This document shows positions 1 through 64,000 of a stretch of 64,000 nucleotides of DNA, in pieces. Origin of the DNA: Geosiphon pyriformis uo1 (taxonomy: Eukaryota; Fungi; Glomeromycota); the NCBI GenBank assembly GCA_016748015.1, contig JAAOMT010000602.1, positions 881,696 through 945,695 of the forward strand, read 5' to 3'. Below the pieces are notes generated by a model. The model was not told where the DNA came from. It saw nothing but the letters and a program-made list of their open reading frames with translations, and made no database searches. How positions within the stretch are numbered: the stretch's first letter is position 1; the number at the start of each line of letters is the position of its first letter. A program made the position numbers and the translations under genes.

Positions 1-681
1 AAAACTGAACTCAAGTTTTTGGAACATGTCATAAACAAAAATGGCATTAAAACAGATCCAAACAAAATTGAAATAATTAAAAACTTTTTAGTACTCACCA
101 ATTTGACTGAACTACGAACATTCTTGAAATTTGCAGATTACTACTACCACTTTATCAAAGACTTTTCCAAACTGGCTCAGCCATTATACCAGCTCTAAAC
201 AAAGAACACCAAATATGAATAAATGAAAAACCTGCAAAAAGCTTTTGATACATTAAGAAAAAAGCTTATTCAAGCTCCAGTACTGATCTATTCAGATCAT
301 AGCAAGCCATTCATAATCACAACTAATGCATTAGGTTAAGTATTGAGAGCTGTACTATCTCAGAAAGAACCAGATAGAAAAGAACACCCAGTAGTATATG
401 CTAGTTGCAGCTTAAGTTCAGCTGAAAAAAACTATAAAACTTCAGCACTAGAACACTTAGCAATCTATTGGACAATTATGAAACAGAAAAAATACTTAAG
501 CCAGAAATTTAACATATATACTAACCATAAAAAATTGACTTCAATTCAGAAACAAGAATTTGGAGACAATTACCATGTAAGATAGAAAATAGAACTTTTA
601 TTATTTAATTATACAGTACATTACAAAAAGGGAAAAGAAAATAAAAATGCCAATAGTTTGTTGTGAATAAAACAAATCTAA
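1..681 (+). pseudogene. RT C-terminus + RNase H of A1 (in-frame stops)
   Basis: ORF 343-585 resembles Ty3-type RNase H; frame ends ..IKQI* at TAA 679-681. Confidence 0.88.
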
Positions 682-708
682 CATTCCAACCCAAAAATAT
701 AACAAAAG

Positions 709-2078
709 ATGAATACACAAAAATATTAACAATTCCAACACTATATTAATATCTAGCAGTTTAAGAAGAAATTATTTCCAAAAAAACAAAACAACATAAA
801 ACAACAATCCAAATATTTTATCACTTGCCAAAATATCTTATATCAAAAAAACAGAAAGAATCCAAACCAACCACTCAGAGTAATCATGAAACTAGAAAAA
901 AAACAATACTATTTAATATGCATTTAGATCTAATAGCAAAACATTTTTATAAAGAAGCAATCATAGAAAGAACCAGAAAAAGATACTATTGGCTATCTAT
1001 ATATTCAGACATCATCCAATATGTTCAAAATTGTAATGCTTGTTAGAAAAAAGAAAAAACAAGACCCAGTAAACTATTAAGACCAATTAAAATGAAACAA
1101 CTATTTGATCAAATTAAAATTGACTTAGTTAGATCATTAAAAATAACCAGTAGAAAAAACAGATATATTGTAGTAGCCATGGATTATTTTACTAAGTGGC
1201 CAAAAGCAAAAGCCATTTAAAGAGCAGATGCAGAATCTATTGCCAAATTTGTTTATCAAAATTTGATTTGTCAACATGGATGCCTAAAAAAATTACTATT
1301 CAACCAAGAAACTCACTTTGTAAATAGAACATTGGCAGAATTAAGTCAAAGATTTGGAATAAAAAGACCATTATTATCATCATATCATCCACAAATCAAC
1401 AGCTTAGTCAAATGATTTAATAGAATATTGTGTAAAGCAATTGCCAAAATCAACCAAAAAAATCAAGATGAATAGAATTTGTTTATATTATCAGTATTAT
1501 TTGTTTATCAGACAATAAAGCAAGACACTATACAAGCAACACCATTTGAATTAGTATATGGTAAAACAACAACATTACCAGTTAAAATAAAAATCAACAT
1601 GTATTTAATTAAACCAATAACAGAAGACAATTTCCAAGAAACATTGTTAAGAAAAACATATAACTTAATAGAAACACTAGAAAACAAACAGTAAAAAGCA
1701 GCTAATAATATTTAAAAGTTACAAAAAAAACATGATAACCAACTACCAGATAAATCAGTTAAATTCAGGATTGGAGACAAAATACTTTTATATCATACCA
1801 AAGCAGAAAAACAATGAAGTAGAAAATTTGACTCTAAATGGGACAGATCATTTTACATTGAAGAAATTTTTGGAAATAGAGCTTATAAATTAAGATAAGA
1901 CAACAAAATCTTAGCCAAAGCAGCACATAGTGATTAACTGAAACCATATCACCATACAGTATTATTATTCACCAATAATATTTCACAACTGGAAGTACAA
2001 TGAATACTAGTCCAATCAGATAAGATTCCACAAGATCTAAAACCAATTATAATTATTAAACCAAATACATTAAATTGA
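709..2078 (+). pseudogene. Integrase of A1 (separate ORF, decayed)
   Basis: HHCC remnant (MH..H..YYW..C..C), IDLV..YFTKWP core, YHPQ..FNR, TPFELVYG, KWD(G)(P)FY motif. Confidence 0.88.
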
Positions 2079-2133
2079 AAAACCAAAGAAGTATATAAAA
2101 ACACAATATACATGACAAAAGATATCAAAAAAA

Positions 2134-2790
2134 ATGAAAATTACCAACAATATATACACACTAACACAACAATTCTTCCAATTGATTTAACAACAAAATA
2201 TGGAAATTATAATTAACTAACAAACCATTCAATATAAAAATACAAAGAAGAGACCTTAACATAAGAAACAGAGAAAACCAAAAAACACTATTGACAAAAT
2301 AATAACAAAAGTAAAAGTGACAATAGAAATACAAACAGAAGGTATACCATATCAAGAGTTGATAATAGAAACATGGAATTGGTGAATACAACAATTTCCA
2401 AGAAACTTTTGTTATTTTCACTTGGGACAACATCTGAATATTTAGAACTTATATACAAATAAACCAAAACAATTATTTGACACAACAATATTACAACAAC
2501 TTAAGTAATTTATGAGAAAAAACAATCTAACAACACAAATAAGAGCCATCTATTAATTACATGTTGGGTTTCAAGACTGACCAAAAATACTACTCAACAC
2601 AATAATAGACACAATTACTACTAATCAAATAGGTAAAATGACCAATGTCTAATTTAAAGAATTACAAATTAAAATAACACAAGTAATTCTTGAAAAAAAA
2701 GTCCAAGAAATAATCAAGAAAGGAGAATTAGGAAAGTTCAAAGATCTTAACAGAGCTTAATATTAAAAGGAGGAATTAATGTTACTTATA
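2134..2790 (+). pseudogene. Extra ORF3 (env position) of A1, unknown function; end approximate
   Basis: Reads MKITNNIYTLTQQ...CYFHLGQHL...IGKMTN..F; homologous to A2 61744-62406 and B3 40902-41609. Confidence 0.7.
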
Positions 2791-3634
2791 GAAAATAAGA
2801 ATCATAGTAGTATATATATTAGCCAATTAGAAGTAGATTTAATAAAATATAGAATTTCAAGATTTCTCTCAAAAGAATTACAGAATTTTAGGAATTACAA
2901 GATTCTTATATGAAAAATTGCAGGATTCCAGAATTCTAGAATTCCTTTCGAGAAATTGCAAGATTCCAGAAATTCCAGGATTCCTGGTAGAAAAAATAGA
3001 AGAATTGAGAAATCTCAAATATGTATATATAGCAGTAGCATTAGAAGCAAAAAAGACAGACTTTTTAGTTTAGATTTTATCTAAGCAACTTTTTAATTCA
3101 CAAATATCAATAAAATAATTATTTGTTATCTCAATCTGTTCTCAACTATCAACACTTTATGTTAATAGCTGCTGATACTTAACTACACTGAAACAATAGC
3201 TCTTAATTATAGTTATTGACAAAATACTAACTTAAACTGCCTTGGCTTATTTTTCTTTATTTTTATTTTCTTTTATTTCTTTTATTTTCTCTTTTATTGT
3301 TGTTGACTAATTAATTAAAGATTAAGTACTAAATTATTGATATCACAAATAATCTGGTAAAAGACCTGAATAGAAGAGTACAGAGTAAGAATTTGGATAG
3401 CTTATCAAAAGAACACAACTGTCAGAATAAACTGGCCACCAAGCTGAAAAAAAAAATTGGAAAACTCATCACAAAAGACTTGCACACTATTGAATCTCTG
3501 TTTATTATACAAAAAACTCCAATTCAAAACCTTTAGATCACTAAAATTTTCAGATAATACCAATCATATTAGCTATTAACACCAAGTTATGGATTTGTTA
3601 TTTGATTTGAAATTCCAAATAATCACCTGTAACA
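2780..3634 (+). repeat. 3' LTR of A1 (855 bp)
   Basis: Starts TGTTAC and ends GTAACA; preceded by PPT AAAAGGAGGAA; ~10-bp tandem repeats at ~2850-2990; TATA-like tatatata near 3025; similar to 37264-38102. Confidence 0.92.
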
Positions 3635-6245
3635 CTGTCTTATAATTAGTATTAAAAAATTCAAATACAAAGCCAATTTTATGAAATATTATTACAGATG
3701 ACAAACTCTTATTTACAAAAATATAGTTAATAACTTTTTTAATTCTATTAAAGTTGCTTCAAATAGGAATCTTAACCAAAAAATGTTCACTAAAAGAGTT
3801 AACCAATCTCAGATCCAAACATTTCTTAAAACTTGCACTTTTTTTAGAACTATTTTTATTGAAATTACTACCCAAGTTTACAAAAAACTAGAACTAAATG
3901 TCTTAGAAATAATAAAGTTAATATTAAAAGCCTGATTAAATTTAACTTTAACAGATACACTAATATATAAATCTAAAATTATAATTAATAGTTTACTCTT
4001 AAATAAAAAATAAACTAAAATAATCTGACTTGAAATTTTTTCAATTTTTAATACATGTTAAACCAATAAGTTATTTATAATAATAGCCATATTAGTATCA
4101 AAAAATTTTTTGACCAAACACAACATAAAGATTCAAATATTATTAAACCTATTTATAATCTATAGTCTAATATTAAACTTCAATTTGGTTTCTGTTACAA
4201 TAAAAATTACATTATTAAATTTTATGTGTTAACAAACAATGTTTTTTTGCTTAACTAAATTATTTATTTTCTTAATATTACATATAACAATCTTTTAAAT
4301 AAAACTAATTATTAAAAAAAATAAAAGCCTAAATCTAAATTAAGTTTGTTTATTTTAACCAAAAAGTCCAAAACCATATTTAACAAATTTTTTTTAATCT
4401 TTAAAAACTTAATAAATTCAAAGATATTATTTGTACAACAATACTACTATTAATAGCCATACCCAAACTTTTACTTATTATTATTATATATATTTTTTAA
4501 TTTTATAATAAAAGATTTATTAATAGCTGTTATTCAAAACTAGACTAAAAAACTGTTGGCCTAAGTGTATTTAATTTTATAACCAATTTATTAACTTACT
4601 CCACAAAATTAGCAAGATTATATTTAAAAACAGCAAATCTGTTATTTATTTCCAACATAACTGGTAAAAAAGATTTTATTTTCAAAAAAAAGTCAACTTT
4701 TGTGAAATTATTATATAAAAAAATAGAAAAAAACAAAAACTTATTAACAACTTTTATTTAAAAAATATTACCAAAAGCAATTAAATAAGCAATAAAAACT
4801 GATTTTTTGGTATAAATAGTAGTAAGTCTGTTTTCATTCAACATTAACAAAATTTTATAAAAAAAACGATTCATAAATGCTTTTTTACTAGTAGTATAGT
4901 TAATCAATATGTGACCCAATTTTTTATACTTAATATATTTAATTAAGTTTAAATAAGACCAATACAAATTAGAATTTTTTAGCATTAGTGTAATTGTTAT
5001 AACAGCATTCAATAAAAATTTTAAATTAAAATAAATTACAGCACATTTAGTTTAAGTATATATAAATAGATGACAATTTATAATACAAGTTTTTTTATTA
5101 ACAAAATTTAAAAAATTTAAAAAATTATGAGCAGTTGTTCTTACAGAAAAGTATAAAACAATATTTTATTGCAGTTTTTTGTATTTTATGTTTTCTTGTT
5201 TTTGTTAGTTTTAGCAATCTGCATAGCATCTTTTTTAATTAAAATAGACTATTTTACTGCAGCCAAATTAGTATAATCTAATAGCTCAAATTTTATGATA
5301 CTTTTTGTCACATCTTACTAGTTATATTTTGATTAATTCAATAATCTTAAATTTAAATAACACAGTATACACAGCCTTTACAAATGTTTTCACCAAAATT
5401 TTTTTGATAACCACAGCTTAATTTAAATATTTAACTGATTTTTTAAAATTAGTATTTACTAAGATTTTTGCTGCTTTTGCATTTTCTATAATCTGCATCA
5501 AATCCAATTCAGAAATAAACAATACATGAATGATTTTTGCAAATTTTAAAAGAATAAAGTCTTTTAAAAATTATTAATTCCAAAAAACAGTTTTTTAACT
5601 ATTTTCAACTTTTTTTGAAAAGACTTTTTTGTTATAATATTCAAATTAATATCCAAAACAAAAAATTTTTTAACTGAAACCTGAACCAAATTTTTGAAAA
5701 AAAAAGTAAAAAAGAAGTATTTATTGTAATATTATTATTATTACTATCAAAAAAATTAATCTTGTTAAAAGGTTTTTTTAAAATATACTTGGTCATAATG
5801 GTTGTTTTTTTAGAGTGCTATTAATATTTCTATTTTTGATTTTATTTTTATTATCATAGTTAATACTAGTTCTTTTTATTAAATTTTTTTTTATATTAAC
5901 ATATTTTAATTCAGTAGTGTTTTTGGTATTAAACTTTTTCTCACTATTTTTAATAAAATCTTCTTATCTTGTTAAAAAATTACTAATTATGTTTTTTTTA
6001 ACAATAACTCTATTTTTTTTTTTTTTTTTTAAAGATAAAAGCTTTTATTCAAACCTAAACCAAAGCTTTTGGTAGTCTTTTTTATGTTTAAATTACTAAT
6101 ACTAATAGCTGATTTATTGTTAAACAAATAGAATTTTAAAGTATCTAATTGAATATTAAAAAAAACAGCAAAAAAAAACAAAAACTTTTTTTTCAAAAAT
6201 TATGCTCTTTGAAAAATTTTGGACATAGAAAAAAAAAAGTTTTTA
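3635..6245 (-). mobile_element. Degenerate LINE (LINE1): 5'UTR, ORF1 and start of ORF2 APE, interrupted by A1
   Basis: Minus strand near 4310-4180 reads like KIVICNIK.INNLVKQK.IV..H...TETKL (ORF2 start of LINE2/4); 5' end at ~6240 matches the 5' ends at ~25060 and ~51045. Confidence 0.8.
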
Positions 6246-6476
6246 AAAATTTAAACAAATTAAAATAATAATATTTATTTATTTAATTATAATATTATTA
6301 CTAAATCAAAAAAAACTAATAACATAAATATCTTAGTAAGCCTAAAAAAGTTTTTTTTCTTGTCAATTCTCTGACCACAACAAAAGCATTTGTATTGCCA
6401 AAGATTTAGCTTTTCCTTTTCTTCTTCCCCTTAGTTACCTTTAGTTATTTCTTCTAACATATTCAATTTTGTTGTA

Positions 6477-9437
6477 ATAGAACTAGTAGACTCTTCTGTT
6501 GGTGGTTTTGGTACTGGTTTGACTGGGTTGGAATCCTGGTCTAGAACTAAAAAAAAAGCGCAAGTTGAGAATATCTATGTTCATGATCTTTCATACAAAA
6601 AATCAAAAAAATCTGGTGTTACTGGAGTTGTGGTGAACTCATTGGCTGGACCTCTTCCTGAACACGTTTTATAGACTAACTGTGGTGAATACAAAGTATC
6701 TTGAAGTAGTGAGATTGGGAGTAAAGATACCAGCATTAGTGGGATATTGGATGCTGAAAACATAGACAACATGGTGGCCAAAGAGACTAGTTATGTAGAT
6801 TTCGATGCTTCTGAGACTGATAACATGGTAGACAATATAACTTCTAGAAAAATGCGAACAAAAATCTATGTTTTAGGACTGCCACCAAAAACACCTTCCT
6901 TCAAAAACTTAAATAATGACAATACTGAGTTGGTGTTTTCTAAATCTAAATTTGTTGAGTTCAATCAGCTGTCACCAGCCAAATTACATGTTCTGGATAA
7001 ACATAGCTTTGAGCCAGTTAGATTATTCACTTTGGATGTAGAGTTGGCTGCTGTGCCTTGCAAAACTAATGGTGATAAATTAATTTCAATCAAAAAGATT
7101 TTTTATAGAATTAATGGTTTTGAGGGAGCCTTTACTCTTTCAAAATTCTCAGAGATTATCAGATTCTCATTTACTTCTGAATTTAGCATGAATAAGGCAA
7201 AGGAATTGGCAATTCGTAAAAAAATTGTGGTAAATGATGATCTTAAAAAGGTTAGCAGCCATTTAGATAAGGAAATTATTGTCAAGGAGATTCCAGTTGA
7301 TCTTTTCAAATTAGCTGTTGAATTTGTTTTTTTTAAGTTTAGAAAAATTGTATCAATCAAGATACAACTGATTGGTCTGTGGCAAAAGGCTTTGGTAGAG
7401 TTTGAGTCTTCTAAAATAGCTGATTTGGTCGCAGCTAAGTGGTCTGTTTTTATGAGAAAAGATTCCGTTTGTGTGGCAAAAGCTGTTGATGATAAACAAT
7501 CATGAGTTTCTAGAGATTTGCATTGGGCATTGCTCTATACCCTTCCAGTTGGTACTATGGCTTATAATCTTTCAGATTTGTTGAAATCATATGGTAGGAA
7601 AACTTGTTTCATTGGCTGTAATTCCAGCTTTTATGTGTATAATAGATGTGCATTTATGTGTTTTGTTAATAAGGCATCCAAATTGGCTGCTATTGGTTCT
7701 ACTCCAGTATTTAAGAGTGTGAATTTGCATTGGGCCAGTCTTTTTTTGGCCCATTGTGCTTAATGCAAATAGTTTGATCACATCTCTACAGGGTGTTTAA
7801 TAGATGGGAATTCTGGTATTTGTGGTAAGTGGGTGGTAACTCCTCAGGATTAGATTCATTTGGCCAACATATATAAGAAAAAGCAGGCACCAATTGTTTG
7901 CCCAGTTTTTTTTGGTGGTGTTATGAGTAAACTTGGTAGGTAATAGAACTGGTAACATTTGGTGCTCTCAATTATTGGAAATGTGTCTTCCACGTAATTT
8001 TTTTGGCTTAGTCTTGGTTATTAGTCTCTGAAGATCTATTCCTGAATGTAAATTTACCCATTGAGTTCTTTGGTTATAAAGCAAAGAGTTTGTTTTTCAT
8101 TGATTACAACATTTTCCGTAAATGTGAGCTTTCTTTTTCAAGCTAACGAGTGCAGTCATTAGAGTCTGGTGTTGTCTTTTCGCCCTTCTAATAAGCTATC
8201 AAGATAATATTAATATCCAAAACCTAAGGGGAGCCTTTTTCTTTTACCAGGCTATTATGAAGTCTATTTCTAGACAGTCAATTTTCCTATGTTGCCACTC
8301 CACAAGAGAAAAAAAGAAAAAAAATAAAAGAAAATAAAAGAAAATAAAGAAAATAAAAATAAGAAATAAGTGTCCTGTCAATAGCCGTGATTAAAAGCTA
8401 TTGTGCCAGCAGGTTAAGTAGTGGATAATAACATGGATTTGAAGAATTAAAGGGATATTTTATTGATATAATTCCATTTCGGTTGATAGCAACTATCTTT
8501 GAAAGGAAAAGTATTTAATAATTATAACCTGCAAGTCTAATTGACTCTGAGAGTTTAATTGACTTTTGAAAGTCTAATTTTCTCTCTGGATGTCTTTCTA
8601 ACTTCTATAGCTACTCATTTTATACATTTTTTTTGTTCTATAGGATTACTTCTGATTGTTCTGTTATTGCTAACTATTGCTTTGCTATTTCTGTAATTGC
8701 TTTGTTTTTCTATGTTATTACTAGTTATCCTATGTTATAATATGTTATCTGGTGTTATTACATATTATTCTGTGTTATCCTATGTTATAATGCGTTATCT
8801 TGCATTATTCTAAGTTATAATGTGTTATCTAACATTATTGTGCACTATTTTGTATTATGTCACGTTTTGGTCACATTTCTTTATAACTTTGGATCAGTTT
8901 TTCTACTTGGGTAACAGTGGGAAAACTTGGGCCCAGGTTGCAGGTGGCTTCTCTTCTCATGTGGTTTTGTCAGTTCCTTCTGGTGCTAGTTCACTTTCAA
9001 GTATAAAACTTTCAGTAATGACTTCCGACCTTCTTGATGATTCTGGCTTGGCCAAACACATGGCTTTTTTGAAGCACTTTATGGAACTTTTGTTAGATCA
9101 GGTTTCAGAGATTTTAGGGAAATTAAGCTTTGTGAAATTAGTGCTAATGTTTTCACCTTCTTGTGTTTCTTCCCCTTTTGTTGCTCTTCTCTTGGATCTA
9201 GCTTTGAATTCAGATATGGCTGTGGATAATGTAGTGATGTCTTCTTCTTCTTTTCTTTTGGTAGTCAATAATGCTACTTCCAAACTAAGTTTGAGCAGTT
9301 CAAAGGTTTTTACTGCCAAGGTGGATGGTTTGGAATCAAAGATAATGACTCTGGAAGTCTCAATTGGTTCGGTATTGGCAAGATTGGACTCTTTGTATTT
9401 TGGTTTGGGTTTGTTGGCTTCTTTTTCATCTCAATGA
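6477..9437 (+). pseudogene. LINE2 ORF1 (RRM-like + CCHC knuckle), split by solo LTR 7919-8916; start approximate
   Basis: ORFs 6747-7505, 7518-7763 and 8820-9437; C-x2-C-x4-H-x4-C remnant at ~7755-7795; PVFFGG|KTWAQV rejoins across the insertion; homologous to 51179-53019. Confidence 0.85.
7919..8916 (-). repeat. Solo LTR (998 bp) of a third Gypsy LTR type
   Basis: TG...CA termini; 4-bp TSD GTGG at 7915-7918 and 8917-8920; minus strand shares the caatagc...ggctattg hairpin and T-rich tract with family A LTRs; short tandem repeats at ~8700-8860. Confidence 0.88.
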
Positions 9438-11635
9438 TCAGTTTAGTTTGGAAAATTGCCACTTGTAAAGTTCAGGGTATAAACAATCTTGCAAAACAGA
9501 AGGATATTGTTCATTGGCACAGAGATATGGGCAATTTGATTTTAATTATTACTGAGACCAAGTTATGAAGCAAGGTTCATTTGTGGATTGCTAATAGGTT
9601 TAATAGTATTTGTGTTTTTACTTCTGGTATGAATTTTGGTAACCTGAATTCAGGTGTTGCCATTATTATGGACATTTCTCTGGCTCATCATGTGTGTAAA
9701 ATTTCTAAGGTTTCTGGCCAGCTTCTCTCTGTTAGGCTACTTTTCAAAAACAAACTCTCTATTTTGATTATAGGACTCTATGCTGGTGTTTCTTTGGTAG
9801 TTTGGTTCTCTCAAGCTGGTGAAATTAACTCTATGATTGCTAATGCTGTGAATAAGTTCTCTTTTGTTGTTCTGGATAGCAACTTCAATGAAGATGGCTC
9901 TCGTAAGTATGCCAGTTTTAAAAAGTATCTAGATCTTGGTTTGGTTAACTCCTTGAGTGGAAGTTTTTTTGTGAAGATGCCTACTTGGGCTAATTTTCAT
10001 GGTGTGGCTAAAATGATTGACTTTCTGTTTATCTCCTTAAACTTGGTTAATACTATAATGAATTGTATTGTGTGTAATATTGGGGAATTTTTTGATACTG
10101 ATTATCAGGCTGTTTCTGTGTCTGTGAATTTGGGTGGACTTTTGAATATGCAGTTGAACTCTCTTCACAGACAAGCAAATAGAAATTGGTAAAAATTTAA
10201 TTTTAAAAATGCTAGTAAAGATAAGTGAAATGACTTTAAGTATGTCATATTAGCCAATATGGTAATGTTCTTAGATGAGTTTTCTGCAGCTTCAAGATTC
10301 TTGAATTTAGATGCAATATGGGATGTTATTCATAAGATCTTGGTTTTTTCAATTAGTGAGATATTCAGAAAAATATGGTTTAAAGACTTTGATCATGTTT
10401 TTATCAAGAAATCTTCAAGGTTTCATAGACTTTATCTTTTGGTTTTTAAGATTGTTGGGGCTTCTTGTAAGGATGGTGTTGACAATTTTGTTTCTTTTAT
10501 AAGATGCTGGCATTCTTTGGACAATGCTAAAGCTTTGGTTGTTCAAGATTTAGTGGACTCTGGTGCAGTCTTTAATCATGTTTGTTCTACATTCTTTGGT
10601 GTTAGGAAATCTTATTGTGCTTTAAAGCTTGCAGAATCTTTAAGGACTAAGGAGGTGAACATCAGGTCTGCTATAGATAAAAAGATGGATAGCTTTGAAA
10701 CAAATAAAAGTCATACTATAAGAAGTGTATTGAAGTGCCCATTTTACAAAGTAGTGCTTGATCATTTGGTTGTCAATAACAAACCAGTTTTGGAACCTGA
10801 TTTGGTTAAGTCTAAGGTTGATATGATTATAAAAAATTGGACTTGGAAGCATTGAACAGTTCTTGATGTTTCTAGTAAGTGGTATCATCAGTATCAGTCT
10901 TTGGGTTATGTTTTTGACAGAGCTTTTGCTGATATGATGTGTTTAATTAGTTTTGATGAATTTTTTGAAGTGGTTTTTGATCTGCCTGATGGCAAAGCTG
11001 CTGATCTCTTAGGTATCTCAAATGAGCTTTGGAAACATTGTAATAGACCTGTTCTGAATATGCTCTTGGTGCTTCTGAATTCTTGTTTGTTTGGTAAATT
11101 CATGCCCAGTTCTTGGAAGAAGGCTTGGGTCTTAATAATTCCCAAACCTTATGAATAAAAAGGTGTTCTGATAAATACTTACCCTATTGCATTAATAAAA
11201 ACAGCTTGCAAGATTCTTTCTAAGATTTTCTCTAATAGGATTTTCTCAGCTTGCAGTACTTATGATGTTCTTTGTAAAGACAATTTTTCGGTTCTAAAGA
11301 ATACAACAACTCAATCTCCTATTTTTGCAATTGGGTCGGTCATTGAAAATGCTTTGGAGAAAAACCAGAAGATCTGGCTGGTGTTACAGGACATGCGGAA
11401 GACATATGATTCAGTCAGCTGGAAATATCTTGAGAAGAGTTTGGTCAGGATCAAAATGTGTGATAGATTTATTCAATTTTTTGGTAATATTCATAGGGAT
11501 TGTACCAACTATGTTATAACAGATTTTGGTTTGTTGGATGGTTATTGTGTGCATGATGGTTTGGACCAAGGAAAAGTTTTCTCTCTCCTTCTGTGGGGTA
11601 TATTTTATGATCTTCTGTTGTGTGAAGTCAAGCAT
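9434..11635 (+). pseudogene. LINE2 ORF2, 5' part (AP endonuclease + RT N-half)
   Basis: WKIATC..., ITETKL, SGVAI, (G)NFN, IDF, TDY/H APE motifs; LQDMRKTYDSV and GLDQG..FS RT motifs. Confidence 0.9.
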
Positions 11636-12612
11636 TGTTACCAGTAGAATTTTAGCTATTAATTAGCATGAAATTATCCTTATAATTCTTATCATTAATT
11701 AACATGTTAATATCAATTCAAATTATTACTTATTATTTAATCAATTTATCACATATCACGATTCAATTAATAATTTAATTAGTACAACAGAAAGTAAGAT
11801 AATCAAATTACACAATACCCTGAACTTTGTAACATTCTAAAATTCGCCGAAATTTACAGAAATTCATCGAAATTTATATGAAATTCACCGAAATTTATAG
11901 AAATTCGCCGAAATTATGAATAGTTCACTCAAATTAATCAATAGTTCAGTGAAATAACTTGTAGTTTATCAAAATGTATCTTTAGTTCACCAAAATTTGA
12001 GCAAAGAGAAAAAGTGCAAGTTTATAGACTAGTACTACAACAAGTTGTATCTTACTTTAGATTTATCACTTAAAACCATTTCTACACACACAAAAAAAAA
12101 TAAATATCAAATAAATCAAAAAACCAAATTCTTTAATTATTGCACTTGGAAAATCCCCAAAACCCAACTAATGTTTTGAAATTGATTAGCTACCAATTTC
12201 AGTAAACTGTTAGTGACTTCAGGTCTGGATAGAAAACGTTTCCCTTAACAAAATTCTATTTCTTTTACATTTCTTTTATTTTCTTGTATTTTTTTATTAC
12301 AATCATTAAGATAGTCTACAGACAAGATTCCTGTAGAAGAGTTGACTTTCACAGCAAAGTAACTACACATTTTTAGTGAGCTTCCAGACAAGCAATTTCT
12401 GGGAAAGAGTTGATGTTTACTACAATGTAACTACATAAAGTAACTGGCATGAAATTGGCCATTCCACTTATAAGCCCAGCAGTTCAAATTATAGAAGATA
12501 ATTTAAAGATAAATTCAGTTACTGAAGGTCCAACTACTTCTAAAAAACGTAAATTTACAACAAACAGACATTAACAACATTTAAAAAAAGAGACCAAAAA
12601 CCTCTGGTAACA
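11636..12612 (+). repeat. B1 5' LTR
   Basis: TGTTAC...GTAACA; ~96% identical to 20552-21528; ~20-bp tandem units aaattcgccgaaattt.. at ~11840-11915. Confidence 0.97.
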
Positions 12613-12614
12613 TT

Positions 12615-12626
12615 TGGTGCTCTCCC
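12615..12626 (+). promoter_or_regulatory. Primer-binding site of B1 (TGGTGCTCTCCC)
   Basis: Lies 2 nt after the LTR end and starts TGG; complementary to a tRNA ending ...GAGCA-CCA (isoacceptor not identifiable here). Confidence 0.85.
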
Positions 12627-12657
12627 ATGGAAATAACATAGCAACAACAAATTCAAA

Positions 12658-15600
12658 GTGGCAACCACACCAGACACAACAACTCTAAAGTATTATTAGT
12701 CAATTTACACTCACTGCAAGCAAAGATTCAACATCCCAGACGAAATTGAAGTTGTCAAGAAATCAGTATACCAATACATTGAAAATTGCATTAACAATTA
12801 TTTTTTTGGAAACTACAACATTTCAGAAATTAGAAGCAATCTCTACAATAATTTAGTGCACTATTCACAATTGGGAACAGAAGACCTGAACAGTAAAACA
12901 CTTGCTACTTACTTCCAAGAACTTAATTTTAATATTATTGAGTATTGTAAAGAAAAATACCCAGTACAGCCCAAATACTCTTTTAACTTTGAATCAGAAA
13001 CAGAGACAAGCAACAAAGACAAACAAAAAGTGAAACAATACTCAAGAACCACTCCAAACACTCCAATACTACCAAAGACAACTGCCAAACACTTGCAAAT
13101 ACCTGAACAAGAAACCAGTGTCAAATTACCACTTTCTATTACACCATTTTTAATTTCACTTGTTCAACCACAAACACCAAGTTCACTACTTAACCATTTC
13201 TCCAGACCAGAAGATTTTCAGTTACCTAGAAATTCTACTCAACAACAAGAACCAATATCAACAAATGCCAATATCATTGATTACTTACAGAAAAACGAAA
13301 ATAATCATTCAGAAAGCTTGGAAAGTGAAGAAACTGAATCAAAACCAGAAGAAATCACAGAAAATAAAGAAAAAATGACAACTGCTTATATTGCAAAAAT
13401 TCCAGAATTCACTGATAAAGACAATGATACCAGTCCTCAAGAATGGTTCGACAAAGTTCAAAAAGCAGGAGATACAAATGGTTGGAATGCAACAAGAATG
13501 CTCAAAGCAATTCCATACTTTTTCCAAGGAATTGCAGAAGAATGGTTTGAAAACTTAGAAGAACCATTTGAGAACTGGCAAGCATTCAAAAATGCTTTCT
13601 TACAATAATTCACTGACAACAACATCTTTATCACTCTCCGCAATCGCTTTCACAATATCAAACAAGAAACATCTAAAACTGTTATGACCTATCTTGGAAG
13701 ATTCAACAAACTTTTCAGATGAATTTGACAATTAGAAACCAATGACTACTATTCTAATGCTCAAATTCTAGATCAGTTTATAGCAGGATTAAAAGACAAA
13801 CTAATTAAGAAAGTCCACCCACATGCTCTAGCAAACTTAGCAACTGTCATTAGACATGCAAAGAGCTATGAAATAGCAATAGAAGAAGCAAATCACACCA
13901 AGCTTGTAAACCTTGCAATTAGAGAAACCAGCTTAGCAGCTGAAGAGAAAATAGACCAACTCACAAAAAAGGTTGAAAGCTACTTCACAAACCAACAACA
14001 ACAACAACAACAACCACAAAGATATCAACCCCTACAATAATACAACCAAAACAATTTTGGATCACCATTCAACAACCAACTTCAAAATTGTTATTATTGT
14101 GGAATTCCAGGACACTGGAAACAAGATTGCGGAAAACTACAAAAAGACCAACAAAACAGGAGTAATCAACATTACTCTTTACCACAACAATCTTATTACC
14201 AACCCCTATCACCAACTTATTATTCACCAAGATCACAAATTCAAAACAGCTATTATCAACCAGCTCCACAACTAATTCAACAACAATATCAGCAATCTTT
14301 ACCAATTCAGCAAATTCAGACACCATCCACTCAACAATATCAAGTACCAGCCAGAAGATTGGTTCAACATAACCAATTTACACCTTAAAATCAATTCAGT
14401 AATAATAACACCAGAATCAACCCAAACAACCAGTTGATTTCTCGAAATTCTGGTCAGCAAAGACCAAACCACTTTTACACACAACCAAGCTATTTAACAA
14501 TGCCAGAAGAATCGGATTTTCAACAAACTGCACTTTCTGAAAGTAGAAATGCAGCACTAAAATCAAATCTTTTCAATCATACCATTCCACCAGCTCAAAT
14601 TGCCCAAAATACCAATCTGTCAAATATATTTCTATTTGAATTTGAGGCAAATGAATCACCATTCTTGCTGAGTAATGCAGTGGTCAATGAATGGAAAGCA
14701 ATTACTGCTATGTACACAGAAGCTATAGTAGAAGGAAAATCTATTCACTTAATTCTAGATAGTGGATCTGCTGGAAATATTATCACTTATTAGCTGATGC
14801 AACAGCTCAAACAAAATGTAGACAGACCAGCTTAAACAGTTATTGTCACAGCTGATGGTATAAAGAAGACTCCAGTAGAAAAAATTGATGATTTCTCCTT
14901 TACAATTGATGGAATTACCATTCTAGTTAAAGTTCTTGTTATGGATGCACCCCAATACCAAGCTCTAGTCAGAAATAATTGGCTTCTCAAGGCCAATGCA
15001 AACCTGAACTGGGAAACTTAAGAACTTAAAATCTCATACCAAAGACAATATATCATAGTACTTGCAATCTGTGATACCTTTAACAAACAATCAAAAAAAG
15101 CTCCAGTATTTGAATTTGAGGAAGAGAAGGAAATGCCAATTACTAAAACTTACATGGCTCTTGGATTAACATCCAATTGGGCTGAAGAAACAAAACAAGA
15201 AATTTTTAAGGAAACAAGAAGATAGAAGAAGGTTCGGTATTCTACACTAGAACCACGAAAAGAACCACCATACATTCCACTGAAATACAAAGATTGTAAA
15301 AAGAAGCTTTCATCTATGGGAGTCTGTATTTGTCCAAAAAAAGAATACGAAACTTGCACTTACTATTTCTGCAAGGCATGCCATAGAGAACGATTTGGAT
15401 CCCCAAAAAGAAGTGGAAAATGGGACAATACACCTTGTCTTACATGTAGAGATATATTACCAAAAGAATGCAACTGGATTGATGTTGTAATGAAAGGAGG
15501 AGTATGTGATCAAACCTGTCAATATGCTCTATCAATTTTGGAAAAAGTCAGAAGAGAAACACCATTTGATGCAGCATACAATAGTGCTCTCAATAAACTT

Positions 15601-18280
15601 TACCACTACCCTTATGATGCTGAAATGATTTTTGACCTAGCAATGGCATTAATCAATAGAGCCACCCAAGAAAATGTCCACCAAATGAAAGAAGCTGAAT
15701 ACATTGAGTATACTATGGAATTAGCTGAATTTGATTATGAAAATAAAGTAGAAACCTATCACCAAATTACAAGCCACACATATCCAATTCAAGAAGCTCA
15801 AATTCAATAATTAGAGCAAATGAACATTCAATTGTGTAAAAAATGCATCATGCCTTGTGATGACAAATGGTGTCCAGAATGCTATGCTCTTAGCATTCCT
15901 CTGCCAAAGGAAAATAATAAAAATAAAATCGAATTTGGAGTATCTGAACTGGTAAAAGAACTACTAACCACCTCTATCTATCTTCTTGAAAAGCAACCAC
16001 CTCTACAACTTAAATATTTCGACAATCATGGCCAAGAAATCAGACCAGAAAAAGCACACAAAATTGATGCTGGATATGACCTAAGATACCCAGGAAAAGA
16101 TACTTTGGTTCTCTAACCAAAGTCTTTGACAAAAATCAATCTCAAAATCATTCTTGAAATTCCACCTGGAGCAATAATTCAAATTGTATCCAGATTATCA
16201 TTGGCAAGCAAAGGAATCAATGTTAAAGGAGGAGTTATAGATGCAAGATATACTGGAGACATTACCATCATGTTACAAAATGAAACAGACAAACCATTCA
16301 GGATTAAACATGCTGAGAAAATTGCCCAAGCAATTTACCTATCCCTAATCAACATTTCAGAGTTACAATCAGTTAAAAACAGAGAACAATTGGAAAAAAA
16401 TGAAAGAGAAACTCAAGGTTTTGGTTCAACTGGACAATTTACAGTTTCAGTAAACATAGTTCTTAATACACAGAATGAATCTTACCAGATTCTTCAACTT
16501 CCCCAACCAATTACTATTTCACCTTTTGGTAAACATCACGAAATTTACACTTGCTCAAAACCCACCACTACCCAACAAATCTTTGAATCCAATAAACAAA
16601 TTTGTTTAAAGCATGAAATCTTAATCCCAAACATTTATATTCCCAAAGAAATGAAAAAATTTTGAGTTATATTCTATAACTCCAATAATTACCCCATTGT
16701 TTTATTGAACAAACTAAAGATTGGAATCATACACAGTAACATTTTTCAAGATGGAAATCTTCAAATTGTTTCTAATTTCATCGAAATTATAAGACATACA
16801 CTATTTCCAAATCCAAACATTATTTTTACTACTGAAAACTACCACCTTTTGGAAGAAAAACTCTCTCAAATCAACATGAGTTCCTTGGAACCTCAACAAC
16901 AAAGACAATTGAAACAATTAATAACTGAATTTGCAGATATATTTGCAAAAAACAACAATGACCTTGGAAAAACGGATATTGTTCAACACCAAATTTATAC
17001 AGAAGATGCTCCACCAAAATGACAACAAACCTATTGAGTTCCACCTGCTAGCCACCAATTTATTAGAGAAGAGGTCCAAAGAATGCTTAATAACAGATTA
17101 ATTCAACCATCAAGAAGTCCATGGGCCTCACCAATAGTTCTTGTCAAAAAAAAAAACGGAAAAATCAGATTCTGTGTTGATTATCGACAATTAAATAGTG
17201 TCACAATTGGAGATGCCTACCCTTTCCCAAGAATTGATGACATGTTAGATGCTTTAGGAAAAGCCAAGTTCTTCTCAACTTTAGACTTGGAAAGTGGATA
17301 CTGGCAAGTCGAAATGGACCTAAAAGATAGACCCAAAACAGCATTTACCACCTAAGGAGGAAACTATGAGTTCAATATTATGCCTTTTAAACTCTGCAAT
17401 GCACCAGCAACATTCCAACAACTCATGGATGTTGTATATGAAGGACTCTTATGGCAATCAGTAGTTGTTTACCTTGATAACACTAATGTGTACTCACCAA
17501 GCTTTGAAGTCTATCTTATTCACCTGCGAGAAGTTTTTCAATGATTACAGAAAGCAGGATTGAAGTTGAATATTGAGAAATGTCACTTTAGAAAAACAAG
17601 CTTAATCTTTCTTGGACACATAGTTAGCAAAGATGGAGTCAAACCAAATCCTGAAACAATTAGTGCTGTCAAAAACTTTCAAACTCCCAAAAATACCACA
17701 GAACTAAAAGAATTTGTAGAATTAGCCTTCTACTATCAGAAATTCATAAAGAGATTCTCAGAAATTGTCAAACCACTTAATTATTTTACCAACAAAAATG
17801 TGCCATACAAATGGACAGAAGAACAACAAAAAGCTTTTGAAACCCTCAAAACAAGATTAACAACAGCCCCAGTTCTTGTTTACCCAAACTTCAACAAACA
17901 ATTCCAACTAGCCACTAATGCTTCACACATAGCTTTTAGTGCCATCCTATCACAATTGGATGAAAATGGCCAGAAACAAGTCATTGTCTATGCTAGTAGA
18001 ACACTCAAGCCAACAGAACTCAAATATGGCTCAACAGAACTAGAAGCTGCCACAGTCATTTGGGCTCTCAAACACTTTTAACAATACCTAAAGAATAGAA
18101 AAGAGTTTGACATAATAACTGACAATATTGGCCTCAAAGACTCAATAAAAAAAAACTGAACAAAGTGCCAAACAGTTTCGATGGAATGACTTCCTAGCAG
18201 ACTACAGATATATTGTACACCACAAACCAGAAAAACTATATATCAATGTTGATAGCCTCTTAAAAATAAAACAAGATTAA
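12658..18280 (+). pseudogene. B1 Gag-PR-Cys-rich-dUTPase-RT-RNaseH polyprotein (one frame, broken by stops)
   Basis: ORF pieces at 12856, 14434, 15316, 15820, 16126, 16705, 17083 and 17560 are all in the same frame. Motifs: CYYCGIPGHWKQDC knuckle, LILDSGS protease, SPWASP..RFCVDYR..LDLESGYWQ..YLD(N) RT, AT(D)AS..ELE RNase H. Confidence 0.95.
16050..16434 (+). pseudogene. dUTPase domain in B1 pol
   Basis: All five trimeric dUTPase motifs: AHKIDAGYDL, SR(S)SLA, GGVIDARYTGDI, EKIAQAI, R.TQGFGSTG. Confidence 0.93.
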
Positions 18281-18337
18281 TACCAACAACAATTTTACTA
18301 CAACTTATCAACCTACCAACAAAATAACCAAACAAAA

Positions 18338-19722
18338 ATGGATCCCAGAAATTACAGCAATCTTAAAAATTATTTGAAAATTCTTACCATGCCAGAAAAC
18401 TGGTCTCCAAATGAAAACATTGTTTACAACACCAATCAAAACAATATTTTATACACTACAACAGAATTTATTACAAAAATCATAAAAACCCAAACCAACT
18501 ATTCAGACTAATACAAGAAAATGAAAAAAAAACAATTCTATACAACATGTACACAGATCCTTCTTCAGCACATTTGGGAAGAGATGGAACAATTCAAAGA
18601 ACTCTTGAACATTATTTTTGGCCTCAAATGCAAAAAGACATTTGACAATATATAGAATCTTATGATAGTTGTCAAAGAAGAGAAGAAATTCACCCCACAG
18701 AACTTTTAAATCCAATCAAAGTTGGACAATTTTTTGACAGAGTTGGAATTGATTTAGTCGGACCATTACCCATCACAACCCAAGGAAATTGTTATATTGC
18801 AGTTGCAGTAGATTATTTTACCAAATGGCCTGAAGCTAAAGCCATTCAAAAAGCAGATGCAAAATTAGTAGCAAATTTCATCTATGAAGACATTATTTGT
18901 AGACATAGATGCCCAATTGAACTCTTATCTGATCAAAGAACACATTTTGTGAACAACTTAATACATGAAATTTGTGAACAATTTAATGTCAAAAGATCTC
19001 TATCATTACTTTATTATCCTCAAACAAATGAATTTGTAGAACGTTTCAACAGAACATTGTGTGAATCTCTAGCCAAAGTCTTAACAGACTTTGAACAGGA
19101 ATGGAATATCTTTATTCCATTAGTGTTACTAGCATACAGAACACTAAAACAAAATACTACAAAACACACACCATTTGATTTAACTTATGGAAGGACAGCA
19201 ACATTACCAATTAATTTCACAGTAGAAACATACCCTGTGCAACCAATTAATAAAGAAAACTTTCAAGAAACACTCCAAAAAAGAGCCTACACTCTTCTTA
19301 GTACACTAGAAGGAAAAAGAAAAATAGCAGCAACTCATATTGAACATTTCCAAGCTCAACAAAAAGAAAGACATGACAATAAACTACCACTTATAACCAA
19401 CAAATTTAAAATTGGAAATAAAGTTCTCTTAGACAGAACTAAGACTGAAAAACAATGGAGTGGAAAATTTGAAAACAAATAGGATGGACCATTTTATATT
19501 CACGAAATTCTAGGCAATGGATCATACAAGTTAAGACTTAATAACAAAGTACTAGCAAAAGTTGCACATAGAGATAGATTGAAACACTATTATTTCAGAA
19601 ACAATCCTGAACTATTAATTCCACAAATTGATACACATTCCTCTTTAATTAATTCTGAAAATATTCCCCAAAATTTAGAACCAATAATTATAATAAAACA
19701 ACAACCAAACTTAAATACTTAA
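18338..19722 (+). pseudogene. B1 integrase (own ATG after the pol stop)
   Basis: HHCC remnant, GIDLVGP..DYFTKWPE, SDQ.THF, VERFNRTL, GPF module. Confidence 0.92.
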
Positions 19723-19863
19723 TTCAACATAATCTTTTAATAACACACAAAAGACAAAAATAATAAATAATTACAAAACACCCAAAACCCAAAAACAAAT
19801 AAAACCCCAGACCCAAAAATATTTTTTTTTATTCTTCCTTTTTATTAATTAGTCAATTTTATC

Positions 19864-20571
19864 ATGATTATTCCTCGAAATATTCAACAAATATCCCAAA
19901 AATTAATGTTAGCCTTGAAAACACTTCCTGACTTATCCATAACAATTAATGGAAGTTAAATTAATTACATTCAAAAAGAAACCACAGCCCCAGTAATAAA
20001 TAATTCTCAGAACTACCACCCTTATAGAAGAAAAACAAGAAGTCACTCTGAGAATAGGTTACCAGAACTTTTGAAACAGACATTAAAAGAAAACTTTTTA
20101 TCTGCCTCTATTGACATTTTACCAAATGCCACAACACAACAAAAACTTCTACTATTACTTAATGAACAGAACAATTAACATACTCTCATATTTAAATATT
20201 TCTGCATTGGAAAAACACTTTATAAATGAAAACTAAAACTTGAAGCAACAAATACCACCCCAGAAGCCATATAAAAACAAATTCACAATGAATTCAAGAC
20301 AGCAGCTGGATCAACAAACACTCGCTACAAACTTAGAGCAGCTCTTAGACTCTATAATTTGTTTAATACTTGTGAAAACGTCTTACAAAGCCCAATACTT
20401 TAACCATTGAAAATACAATACATTGAAAAGCTCACAAAACTGAAATTTCAACAATTTTCAGAGCAAATCACTTCAATCATCTTGGATTACTATCTTGCCA
20501 TTACAGATAGTGCTTGGATTTTGACAGAACTCAGTCTTGAGGAAGAAGTTATGTTACCAATAGAATTTTAG
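19864..20571 (+). pseudogene. B1 extra ORF3 (236 codons, with stops)
   Basis: Same 708-nt length and sequence as the intact B3 ORF 40902-41609; runs through the PPT into the LTR. Confidence 0.85.
20539..20548 (+). promoter_or_regulatory. Polypurine tract of B1
   Basis: GAGGAAGAAG, 3 nt before the 3' LTR. Confidence 0.8.
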
Positions 20572-21528
20572 CTATTAATTAGCATGAAATTATCCTTATA
20601 ATTCCTATCATTAATTAACATATTAATATCAATTCAAATTATTACTTATTATTTAATCAATTTATCACATATCACAATTTAATTAATAATCCAATTAATA
20701 CAACAGAAAGTAAGATAATCAAATTACACAATACCCTGAACTTTGTAACATTCTAAAATTCACCGAAATTTACAGAAATTCACTGAAATTTATATGAAAT
20801 TTGCCAAAATTTATAGAAATTTGCCGAAATTATGAATAGTTCACCCAAATTAATCAATAGTTCAGTGAAATAACTTGTAGTTTATCAAAATGTATCTTTA
20901 GTTCACCAAAATTTGAGCAAAGAGAAAAAGTGCAAGTTTATAGACTAGTACTACAACAAGTTGTATCTTACTTTAGATTTATCACTTAAAACCATTTCTA
21001 CATACACAAAAAAAAATAAATATCAAATAAATCAAAAAACCAAATTCTTTAATTATTGCACTTGGAAAATCCCCAAAACCCAACTAATGTTTTGAAATTG
21101 ATTAGCTACCAATTTCAGTAAACTGTTAGTAACTTCAGGTCTGGATAGAAAACGTTTCCCTTAACAGAATTCTATTTCTTTTACATTTTTTTTATTTTCT
21201 TGTATTTTTTTATTACAATTATTAAGGTAGCCTACAGACAAGATTTCTGTAGAAGAGTTGACTTTCACAGCAAAGTAACTACACATTTTTAGTGAGCTTC
21301 CAGACAAGCAATTTCTGGGAAAGAGTTGACATTTACTACAACGTAACTACATAAAGTAACTGGCACAGAATTGGCTATTCCACTTATAAGCCCAGCAATT
21401 CAAATTATAGAAGATAATTTGAAGATAAATTCAGTTACTGGAGGTCCAACTACTTCTAGAAAACGTGAATTTACAACAAACAAACATTAACAACATTTAA
21501 GAAAAGAGACCAAAAACCTCTAGTAACA
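20552..21528 (+). repeat. B1 3' LTR
   Basis: Direct repeat of 11636-12612. Confidence 0.97.
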
Positions 21529-24018
21529 GCATCAAGAAAGTACATGTAAGTACAGGATCAATTCTCACTTTATTTCCAAAAGTAGTCACACAGAATCTCA
21601 AGCCAGTATTTTTTTTTTCTTTGCTATTGGTGCTTTCATTGGCAATACAATTTGGGTTAATAGTAATTAGAGTGCTACTCAACACATTCTTGATGTTGCT
21701 AGTGAGTTTTTCTGGATTAATAACATTTTTATTAACAATAATAAAACAGTGGCCATTTTCATTAACAGCAGAATCAGCAATCCTTCTCTTCTTATTAGTA
21801 GTGTGCCCATCTTTATTACCAAAAAGGGGGAGTCTCATTAGTATTTGGGTATTTTTTTTCAACTGAGGGTCTTTCAAAGCCTAGTTTAGCTAAGATGCAT
21901 TCAGATGTTTGTTTTTTTACCAATCTGGTTTTGAAAAAAGCTGTAACAGATAAGCAGTTCTTGTATTTAGTGTTAGTGGTTTTCTATCCTATTGTCAGTT
22001 ACAAAACTCAGTTTAACTTTGTTCCTGTTGGTGTGTGCAATAAGTAGGATGCTCTAATTCATAAAAGCTTGAAACTTAAGTCTAGTCTGTCTCTCAACTT
22101 TTCTGGTGATATGTTATATTACATCTCATTTTATGGTCTAAAGTCCTTCTTGCAAATTCAATTTAAAAGTAAGATTGCTTCACTTGTAAGTCTTGTAAAC
22201 TCTGGTGGGGTTTTGGGTTGCTTGTTCTCTCACCAGTCACATGACTTGCAGGTTCAATGTTGGTGCCCTGTTTATCTATTGGTTTCTCTTGTTTGTACTT
22301 ATATCAATGTCTCTAATAATTTTCTGGCGGACTTGGTTCATATTCTTCTTAATTGTAATTTATCTCTGAGTGGCCCTTTGGCCAATTCTTTTCAGTTATG
22401 TGATGGAGTGCCCATGTTAGTTGTTTTGGATAAGTCAAAGTTTGTCAAGTTTCTCTTTTCTTTTTGGCAATATGGTATTGCTTTTGTGAATCAACTTTGT
22501 GATCATCATGGTGCTGTTTTTGATTGGTACATCTTTAAGCAGTGGAAAAGATTGGACCTACGTAGTTCTGTTCTGGAGTGGTTCAAGCTGTCCACTACAT
22601 TTCTCAATGATGTAATCTTGTCTCTGACTTATTCCTTGGCTGTGTATGATGGTAGTTCTTCAGACATTCTTGGGTCTAGTGACTTTGTGTCTGTTTGTGA
22701 TCATTTTTTGCAGGTTGATAATGGCATTTTATTTGTGTACACAGATAGATCCTTGAAGAATCTGGGCACAGCTAGCTGTAGAGCTGGTGCTGTCACCTTT
22801 TTTGAGAACATTGGTTTGGGTTTGAGTGTTGGTGTGTTAGATTTGATGTCTTCTACTTTGGCTAAGTTACAAGCTATTGCTTTGGCTTTAGAGTGTGTTC
22901 TCTTATCTAGTTCTATTAACCTGTTTTTGGATAGTCAATCTGCTTTAGATGCTTACAAGTCAGAACTGGGTCTGATGTGTTCTGATTTTTGTAATCAGTG
23001 TTGGGTTGAGTGTCAACATATCGTTAATGTTATTTGTAATAAGAATTTGAGGGTTAGTTGGCACAAGGTAAAAGGCCATTCTGGTGTTTTGGAAAATGAA
23101 CATGCTGACATAATTACTGGTGCTGCCTTTCTTTTGGGCTGGTGTTTTCCTTCTCACTTGGATGAACATTTTATTGTGTCTGATTATAGTATAGTTTCTG
23201 GCAATTCTAGGCACTTTGTTTGTGATATCTATTGTTCCATTTGTCATATATGTTGAGAGATTGGTTCTGATTCGAGGTTTTTGGAGGGTGGTTTGCTTTC
23301 TGATGTTGATTAGATCCACCTCTTATTGATATGGCATTCTAATTTGCACATGGCTACTGGTTTTACTAGCCGATCCTCAGCTAATGCACACACGTACTTT
23401 ATGAAAGCTTTATATTATTGCTTGCCCATTGCCATTTGAAAACATCTTTATAGTAGACTGTATTTCAGTATGTTGTGCTTGTATTGTGATAAAGTGGAGG
23501 TGTCAGATTATGCATTTTCTTGTAAGGTTAACAAATTTGCCTGCTATCAGTTATTGGACTCCTACGTGAATTCTTAGAAAACACTTTTGGGCTTTGCTCA
23601 TTTTTCTTCATGTGTTTTGCAGTTGTTATTGTCCTGTTCTTTTGATTTTTCTGTATCTATGGCTCTTTTCAAGGGTTTTGTTTTTGATGATTGATTCTGC
23701 AAAGCTGTTTCCATTTTCCACAATCCTAAAATTGCTAGTGTAGAGGTTGTTAAATTTGTGTGCTCTTTCAGTATGGTTTTTAGGAATAATATCTGATTAG
23801 TTTGCACTAAACACCACACCTATATGAAAAAGAATGATTTAATTCTTCTTAATGGTTCAACACTTGTTCCAGTTTCTGGTTTGGCTTCAGGGTTTTCTGC
23901 TGGTGTATTAAAACTGTTTGGCATTATTGATGCTTTTGGTATGTATTTTGGTTTTTACAAATCTTGTTCATTTTTTTCAGGTGTTAGTGGCTTAGTGTCA
24001 ATTCATATAGCTGCATAG
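21529..24018 (+). pseudogene. LINE2 ORF2, 3' part (RT C-half, RNase H, C-terminal Zn finger)
   Basis: YLGIF RT motif; RNase H YTD(G)S..A(E)LQAIALAL..DSQ..WHKVKGHSG..NE.AD in ORF 22069-23256; CLYC..E...F.C. Confidence 0.9.
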
Positions 24019-24146
24019 TGTTGTCTTAATTGGCCTGAATGGCTGGTCACATGTAAAAAGTGCATAATTTACACCTAGTTTAAATTATTTCTTTGATATA
24101 TAGCACTAGGCTGTGTTTGAATCTTATTCAATAAAAAAAAAAAAAA

Positions 24147-25050
24147 TCTTAGTAATAATAATATATTATCAAAAAAAACTGTATAACAAATCAGAATTTT
24201 TTGGTTAAAAAAAATTTAAAATTTAAAGCCAATTTTTTTAAAAAATTTTTAATAAAATATTATATTATTTTTTATTGTATAATTTAAAATTTTTTTAAAT
24301 AATTATAATGTAAAAATAAAATTATATTAATAAAATTTTTAAATTTTAATATTATTTTAAACACTTTTTAAATACAAACTTATAAATTTACAAGTTTAAA
24401 ATAAAAAGTTTCAAATTTATTAATATATTTTTGTTTAAAGATTAATCTTTTAAAATACTTTTTGGTTAAAATTTTTTGTATTATTTGTTTTTAAATAATA
24501 TTTATAAATGTTTTTTTTGGTTGTAAAAGCACTTTTTTGCCTAAAATTCTAGAAAATTTTAAGTATTTTTTAATAAAATAATTTTTAAAACATTTTAAAA
24601 AATTAATTTTTAAATAAAAAAATTTTATTTTTAACTAAAACATATTTTATTAATAAAAAGGCTTGATTTATATGGTTTTGTGCCTATTTAAAATAGTTAA
24701 TTTATTTGATTTATTAATTATGTTTTTTATAATTAAAATAATTTGAATTTTTTAAATTTAAAAATTAGTATTTATTTATTAAATATGTATTTATTAAAAC
24801 TTTTTGTTTATATAAATAAATTATTAAAAAAATTTAGTATATTTAAAATTATAAATAATATTACAGTTTTTTATTTAAATATTGATTTAAATATAAAAAT
24901 TATTAATTTGTTATTTTTTATAATAATAAAGCTTTATATTATTGTTTTAATTTTAAAATATTGTTTTATTTAATAATAATATAAATTTTTTTAAATAGCT
25001 ATATTGTTTTGAATACTTTTTAATTAAAACTGTTTTTGAATATACTTAAT
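24147..25050 (+). pseudogene. Extremely eroded LINE ORF2 relic (LINE0), target of LINE2; continues left at ~6260-6339
   Basis: Translates near LKFKANF..NF...LYY..LYNLK.F.....KI, matching LKLKSSL.LNF..DMLYY..FYGLKSF of LINE2; almost no G/C left. Confidence 0.55.
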
Positions 25051-25054
25051 TTTT

Positions 25055-28000
25055 ATAAAAATTTCTTTTTTTTCTATGTCTAAAATTTATCATAAAAAAT
25101 ACATTTATTGAATAAAAGTTTTTTTAATTATTTAGTACAATAAATTTAAACCATTTTTGCTCAATTACAAAACCACTATTGGCCTTAGTATTGCTGTTAT
25201 AAAAAAGTTTATTAAAGAATCTAACTTTAATTTTAACAATAAATCTATTTTATTAAGAAAAAAAAAGAAAAAAAGTGTTTTAAAAAATGGTATTAATGGC
25301 AAGAAAACTTCTACTAAAGAAGTAAGTAGTTGTTTTTGAGATTTAAAAACTGGTAACACTACTGAGTCTGATAGTGTTAACATAAAAAAAGAGTGTTTGA
25401 TTAAAGAAACCAGTATTAAATATAATAAAAAAGATGCTTTTGATAAAAAAAATTCTAATTAAACATTGAAAAATTTGTGAATAAAGACCAAGAAGGCTTT
25501 AGAAAAACCATTGGAAAAAATCAATTTTTTGAATAACACTAATAATAACATTTTATTGAAAGCTTCACTAATTTTGTTTTCTTTTTTGAAAAATCTAATT
25601 AATAATTTTGTTTAAAAATATTTTGTTTTGGATATTAGTCTAAATAAAATAATTAGGAAGTTTTCTTAAGAAAAACTCATAGTAATTAAAAAGTTGTTTT
25701 CAAAAATCAATGGTTTTGAAAAAGCATCAATTCCCTTAAAATTTGCTAAAATTATTAGAGTGATATTTATTTCTAAACCCAGTTTGGCACAAACTTCTAA
25801 AAAGGCTAAGAGTATAGAAATTTTGATAAATACTGATTTTAAAAAATCTGCTGAACAATCAAATCAGACTGTGATAATCAAAAAAATTTCTATTAAGACA
25901 TTAACTAAGACTGTACATGCTGTACTATCTGAATTTAAATTAATTAAGTTAATTAAGATACAATTAGTAGGAATATAACAGAAAGCTGTGATGAAATTTG
26001 AACATTCTAATTATGCTAATTTAGTTATAACTAAATAGTTTATTCTAATTAAAAAAAATGTTGTATAAGTTGTTAGAATTAATTTGGATAAGGAATCATA
26101 AAATACAAGAGATTATTATAGAATGCTGCTTTATATACTGCTAATAGGAATGAAGTTTCATGATATTTAAAACTTTGTTAAATTTGTAAATAAGAAAATA
26201 TGTATAATAAATTATTATCTAATTATATATATTCAAACTAAATATATAGTCATTTGTTTTAATTCTGTTGAGTTTCTAAATACTATAATAAAAACTACAC
26301 TAATGCTAAAGAATATTAATTTATGCTGGTTTTATTTAAATTATACCAAATATGTAAAGTATAAAAATTTAAGACACATATTATTGGGCTGTATTATAAG
26401 TAAAAAAGTTTCTTTTGGTAGCTTATATTATAAAGTTTTGTCAAATACAGATAAAAACAAACTAGTTACCATATATGTCAAGCATTTAATATTTGTTGTT
26501 TACTCTGTATTTTTTGGTAGCATTTTTTGGACTAAGATTGTTAATAAATCTTTATTTTTTTTTTCTGTATAGAATAATACAGCAAATTTTGGCTTTTCTT
26601 TAGAGATAAAGCCTATTTTGTTCATATTAGATAATTTAAATATTAAATTTGTCACTCTTAAATACAGTTTTACTAGCTTTGTAGAGCAGATTGATAAGCT
26701 GATTAAGAGATTAGATGTACTTGAACCAATAATTTCTTAGCTTAACTCTGAATGTCAGTTATTAATAACTTTTTTATCACAGAGTTAAAAAATAGACATA
26801 ATAATAAGTAAGAGTTTGAGTATAGTTACTAGTAGTAGAACTGTTATAGGAGTGATTTCTTTGGACATGACAGTAGTTTCTAAATTAAAAATTAGTATAC
26901 AAAGTCTCTTAAATACAATTCTAAGCCTCTTAGCCAAAGTAAATAATTTTAGTATAAATTTGGGTTTTTGTTTATCTTAATAATCAGTCTCATTTAGAGA
27001 ATTGTTATGTGTAATGTCAAGAATATAAACAATCTTATTAAACAAAAAGATATTATCTAATAGCATAAAAATAAAGGCAATTCTGTATTAATTGTTATGG
27101 AAATGAAATTAAAAAGCAAGGTTTGTTCTTGAATCATAAACAAATTTGATAAAATTTGGATGTTTACTTTAAGCATCAACACTAATTACATGGGTTTTGG
27201 TGTGACTATAATAGTCAATAATAATATTTTTAAGCATATATACAAAGTTTTAGAAATGACTGGCCAGTTTTTATTAATACAACTGCTTTTTAAAAATTGT
27301 TTTTCAGTCTTAATATTGAATTTATATGCTAGATACAACTTTGAAAAAGAGGCTGGTCCAATTCTATGAGATTAATTTAATGATAGCTAATGTTCTTAAT
27401 ACTAACACATTTATGATTTTAGAAAACAACTTTAATAAAAACAATTCTGATTACAGTGCTAATTTTTGTTTGATTTTTTTAATGGCTTTTCTTTACACCA
27501 ACTTTCTATGTAATCTAATTTTAAAAAAATTGAAAAATATATAGACTTTGTTTTAGTTAATAATAGTTTTTATAATTTATGTTTTAATTAACAAGTTTAC
27601 TGTTCAGATAAGTTTTTGATATTAATTACTTGGTTGTTTTAATAAATATTGGCTTGAAAAATCTGCTTAACTTTCAGCTTAATTTTGTGCAAAAAATAGC
27701 TGCCAAAGAAAACTAAAAATTTAAAGTCAATAATGTCAATAAAAGAATCTAAAAAAAGTTTGAAAACATATTATCAGCTGTTATTTTGACTATTACTAAT
27801 GGCTTTGACAAGTGCAAAAAGAGACTTGATCTTAATAAAATGTAATACTTACTTCATTAGGTGGTTTGTTCTGCCATTAAAACTATACTTTTAAAAACAT
27901 AATACCAAAATGATAGAACAGTCAAATGTGTTGCTTTTTCTAAATCTTATAAGCTTAAATTATTAATATCAAGAATCTTAAAAGCATACAAATTAGAAAA

Positions 28001-28333
28001 TCCAAAGACATTTCAAATATTGCTTGACAAATAAATTTGTTTGAATTCTGTTTGAACAACAAAATTTAGAGATTTTTTTAATGTTGATAGTAGCAAAGTT
28101 TTAATTAAACAATTGTTAATTCATTTTAGAAAAGCTTATAGGTTTCATAAAATATTAAAAGTTAAAACCACTAAAGATTTTTGTATTAAGACTGCTATTG
28201 TCAAACATATAGAAGTTTTTGCTAATAATAAAGATTAAATAATAAGTAGTGTATTAGAAAAGTCTTTTAAAATAATTATGTTGAACTATTTGGTAAACAA
28301 TAATAAATTAATTCTGAAGCCCAATACAGTCAT
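25055..28333 (+). mobile_element. Degenerate LINE (LINE3): 5'UTR, ORF1, APE part of ORF2; interrupted by B2, remainder beyond window
   Basis: FSKINGFE..S.P.KF..IIR ORF1 motif (25694); ORF2 start ~26980; GFGVTII, NFN APE motifs; ends at NNKLILKP, as in LINE2 near 10790. Confidence 0.85.
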
Positions 28334-29308
28334 TGTTACCAGTAAAATTTTAGCTATTAATTAGCATAAAATTACTCTCATAATTTCTATTTATAATTAG
28401 CATATATTATTATTATTTCGATTATTACTTATTAATTAATCAAATTATCAAATATCATTACTCAATCAATAATCCGATTTGTACTATAAAAATTAAGATG
28501 ATCAAATTACACAATACTCTGAACCATTTAATATAGTCAAAATTCGCCGAAATTAATGAAAATTGGCCGAAATAATCAATAGTTCAGTGAAATAACTTAT
28601 AGTTCACTAAAATATATCTTTAGTTCACCAAAATTAAAGCAAAGAGAAAAGTGCAAGTTCAAAGACTAGTATTATAACAAGTTGTATAAAAGAAGAGCTT
28701 CTCTCTTCAAAAAAATATATTTTCTCATAGTATCTTACCATAATATCTTACTTTAGATATCTTAATTGAAACAAATCACTTTTTACACATCTCAAATAAA
28801 AATTAAATATTCGAAAACCAAATTCTTTAAATTGTTACACTTGAAATTTTTTCAACACAACTAACATTTTGAAATTAATTAGCTACCAGTTTCAGTAATC
28901 TGTTAATGACTCCAGATCTGGATAGAAAACGTTTCCCTTGATAAAATTTTATTTCTTTTACATTTCTTTTATTTTTCTTTTCTTTTCTTATTACAATCAT
29001 TAAGGTAGTTTACAAATAAAATTCCTGTAGAAGAGTTAACTTTTATAGCAATGTAACTACATATTTTTTAGTAAGCTTCCAGACAAGCATTTCCTGAGAA
29101 AAAGTTGATGTTTACTACAATATAACTATACAAAATAACTGGTATAGAATTGGCCATTCCATTTATAAGCCCAGCAGTTCAAATTATAGGAGATAATTTG
29201 AAAATAAATTCAGTTATTGGAGGTTCAATTGCTTCCAAAAAATGTGAAATTAGCAACAGACAAACTGTAACAACATTCAAAAAAAGAAGGCAAAAACTTC
29301 TGGTAACA
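28334..29308 (+). repeat. B2 5' LTR
   Basis: TGTTAC...GTAACA followed by TTTGGTGCTC; matches 37169-37263 + 63230-64000. Confidence 0.95.
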
Positions 29309-29353
29309 TTTGGTGCTCTTTTACAAAAATAACACAGCAATAACAACTTCAAA

Positions 29354-32300
29354 GTGGCAACCACACTAGATACATCAACACTAAAGTATTACCAGTCAAT
29401 TTACACCCATTGCAAGCAAAGATTCAACATTCCAGACGGAATTGAAATTGTTAAGAGAACACTTTACTAGTATATTGAAAACTGCATCAACAATTATCTT
29501 CTTGGAAATTACAACATTTCAGAAGTTAGAAATAACTTTTACAATAATTTAGTGCACTATTTACAATTGGGAACTAAAGACCTTAATAGTAAAACACTTG
29601 GCACCTACTTCTAAAAACTTAATTTCAACATTATCTAGTATTGTGAAGAAAAATATTCAGTACAGTCTAAATACTCTATTAACTTTAAATCAGAAGCAAA
29701 AACAAGCAACAAAGACAAACAAAAACTAAAACAACACTCAAACACCACCCTAAACACTCCAAAGACACCAAAAATAACTGCCAAACACTTGCAAACTTCA
29801 GAACAAGGAACCAGCACCAGACTTCCATTCTCAGTCACATCATTTCCAATTTTATTTGCTCAACCACAAACACCAAATTTACCACTTATCTATTTCTCAA
29901 GACCAGAAGATTTTTAGTTACTTAAAAGTCCTACTTAACAGCAAAAACCAATATCAACCAGCACCAATATTATTGATTACTTACAAGAAAATGAAAGTAA
30001 TCATTCAGAGAACTTGAAAAGTGAAGAAACTATAGAAAATGAAAAAAAAATGGCAACTGCTTATATTGCAAAGATCTTAAAATTTACTGGTGAAGATAAC
30101 AATACTAGTCCTTAAGAATGGCTTGACAAAGTCCAAAAAGCAAGAAATGCAAATGGATGGAATGCAGCAAGAATGCTCAAAACAATTCCATACTTTTTTT
30201 AAGAAACAGCAGGAGAATGGTTTGAAAACTTAAAAGAACCCTTTGGAAACTGGCAAGCATTCAAAAATGCTTTCCTGCAACAATTTATTGACAACAACAC
30301 CTCCATCACTCTCCGAAATCATTTTTACAATATTAAACAAAAAACATCTGAAACTGTTATGATTTATCTTAGGAGATTCAACAAACTTCTTTGATAAATT
30401 TGATAATTAAAAACTAATAAATACTATTTCAATGTCCAGATTTTGGATCAGTTATAGCAGAATTAAAAGACAAGTTGATCAAAAAAGTTCACTCACATGT
30501 TCCAGAAGATTTAGCAACTGCCATTAAACATGCAAACAACTATGAAATGGCAATAGAGAAAGCAAACCATACCAAACTTGTAAATCTTGCTATTGAGAAA
30601 CCAGTTCAGCAGCTGAAAAAAAAATTAACCAATTTACAAAGAAGATTGAAAACTATTTCACCAACCAACAACAACAACAACAAACACAAAAATATTAACC
30701 ACCACAACAACAAAACCAAAACAATTGCCCATTATTATCCAACAGTCAAAACCAAAGTTGTCACTATTGTGGAATTCCAAGACATTAGAAATAAGACTGT
30801 AGAAAACTACAAAAAGACCAACAAAACAAGAGTAATTAATGTTACTTTTCAACACAGCAATCTCATTATCAGTCTTTACCACCAGTTTACTATTCCCCAA
30901 GACCTTAATAACAAAACAATTATTATCAGTCTGCTCCATAGCAGCAATATCAACAACCTATATCAATCCAACAGTATCAACAACCACCTACACAACAATA
31001 TCAAGTACCAGCCCAAAAATTGATTCAACACAACTAATTCACATTATAAAACCGTTTTTTAACAAACAACAATAAGATCAACTTAAACAATCAGTTGGTT
31101 TTCCGAAATTTTGGCCAGCAAAGACCCAATTACTACCACACTCAACCCAGCTATTTTACAATGCCTGAAAAATCGGATTTTCAACAAACTGCACTTTCTA
31201 AAGGTAAAATTACAGCACCAAAATCAAATCCTTCTAACCATACTATTTTACCAGCCCAAATTGCCCAAAATGCCAATCTTTTAGATATATTCCCATTCGA
31301 ATTTGAAGCCAATAAATCACCATTCTTGCTTAGCAATACAGCAGTTAATGAACAAAAAGCAATTACTGCTATGTATACTAAAGCTGAAGTAAAAGGAAAA
31401 CAAATCTGCTTGATTCTAGACAGTAGATCTATTGGAAGCATTATTATCTATCAATTAATACAACAGCTTGGAAAAAATGTTGACAAACCAGCTCAAACAG
31501 TAATTGTTACAGTTGATGGCATGAAGAAAACACCAGTGGAAAAAATTGACAACTTCTCTTTTATAGTTAATAAAATCATCATTCCAGTTAAAGTTTTAGT
31601 CATGGATGCACCCCAATACCAAGCTCTTGTTAGAAATAATTGGTTTCTCAAGGCCAATGTAAATTTAGATTAAGAAATCCAGAAATTGAAGATTTCATAC
31701 CAAAGACAATACACTAAAATACCTGTCATCTGTGGTACTTTTAATAAAAAATCTGAAAAAGCCCCAGTATTTAAATTTGAAGAGAAGAAAGAACTACCAA
31801 TCATTAAAACCTTTATGGCTCTTGGATTATTATCTAATTGGGCTGAAGAAACAGGACAAAAAATCTTTGAGAAGACCAGAGGATGAAATGTAGTTAGATA
31901 TTCCACACCAGAACCATAGAAACAACTATTTTACATTCCACTCAAATACAAAGATTGCAACAAGAAACTTTCATTAATGAGAGCATGTATTTCTTTAGAA
32001 AAGGAATATGAAACTTGCATCTGCTACTTTTACAAAGCATGCTATTGAAAACAATTTGAATATCCCAAAAGAAGTAGAAAATAGGATAACACTCTTTGTC
32101 TCATATGTGGAGATATGCTACCAGAAGAATACAACTGAATTGATGTTGCAATAAAAGGAGGAGTATGTGATCAAATCTGCCAATATGCTTTATTAATTTT
32201 GGAAAAAGTCAGAAGAGAAACACCTTTTAATGCAGCATACAACAGTGCTCTCAACAAACTTTACTACTATTCTCATAATGCTAAAATAATCTTTAATTTA

Positions 32301-34931
32301 GCAATGGCTTTAATTAATAGAGCCACACAAAAAAATGTCTGCCAAATAAAAAAAGCTGAATATATTAAGTACACAATAGAATTAGCTGGATTAACTATGA
32401 AGATGAAGTAGAAACATACCACCAAATTGCAAATTACACTTATCCAACCCAAAAAGCTCAAATTCAATAATTAGAACAAATGAACATTCAATTGTGTGAA
32501 AAATACATCATGCCTTGTAATGACAAATAGTGTCTAGAATATTATGCCCTTAATATTTCCTTGTCCAGTAAAGATAACCAGAAGAAAATTGAGTTTGGAG
32601 AATCTGAAACAGAAGAAGAAATTACAACAACCCTAATTTATTTTACTGAAAACCAGTCTGCTATACAACTCAAATACTTTGACAACAATAGAAAAGAAAT
32701 AAAACCAGAAAAAGCTCACAAAATGGATGCAGGATATGACTTAAAATATCCTGACAAAAACACTTTGGTTCTTTAACCAAAATTTTTAACCAAAATCAAT
32801 CTCAGAATTGCTTTTAAAATACTACCAGGAGCAATAATACAAATTGCTTCCCAATTATTATTGGCAAGCAAAAGAATTAAGAAGTCATAGATACAAGATA
32901 TATTGGAGACATTACCATCATGTTACAGAATAAAACAGACAAACCATTTAAGATTGAACATGCTTAAAAGATTGCCCAAGCAATTTATCTACTTTTAATC
33001 AACATTTCAGGTTTACAATTAGTTAACAACAGAGAACAATTTGGAAAAAGTGAAAAAAAAACTCAAGGTTTTGGTTCAACTGGACAATTTACAGTTCCAA
33101 TAAACATAGCTCTCAATATACAGAATGAATCTCACCAGATTCTTCAACTTTTTCAACCAATTACTATTTCACCTTTTGAAGAACATCACGAAATTTACAC
33201 TTGCTTAAAACTCACTACTACTCAACAAATCTTTGAATCCAATAAACAAATCTGTTTAAAGCATAAAATCTCAATCCCAAACATTTATATTCCCAAAGGA
33301 ATGAAAAAATTTTGAGTTACATTCTACAATCCCAATAATTATTCTATTATTCTATTAAATAAATTAGAGATTGGAATCATATACAACAACATCTTCTAAG
33401 ATAAAAACCCTCAAATTGTTTTTAATTTAATTGAAATTATAAGGCATACTCTACTTCCCAATCCAAACATCATCTCTACTACTGAAAGCTATCATCTTTG
33501 GAAGAAAAACTCTCTCAAATTAACATAGGTCTCTTAAAACCCCAACAACAAAAACAATTAAAACAGTTAATAGCTGAATTTGCAGATATATTTGCAAAAA
33601 ACAACAATGATCTTGGAAAAACTGATATTGTCCAACATCAGATCTACACAAGAGATGCTTTACTAAAACAACAACAAGCTTATCAAGTTCCATCTGCCAA
33701 CCACCAATTTATCAGAGAAAAGATCCAAAGAATGCTTAATAACAGATTAATTCAACTATTAAAAAGTCTTTGGGTCTTACTAGTAGTTCTTGTTAAAAAA
33801 AAAAACGAAAAAATCAGATTCTGTGTAGATTATTGTCAGCTCAATAGTGTGACAATTGGAGATGTTTACTTTCTTCCAAGAATTGATAACATGCTAGATG
33901 TTTTAGGAAAAGCCAAGTTTTTTTTAACTTTAGACTTGAAAAGTGGATACTGGCAAGTTGAAATGGATCCAAAAGATCGACCCAAAACAGCATTTACCAC
34001 CCAGAGAAGAAACTATGAGTTCAATGTTATAACTTTTGGACTTTGCAATATACCAGCAACATTTCAACAACTTATAGATATTGTATATGAAAGACTTTTA
34101 TGGCAATCAGTAGTTGTTTATCTTGATAACACTGATGTATATTCATCAAGCTTTGAAGCCCATCTTATCTACTTGCGAAAAGTTTTTCAACAATTACAGA
34201 AAGCAGAATTGAAATTAAACATTGAGAAGTGTTACTTTGGAAAAACAAGTTTAATCTTTCTTGGACACATTATTAGCAAAGATAGAGTCAAACCAAATCC
34301 TGAAACAATCAGTGCTGTCAAAAACTTTCAAACTTTCAAAAATACCACAGAATTATGAGAATTTATAGGATGAGTTTCTTACTATTAAAAATTCATCAAA
34401 GGATTCTCAGAGATTGCTAAACCATTCAATTATCTTACCAACAAAAATGTGCCATACCAATGGATTAAAAAACAACAAAAAGCCTTTGAAACCTTCAAGA
34501 TAAAATTGATAAGAGTACTAGTTCTTGCTTATTCAGACTTCAACAAACAGTTCCAATTAGCCACTGATGCCTTACACATAGCATTTGGTACCATCTTATT
34601 ACAATTAGATGAAAATAGCCAAGAATAAGTCATTGCCTATGCCAGTAGAACATTCACACTAACAAAACTTAAATATAGCTCAACTGAATTAGAAGCTGCT
34701 GCAGTTATTTGGGCTCTTAAACACTTTTAACAATACCTGAAGAATGAAAAAAAATTTGACATTATAACTGACAATATTGGCTTCAAATGGCTTAATAAAA
34801 AGAAAACTGAACAAAGTGCCAAACAATCTCAATGAAATAACTTTCTAACAGACTACAAGTATATTATACATCACAAACCAAGAAGACTATACACCAATAT
34901 TGATAGCCTGTCAAGAATGAGACAAGATTAA
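29354..34931 (+). pseudogene. B2 Gag-PR-Cys-rich-dUTPase-RT-RNaseH (decayed)
   Basis: ORFs 31095 (LILDS), 32561 (MDAGYDL), 33498-34358 (RT core); ends RMRQD*. Confidence 0.92.
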
Positions 34932-34986
34932 CACTAACAGCAACTTCACCACAACTACCAATCTATTAATAAATAACCAAACAACA

Positions 34987-36320
34987 ATGAATCTCAGAAA
35001 TTACAACAACATTAAAAACTATTTAAAAACTTTTACCATGCCAGAAAATTGGTCTCCAAGTAAAAAACATCGATTACAACACCAATTAAAACAATATTCT
35101 ATACACCATAACAAAATCTATTATAAAAATTACAGAAATCCAAACCAATTACTCAGATTAATACAAGAAAATAAAAAAGAAACAATTCTATATAACATGT
35201 ATACAGATTCTTCTTCAGCACACTTGGAAAGAGATGAAACAATTCAACTCTTGAACATTATTTTTGGCCTTACATGCAAAAAAACATTTGACAATATGTA
35301 GAATCTTGTAATAGTTGTCAAAAAAAAGAAGGAACTTGTCCAACAGAATCTTTAAATCCAATCAAAGTTAAACAATTTTTTGACAGAGTTGGAATTAATT
35401 TAATCGGATTATTATCTATTACAACTCAAGGAAATTGTTATATTGCAGTTGCAATAGATTATCTCACCAAATTGAAGCTAGAGCCATTTAAAGAGCAGAT
35501 GCAAAATCAGTAACAAATTTCATCTATAAAGACATTATTTGTAGACATGGATGCCTAATTGAACTTTTATCTGATCAAAGAACACATTTTGTGAACAATT
35601 TGATACAAGAAATTTGTGAATGATTCAATGTCAAAAGACCTTTATCATTATCTTATCATCTTCAAACAAATAGACTTGTAGAACATTCCAACAGAACATT
35701 GTGTGAATCTTTAGCTAAAGTCTTAACAGATTTTAAGCAGAAATGAGATATCTTTATTTCATCAGTATTACTAGCATACAGAACACTAAAACAAGATACT
35801 ACAAAACACATACCATTTGATCTTACTTATGGAAAGACAGCAACATTACCAATTAATTTCACAGTAAAAACATATTCAGTACAACTAATCAATAAAGAAA
35901 ACTTTCAAAAAACATTTCAAAAAAGAGTCTATACTCTTCTTAGTACACTAGAAAGAAAAAAACAAATAGTAACAACTCATATTAAACACTTCCAAGCTCA
36001 ACAAAAAAAAAGACATGACAACAAATTACTATTAGTTACTAACAAATTTAAAGTTGGAAATAAAGTTCTTTTACACAGAATTAAGGCTGAAAAACAATAA
36101 AGTAGAAAATTTGAAAACAAATAAGATGGACTATTTTGATGACAAAGTACTAACAAAAGTTGCACATGGAAATAAATTGAAACATTATCACTCCAGAAAC
36201 AATTCTGAACCATTAATTCCACAAATTGGTACCCATTCCTCTTTAATTAATCCTGAAAATATTTTCTGAAATTTAGAACCAATAGTTATAATAGAATAAC
36301 AACCAAACTTGAACACTTAA
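34987..36320 (+). pseudogene. B2 integrase (separate ORF, decayed)
   Basis: MNLRNY.. start; collinear with B1 and B3 integrases. Confidence 0.88.
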
Positions 36321-36483
36321 TTTAACATTTTACAATAATCCCCTTTAAAATACACAAAACATAAAACAAAAATAATAAATAATTACAAGAAACACTCAAA
36401 CCCAAAAACAAATAAAACCCTATATCCAAAAATAATTTTCTTTATTTTTTTTTAAATTTTGTTTATTAGTTAGTTATTTTATT

Positions 36484-37188
36484 ATAATTATTCTTCGAAA
36501 TATTCAACAAATATTCCAAAAATTAATGTTAATCTTAAAAACACTTCCTGACTTATCCATAATGATTAATGGAAGTCAAATTAATTACATTCAGAAAGAG
36601 ACTATAGCTCCAGTAGTAAATAATTCTCAGAATTATTACTCTTATAAAAAAACAAGAAGTTACTCTGGAAATCAATTACCAGAACTTTTGAAACAAGCAC
36701 TAAAAAAAAACTTTTTAATTGCCCCTATTAACATTCTACCAAATGCTACAATCTAACAAAAACTTCTACTATTTCTTAATGAACAGAACAATAATCATAC
36801 CTTTATCTATAGATATTTTCATATTGGAAAAACACTTTATGAACGAAAATTGGAACTTGAAACAACAAACATCACCCCTAAAGCTATATAAAAACAAATT
36901 TACAATAAATTTAAGACAGCAGCTAGACCAACAAACACTTACTACAAACTTAAAGCAGCATTTAGACTCTATAATTTATTCAATACTTGTCAAAACGTCT
37001 TACAAAATCTAATACTTTATCCAATAAAAATACAATATATTTAAAAGCTCACAAAACTGAAATTTCAACAATTTTCAGACCAAATTACTTCAATTATTTT
37101 GGACCACTATCTTGATATCACAGATAGTGCTTGGATTTTGACAGAGCTCAATCTTGAGAAGAAAATTATGTTACCAGTAGAATTTTAA
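36484..37188 (+). pseudogene. B2 extra ORF3 (decayed; ATG>ATA)
   Basis: ORF 36526 MLILKTLPDLSIMINGSQINY matches B3 ORF3. Confidence 0.82.
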
Positions 37189-37263
37189 TTATTAATTAAC
37201 ATGAAATTACTCTTATAATTTCTATTTATAATTAGCATATATTATTATTATTTTAATTATTAC
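37169..37263 (+). repeat. B2 3' LTR, left fragment
   Basis: Matches the start of the B2 5' LTR; follows PPT GAGAAGAAAA. Confidence 0.9.
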
Positions 37264-38102
37264 TGTTACTCATAAAAATATAGAAAACATATCAGCATAG
37301 TTATTAGCCAATCAGAAGTAGACATAGTAAATGTAGAATTTTAGGATTTCTCTTAGAGGAATTGCAGAATTTTAGAAATTGCAGGATTCTCACATGAGGA
37401 ATTACAGGATTTCAGAATTCCAGGATTCTTCTCAATGGAATTACAGGATTCCAGAAATTCAAGAATTCTTGTCGTAAAGAATTGAGGAATTAAGAAATCT
37501 CAATTATGTATATATAGCAGTAGTGTTAAAAGCTGAAAAGACAGACCTCTCCATTTGATTTTATTTAGACAATTTTCCAATTCACAATCATCAAACAAAT
37601 AATTATTCAAATATCTAATTCTACTCTCCATTATTAACATCTCATGTTAATAATAATTGATATTTGACCACACTGGAACAATAGCTCTTGATTATGGCTA
37701 TTGACAAAAACTAATCTGCACATTGCCTTGGCTTATTTTCTTATTTGCTTTATTTCTTTCTTTAATTTTATTGTTGTGTATTAATTAATTAAAAGCACTA
37801 GATTACTGATGTTAAGAATTGCCTAGTAAAAGACTCCTGCGAGTGGGTAGAGCATATAAAGCGAATTACAGATTACTTACCAGAGAATTGCTGGCCATCA
37901 AGCTGAGAGAAAAATTGACAGAATTACGATTCTGGGAAGCTACAGATAAAACAACCATTGAATCTCTGTCTATTATACAAAGAACTCAATCAAAACCTTC
38001 AGATAAACAATATCTTCAGATCACCATCCATGCAAATAGCTTTTGAGCACCAAGTTATGGGTTTGTTATTTGATTTGAGACTCCAAGTAATTATCTATAA
38101 CA
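37264..38102 (+). repeat. A2 5' LTR
   Basis: TGTTAC...TAACA; ~10-bp caggattcca-type tandem units at ~37335-37470; direct repeat of 62387-63225. Confidence 0.95.
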
Positions 38103-38162
38103 TTTGGTGCTCCCTATAAGGTATAATCTTATAGAGAACCAACACCAACAAATAAATCAACA

Positions 38163-39930
38163 GTGGCAGAATCAGAAAATATAGGAGCAAATTATTTAGA
38201 ATTTGCAAAATCTTTATTTTAACACTATTGTCAACACTTGGGATTAATCCCGAATCACATATCAGTAGAATCAGCCTTCAACTTTTATGTCAATAAAAGA
38301 ATTGTCTACTTATTAGGAACAGCAACAAATACTAAATCAGCAAAAGAAACTTTTTACAATGAATTAATCCAAAACAGCAGCTTACCAACAAACTATAATT
38401 TTGCATCCATCATCACTGAGATTAATAAAAAAATTGAACATCACACACAACAGAAATACCCAATCACCTACACAAGTAAAGGCAAAAGAAAACTACAAAT
38501 ACCAGCAGTAACACCTCAACATATCTAACCATTCACTTGGAAGAAACACAGAATTGAATCACCTACAAATCCATCATATCATTATACTCCTAGAAGCACT
38601 ATCAATATTGCAGCAGCAGGTGCATCTACATCAAACATGACATCAACATTTAGATGATTCCAATTTTAAAGTAAACAAAGAAAAGAAGACTTATTAGGAC
38701 CATATGGCACATATTTTGAAGGATTTAAATTATGATTACCAACACCATCAGGATTTCAATCACCACCACCTCAACCAGATTTCGGAATTGTAAGTCCTTG
38801 AGAAGTCACAGAATCAGAAGGAAAACAAGAAGAAGAGGAAGAAGAATTTGAGGATTAGAAATTTACTTACCAAAACCTGATCCCAGAAAACCTGGAATTT
38901 GAAACCCTGAACATTCAAACTCTGAAACATCTAAATCTAGAAAATCTGGAAATTGAAACTCCAAATAGTCAGACACTGCCAACTCAGAATAATCAAAACC
39001 CTGATCTAACTAACCAAACAAACTTACCTCCAGTAATTGTCATCAATCAACCACCAATTAATCTAATAGCCGAATCCATACAACAACTGCTTCAACAGCC
39101 ACCACAACAACCCAACTTAGACCCAATGGCCTATTTACCAATTACAAAACTCAACAATTTTACCAGTGAAGAGGACAATGCTCAAGCATGGCTGAATGAC
39201 ATAGAAAAAGTAATTGCAGCCAACAGATGGAATGACACCCGAGCAATGCAAGCCATTCCCTACTTTCTCAAGGATACTGCCAATTCATGGTATCAGAGCT
39301 TGATTAATAAACCACAAAACTTCAATGCCTTCAAAGTGGAATTTTTAAGATACTTTAGCAACAATAACAGTATCAATCGCCTAGTTAATATATTTACCAC
39401 TATGAAACAAGAAGAAACTAAAGCAGTTATTACTTACTTAGGATGCTTCCATAGAAATCTGCACCAAATCCAAGCAATTGACACCAACTATTTCACAGTG
39501 TCACAGATCCTCAACCAGTTTACCTGTGGCCTGTGCAGCAGTATCTTGCAACATGTATGTCTATTGCATCCAGGCACCCTTTAAGATGCAGTCACATGTG
39601 CCAGAGATTTCGAATCAGCTGAGTCAGAGGCCAACCATGTCCAAGCCATTAATCTAGTAATGAATAGATCATCTGAATTGGATTCCAAATTGGAAAAATT
39701 CAGAGAAACAATTAATCAGAAGATAGAGAAATACTTAGCTGACAATCACCCAATTTATTAGCTTTCTTAATGACATAATAATCAGGGAAATGTGAATTAT
39801 TTCCAAAATCAGTCGCGTCCATCATTGTTAGCAATACCAAATTAGTCATGACAGCAAAAGATGCATGTCTGCTACAACTGTAGTAAGCAAGGCCATATCT
39901 GAGTCAATTGCCATACTTATAGCAACCCAT
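38163..39930 (+). pseudogene. A2 Gag (N-terminal extension, capsid, CCHC knuckle), cut by B3
   Basis: ORF 39126 MAYLPITKL.NF...AWL...W..AIPYFL..A..WY (retrotransposon Gag); CYNCSKQGHI..NC near 39870-39911. Confidence 0.88.
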
Positions 39931-40921
39931 TATTACCAGAGGTTTTTGGTCTCTTTTCTTGAATGTTGTAACTGTCTGTTGGTTGCAAATTCACGTTTTC
40001 TAGAAGTAGTTGAATCTCCAATAACTGAATTTATCTTCAAATTATCTCCTATAATTTGAACTGCTGGGCTTATAAGTGGAATGGCCAATTTCTTGCCAGT
40101 TACTTTATGTAGTTACATTGTAGTAAACGTCAACTCTTTTTCAGGAATTGCTCATCTGGAAGCTCACTAAAAATGTGTAGTTACTTTGCTGTGAAAGTCA
40201 ACTCTTCTACAGAAATCTCGTCTGTAGATTACCCTAATGATTATAATAAGAAAACAAAAAAAAAATAAAAGAAATGTAAAAGAAATAGAATTCTGTCAAG
40301 GGAAACATTTTCTATTCAGGCCTGGAGTCACTAACAGTTTTACTGAAATTGGTAGCTAATCAATTTCGAAATGTTAGTTGGGTTTTGGGGATTTTCCAAG
40401 TACAATAATTAAAGAATTTGGTTTTTTGAATTATTTAATATTTATTTCTTTTTGTGTATAGGAATAGTTTTAAAAGATAAATCTAAAGTAAGATATATTT
40501 TCCAGAAGAAAAAAGCTCTTCTTTTATACAACTTGTTGTAATACTAGTCTATGAACTTGTACTTTTTCTCTTTGCTCAAATTTTGGCGAACTAAAGATAC
40601 ATTTTGATGAACTACAAGTTATTTTGCTGAACTATTGATTAATTTGGGTAAACTATTCATAATTTCGGCGAATTTCTTATAAATTTCGGCGAATTTCTGT
40701 AAATTTCGGCGAATTTTTGAATGTTACAAAGTTCAGGGTATTGTGTAATTTGATCATCCTACTTTCTGTTATACTAATTAGATTATTTTAATTGAATCAT
40801 AATATGTGATAATTGATTAAATAATAAATGATAATTTGAAATGATATTAATATACTAATGAATTATAGGAATTATAAGGGTAATTTTATGCTAATTAATA
40901 GCTAAAATTCTACTATTAACA
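39931..40921 (-). repeat. B3 3' LTR
   Basis: Repeat of 48061-49030 with one extra ~21-bp tandem unit. Confidence 0.95.
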
Positions 40922-41609
40922 TAATCTCCTCCTCAAGACTGAGCTCTGTCAAAGTCCAAGCACTATCTGTAATATTGAGATAGTGATCTAAAATAATTGA
41001 AGTAATCTCTTCTGAAAATTGTTGAAATTTCAGTTCTGTGAGTTTGCCAATGTATTGGACTTTCATTAGTTGCAGTATTAGATTTTGTAGAACATTTTCA
41101 CAAGTATTAAACAAGTCATAGAGTCTAAGAGCTGCTCTAAGTTTGTAGCAAATGTTTGTTGGTCCCACTGCTGTTTTGAATTCATTGTGGATTTGTTTTT
41201 GTATAACTTCAAGAGTGAGATTTGTTGCTTCAAGTTCCAGTTTTCGTTCATAAAGTGTTTTTCCAATTTGAAAGTATTTATAGATAGGGGTGTGTTCATT
41301 GTTCTGTTCATTAAGTAATAGTAGAAGTTTATGTTGCATTGTAACATTTGGTGGAATGTCAATAGGGGTAATTAAAAGATTTTCTTCTAGTGCCTGCTTC
41401 AAAAGTCTTGGTAATCTATTCTCAAAGTGACTTCTTGTTTTTCTTCTATAGGGGTGATAGTTCTGTAAATGATTTGCTACTGGGGCTGTGGTTTTTTTCT
41501 GAATGTAATTAATTTGACTTCCATTGATCGTTATAGATAAGTCAGGGAGTGTTTTCAAGGCTAACATTAATTTTTGGGATATTTGTTGAATATTTTGGAA
41601 AATAATCAT
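40902..41609 (-). CDS. B3 extra ORF3, intact 235 aa, unknown function
   Basis: Open ATG-to-stop frame; homologues at the same position in B1, B2, A1 and A2. Confidence 0.8.
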   Translation of the reverse strand: MIIFQNIQQISQKLMLALKTLPDLSITINGSQINYIQKKTTAPVANHLQNYHPYRRKTRSHFENRLPRLLKQALEENLLITPIDIPPNVTMQHKLLLLLNEQNNEHTPIYKYFQIGKTLYERKLELEATNLTLEVIQKQIHNEFKTAVGPTNICYKLRAALRLYDLFNTCENVLQNLILQLMKVQYIGKLTELKFQQFSEEITSIILDHYLNITDSAWTLTELSLEEEIMLIVEF

Positions 41610-41751
41610 GATAAAATTGACTAATTATGAAAAGAGAGAATAAAGAAAATTATTTTTGGATATGGGGTTTTTATTTGTTTTTGGGTTTGAGTGTTTTGTA
41701 ATTATTTACTATTTTTGTCTTTGTGTTTTTATTAGAGAATTATTGTAAAAT

Positions 41752-43137
41752 TTAAGTGTTTAAGTTTGGTTGTTGTTCTATTATAATTATTGGTTCTAAA
41801 TTTCGGGGAATATCTTCAAGATTAATTAAAAGGGAATGTGTACCAATTTGTGGAATTAATGGTTCAGAATTGTTTCTGGAATGATAGTGTTTCAATTTGT
41901 CTCCATATGCAACTTTTGCTAATATTTTGTCATCAAGTCTTAACTTATATGATCCATTGCCTAGAATTTTGTGAATATAAAATGGTTCATCCCATTTGTT
42001 TTCAAATTTCTCACTCCATTGTTTTTCAGCCTTAGTTCTGTATAAGAGAACTTTATTTCCAACTTTAAATTCGTTGGTAATAGGTGGTAATTTATTGTTA
42101 TGTCTTTTTTTTTGTTGAGCTTGAAAATGTTCAATATGAGTTGCTGCTATTCTTCTTTTTCCTTCCAGTGTACTAAGAAGAGTGTAGGCTCTTTTTTGGA
42201 GTGTTTCTTGAAAGTTTTCTTTATTAATTGGTTGCACAGGGTATGTTTCTACTGTGAAATTAATTGGTAATGTTGCTGTCCTTCCATAAGTTAAATCAAA
42301 TGGTGTGTGTTTTGTAGTATTTTGTTTTAGTGTTCTGTATGCTAGTAACACTAATGGAATAAAGATATTCCATTTCTGTTCAAAGTCTGTTAAGACTTTG
42401 GCTAGAGATTCACACAATGTTCTGTTGAAACGTTCTACAAGTTTATTTGTTTGAGGATAATAAGGTAATAATAGAGATCTTTTGACATTGAATTGTTCAC
42501 AAATTTCATGTATCAAGTTGTTCACAAAATGTGTTCTTTGATCAGATAAGAGTTCAATTGGGCATCTATGTCTACAAATAATGTCTTCATAGATGAAATT
42601 TGCTACTGATTTTGCATCTGCTCTTTGGATGGCTCTGGCTTCAGACCATTTGGTAAGATAATCCACTGCAACTGCAATATAATGATTTCCTTGGGTTGTG
42701 ATAGGTAATGGTCTGACTAAATTAATTCCAACTCTGTCAAAAGGTTGTCCAACTTTGATTGGATTTAGAGGTTCTGTGAGGTGGGTTTCTCCTCTTCTTT
42801 GACAATTATCACAAAATTCTATATATTGTCAAATGTTTTTTTACATGTGGGGCCAAAAATAATGTTCAAGGGTTCTTTAAATTGTTCTTTCTTTTCCCAA
42901 ATGTGCTGAAGATGGGTCTGTGTACATGTTGTATAAAATTGTTTTTTTTTCATTCTCTTGTACTAATCTGAGTGGCTGGTTTGGTTTTCTGTGATTTTTA
43001 TAATAGATTTTGTTCTGGTGTATAAAATATTGTTTTGATTGGTGTTGTAAGTGGTGTTTTTCACTTGGAGACCAGTTTTTTGGCATAGTAAGAGTCTCCA
43101 AATAATTTTTAAGATTGCTGTAGCTTCTGAGATCCAT
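41752..43137 (-). pseudogene. B3 integrase
   Basis: ORFs 42877-43137 and 41752-42666: DYLTKW.E, SDQ.THF, VERFNRTL, TPFDLTYG, KWDEPFY. Confidence 0.93.
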
Positions 43138-43194
43138 TCTTGTTTGGTTATTTTGTTGGTAAGTTGGTAAGTTGTGATGGAATTGTTGTTGGTA

Positions 43195-46100
43195 TTAATC
43201 TTGTCTCATTCTTGAGAGGCTATCAACATTAGTATGTAGTTTTCCTGGTTTGTGGTGTACAATATATCTGTAGTCTGCTAAGAAGTCATTCCATCGAAAC
43301 TGTTTAGCACTTTGTTTAGTTTTCTTTTTATTGAGCCATTTGTGGCCAATGTTGTTCATTATTATGTCAAATTCTTTTCCATTCTTTAGATATTGTTGAA
43401 AATGTTTAAGAGCCCAAATAACTACAGCAGCTTCTAATTCAGTTGAGTCATATTTGAGTTCTGTTGGCTTGAGTGTTCTACTGGCATAGGCAATAACTTG
43501 TTCTTGGCTATTTTTATTCAATTGTGATAAGATGGCACCAAATGCTATGTGTGAGGCATCAGTGGCTAATTGGAATCGTTTGTTGAAGTCTGAATAAGCA
43601 AGAACTGGGGCTGTTGTCAATTTTGTTTTGAGAATTTCAAAAGCTTTTTGTTGTTCTTTAGTCCATTTGTATGGTACGTTTTTGTTGGTAAGATAATTGA
43701 GTGGTTTGGCAATTTCTGAGAATTCTTTTATGAATTTTTGATAGTAAGAGACTAATTCCACAAATCCTCTTAGTTCTGTAGTATTTCTGTCTCTTATACA
43801 CATCTGATTCGAGAGAGTTTTTCTTCTAACAAGTGGTAGTTTTCAGTAATGGGAATGATATTTGGATTTGGGAGTAGAGTGTGCTTTACAATTTCGATGA
43901 AATTAGAGACAATTTGAGGGTTTTCATCTTGAAAGATATTGCTGTATATGATTCCAATTTCTAATTTGTTTAATAAAACAATAGGGTAATTATTGGGATT
44001 GTAGAATATAACTCGAAATTTTTTCATTCTTTTGGAAATATAAACGTTTGGAATTGATATTTCATGCTTCAAACAGATTTGTTTATTGGATTCAAAGATT
44101 TGTTGTGTAGTGGTGGGTTTTGAGCAAGTGTAAATTTCATGATGTTTTCCAAAAGGTGAAATGGTAATTGGCTGAAGAAGTTAAAAAATCTGGTGAGATT
44201 CATTTTGTGTATTAAAAACTATGTTTACTGAGACTGTAAATCATCCAGTTGAACCAAAACCTTGAGTTCCTTTTTCACTTTTTCCCAATTGTTCTCTGTT
44301 GTTTACTGATTGTAAACCCGAAATGTTGATTAAGGGTAAGTAAATTGCTTGAGCAATTTTTTCAGCATGTTCAATTTTGAATAGTTTGTCTGTCTCATTC
44401 TGTAACATGATGGTAATGTCTCTAGTGTATCTTGCATCTATAACTCCTCCTCTAATATTGATTTCTTTGCTCGCCAATGATGATCTGGAAGCAATTTGAA
44501 CCATTGCTCTTGGTGGAATTTTGAGAACAATTTTGAGATTGATTTTTGTCAAAGACTTTGGTTGGAGAATCAAAGTATCTTTTTCTGGGTATCTTAGGTC
44601 ATATCCAGCATCAATTTCGTGTGCTTTTTCTGGTCTGATTCCTTGGCCATGGTTGTCAAAATATTTAAGTTGTAGAGGTGGTTGCTTTTCAAGAAAATAG
44701 ATGGGAGTGGTTGATAGTTCTTTTACTATTTCAGATACTCCAAATTCGATTTCATTTTCATCATTCTCATTTGACAGAGGAATGCTAAGAGCATAACATT
44801 CTAAACACTATTGGTCATCACAAGGCATAACACATTCTTCACACAATTGAATGTTTATTGGCTCTAATCATTGAACTTGAGCTTCTTTGGTCGGATATGT
44901 GTGGCTTGCAATTTGGTGGTAGGTTTCTACTTCATCTTCATAATCAAATCCAGCTAATTCTATGGTATACTCAATATATTCAGCTTCTTTCATTTGGCAG
45001 ACATCTTTTTGGGTGGCTCCATTGATCAATGCCATTGCTAAGTCAAAAATCATTTCAGCATCATGAGGGTAGTGGTAAAGTTTATTGAAAGCACTGTTGT
45101 ATGCTGTATCAAATAGTGTTCCTCTTCTGACTTTTTCCGAAATTGATAGAGCATATTGACAGATTTGATCACATACTCCTTTTTTTATTGCTACATTAAT
45201 TCAATTGCATTCTTCTGGTAGCATTTCTCCACATGTAAGGCAAGATGTGTTGTCTTATTTTCCACTTCTTTTTAGAGATCCAAATTGTTCTCTATGGCAT
45301 GCTTTGCAAAAGTAACAGATACAAGTTTCATATTCCTCTTCTGGAGAAATACATGCTCCCATTGATGAAAGTTTTTTGTTGCAATCTTTGTATTTGAGTG
45401 GAATATACGATGGTTGTTTCCATGGTTCTGGTGTAGAATATCTAACTTTCTTCCATCCCCTTGATTCTTCAAAAATCTCTTGTTTGGTTTTTTCAGCCCA
45501 ATTGGATGTTGATTCAAGAGCCATGTAGGTTTCAGTAAGTGGCATTTCTTTTTCCTCTTCAAATTCAAATACTGGAGCTTTTTCTGATTGTTTGTTAAAG
45601 GTATTACAGGTTGCAGGTACTATGGTATATTGTCCTTGGTATGAGATTTAAGTTCTTGAGTTTCCCAGTTCAGGTTTGCATTGGCCTTGAGAAGCCAATT
45701 ATTTCTGACTAGAGCTTGGTATTGGGGTGCATCCATAACAAGAACTTTAACTGGAATGGTGATTCCATCAATTGAAAAAGAGAAATCATTAATTTTTCCT
45801 ACTGGAGTCTTCTTCATACCATCAGCTGTGACAATAATTGTTTGAGCTGGTCTGTCTACATTTCGTTTGAGTTGTTGCATCAGCTGGTAAGTGATGATAC
45901 TTCCAGCTGATCCACTATTTAAGATTAAGAGAATGAGTTTTCCTTCCACTGTAGTTTCTGTGTACATGGCAGTAATTGCTTTCTGTTTATTGACTGCTGC
46001 ATTACTAAGCAGAAATGGTGATTCATTTGCTTCAAATTCAAATGGAAATATATCTGACAGATTAGCATTTTGGGCAATTTAAGCTGGTAGAATGGTGTGG

Positions 46101-48015
46101 TTAGAAGGGTTTGATCTTAGCGCTGCAACTTCATCTTCAGAAATGCAGTTTGTTGAAAATCCGATTTCTCTGGTATTGTAAGATAACTGGGTTGAGTATG
46201 ATAGTGATTGGGTCTTTGCTGACCCAAATTTCGAGGAACCAACTGGTTATTTGGATTGATTCTGTTGTGGTTATTTTGCAATTAATTTTGGGATGTGAAT
46301 TGGTTATGTTAAACCAATCTTTTTGCTGGTACTTGATATTGTTGAGTGGGTGGTATCTGATATGGCTGAATTGGTAAAGGTTGCTAATATTGTTGCTGCA
46401 TTAATTGTGGAGCTGGTGGGTAGTAGTTTTGATTTTGTGGTCTTGGTGAATAATAGGTTGGTGGTAAAGATTGGTAATAGGATTGTTGTGATGAAAAGTA
46501 ACGTTAATTACTCCTGTTTTGTTGGTCTTTTTGCAATTTCCTACAATCTCGTTTTTAGTGTCCTGGAATTCCACAATAATGACAATTTTGAGATTGGTTG
46601 TTGGATGGTAATCCAAAATTGTTTTGGTTGTGTCATTGTGGGGGTTGATATCTTTGTGGTTGTTGCTGCTGTTGTTATTGGTTTGTAAAATAGCTTTCAA
46701 CTTTCTTTGTGAGTTGGTCTATCTTTTTTTCAGCTGCTAAGCTGGTTTCTCCAATTGCAAAATTTACAAGCTTGGTGTGATTTGCTTTTTCCATTGCCAT
46801 TTCATAGCTCTTTGCATGTCTAATAGCAGTTGCTAAGTCTGCTAGAGCATGTGAATGAACTTTCTTAATCAGTTTGTCTTTTAATTTTGCTATAAACTGA
46901 TCCAGAATTTGAGCATCAGAATAGTAGTTATTGGTTTCCAATTGTCAGATTTGTTTGAGAAGTTTGTTAAATCTTCCAAGATAGGTCATAACAGATTCAG
47001 ATGTTTCTTGTTTGATATTGTGAAAGTGGTTTCTAAGAGTGATAGAGGTATTGTTGTTGGTGAATTGTTGTAGAAAAGCATCTTTGAATGCTTGTCAGTT
47101 TTCAAATGGTTCTTCTAAATTTTCAAACCATTTTCCTGCTGTTCCTTGGAGAAAGTAGGAAATTGCTTTAAGCATTCTCGCTGCAATCCAACCATTTGTG
47201 TCTCCTGCTTTTTGAATCTTGTCAAGCCATTCTTGAAGACTGGTATCATTGTCTTTACTAGTAAATTCTGGGATTTTTGCAATGTAAGCAGTTGTCATTT
47301 CTTTTTTGTTTTCTGTAATTTCTTCTGGTTCTGATTCAGTTTCTTTACTTTCCAAGCTTTCTGAGTGATTACTTTCGTTTTCCTGTAAGTAATCAATGAT
47401 ATTGGCACTTGTTGATATTGGTTTCTGCTGTTGAGTAGGATTTCTAGGTAACTGAAAATCTTCTGGTCTGGAGAAACGGCTAAGTGGTAAACTTGGTGTT
47501 TGTGGTTAAACAAGTGAAATTGGAAATGGTGTAATAGAAAGTGGTAATTTGACACTGGTTCCTTGTTCAGGTGTTTGCAAGTGTTTGGCAGTTGTCTTTT
47601 GTAGTGTTGGAGTGTTTGGAATGGTTCTTGAGTATTGCTTCAATTTTTGTTTGCCTTTGTTGCTTGTTTCTGTCTCTGATTTAAAATTAAAAAAATATTT
47701 GGGCTGTATTGGGTATTTTTCTTCACAATACTCAATAATGTTAAAATTAAGTTCTTGGAAGTAGGTATCAAGTGTTTCACTGTTCAGGTCTTCTGTTCTC
47801 AATTGTGAATAGTGCACTAAATTATTGTAGAGGTTGCTTCTAACTTCTGAAATGTTGTAGTTTCCAAAAAGATAATTGTTGATGTGGTTTTCAATGTAAT
47901 AGTATACTGATTTCTTTACAACTTCAATTCTGTCTGGAATGTTAAATCTTTGCTTGCAGTGGGTGTAAATTAACTTATAATACTCTAGAGTTGCTGTGTC
48001 TGGTGTGGTCACCAC
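43195..48015 (-). pseudogene. B3 Gag-PR-Cys-rich-dUTPase-(RT core missing)-RNaseH
   Basis: ORFs 47506-48015, 45620-45967 (protease), 44241-44573 (dUTPase), 43195-43803 (RNase H ATDAS..ELE); ~820 bp of RT absent at 43787-43805. Confidence 0.92.
43787..43805 (+). other. Tn5/Nextera 19-bp mosaic end (adapter), probable assembly artefact
   Basis: Exact CTGTCTCTTATACACATCT at the point where B3 lacks RT; yields the MCIRDR ORF start. Confidence 0.95.
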
Positions 48016-48060
48016 TTTGAATTTGTTGTTGCTGTGTTATTTCCATAGAAGAGCACCAAA

Positions 48061-49030
48061 TGTTACTGGAGGTTTTTGGTCTTTTTTCTTGAATGTTGTA
48101 ACTGTTTGTTGGTTGCAAATTCACGTTTTCTAGAAGTAGTTGAACCTCCAATAACTGAATTTATCTTCAAATTATCTTCTATAATTTGAACTGCTGGGCT
48201 TATAAGTGGAATGGCTAATTTCTTGCCAGTTACTTTATGTAGTTACATTGTAGTAAATGTCAACTCTTTCCCAGGAATTGTTTGTCTGGAAGCTCACTAA
48301 AAATGTGTAGTTACTTTGCTGTGAAAGTCAACTCTTCTACAGGAATCTTGTCTGTAGACTACTCTAATGATTGTAATAAGAAAACAAAAGAAAAATAAAA
48401 AAAATGTAAAAAAAATAGAATTCTGTCAAGGGAAACGTTTTCTATTCAGGCCTGGAGTCACTAACAGTTTTACTGAAATTGGTAGCTAATCAATTTCGAA
48501 ATGTTAGTTGGGTTTTGGAAATTTTCCAAGTACAATAATTAAAGAATTTGGTTTTTCAAATTATTTAATATTTATTTCTTTTTGTGTATAGGAATAGTTT
48601 TAAAAGATAAATCTAAAGTAAGATACATTTTCCAGAAGAGAAAAGCTCTTTTTTTATACAACTTGTTGTAGTACTAGTCTATGAACTTGCACTTTTTCTC
48701 TTTGCTCAAATTTTGGTGAACTAAAGATACATTTTGATGAACTACAAGTTATTTTGCTGAACTATTGATTAATTTGGGTGAACTAATTATAATTTCGGTG
48801 AATTTCTGTAAATTTCGGCGAATTTTTGAATGTTACAAAGTTCAGGGTATTGTGTAATTTGATCATCCTACTTTCTGTTATACTAATTAGATTATTTTAA
48901 TTGAATCATAATATGTGATAATTGATTAAATAATAAATGGTAATTTGAAATGATATTAATATACTAATGAATTATAGGAATTATAAGGGTAATTTTATGC
49001 TAATTGATAGCTAAAATTCTACTGGTAACA
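48061..49030 (-). repeat. B3 5' LTR
   Basis: TG...CA termini; followed on the minus strand by TTTGGTGCTCTT. Confidence 0.95.
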
Positions 49031-51040
49031 CCATAATCAGGAAATCAATATCAAAACTCTGATTGCCAATTCTAAACTCCAAATAACTATTAAAATCAAG
49101 ATTAATCTACTTACCAGTCCATGATGCAACAACCAATCTATTAACCACCAGTATATCAAATTCCAGTATATCAATTACAGGCCATCTATCAACCACAGTC
49201 ACCAACAATTTATCAGCAGTCCCAGTTAATCTATTAAACACCCCAAATTCAAATACTGCCACAAAACTTATCTTAAAATGGAACCCAAAGACTGAGAATG
49301 ACACAACAAAACTGAAAATTGATGATAGTAGTACATCAACCAATTTCCAGTTTATCAAATCAACCATTAGGATCATGCCAGCAGAGTTCAGGAGCTGGGT
49401 ATAACCAAAACCTGAGTTCTTAGAACTACTTAAGTCTTCTAGTCACCCCAGAAGATGCTGCATCCAGTGAACAAAAAACCAATCAGAAGCCACTTACCAG
49501 TAACATTCCACTAGCCACCAGCACTAAAAACAAATCACTTGTTGCCATATTCCCATTTGAACTTGAGGAAATCACATTAGTTCCATTATTCAGTAGAGCC
49601 ACTCTGGACACCAAACCAATAACCACAATGTATACTGATGCCAAAGTCAATGGTCAGTATATTAAACTGATTTTGGATAGTGAATCAGCTGGCAGCATTA
49701 TTACCAAACAACTCATGGATCAATTAGGTCACCGAGTTGACAGAGCTGCCAGTGCAAGGATTATCACAGCTAATAGAGCAACCAAAACTCCTATTGGTGA
49801 GATTGACAACTTTCCTTTCGAAGTTAATGGCATTACAGTCCTTATCAAAGTTTTGGTAATAGAAGCCACTCAATACCAAGCCTTAATTGGTAATAACTGG
49901 CTCACTAAAACAAATGCTATACTTGATTGGATGACTCAAGAACTAGCACTCAGCAAGAACAGTCAACACATGTGAGTACCAGCTATGTGTGGTCACTTCA
50001 AGATGACCACTACAACAACACCACTGATTGAGTTCAAGGAAAAAAAAGAAAAACCTATTTGGGAAGCCTACCAAGTATTGTGGGCCAATAAAGACCACAA
50101 CAAACTGCTGCCAATACTATTGTGGCACGACCAAGAGAAAAAAAAACAGAAAGAAATCAAACTTACCTGGAATACCAACAACAACTGGGAAATCAATGAA
50201 AACCAGAAGAAAATAAAAAATTGGGAGTGGGAAGAGAATAAAAATGGGAAAGGCAAAGGAAGAAAAGTCACCACCCACAGCCACCTATGCTCCATATACC
50301 CACTCATCACCACAACCAATCAACTATTATCAACCAAAGCTTGTATGCATTGATTGTGGCAAGAAACTGTCAACAATGGGCACATGCTGTGGTGATGATG
50401 AAGAATACTTAGCAGTAACTAAGTTCTATTGCTGCACATGCATCATAAAAAGGTTTGAACGACTGAAAAAACAAAAAAAATGGGATAATCAATCTTGTCT
50501 TGCTTGTGGAGAAACTTTTTTGGATGAAAAAATATGGAACAACATTCCCAAGTAAGGAGGAATATGTGACAAGTTATGTTAATACACAATCTTGATAAGT
50601 AACTGGGTTAGAAAAGAAACACCAATAGAAGCAGCCTGGAGAAGAGCAGTACAACAATTGAACAGTTGTCCACATGACAATGACAAAATTTGGAGAATGG
50701 CAAATAAAAAAATAGAAGGGACAACACCCAAAGAAATCAGAAAGATCAAAAACAACCTACTGGAACCTATGGAACTCAACTAGAACAAAGAACTAGTCAT
50801 AAATCTCCTAGAACCAGAGGAATTTCATGAACACTATCAAACTTTGGCATCCACAAGAGAAGAACAGGAAGAGCATTTAACACAGTTAAACACTCGACTA
50901 TGTGACCACTGTTTGATTTCATGTAACTTCCAATATTGTAATGAGTGTGACCTCATTTACAATCTACCACCACACATGATTTACATGATCTCAGAGGAAG
51001 AAAAACCAATCAGCAGCTGCACATTAGAATCAGAATCAAA
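49031..51040 (+). pseudogene. A2 Gag tail, protease and Cys-rich domain
   Basis: LILDS(G)SAGSII protease (49628); CIDC, CCTC, CLAC, CDHC and CNEC pairs (50244-50950). Confidence 0.88.
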
Positions 51041-51178
51041 AAAAAAACTTCTTTCTCTCCTTTGTCCCAAATTCCTGAAAAAGAGTCATAATTTGAAAGA
51101 AGTTTTTTCTGTTATTTCATACTGTCGTCCAACACTTTACAAGAAACAAATCCTTTTGTTGTTGATCTGGCTGCTCCC

Positions 51179-53019
51179 ATGAGTGATACTGGTGCTAAAA
51201 AAAGGTCGACCAGAGTTCCAACTTCTGGTTCAGTTGGTAGTGGTTCAAGTTATAAGATCAAGAAACCTCTCGGTGGTGCTAAGCTATCAAGTAATGGTGT
51301 GACTCTCAAAAGTAGTGGGTCTGGTCAAGTAGTCAGGCAGTTTAATAGCATGGATACTGATGGGGAGACTTTTGATGGTGAAGGAATATCTGATTCCAAG
51401 ATAAATACACTCCAAGCCAAGCATTTTATTAATAGTGCAATTATTGGCTCCCCCTTCGGCTCTATTAATTATGACATGGAAGAGGAAAAAGAGGTTTCTC
51501 TTCTTCCCCATAAGTCTTTCTTTTTGGATAAGGTGTGGATTGATCCCAAAATCATTAAAACTCAGATGGAAGTAGCTGTAAAAAAATCTTTTGCTTTGGA
51601 CATCAATCTTTTGGCTGTAGAAGGGAAATCGGCAACAGCCAAAACTCAGGTCATAAGAAAATTATTTTCAGGAATCAATGGTTTTGGGGGGGCCACTACT
51701 CCCTCAAAATTTGAAAAGATTATCAGATCAACGTTTACTTTGTCAGAAAGCATGGAAAAGGCCACATCATTGGCCAAAGAAAATAACATCATAGTAAACA
51801 GCAATCTTAAGAGACAAGGAATTTGCTCAGATCAGGCTGTAGTCATTAAGAAAATTCTATGAATATGCCAAAAAAAATGATTGTCGCTGCAGTATCCAAG
51901 TTTGGACAAATTAAGTCAATTAAAATCTAACTTATTGGTTTATGGCAGAAGGCTGTAGTAGAATTCGCCAAATTGAAACAGACTGTGTTTTTGGCTGCTA
52001 AGTGGTCTTTTCTAATTGGTAAAGACTCGGTTTGTGTGGCTATGGTGGTGGGTGATTATGAAACTTGGGCATCTAGAAATCAGTTCAGGGCGCTTTTGTT
52101 TACTTTGCCAATGGGAACAACTGTCCATGATCTCGGTAATCTATTGGATGGGACTGGTGGTAAAACTTGTATAATCAACTGTTCTTTGGAGACTGGAAAT
52201 AGATTTCGCTGTACTGTGGTTGGCTTTGTGTCTGACAAATTGTTGGAGTCTGCTTTTCACATGAAACCAATTCTTGGCAGTGTAAGGCTTTCTTGGGCTA
52301 GATTGGATCTGGTTCGGTACAAGCGGTGTGGAAAATTTGGCCACTCTGCTTTGGAGTGTGATGCTGAGGTCGCTTCTACTTCTGTGTCTTCCAAGTCTTT
52401 TAAAAGGGTTGTCTCTGATAAAAACCTTCTCCAGTTGGCCCATTTGTATGCGAAAAAAAGTGTGCCTATTTCTCATCTAGTTGCTTTTGGTGGCAAATTA
52501 TGGACTCAAGTAGTCTCTTTTGCACTCTTATTTAATAATCCTCACTTTGGTTTTGATCTTGGTTTTGATTTCTTTTCTTCTGGTGCTTCAGATGTGATTG
52601 GTTCCTCTCCTTATATGGTTCCTGCTAGTACATCTTTGGAGACTTGTCTTGCTTCTTTGAAGTGTTCTGTGGAGCTTCTTGTGGATAAAATATCTGGTAT
52701 TGTAAGCAAACTTGAAAATTTGGTCTTGGTGCCTCCAGCTCTTACCTCCTTTTCTCAGAATTTGGTGGTCCCAGTTGTGGCAAATATGGAAATTAATTCA
52801 GACATGGCTCTGGATGATTCTAAGCCAATACTTCTTTTCTTCTCTTTGGTTTCCTCTAGTACTTCAGAATTAGGTTCAAGTAGTTCAAAAATTTTGACCT
52901 TAAAAGTGGGCTGTTTAGAGTCAAAGTTGATGGCCCTCGAGGCTTTGGTTTGTTCAGCTTTGGAGAAGTTAGATCAGATGTGTACTGGCTTGGGTTCTGC
53001 AGTTTCTTCTTTATCTTAA
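51179..53019 (+). pseudogene. LINE4 ORF1
   Basis: ORFs 51179-51862 and 51973-53019; (C>Y)KRCGKFGHSALEC knuckle; C-terminal heptad-like LESKLMALE. Confidence 0.88.
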
Positions 53020-56000
53020 TGAGTAGTTTCATGTGAAAGATTGTTACATGCAACATTAGAGGGATGAACAATCCTGCTAAGCAAGCTGACGTCATTTGTT
53101 GGCATAAGAAAATGGACAATATGATCTCAATAATTACTGAAACAAAATTAAAGAGTAGAATTTGTCTTTGGATTGTTGATAGATTTCCTGGAGTATGTGT
53201 ATTCATTTCTGGTCTGAATTCTGGTTATTTAGATTTTGGTGTGGCAATAATTATGAATGCTGCTCTGGCAAAACATGTATGCAAGATCTTTGAGATACCT
53301 GGTCATCTTTTTTCTGTTAGGCTGCTTTTTAAAAATAAACTCTCGGTTTCTGTTTTGGGTCTGTATACTAGCACTTTACCATTAACATGCTTTTCACAAG
53401 CAAATGATGTGAACGTCTTGATTTTTAAGGCTGTGAACGAATCTTTTTTTGTGATTTTGGGTGGCAATTTTAATGAGGATGGCTCTTGCAAGAGTGTTAG
53501 CTTCAAGAAGTATGGTAGCTTGGACTTGGTCAACTCTCTCGTTGGTAATGATTTTCTAAGAGCTTCAACATGGAGCAATTCTAGAGGTGTGGCAAAGACA
53601 ATAGATTACATATTTGTTTCTTCTAATTTAGTTAACACAATAGTGGATCATAGTGTTCTGGATGTTGGTGAATTCTTTAATACTGATCACCAATCTATTT
53701 CTGTATCAGTCGGTTTGGGTGGTTTGTTGGACATATATCTATGTTCACTTCATAAACAGGCCAACAAGAACCATTGGAAATATAACTTCAAAAATGCTGA
53801 CACTACTTTATGGTTAAAATTCAGGGAGATGATGATGGTAAATGCTGTTATGTTTTCTGATGATTTCGTGGCTGCCAATGAGCTTTCAGATTTGGATGCC
53901 ATGTGGGATATTATTTGTAAGATAATGTGCTTTTCAGTAGATGAAGTTTTCAAAAAAAAATGGTTTAAGGAATATGATAGAGTTTTCACCAAAATTTCAT
54001 CTAGGTTTCACAAACTAGAACTTCTGGTATCTAAATTAGTTAGGGCCTCCTATTTGGTTAATAATAACAATTTTGTCTCGTTGCTCAATACTTGGAAGTC
54101 ACTCAATTCCGACAATGCAATTGTGATTAGGTCTCTCTTTCTCTCTGGTTCATTCTTTAATAACATTTGTTCAGCTCTGTTCAAAGTCAGAAAATTTTAT
54201 TGTGCTTCAAAGTTGTTAGAATCTAAATGAGCCAAGGAATCACAAATCAAATCTGCTATTGAGAAGAGGATAGAGAGCTTTGTGTCTAACAAGGGTCACA
54301 TTATCAGAAGTGTTTTGGAAAGGCCTTTTTGCAAGGTGGTCTTGGATCATTTGGTCATAGGTAATGAGCTAATTTTTGAACCAGACCCTGTCAAATCTAA
54401 GGTGGATGAGATTATGGAAGGTTGGATTCGAAAACATGGTATAGTTCTTGATATCCCAGAAGACTAGTCTTGTCAATATCAGCCTTTGGACCATGTTTTT
54501 GATGGTGTTTTTTCTTATGTCATGAGCTGTGTGGGTTTTGATGAGCTGTTTGGTGTGGTTTCAAACTTGCCTGATGACAAAGCTGCTGGTTTGTCGGGCA
54601 TTTTCAATGAACTTTAGAAGCATTGTAACATTTCAGTTCTTGGTATGCTCTTGGTGCTCATTAACTCTTGTCTTTCTGGTAAATCTGTGCCCGGAGTCTG
54701 GAAGGAGGCTTGGGTTTCAATAATTTCCAAACCTTATGATTAGAAAGGCATACTCACGAACACTCGTCCTATCACTTTAATTGAAACAGCTCAGAAAATT
54801 CTGTCCAAAATTCTTTCCGATAGGATTTTTTTGGCTTGTAGCAAATTTGATGTTCTTCATGAGAACAATTTTTCAGTGCTCAAAAGCATTATGACTCAGT
54901 CTCCCATTTTTGCAATTGGTTCAGTGGTCAAAGATGTTTTTGAGAAGAACTGGGAGCTTTGGCTGGTTTTGCAAGACATGCAAAAGGCATACAACTCAGT
55001 TGGTTGAATCATCTTAAGAAGAGTTTAATTAGAATCAAAATGTGTAGCAAGTTTATTCGGTTTTTTGGGGGTATTCATGGCAGTTGTACTAACTGGGTAA
55101 TGACCAATTTTGGGTTGACAGATAGTTATTGTGTGCATGATGGCTTGGATCAGGGAGAGGTGTTTTCACCTCTTCTTTGGCATATATTTTATGATCTTCT
55201 TTTGTGTGAAGTCAAGAGACAGGAAAGTGTGTGTAATTACAGGCTGAATTCTCATTTTATTGCTAAGACAGGCCATGTGAAGTTTCAAGCTAGATCAACA
55301 TCTTTTTTTGCTGCTGGTGCTTTCGTGGATGATATGATCTGAATTGGTAGTAGTCAGATTGTGACACAATATATTCTCAATATTGCCAGCAAGTTTTTTC
55401 AGATCAATAACATTTCGATCAACAATGATAAGACAGTGGCCATTCCCATCAACTGCAAAGTTGCAAATTTTTCTTTATTAATCAGTGATGCTCCTATTTT
55501 GGTGGCCAAAAAAGGGGAACCTCATCGTTACTTGGGCATTTTTCTCTCAACTGAGGGCTTGTCACGACCCAGTTTGGCCAAAGCTCATTCAGATGTCTGA
55601 TTTTTTACCAATCTTGTGCTGAGGAAAGCTATCTCTAACAAACAGTTTTCATATCTGGTTTCAGTAGTTCTTCATCCTATTGTCAGTTATAGAACTCAAT
55701 TTAGCTTCGTCCCTCTTAGTGTTTGTAGTAAATAGAATGTCTTGATTTGCAAAAGCCTCAAATTCAAAGCTGAACTGCCCCAGGATTTCCCTAATGATGC
55801 ATTCTATTACCCATCCCTTTATAGTTTAAAAACTTTTGAGCAAATTCAAGCTGAATATAAGTCAGCATCTGTGGTGTGTTTTGCCAATTCTGGTGGAATT
55901 TTGGGATGTTTGTTTCTTCATAGAGCTTATGAATTACAGGCTTTAAGTTGGCACCCTATTCATCCTTTGGTGTTTCTGGCTTGTCTGAAAATTAGCCTCA

Positions 56001-57695
56001 CAAACAATTTTTTAGCAGGTGTCGTTCATATATTTAGAGATTACAGTTTATCTTTAAGTGATGCTGGACCTAGTGCATTCCGGTTTTGCAATAGTACTCC
56101 CATGTCTTTGGTGCTTGGTGAGTCAAATTTCTCCAGGTGTCTCCCTTCACTTTGATGGTATGGTGTTGTCTTTGTGAAACAATTATGTGGCCGTGAAGGT
56201 GGTGTTTTTGAGTGGGTGATCTTTAAGTATTGGAAAAGACTGGATTCATGTGGCCCCATTCCTGAGTGGTTTGTCTTGTCTATTAAATTTCTGAGTAATA
56301 TGGTAACTTTTTCTGTGTGAAATCTATTATTGGATAATGCTAATGCCTCTAGTGTTTTGAATTCCGTTGAGTTTGGTTTGGTTTGTAATCACTTATCTGG
56401 TCTGGGTGCTGGCTGCATCTCAGTATACACAGACAGTTTTTTGTTTGGCTTGGGGTCTGTTAACATGAGGTCTGGTGCAGCAGTTTTCTTTGATGACATT
56501 AACATGGGTATGGGAGTCAAGGTTTCAGGTTTGATGTCTTCTACACTAGCAGAATTGCAGGCGATAGCACTTGCCCTTGAGTGTGTTCTAGTGTCTAGTA
56601 GTGTTAGTTTGTTCTCAGACAGTCAAGTGGTATTGGATGCTTGCAGATTTGAATTAAGTATGTCTTGTCCAGATTTCTGTAATTGCTGCTGGGTGAAATG
56701 CTGTCATATTGCAAATTTTGTATGCTCGAAGAGATTGAAAATCACCTGGCATAAGGTTAAGAGCCATTCTGGTAATTTTGGCAACAACCGTGCTAATGAG
56801 CTGGCTGGCTATGCTGCTTCCTCTAATTTGATTTTTCCCCCTTGGTTGAATAAAAGATACATTTTGGCTGGTGGTAATATTGTTTAGACATTTCGTTCAT
56901 GATGTTTTTTGTTCTATTCATCATCTGTACTGGGAGTATGGTTCAGACACCTATGTTGTCACTCAAGATTTGTTGGCAGACATTAATTGGCGGAGGTCTG
57001 TCTTTGTCTGACATTCTAATTCACATATAGCTGCTGGTCCTACTAGTAAATGCACTACTGGCATTCGCACATATTTCATGAAAGCTTTACATCACAGACT
57101 GCCTGTCGCTGTTTACAAATGCCTTTATGATAAAGGTTATCCAAGTGTAATCTGTTTATTTTGTGGCTGTGTGGAGGTCTCTGACCATGTTTTTTCCTGT
57201 GATGCTGATGTTGCTACTCGTGTTTGTCTTCTGGGGGACTACACAATGATCTGGGAGAATATTTCTGGCCTTCGTCATTCCACTTCTAGTGTGTTATAAT
57301 TTTTGTCCTTTTGTGTTTTGAACATTTTGTTCCGTATTGCCTTGTGCAAAGGATTTGTTTTTAAGGAGTGGTTTCATGAAATAGTCTCTGTGTTTGGTGA
57401 TTCTAAGAGTACTGGTGTGAAGGTTGTGAACTTTGTGTGTGCTCTGTGTCTCGCTTTTAGGGATGAGATTTGGTCAATCTATGTTAAGTATTGTGCCTTT
57501 ATGGAAAAGCGTAATTTGATCTCTTGTGATGGTTCTTTGCCTGATTCTAAATCTGGCCTATCTTTTGTTTACTCTGTTGGGGTTATCAGATTGTTGGATA
57601 TTGATGTAGCCTTAGGTGTTAGTTTCAGTTTTCATAGGTTTAGTTTGTTTATTTCTGATGCTTTTGATGTGGTTTCTGTTAGTATAAGTGCTTAA
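53019..57695 (+). pseudogene. LINE4 ORF2: APE-RT-RNase H-Zn finger
   Basis: ITETKL, GGNFN, IDY, TDH; GLDQGEVFSP, AFVDD, YLG; YTD..AELQAI..SDSQ..KVK.HSG..N.RA; CLFC..E..DH.F.C. Confidence 0.93.
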
Positions 57696-57833
57696 TGTTG
57701 TTTTGATTGGCCAGAGTGGCTGGTCATGTGTGGAAAATGCATAATTTGTACCTAATTTAGATCAATTATTTGATGTATTTCATTAGGTAGCATTTGGATT
57801 TCACTCAATAAATATGTAAAAAAAAAAAAAAAA

Positions 57834-60249
57834 AATCAAATTTCAATCCTGATTTAAACTCCAATAATGATGACAAAGAAAACAATAGTTCCAGTTCCAT
57901 TCAATATGGTGATAAGAATAACTCAGAGTCAAACTTTGATTCAGACTACGAACAATATATTGTACTTCTTGACCTCACAAAGAAACAGAAACTTAAATGG
58001 TTTAGCAATAACAATGAAGGTATCATGTCAGAACACGCACATGATACAGATGCCGAGTTTGATTTGAAGTATCCAGAAAAAAATGTCATCAAATTAGAGC
58101 CACATTCACATATCTGCATTAATCTGAAAATAGCATTGGAAATACCAGCAACAACCATGGTTCAATTAGCTTCCAGAAGTAGTTTAGTGAAAAGAGAAAT
58201 TAATATAAAAGGAGAAAAATTGACATAGAATATGTAGAAAATATCATCACCATGCTACAAAAGGACTCAAAAAAGGCCTATATTATAGAGCCAAATGAAA
58301 AGATAGCACAAGCAATATTTCTACCTCTGGTGAAAATAGCTCAGTTAGTGTCAGTGGGAAAAAGGGAAGAACTAAGAATTACTGCAAAAGGAATACAGGA
58401 ATTTGGATCAATAGATAGAATAGACGTACCAGTCAATATGGCAGAAGAAGAAATTATTGGCCAAAAAGAAATTATTTCAACCAGTCAAGTAATTTTCATT
58501 CTATCATATGATTAGTACATGGTAGTTATAGAGAGAAAAGTGAAAGATAAGGATCAGATTTTTAAAGCAGAAACAAGCCTTTGTAAATCAGAAAAGATTG
58601 GACTTATCAATCTCCACATATCAGCCAAAAACTACAACCATATCAAAATTTCCATTTACAATACAACAGAAGATACCATCACAATACCAGAGGAAACCAT
58701 CATTGAATACATAAGCACTGAATTAGAAAATCAACCACCAAGCATTATTCCAGATTTTCTACAGCTATGTGGATATGTAAATATTACATTACAAACAATC
58801 TATGAACGAAATAAATGTTATTTGCTCCAATTAGAACAATTGGAACAAATAAACATGAGAAATTTGGATCTACTCCAACGTATGCAATTCAAAATATTAC
58901 TTAACAACTTCAATGACATATTTGCTAGCGAAAACAAATTTGGTAAAACTAACATCATCTAACATTAGATCAAGACTGGAAATGCTATGCCAATCAAACA
59001 ACAAGCCTACAAAGTACCACCAGCCAGCCATGAGATCATCCATTAAGAAATCAACCGAATGCTTAACAATGGGCTAATTTAGCCATCTATGAGCCCATGG
59101 TTATCACCAGTAGTACTCATCCAAAAGAAGAATGGAAAAATCAGATTTTGTGTAGACTACAGAAAACTCAATGGAGTTACTCGTAGAGACAGCTATCCAA
59201 CTCCATGAATTCAGAAGCTATTCAATGCTTTTGGAAGAAATAAATGATTCTCAACACTGGATCTAAACAGTGGATACTGGCAGATAGCTATGGATCCAGC
59301 AGACAAAAAAAAAACAGCTTTTATGATGAGAGAAGAGAATTTCGAGTTTGAAGTCATGTCATTCGGCTTGATAAATGCTCCAGCCACATTTCAATGGCTA
59401 ATGGAAATAGTATATACCAGCTTATTGTGAAAATCAATAGTAGTCTATTTGGACAATACCAATGTGTTCTCAAAAACATTTGACGACTATCTACATTATC
59501 TCCAACAAGTGTTTGAAAGCCTGAAAAGAGCTGGATTAAAATTAAATGCAACAAAGTGTTTCTTTGGCAAAACAGAACTCAAGTTTTTAGGACATATAGT
59601 GAGCAAAGATGGCATTAAAACAGATCCAGATAAGATAGAGATAGTAAAGAAATTTTCAGTACTAACTAACATGACTAAGTTAAAATCATTCTTGGAATTT
59701 GCAGGCTATTATTGCCACTTCATTAAGAACTTTTCTAAGATAGCTTAGCCACTCAATCATCTCCAAACCAAGAATGTAAAATACAAATGGACTAAAACCC
59801 AGCAAGAAGCATTTGACATCTTAAGAAGAAAGCTTATTCAAGCTTTAGTATTGATCTATTCAGATTATAGTAAACCATTCATTATCACCACTGATGCATC
59901 AGGTCAAGCATTGGGAGCAGTGCTATCTCAGAGAGAATCAGATAGAAGGAAACATCCAGTCACATACGCCAGCCGAGATTTAACTTCAGCCAAGAAGAAT
60001 TATAGAACACCAGCATTAGAACACTTAGCAATCTATTAGGCAGTTATGAAATAGAAAGAATACTTGAGTTAGAGATTTGAAATATACACTGATCACAAGG
60101 GATTAACAGCAATCCAAAAACAAAAATTTGAAGACAATCAACATGCAAGATAGAAAATAGCACTATTACTATTCATTTATACAATACATTACAAAAAGGG
60201 AAAAGACAATAGAAATGCTGATGGTTTGTCATGAATGAGACAAATCTAA
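57834..60249 (+). pseudogene. A2 dUTPase-RT-RNase H
   Basis: AHDTDAEFDL, ASRSSL, EKIAQAI, QEFGS; SPW.SPV..RFCVDYR; TTDAS; ends MRQI* at 60247-60249. Confidence 0.9.
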
Positions 60250-60310
60250 AAACATTTCAACCCAAAAATATAACAAAACCAAACCAAACCCAATGAAAAT
60301 ATAACAAAAA

Positions 60311-61684
60311 ATGAACACACAAAAATACCAACAACTTTAACACTATATAAATACCCAACAGTTCAAGGAGAAATTATCTCAAAAAGAACAAAATAGCATC
60401 AAGCAACAATTAAAATATTTTATCAATCATCAAAATATACTTTACCAGAAGAATAGAAAAAATCCAGATCAACCAACCAGAGTAATTACAGAGCCAAAAA
60501 AAGAAACAATACTGTTCAACATGCACTTAAATCCAACAGCAGAACATTTCCACAAAAAAACAACTATAGAAAAAACCAGAAAAAGATACTATTGGCCATC
60601 AATGTATCCAGACATCATCTAATATGTCCAAAATTGTGATTCTTGTAAAAGAAAAGAAGGAACAAAACCTAGTGAGCCATTAAGACCAATCAAAATGAGA
60701 CAACTATTTGATTGCATTGGAATTGATTTAGTCAGACCATTAACAATCACCAACAGAGAAAATAGATATATTGCAGTAGCCATAGACTATCTCACTAAAT
60801 GGCCAGAAGCAAAAGCAATTCAAAAAGCAGATGCAGAATCCATTGCCGAATTCATTCATCAAGACTTAATTTGTTAACATGGATGTCCAAAAGAATTATT
60901 ATCAAACCAAGGAACTCACTTTGTGAACAGAACACTAGCAGAATTGAGCCAAAGATTCGGAATTAAAAGACCACTATCATTACCATATTATTCACAAACA
61001 AACGGTTTAGTTGAAAGATTTAATAGAACATTGTGTGAAGTAATTGCCAAATTCAGCTAAGAAAACCAGGATAAATGGAATTTGTTCATATCATCAGTAC
61101 TATTTGCTTATTGAACAATGAAGCAAGATACTACACAAGCAACACTATTTGAATTAGTATATGGTAGAACAGCAACAATACCAGTTGAAATAGAAGTCAA
61201 CACATATCCAACTGAATCAATAACAGAAAAAAATTTCCAGGAAACATTGTTAAGAAAGATATATGACTTAATGAAAACATTGGAAAACAAATGAAGAAGA
61301 GCAGCTAATAATATTCAAAAGTCACAAGAGAAACAGAAAGAAAGACATGATAGTCAACTATCAGACAAACCAGTTGAGTTCAAGATTGGAGACAAAGTAT
61401 TCTTATATTATATCAAAGCAGAAAAACTATGGAGTAGAAAATTTGACCCCAAATGGGACAGACCATTTCACATAGAAGAAATTCTAGGAAATAGAGCTTA
61501 TAAATTAAGATAGAACAACAAAATTTTGACCAAAGCAGCACATAGAGATTGACTGAAACTATACCACAATATAACATCACCATCCATCAGTAATATTCCC
61601 CAACTAGAAGTACAGAGAACACTAGTACAACCAAATAAAATTCCATGAGATCTGGAACCAATTATCATCATTGACAACAAATAA
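60311..61684 (+). pseudogene. A2 integrase (separate ORF); end approximate
   Basis: MNTQKY.. start; GIDLV.P..DYLTKWPE; NGLVERFNR. Confidence 0.88.
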
Positions 61685-61743
61685 AAGTGACTGACAAAGG
61701 AATATATAAAGATATGGTAGATGTGACAGAAAAAATCAGAAAA

Positions 61744-62406
61744 ATGGAAATTACAGACAACATTCACTCACTAGCACAACAACTTTTTCAATTAATACAA
61801 CACCAAGAAATGAAGATTACAATTAATCAACAAATTATTCAGTACTGAGATACTAAAAAGACATCTCAACACAGAACATGGAAGAAACAAGAAAATACCA
61901 TTAACAAAGTTATTGCAAAAGTAAAAGTGGCAATACAGGAGCTGACAAAAGACTCATAATATTAAGAGTTGACCAAAGAAACTTGGAATTAGTGGATACA
62001 ACAATTTTCAAGAAACTATTGTTATTTCTACTTGGGAAAACACATAAACATTCAGAATTTGTACACTAATAAAACAAAGCAGTTATTCAACATAACAATA
62101 CTACAACAACTAGAACAGTTTGTGAGAAAAAACAACTTATCTACACAGGCCTGAGCCATATATCAAATACACACAGCATTTTAAGATCAACCAGAAATCT
62201 TACTCAACAAAGCAATGAATACAGTTACCAGTAATCAATTAGAAAAGATCACCAATGCTCAATTTGAAAAATTACAGACCCAAATAACACAAGTAATTCT
62301 CAAAACCAAAATTCAGAAAATACTTCAAGAAGGGGAATTTAAAGAGCTAAATTTTGATGAAGCTCAATATTAAAAGGAAGAAATAATATTACTCATAGAA
62401 ATATAG
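61744..62406 (+). pseudogene. A2 extra ORF3 (221 codons, with stops)
   Basis: MEITDNIHSLAQQLF...ITIN..IQY...CYFYLGKH...LEKITNAQFEKL..ITQVIL...EEIILLIEI*. Confidence 0.75.
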
Positions 62407-63225
62407 GAAACATATCAGTATAGTTATTAGCCAATCAAAAGTAGACGTAGTAAATGTAGAATTCTAGGATTCTTCTTAGAGAAATTGCAGGATTCTCACA
62501 TAAAGAATTGCAGAATTCCAGAATTCTAGGATTCCTCTCAACGGAATCACAGGATTCCAGGAATTCTAGGATTCCTGTCATAAAGAATTGAGGAATTAAG
62601 GAATCTCAATTATGTATATATAGCAGTAGTATTAGAAGCTGAAAAAACAGACCACTCCATTTGATTTTATCTAGACAATCTTCCAATTCACAATCATCAA
62701 ACAAATAATTATTTGAATATCTAATTCTACTCTCTATTATCAACATCTCATGTTGATAATAATTGATACTTGACCACACTAGAACAATAGCTCTTGATCA
62801 CGGCTATTAATGAAAACTAATCTGTACATTGCCTTGACTTATTTTCTTATTTTCTTTATTTTCTTATTTGCTTTATTTCTTTCTTTAATTTTATTGTTGT
62901 GTACTAATTGATTAAAAACACTAAATTACTGACATCAAAGATTGTCTGGTAAAAGACCCCTGTAAGTGGGTAAAGCACATAAAGCAAATTACAGATTACT
63001 TACCAGAGGATTGCCGGCCACCAAGCCGAAAAAAAAATTGACAGAATTGCAATTCTGGGAAGCTACAAATAAAACAACCATTAAATCTTTGTCCATTATA
63101 CAAAGAACTCAATCAAAATTTTTAGATAAACAATACCTTCAGATCATCATCTACACAAATAACTTTTGAGCACCAAGTTATGGGTTTGTTATTTGATTTG
63201 AAACCCCAAGTAATTACCTATAACA
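62387..63225 (+). repeat. A2 3' LTR
   Basis: Repeat of 37264-38102 (first TG>TA); PPT AAAAGGAAGAAA upstream. Confidence 0.94.
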
Positions 63226-64000
63226 TCACTTATTAATTAATCAAATTATCAAATATTATTATTCAATCAATAATCTGATTTGTATTATAGAAATTAAGAT
63301 AATCAAATTACACAATACCTTGAACCATTTATTATAGTCAAAATTCGCCGAAATTAATGAAAATTGGCTGAAATAATCAATAGTTCAGTGAAATAACTTG
63401 TAGTTTGCTAAAATATATCTTTAGTTTACCAAAATTAGAGCAAAAAGAAAAGTGCAAGTTCAAAGACTAATACTACAACAAGTTGTATAAAAGAAGAGCT
63501 TTTCTCTTCAAAAAAATGTATTTTCTCATAATATCTTACTTTAGATATCTTAATTAGAACAAATTACTTTTTATACATCTCAAATAAAAATTAAATATTT
63601 GAAAACCAAATCTTTTAAATTATTACACTTGAAATTCTTTCAACACAACTAACATTTTGAAATTGATTAGCTACCAATTTCAGTAATCTGTTAATGACTT
63701 CAGGTCTGAATAGAAAACGTTTCCCTTAATAAAATCCTATTTCTTTTACATTTCTTTTATTTTTTTTTTCTTTTCTTATTACAATTATTAGAATAGTCTA
63801 CAAATGAGATTCCTGTAGAAGAGTTGACTTTTATAGCAAAATAACTACACATTTTTTAGTGAGCTTCCAGACAAGTATTTTCTGGAAAAAAGTTGACATT
63901 TACTACAATATAACTATAGAAAGTAACTGGCACAGAATTGGCCATTCTATTTATAAGCCCAGCAATTCAAATTATAGAAGATAATTTGAAGATAAATTCA
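63226..64000 (+). repeat. B2 3' LTR, right fragment (truncated by window)
   Basis: Resumes ttattaattaatcaaattatc exactly where 37263 stopped; matches 28430-29210. Confidence 0.93.

Follow-up and report, generated by a model that had tools for sequence, protein, structure and literature searches.

Elements in the window

The window (the whole stretch of DNA analysed here, 64,000 nt of the Geosiphon pyriformis genome) contains five copies of two families of LTR retrotransposon, called I and II. The element at 11636-21528 belongs to family I and is an LTR retrotransposon of Ty3/gypsy type, now decayed; its features and the positions of the other four copies are as follows.

11632..11635, + strand: left TSD, GCAT (from the sequence; right copy at 21529-21532)
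11636..12612, + strand: 5' LTR of the family I copy, 977 bp (LTR comparison)
12613..12622, + strand: PBS core TTTGGTGCTC (same core in relative L017)
12700..18280, + strand: ORF1, with N-terminal extension, Gag CA, CCHC knuckle, protease, Cys-rich domain, dUTPase, RT and RNase H
18278..18280, + strand: conserved TAA ending RNase H (copy comparison)
18281..18337, + strand: spacer of 57 nt, unstructured and A/C-rich, without G or AG (folding and composition)
18338..19722, + strand: ORF2, integrase with its own ATG; HHCC, DDE core and GPY/F-SH3-like C-terminus (Pfam run on the family II copy)
19864..20571, + strand: ORF3, 235 codons, predicted helical protein; runs through the PPT, with its last 20 nt in the 3' LTR
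20525..20551, + strand: conserved GA(A/G)CTC motif and polypurine tract (from the sequence)
20552..21528, + strand: 3' LTR of the family I copy (LTR comparison)
28334..64000, + strand: second family I copy (RNase H stop 34929-34931; integrase ATG 34987)
39931..49030, - strand: third family I copy (TSD ATGG; deletion in RT)
37264..63225, + strand: family II copy (LTRs 37264-38102 and 62387-63225; PBS 38103)
1..3634, + strand: second family II copy, 3' part only (RNase H stop 679-681; integrase ATG 709; ORF3; 3' LTR)

Some of these copies are nested. The 3' LTR of the second family I copy starts at 37169, is split by the family II copy and exits the window, and the family II copy itself contains a LINE and, on the minus strand, the third family I copy, which has its RNase H stop at 43197-43195, its integrase ATG at 43137 and an ORF3 free of stops at 41609-40902; in the 37264-63225 copy the corresponding features are at 60247-60249, at 60311 and from about 61744.

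The LTRs of the 11636-21528 element end in TGT..ACA and are 96% identical, with 39 differences that are all transitions. Decay of the element is heavy and biased to transitions, premature stops common to all three family I copies (two TGA and one TAA at 12634) are present, and the sense strand is A/C-rich throughout. A PBS core and 4-bp TSDs shared by the families had been claimed in a preliminary description of this DNA, and both were borne out: the core TTTGGTGCTC is present in 4/4 window copies that have a 5' LTR, and the TSDs are GCAT/GCAT, ATGG/ATGG and, with one mismatch, TTAC/TCAC. No tRNA was found in the 64-kb window. The anti-PBS hairpin, also described as shared, is significant in one of four copies, that of family II (z -3.74; 0/200 shuffles as good), and not in the three family I copies (z 0.87, 0.56 and -0.44), so that the hairpin stands for family II and the sharing does not. 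About 69,000 contigs from one DNA sequencing run matched the element and showed high copy number and decay. LTR sequence is put at 41.2% of the G. pyriformis genome in PMC11952901; given that figure and the ~69,000 contigs, the family probably forms a large part of the LTR expansion in this fungus.

ORF1

A single frame from 12700 to about 18150, Gag through RNase H, can be followed in the 11636-21528 copy, with 17 premature stops and a frameshift near 18150, close to the RNase H end. The Gag-to-RNase H frame proposed earlier is shown for this copy only, the others being frameshifted. The first in-frame ATG is at 13375, the Met assigned to Gag CA (Pfam match 13507-13794, E 2e-11); the copies differ by indels at the start, and the frame may begin within the LTR. 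Downstream lie the CCHC knuckle (14086-14130, Pfam E 6e-4), protease (14719-14964, Pfam E 2e-5), dUTPase (16045-16434, Pfam E 5e-21), RT (17143-17625, Pfam E 6e-30) and RNase H (from 17812, Pfam E 3e-30). The Cys-rich domain, at about 15290-15890 between protease and dUTPase, has no Pfam match and no homolog among the 81 relative loci described below, and its structure model (pLDDT 36) is too low in confidence for use. The dUTPase is patchy across the lineage, being found in the window, L056 and L060; its position between protease and RT is already published for fungal gypsy elements (PMC2864245) and is not new.

A separate integrase ORF in the window and in relatives

In 5/5 window copies the RNase H end motif is followed by TAA and then by an integrase with its own ATG, as had been claimed for both families. 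The gaps from stop to ATG are 57, 55 and 57 nt in family I and 61 and 27 nt in family II. These spacers fold at 0 to -1.3 kcal/mol and contain 0-1 G each, two of them lack AG in the final 60 nt, and both family II spacers contain a further TAA. ORF2 of the 11636-21528 copy carries one frameshift, near 18410, and two premature stops. Integrase is in frame with RNase H in three of the five copies (gaps 57, 57 and 27), so the window taken by itself would allow a decayed CAA codon or readthrough, and it is the relatives that settle the point.

We fetched 81 related loci, of which 48 were informative, the other 33 being dropped as too short or as having no upstream domain match. Integrase is split from the upstream frame in 47/47 informative soil-metagenome loci, about five pairs of which are near-duplicates, and the layout does not collapse to an ordinary gag-pol with integrase in frame. 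The sole fused informative locus, L081, is a distant match (30% identity), and a scan of viral contigs gave one distant fused element. Where the ATG lies at the expected place (43 loci), it overlaps the stop (-14 to -1) in 14 and is spaced by 24-727 nt in 29; the closest integrase relative, L002, reads TAA, 24 nt, ATG. A Met lies within 3 residues of profile position 1 in 96 of the 120 near-length integrase homologs listed, and a purine occupies -3 in 31/37 integrase starts examined. Many relatives, including L010, L017, L024 and L060, have long intact ORFs. Judged by these comparisons, the layout with a separate integrase ORF is real and not a product of decay, and the three-ORF layout with its integrase start codon is conserved over a broad lineage that includes Glomeromycotina elements. 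The proposal of a distinct lineage with a separate integrase ORF and a conserved third ORF is thus supported, by the 47/47 split loci and by the sister relationship of the two families (below); our literature search found no description of a split-integrase lineage.

A covarying RNA motif lies between a few and about 30 nt before the integrase ATG in 18/81 loci. It has two-sided changes in 8/12 pairs, and its score was reached by 0/500 shuffles; as these loci all belong to a single related group, they do not count as independent evidence of covariation. In one subclade, which has no member in the window, it is paired with a Cys/His extension of ORF1 in 13/13 loci, and it is missing from all 34 informative loci that lack the extension. 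The motif is not in the window (best E 1.2), and neither Rfam (14 loci) nor an exact pattern search of viral contigs gave a match. In prokaryote genomes a single match, with no integrase, RNase H or extension nearby, was taken as chance. The ORF1 extension of L010 had no Atlas match.

Translation of the integrase

Since integrase occupies a separate frame with its own start codon, the element likely makes it by restarting translation and not by cutting a polyprotein. We put at about 0.5 the probability of termination-reinitiation: ribosomes would terminate at the RNase H stop codon and, still on the genome-length RNA, resume at the integrase ATG, in the window after crossing an unstructured, nearly G-free spacer of 27-61 nt, and in about a third of relatives at an ATG that overlaps the stop. 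Free integrase could not enter the particle within Gag-Pol and would need a packaging route of its own, perhaps through binding to RNA, RT or Gag. Restart after an ORF of 1,800 codons normally requires a helper element; in the window neither a TURBS-like element nor any other shared one was detected. Further observations also run against restart: two thirds of the junctions are spaced, by up to 727 nt; the family II spacer 60250-60310 contains an out-of-frame ATG; the structured RNA before the integrase ATG in one subclade fits internal entry at least equally well; and close in-frame fusions exist (P0205, P0219 and P0211).

It is possible, if doubtful, that integrase and ORF3 are instead translated from shorter capped RNAs, produced by splicing or from an internal promoter, as are the Pol and env genes of foamy viruses. 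Such RNAs would suit the free variation in spacer length and the strong context of the integrase starts, together with the T-rich tract and TAG before the family I ORF3 ATG and the T-rich stretches upstream of integrase in several relatives. However, no conserved splice acceptor was found before the integrase ATG in 37 loci: an acceptor-like site lies within 60 nt of it in 14/37, the background at random positions being 27%, and two window copies have no AG there. Nor do shorter RNAs predict the tight stop/start overlaps of 14/43 loci, and the tract before ORF3 is absent from family II. Internal ribosome entry independent of upstream translation, by an A/C-rich enhancer in the window families and by structured RNA in another subclade, we consider unlikely. 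The covarying motif of 18/81 loci and the unstructured, nearly G-free window spacers are what it would lead one to expect, but the motif is absent from the window and from the 34 informative loci that lack the ORF1 extension, its loci are one related group, and A/C-richness extends over the whole sense strand.

Two further readings fare worse. Stop readthrough to an RT-RNase H-integrase fusion accords with the in-frame integrase of three window copies and with the in-frame stops that six relatives have upstream of RT in the contexts TGA-CTA (five) or TAG-CAATTA (one), both classic leaky contexts. It is nevertheless very improbable: the frame of integrase relative to RNase H is 0, +1 or +2 in 12, 19 and 16 of the 47 loci, so there is no frame constraint and 35 relatives are out of frame; moreover, leaky contexts are missing at all 12 in-frame RNase H stops, 8/12 are followed by a second stop before the integrase Met, and both family II spacers have their additional TAA. 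Origin of the stop by C-to-T decay of a CAA codon, from an active ancestor with an ordinary Pol, is more improbable still. The heavy transition-biased decay and the premature stops shared by the three family I copies speak for it, but the stop stands at the same position in both families and in 47/47 relatives, many with long intact ORFs, and L002 has the same arrangement.

ORF3

ORF3 is homologous between the families: an HMM whose rows came from family I, Geosiphon and the metagenomes matches family II at E 1e-30. The T-rich tract and TAG before its ATG occur in family I only. An extra ORF overlapping the PPT and LTR had been described for both families; the ORF stands in both, and the overlap with the LTR in family I. 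In both family II copies a TAA immediately precedes the PPT, so overlap is not established there. The maximum 19-residue Kyte-Doolittle hydropathy is 0.9-1.3 in five ORF3 proteins, which thus have no hydrophobic segment. Searches gave no Pfam family, no sequence match in PDB below E 0.02 and, for the structure model (pLDDT 66), no Foldseek match that reached E 0.001 in PDB or BFVD; the best VIA Z of the model was 4.7. The nearest Atlas neighbours are unnamed Mucoromycota clusters, and an Atlas row for closterovirus coat protein (0.90, 135 shared features) was treated as chance. ORF3 thus occurs throughout the lineage, is not an env and is predicted to form a helical protein. Most likely it serves as a soluble accessory protein; that it binds RNA or chromatin would be a guess.

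Implications

In LTR retrotransposons and retroviruses integrase is described as being delivered to the particle within Pol, which fixes both its amount and its packaging. A free-standing integrase across a broad lineage shows that this coupling can be dropped, and it raises the questions of how a polycistronic RNA is translated in a eukaryote and by what means free integrase is packaged. As speculation at rather long odds, these elements might form an undescribed, widespread soil-fungal clade with a polycistronic genome, in which integrase left Pol in a single event and is started by interchangeable devices (stop/start overlap, G-free spacer, or structured RNA recognised by the Cys/His domain at the end of ORF1), with ORF3 acting as translational transactivator or as packaging factor for free integrase. 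There is a practical consequence for annotation: gene predictors link RT and integrase through probably false introns, P0203, P0204 and P0206 lacking the RNase H end, and pipelines would count intact elements as broken.

Placement and comparison with known systems

Families I and II are sisters in the RT-RNase H tree (97/89) and in the integrase tree (96). The trees used database homologs only, 38 being kept of 97 with an RT-RNase H match; near-duplicates L021, L033 and L071 and most fused proteins were left out. The in-frame fusion P0205 nests within the split clade in the integrase tree, and the fusions P0219 and P0211 group with it in a quick RT tree only. A single origin of the split, recovered in 62% of bootstrap trees and not rejected by the AU test (p=0.55), is compatible with the data but not proven. 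The closest solved structures are those of yeast Ty3 (RT E 1e-72, integrase E 1e-50), with foamy virus, MLV and CaMV matching more weakly (RT 1e-35, integrase 1e-34). With RT and integrase nearest Ty3, and ORF3 having neither a hydrophobic segment nor a viral fold match, the term 'retrovirus-like' used in the preliminary description is not supported.

Like Metaviridae, the elements have TG..CA ends, a TSD of 4 bp, within the 4-6 bp of that group, a PBS after the 5' LTR, a PPT before the 3' LTR, the order PR-RT-RH-IN, and RT and integrase of Ty3 type; in canonical Metaviridae integrase is the C-terminal part of Pol, which is the case in none of the five copies or 47 relatives. No chromodomain was found at the integrase C-terminus in the family II protein or in the Pfam lists of the 120 homologs listed. 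Other assignments were rejected. The Gmr1 lineage is described as having integrase upstream of RT (PMC2774666), which is not so here, and Troyka as having CG..CG ends and a 3-bp TSD (PMC12440569), in place of TGT..ACA and 4 bp. Retroviridae are marked in the latter source by a tether domain and a newly acquired RNase H, and the present element has no tether domain and a single gypsy-type RNase H right after RT; ORF3 as an Env of Retroviridae or errantiviruses is contradicted by its having no signal peptide or transmembrane anchor.

With Ty3 (PDB 4OL8, 7Q5B) the elements share TG..CA LTRs, a 4-bp TSD, PBS, PPT and the PR-RT-RH-IN order. They differ in having integrase outside the Pol polyprotein, which in Ty3/gypsy elements is described as comprising PR, RT, RH and IN (PMC3248453, PMC2774666), and in the conserved extra ORF3 and the Cys-rich domain without Pfam match. 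The dUTPase between protease and RT is shared with Tuber Tmt1, Phanerochaete elements and Postia PosPlaTy3-5, as given in PMC2864245 and PMC6431247; the Postia elements are discussed there among chromodomain gypsy elements, in passages that mention no separate integrase ORF, whereas the present elements have no chromodomain. Errantiviruses and Retroviridae likewise carry a third ORF immediately before the 3' LTR, but ORF3 is without signal, transmembrane segment or viral fold match, and the RT groups with Ty3. Victoriviruses and caliciviruses use stop-restart translation, with polymerase or capsid protein as the downstream product, and foamy-virus Pol is made apart from Gag. In all of these, as in the elements described here, the enzyme encoded downstream has a start codon of its own, located at or close to the stop of the ORF before it, and would need a separate route into the particle; in the present elements no TURBS or pseudoknot was found, and the downstream product is integrase.

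Elements in the window

Self-comparison and translation of the window resolved five nested copies from two LTR families of Ty3/gypsy type (families I and II), listed here with two copies of a LINE-like element.

11636-21528, + strand: family I copy
28334 to beyond 64000, + strand: family I copy
49030-39931, - strand: family I copy
37264-63225, + strand: family II copy, an insertion into the 3' LTR of the 28334 copy
1-3634: family II 3' fragment
8800-11632 and 21533-24146: decayed LINE-like element (endonuclease, RT, RNase H), insertion target of the 11636 element
about 51070-57835: decayed LINE-like element (endonuclease, RT, RNase H), interrupting the dUTPase region of the 37264 copy

The 11636-21528 copy is flanked by a GCAT duplication, and its 977-bp LTRs show 39 differences, all transitions. 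The two LINE-like copies are ~65% alike. Another LTR end, with the PBS core of these families after it, lies at 7950-7975 and apparently comes from a truncated element; the window also holds two inverted AT-rich repeats of ~1.7 kb (4238-5921 and 25355-27054, 68% alike).

In the 11636 copy a single frame, ORF1, runs from 12700 to ~18150 and encodes Gag with its CCHC knuckle, protease, a Cys-rich domain, dUTPase, RT and RNase H. It has 17 premature stops, the majority of which correspond to a sense codon in one or more sister copies. The two families share homology in the Cys-rich domain (33% identity), which has no Pfam match and no homolog among the fetched relatives. ORF1 may open within the LTR and read across the PBS (12400-12700), and in the 28334 copy the frame is open from the LTR through the PBS except for one shared TAA. 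The 11636 copy has its earliest in-frame ATG at 13375, immediately 5' of the capsid domain; family II likewise has a Met before its capsid domain, at 39126.

A TAA ends RNase H a few codons past its terminal motif in all five copies, and the integrase (IN) ATG follows 57, 55, 57, 61 and 27 nt past it; a third ORF (ORF3) lies downstream of IN in both families. The preliminary description had proposed just this common layout (a Gag-to-RNase H frame, a stop, an IN ORF and an extra ORF), which is borne out, as are the PBS core and 4-bp TSDs common to the families; the anti-PBS hairpin, also described as common, is significant only in family II. IN shares the RNase H frame in three of five copies, and three further stops occur in every family I copy, so the window alone is compatible with decay or readthrough.

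The split layout in relatives

Searching with IN gave 528 proteins of similar length, the named ones from Rhizophagus and the majority unnamed metagenome proteins; among the matches listed, 96 of 120 homologs have Met at the same start position. A DNA-level scan independent of ORF boundaries retained the best 80 of 528 loci, to which a viral scan contributed one more, and 48 of these 81 (including ~5 near-duplicate pairs) were informative, having both an upstream domain and the IN start. The collapse to an ordinary gag-pol with in-frame IN that the preliminary description had named as refuting it is not seen: a stop precedes IN in 47/47 informative metagenome loci, and the one fused locus among the 48 is a distant element. 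These relatives settle the split layout as genuine. Several have terminal repeats and intact ORFs, among them L010 (1621, 426 and 162 codons).

Among the matches listed, 8/120 longer proteins reached at least 450 bits on the IN profile, against 119/120 near-length proteins found with a different query. Three of the eight (P0203, P0204, P0206) are eukaryotic gene models lacking the RNase H end; these Cetraspora/Rhizophagus models connect RT to IN with that end motif missing, and the stop is probably bypassed by falsely predicted introns. A further two NCBI gene models, P0207 and P0210, have irregular junctions; another two proteins are plant elements, and P0205 is a genuine in-frame fusion. P0219 and P0211, weaker fusions that are likewise in frame, are also found close to the group.

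Phylogeny

Yeast Ty3 provides the closest solved structures for both RT-RNase H and IN. The trees comprised database homologs only. In the RT-RNase H tree the two families form a sister pair (97/89), and they join L002, the sole locus with a window-type ORF3, in the IN tree (support 100). A quick RT tree placed all 23 split elements within one 29-row clade (SH-aLRT 93); a careful but unconverged RT-RNase H run grouped them in just 62% of its bootstrap trees. The AU test did not reject a single clade of split elements and gene models (p 0.55). Of the 30 rows in the IN tree that are split or gene models, 25 make up one clade (95), with P0205 nested within. The simplest reading of these trees is that the split may have arisen once, with rare re-fusion.

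Expression of IN

The IN frame relative to RNase H is 0, +1 and +2 in 12, 19 and 16 of the 47 loci, and an ATG at the expected place (43 loci) overlaps the stop in 14 and is spaced 24-727 nt in 29. The observations fit best with stop-and-restart translation, in which ribosomes would terminate at the RNase H stop and then restart at the IN ATG, because a third of loci have overlaps, the start context is strong, and the window spacers are unstructured and nearly G-free; we give it a probability of about 0.5. Readthrough of the RNase H stop is unlikely: IN shows no frame constraint, and leaky contexts are absent from all 12 in-frame stops, of which 8 are followed by a second stop. TGA-CTA and TAG-CAATTA are classic readthrough signals, and six relatives carry one or the other in frame upstream of RT (L004:870, L027:3290, L029:902, L053:3358, L071:1585, L055:929), where gag-pro/pol readthrough is probably used; these stops thus serve as an internal control for the RNase H stop contexts. 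Other relatives have a frameshift (L024, L011, L045) or one ORF (L010, L017, L060).

That most junctions are spaced is the main reason to keep two further sources of IN in play. A subgenomic RNA is the less improbable, at perhaps one chance in a few; against its production by splicing, no acceptor is conserved (14/37 loci versus a 27% background) and two window spacers lack AG. Internal entry at IN seems more doubtful still.

Directly 5' of the IN ATG, 18 of the 81 loci (L006, L007, L008, L009, L010:5194-5230, L016, L017, L025, L026, L031, L034, L039, L058, L064, L066, L074, L077, L079) carry a covarying RNA motif of ~40 nt, with a short outer stem, a 12-nt A-rich bulge and an inner stem with an A bulge. 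It had no Rfam match in the 14 loci scanned and is absent from the window. It occurs in 13/13 informative loci with a Cys/His-rich ORF1 extension after RNase H and 0/34 without, a pairing that counts as one event, not 13, because the loci form one related group. The PBS also varies within the lineage, being TGGTGATTCC in L034 (L034:98) and L053 (L053:436), and TGGTGCTCC in L017 (L017:6727) and the window.

ORF3

In line with an origin in Geosiphon pyriformis or a near relative, the window ORF3 is 86% identical to G9A89_016769, and 42 of 43 matches to its profile bear Geosiphon names. Third ORFs of the relatives are mutually homologous; with a cutoff of 19 bits, a profile from 15 of them found another 14 loci, on the sense strand every time, and it matched the window's intact ORF3 (E 1e-4), while profile-profile comparison gave 84% probability (E 8e-6). 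With L002, an ORF3 homolog is present in 24 of 32 loci having at least 700 nt after IN, 20 within 1.3 kb of IN and three farther downstream. The product is not an Env protein; it is predicted to be helical (model pLDDT 66), with no transmembrane segment, family match or fold match found. ORF3 often ends at a GGAGCTC-PPT motif. The GGAGCTC-like part, ~8 nt 5' of the PPT (window 20525-20551; L007, L008, L010, L024, L034, L039, L053, L058, L070), is kept at the DNA level despite being read by ORF3 in different frames, and is possibly a cis element for plus-strand priming.

Comparison with known elements

The separate-IN layout is real, conserved and, in the literature searched, apparently undescribed: full-text searches, in a corpus with few subscription journals and neither Repbase Reports nor GyDB, found no account of a gypsy lineage whose IN is an ORF of its own. 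The portions available of two papers describe Pol as a polyprotein including IN (PMC3248453, PMC2774666). LTR expansion in G. pyriformis has been published (PMC11952901), the portion available giving no element structure and the main text not containing the word 'integrase'; PMC13465315, as far as available, deals with Cryptons. Fungal gypsy elements that carry a dUTPase between protease and RT are already in the literature (PMC2864245, PMC6431247, both in part). Troyka, from the part of its description available (PMC12440569), differs from the window elements in termini and TSD.

Follow-up and report, generated by a model that had tools for sequence, protein, structure and literature searches.

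ORF3, an extra open reading frame between integrase and the 3' LTR in two families of Ty3/Gypsy retrotransposons of Geosiphon pyriformis

Additional ORFs near the 3' end of LTR retrotransposons

Extra open reading frames lying between pol and the 3' LTR are well known from plants and insects and, in the available parts of the sources, mostly have no known function (PMC7264820; PMC11728184; PMC13547354). The sense-oriented ones, termed aORF-3S or 'env-like' as in Athila and Bagy2 (PMC7264820), occupy the same slot, in the same orientation and in all copies of a family, as the third ORF (ORF3) described here for Ty3/Gypsy elements of the fungus Geosiphon pyriformis. The products of aORF-3S are often transmembrane (PMC7264820), whereas ORF3 lacks a transmembrane segment and no sequence likeness between the two was detected. 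Moreover, unlike aORF-3S of the Athila/Bagy2 kind (PMC7264820), ORF3 of family B, one of the two families studied, overlaps the polypurine tract (PPT) and U3.

Most fungal LTR elements encode gag and pol only, according to the available portion of a survey (PMC3248453). For fungal Gypsy elements, the accessible sections of PMC2864245 mention an 'add. ORF' of no known function and a dUTPase between protease and reverse transcriptase (RT). The dUTPase of PosPlaTy3-5 is placed there in this way, as in elements B3 and A2 below, and the 'add. ORF' elements, which can be compared with ORF3 by description only, are said to carry a chromodomain. Striking LTR expansions are reported for Geosiphonaceae and Ambisporaceae in the excerpt available of PMC11952901. 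No description of an ORF3 family was found in the literature searched, which covered the main texts of papers; the protein family is apparently undescribed, the slot of an extra 3' ORF being already known. Fungal Ty3/Gypsy elements are usually described as consisting of gag and pol; here a third gene is kept across lineages whose integrases are about 55% identical.

ORF3 and the elements that carry it

The window, i.e., the whole 64-kb stretch of DNA analysed, is rich in AT and largely composed of nested repeats, including five Ty3/Gypsy copies of two families. Family B comprises B1 (11636-21528, plus strand, duplication GCAT), B2 (starting at 28334, plus strand) and B3 (39931-49030, minus strand, target-site duplication ATGG). 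Family A comprises A1, truncated by the window start, and A2 (37264-63225, plus strand, duplication TTAC/TCAC), which occupies about 26 kb (37260-63229) including its passengers. The insertion point of A2 is some 90 nt inside the B2 3' LTR, B3 is nested in A2 between the A2 gag and protease by an insertion later than that of A2 itself, and LINE-like insertions lie within A2 near 50000-57800.

B3 combines two LTRs, a 4-nt duplication, a primer-binding site and a purine tract, as expected of Ty3/Gypsy elements. Its 3' LTR (39931..40921, minus strand) is bounded by the ATGG duplication and contains the ORF3 stop 20 nt inside, and after its 5' LTR (48061..49030, minus strand) comes a primer-binding site that starts with TTTGGTGCTC. 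This start of the primer-binding site is common to families A and B (12613, 29309, 38103 and 48060). The B3 domains stand in Gypsy order and are all broken by stops: protease, dUTPase, (RT) and RNase H at 43195..46078, then the integrase core (rve) and C-terminal part at 41752..42828, both on the minus strand. Pfam recovers the order protease, RT, RNase H, integrase in B3 and B2, and a Ty3 capsid gag in A2. The dUTPase is located between protease and RT in both families (B3, 44241-44807, minus strand, Pfam E 2.7e-22; A2, about 57960-58400, plus strand, frameshifted, Pfam E 4e-4). In the integrase tails of B3 and of the related metagenome locus L001, Pfam finds no chromodomain and a weak SH3_Tf2-1; the C-terminal chromodomain that would mark a chromovirus thus appears to be lacking from both. 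Along some 500 nt of integrase (18900-19400 in B1, 42050-42550 in B3), the identity between B1 and B3 amounts to 96-97%, against 82-89% elsewhere, a contrast that suggests recombination or gene conversion between subfamilies.

ORF3 lies between integrase and the 3' LTR on the sense strand of the element and was detected by tblastn in all five Gypsy copies; the family profile retrieves nothing further in the window. In B3, an ATG-to-TAG frame of 235 aa was found, as first proposed, at 40902..41609 on the minus strand. It is separated from the integrase stop by a non-coding spacer of 142 nt (41610..41751, minus strand). The other copies, all on the plus strand, are decayed as had been stated, with five premature stops in B1 (19864..20571), three in B2 (36484..37188, where one codon is deleted and the start is lost, the first codon being ATA), ten in A1 (2134..2766) and six in A2 (61714..62373). 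Internal indels of ORF3 are whole codons only and none of the five copies contains a frameshift, whereas several non-triplet indels distinguish the copies in the neighbouring spacer. In family B, a pyrimidine tract and an AG 11 nt before the ORF3 ATG form a possible splice acceptor; when conservation of this feature was considered, no AG was found near the ORF3 ATG of L001.

The B3 copy had been called intact, which holds for its open frame and not for its preservation. Of 976 sites, 43 differ between the two B3 LTRs; in ORF3, some 1.5 stops are expected since insertion with a probability of 0.21 of finding none, and 11 of its residues each occur in fewer than 10% of 43 relatives. On these grounds, the B3 copy is itself decayed, its frame being still open probably by chance.

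The two families differ at the 3' end of ORF3. In B1-B3, the frame crosses the PPT and the LTR start to stop about 20 nt inside U3, and from that start onwards the residues differ according to the LTR. In A1 and A2, ORF3 ends before the PPT at a TAA located 13 nt before the LTR. Reading through the PPT with a stop in U3 had been attributed to B1-B3 and A2: it is confirmed for B1-B3 and does not apply to A2, since the TAA of family A lies ahead of the PPT. The proposed C-terminal protein block EEEIMLIVEF/KEEIILLIEI falls as well, since this TAA precedes it in A1 and A2; among the at least 104 A-type database proteins listed, 42 of 104 end at the pre-LTR TAA and none of the 104 continues into the block. 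The aligned A/B block at this end is a DNA effect and not protein homology.

The GAGCTC motif and PPT (40922..40946, minus strand), read through by family B ORF3, are conserved as DNA. Between family B and L001, this stretch is 93-94% identical over 30-32 nt and is the sole DNA match outside pol, alignable DNA being lost over the remainder of ORF3. Upstream of the PPT, families A and B and L001 all retain a GAGCTCA motif (40922-40946, 62360-62386 and L001 3092-3123); because A and B read it in different frames, it is taken to be a cis element.

Homology and selection of the ORF3 frame

The ORF3 proteins of families A and B are homologous, as originally predicted. The alignment whose absence had been named as fatal to this claim is significant with hhalign (probability 91%, E 9.6e-7, 184 columns) and with Smith-Waterman (score of 124 against a shuffle mean of 39 +/- 6, reached by 0 of 1000 shuffles, tails trimmed). 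The N-terminal and core blocks quoted in its support exist, and only the C-terminal one is lost. Database relatives of the B3 protein (120 listed of 205 found) and of the A2 protein (at least 104 listed) are all hypothetical proteins of Geosiphon pyriformis. A profile search returned 350 proteins, of which the 120 listed are all from Geosiphon; the statement that named relatives belong to this fungus applies to the matches listed, the other 230 of the 350 falling outside that listing. At least 224 Geosiphon 'hypothetical protein' gene models (120 and 104 clusters listed) are pieces of retrotransposon ORF3 rather than host genes.

Further Geosiphon families (P0257-P0261) and two metagenome proteins (P0255 and P0256) bridge A and B at 27-32% identity. 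They stem from a search with 39 matches, of which 10 were looked up, 4 were already named and 25 close ones were left out. No match was found in viral contigs scanned with the ORF3 profile and the L001 integrase, in a metagenome scan with P0256, or in phages by tblastn. Three phmmer hits, P0251-P0253 (an ant, a clam and one further record), are tandem-repeat proteins and were rejected as repeat artefacts.

L001 presents, in order, RT, RNase H, integrase with two in-frame stops, a 316-nt spacer, ORF3, a purine tract and the LTR start. Its ORF3 is intact and encodes 230 aa, and its stop lies within the LTR, a feature shared with family B. Compared with B3, the L001 integrase is 52-59% identical and the ORF3 product 30% identical. 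In addition, 22 of 265 database relatives' gene models also hold an integrase tail, which comes first in 21 of the 22. Because of the L001 layout and these gene models, ORF3 is seen to travel with one pol lineage. A separate same-strand ORF between pol and the 3' LTR, the placement that characterises aORF-3S, is therefore observed in all five window copies and in L001.

Selection was measured on the five window copies, in which mutation is strongly biased. Transitions account for 78 of the 82 differences within the LTR pairs of B1 and B3, and the CpG observed/expected ratio of the window is 0.15; transition bias and CpG loss point to heavy cytosine deamination. Raw Nei-Gojobori ratios amount to 0.25-0.37 in the ORF3 frame, with wrong frames also giving 0.37-1.0. 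Since a transition-only spectrum lowers the ratio in any frame, raw dN/dS was not trusted alone and sites were stratified. Among B1-B3, transitions are in excess at synonymous over non-degenerate positions, both for A/T sites (28/186 versus 21/268, p 0.012) and for G/C sites (26/54 versus 47/149, p 0.023). The shifted sense frames display no such excess; a mirrored signal appears solely in the antisense frame whose third positions coincide with those of ORF3. As controls, RNase H gives a signal comparable to that of ORF3, and integrase a weaker one, seen in transversions only (p 0.014), owing to which the stratified test is considered limited in power. Between A1 and A2, the synonymous excess is clear (75/213 versus 88/393, p 5e-4), also for transversions (11/54 versus 35/552, p 1e-3), with p values of 0.19 and 1.0 in the shifted frames.

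The dN/dS check across copies advised beforehand thus yields a synonymous excess in the ORF3 frame of both families which, together with the A-B alignment, bears out a selected accessory gene common to both and the conservation under selection expected of aORF-3S. ORF3 is almost certainly a real, selected accessory gene of non-Env type.

Predicted protein and possible roles of ORF3

Pfam, PHROGs, NCBIfam and PDB sequence searches return nothing near cut-off for ORF3, so that the known Gypsy domain that would have spoken against a novel protein was sought by profile searches and not found. An FtsQ model hit by 9 of 25 members (best E 5e-4) was rejected, B3 scoring about 12 bits against a cut-off of 366. 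With PDB and viral models as targets, Foldseek gives no E below 0.001. Modelled at full length (pLDDT 73, pTM 0.60), the protein comprises a helix with a beta-hairpin, a basic linker without ordered structure (residues 40-60) and a helical core. The N-terminal helix, amphipathic in the model, and the hairpin (residues 1-37; 41499..41609, minus strand) are conserved across families, with a pLDDT of about 55-65. The core, predicted as all-helical (about residues 85-212; 40974..41357, minus strand), reaches a pLDDT of 90.9 and a pTM of 0.84 when that of L001 is folded alone. Within it, a predicted helix-turn-helix-like pair (residues 133-167; 41109..41213, minus strand) features conserved basic positions together with a conserved turn of the form G-x-[TN]-N. 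Seven sequence groups share the Y-x-Y-F-x-I-G helix, the G-x-[TN]-N turn that links two helices, basic positions both ahead of the second of these helices and on it, and a further turn, G-x-[IL]-T. As modelled, ORF3 encodes a helical, soluble protein that belongs to no known family, with a cysteine count of 1-2 and a pI of 5.4-9.3 in seven proteins.

The original prediction suggested nucleic-acid binding, trans-activation or anti-silencing for this protein, roles for which the model and conserved positions give weak hints. From the same model, the helix-turn-helix-like pair may bind DNA. As candidate binding sites, the U3 of B3 contains a near-palindrome repeated three times (AAATTCGCCGAAATT, with a period of 20-21 nt; 40661..40717, minus strand), and four related copies occur in the B1 5' LTR. 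The U3 repeats differ by family, with a near-palindrome in B, a GAATT-GGATTC-type repeat in A and another 13-mer in L001. In some B LTRs, the U3 repeats contain about half of the CpGs that remain.

The favoured reading, still tentative and falling short of an even chance, is that ORF3 encodes a DNA-binding regulator of its own LTR. ORF3 itself is an accessory gene kept over a long time in a Ty3/Gypsy lineage that bears a dUTPase and is present in Geosiphon pyriformis and metagenome contigs. Its protein would be translated from a message of its own or from a spliced one and would enter the nucleus, where helices 133-148 and 153-167 may recognise the family-specific U3 repeats. Binding might then raise LTR transcription or shield the LTR from host silencing, in the manner of VANC. 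In the available part of PMC5735166, VANC of Arabidopsis VANDAL DNA transposons is a fast-evolving element protein associated with family-specific non-coding tandem repeats, as ORF3 is with U3 repeats. However, VANC belongs to another transposon class and kingdom, and no homology to ORF3 was detected; binding and demethylation are shown for VANC in that part of the source, whereas for ORF3 they would be proposed by analogy. If the protein does activate or protect its own LTR, it would represent a counter-silencing factor of transposon origin in a fungus that methylates its DNA, and a small DNA-binding module with sequence specificity, of which intact natural copies exist.

A more specific version, in which ORF3 is a self-encoded transcription or anti-silencing factor with a ParB/YhcG-type helix-turn-helix of prokaryotic or phage origin, co-evolving with palindromic U3 repeats and aiding the Geosiphon LTR expansion, so that a VANC- or Tat-like self-activation circuit would exist in a Ty3/Gypsy lineage of Glomeromycotina fungi, is unlikely. 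The core has a weak, sub-threshold structural likeness to ParB-type helix-turn-helix domains. No significant match links ORF3 to the central domain of ParB/Spo0J/KorB (HTH_ParB, PF17762) or to the YhcG N-terminal domain (DUF1016_N, PF17761), with an hhalign probability of 0.3% to both and a best Pfam E of 0.12 (12.9 bits versus a cut-off of 32.8). ORF3 also differs from these proteins in having no ParB CTPase or PD-(D/E)XK nuclease domain and no prokaryotic context.

Regulation of the LTR aside, the ORF3 protein could serve as an integration or nuclear-import cofactor, binding integrase or cDNA and tethering the pre-integration complex to chromatin in place of the chromodomain for which B3 and L001 integrases give no match. 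This role, held to be rather improbable, would suit an ORF adjoining integrase and the nested copies (A2 in the B2 LTR, B3 in A2), and nuclear import or targeting is proposed for plant additional ORFs in the available parts of PMC7264820 and PMC11728184. Nesting is nevertheless expected in a repeat-rich genome, and ORF3, set off from integrase by a stop and a spacer, is a frame of its own rather than an extension of integrase.

That the protein antagonises a silencing or restriction factor of the host by binding to protein, without nucleic-acid contact, is a doubtful option. ORF3 diverges faster than pol (30% versus 52-59% identity), as reported for accessory transposable element proteins with many predicted host partners (PMC13547354, in its available part); B-type proteins have a near-neutral net charge, and the host shows the strong CpG loss and near-exclusive transitions noted above. 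The conserved turn motif and basic positions, however, suit a nucleic-acid surface.

The ORF3 protein could also bind RNA, coating, exporting or protecting genomic RNA or suppressing RNA silencing, a role regarded as quite doubtful. The fold is helical with a conserved basic linker, and language-model features of two queries lead to closterovirus coat-protein (PF01785) clusters with scores of 0.92 and 0.93. Yet the shared features, 144 and 156 of 256, remain below the 170 typical of true members, and recognition is sub-threshold. Furthermore, there is no coat-protein Pfam match, no flexuous RNA-virus coat protein appears among the 50 matches listed, and the elements already carry a Ty3 capsid gag.

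An Env-like membrane or cell-to-cell movement protein, compatible with the env position, the sense orientation and the possible splice acceptor upstream in family B, is very improbable. In agreement with the prediction that ORF3 has no transmembrane segment and is not an Env, the maximal 19-residue hydropathy is 0.27-1.29 in the seven proteins, with no stretch above 1.29, their one or two cysteines and compact soluble helical model fit poorly, and no Env or fusion-protein family is matched in Pfam by 25 alignment members and 8 further queries. A by-product of DNA or RNA constraint near the 3' end, without any selected protein, is hardly credible: it applies to the final 10-15 codons in family B, where ORF3 overlaps the PPT and LTR, but is refuted by selection and homology for codons 1-212, where protein homology outlasts DNA alignability, synonymous changes are in excess in frame, frameshifts are absent from five copies against several in the spacer, and the fold is confident.

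Other repeats share the window with the Gypsy elements. An AT-rich 1.7-kb repeat is present in two opposite-orientation copies (4238-5921 and 25355-27054) that are 68% identical. Two ORFs without Pfam match, of 244 aa (6771-7505, plus strand) and 227 aa (51179-51862, plus strand), probably derive from LINE-like elements, as frames on the opposite strand or as remnants. Signals of RNase H and endonuclease are found in LINE-like remnants at 21533-24146 and 52795-57828, and one LINE-like element was apparently split by B1, as 9207-11632 and 21533-24146 match 52795-55216 and 55220-57828.
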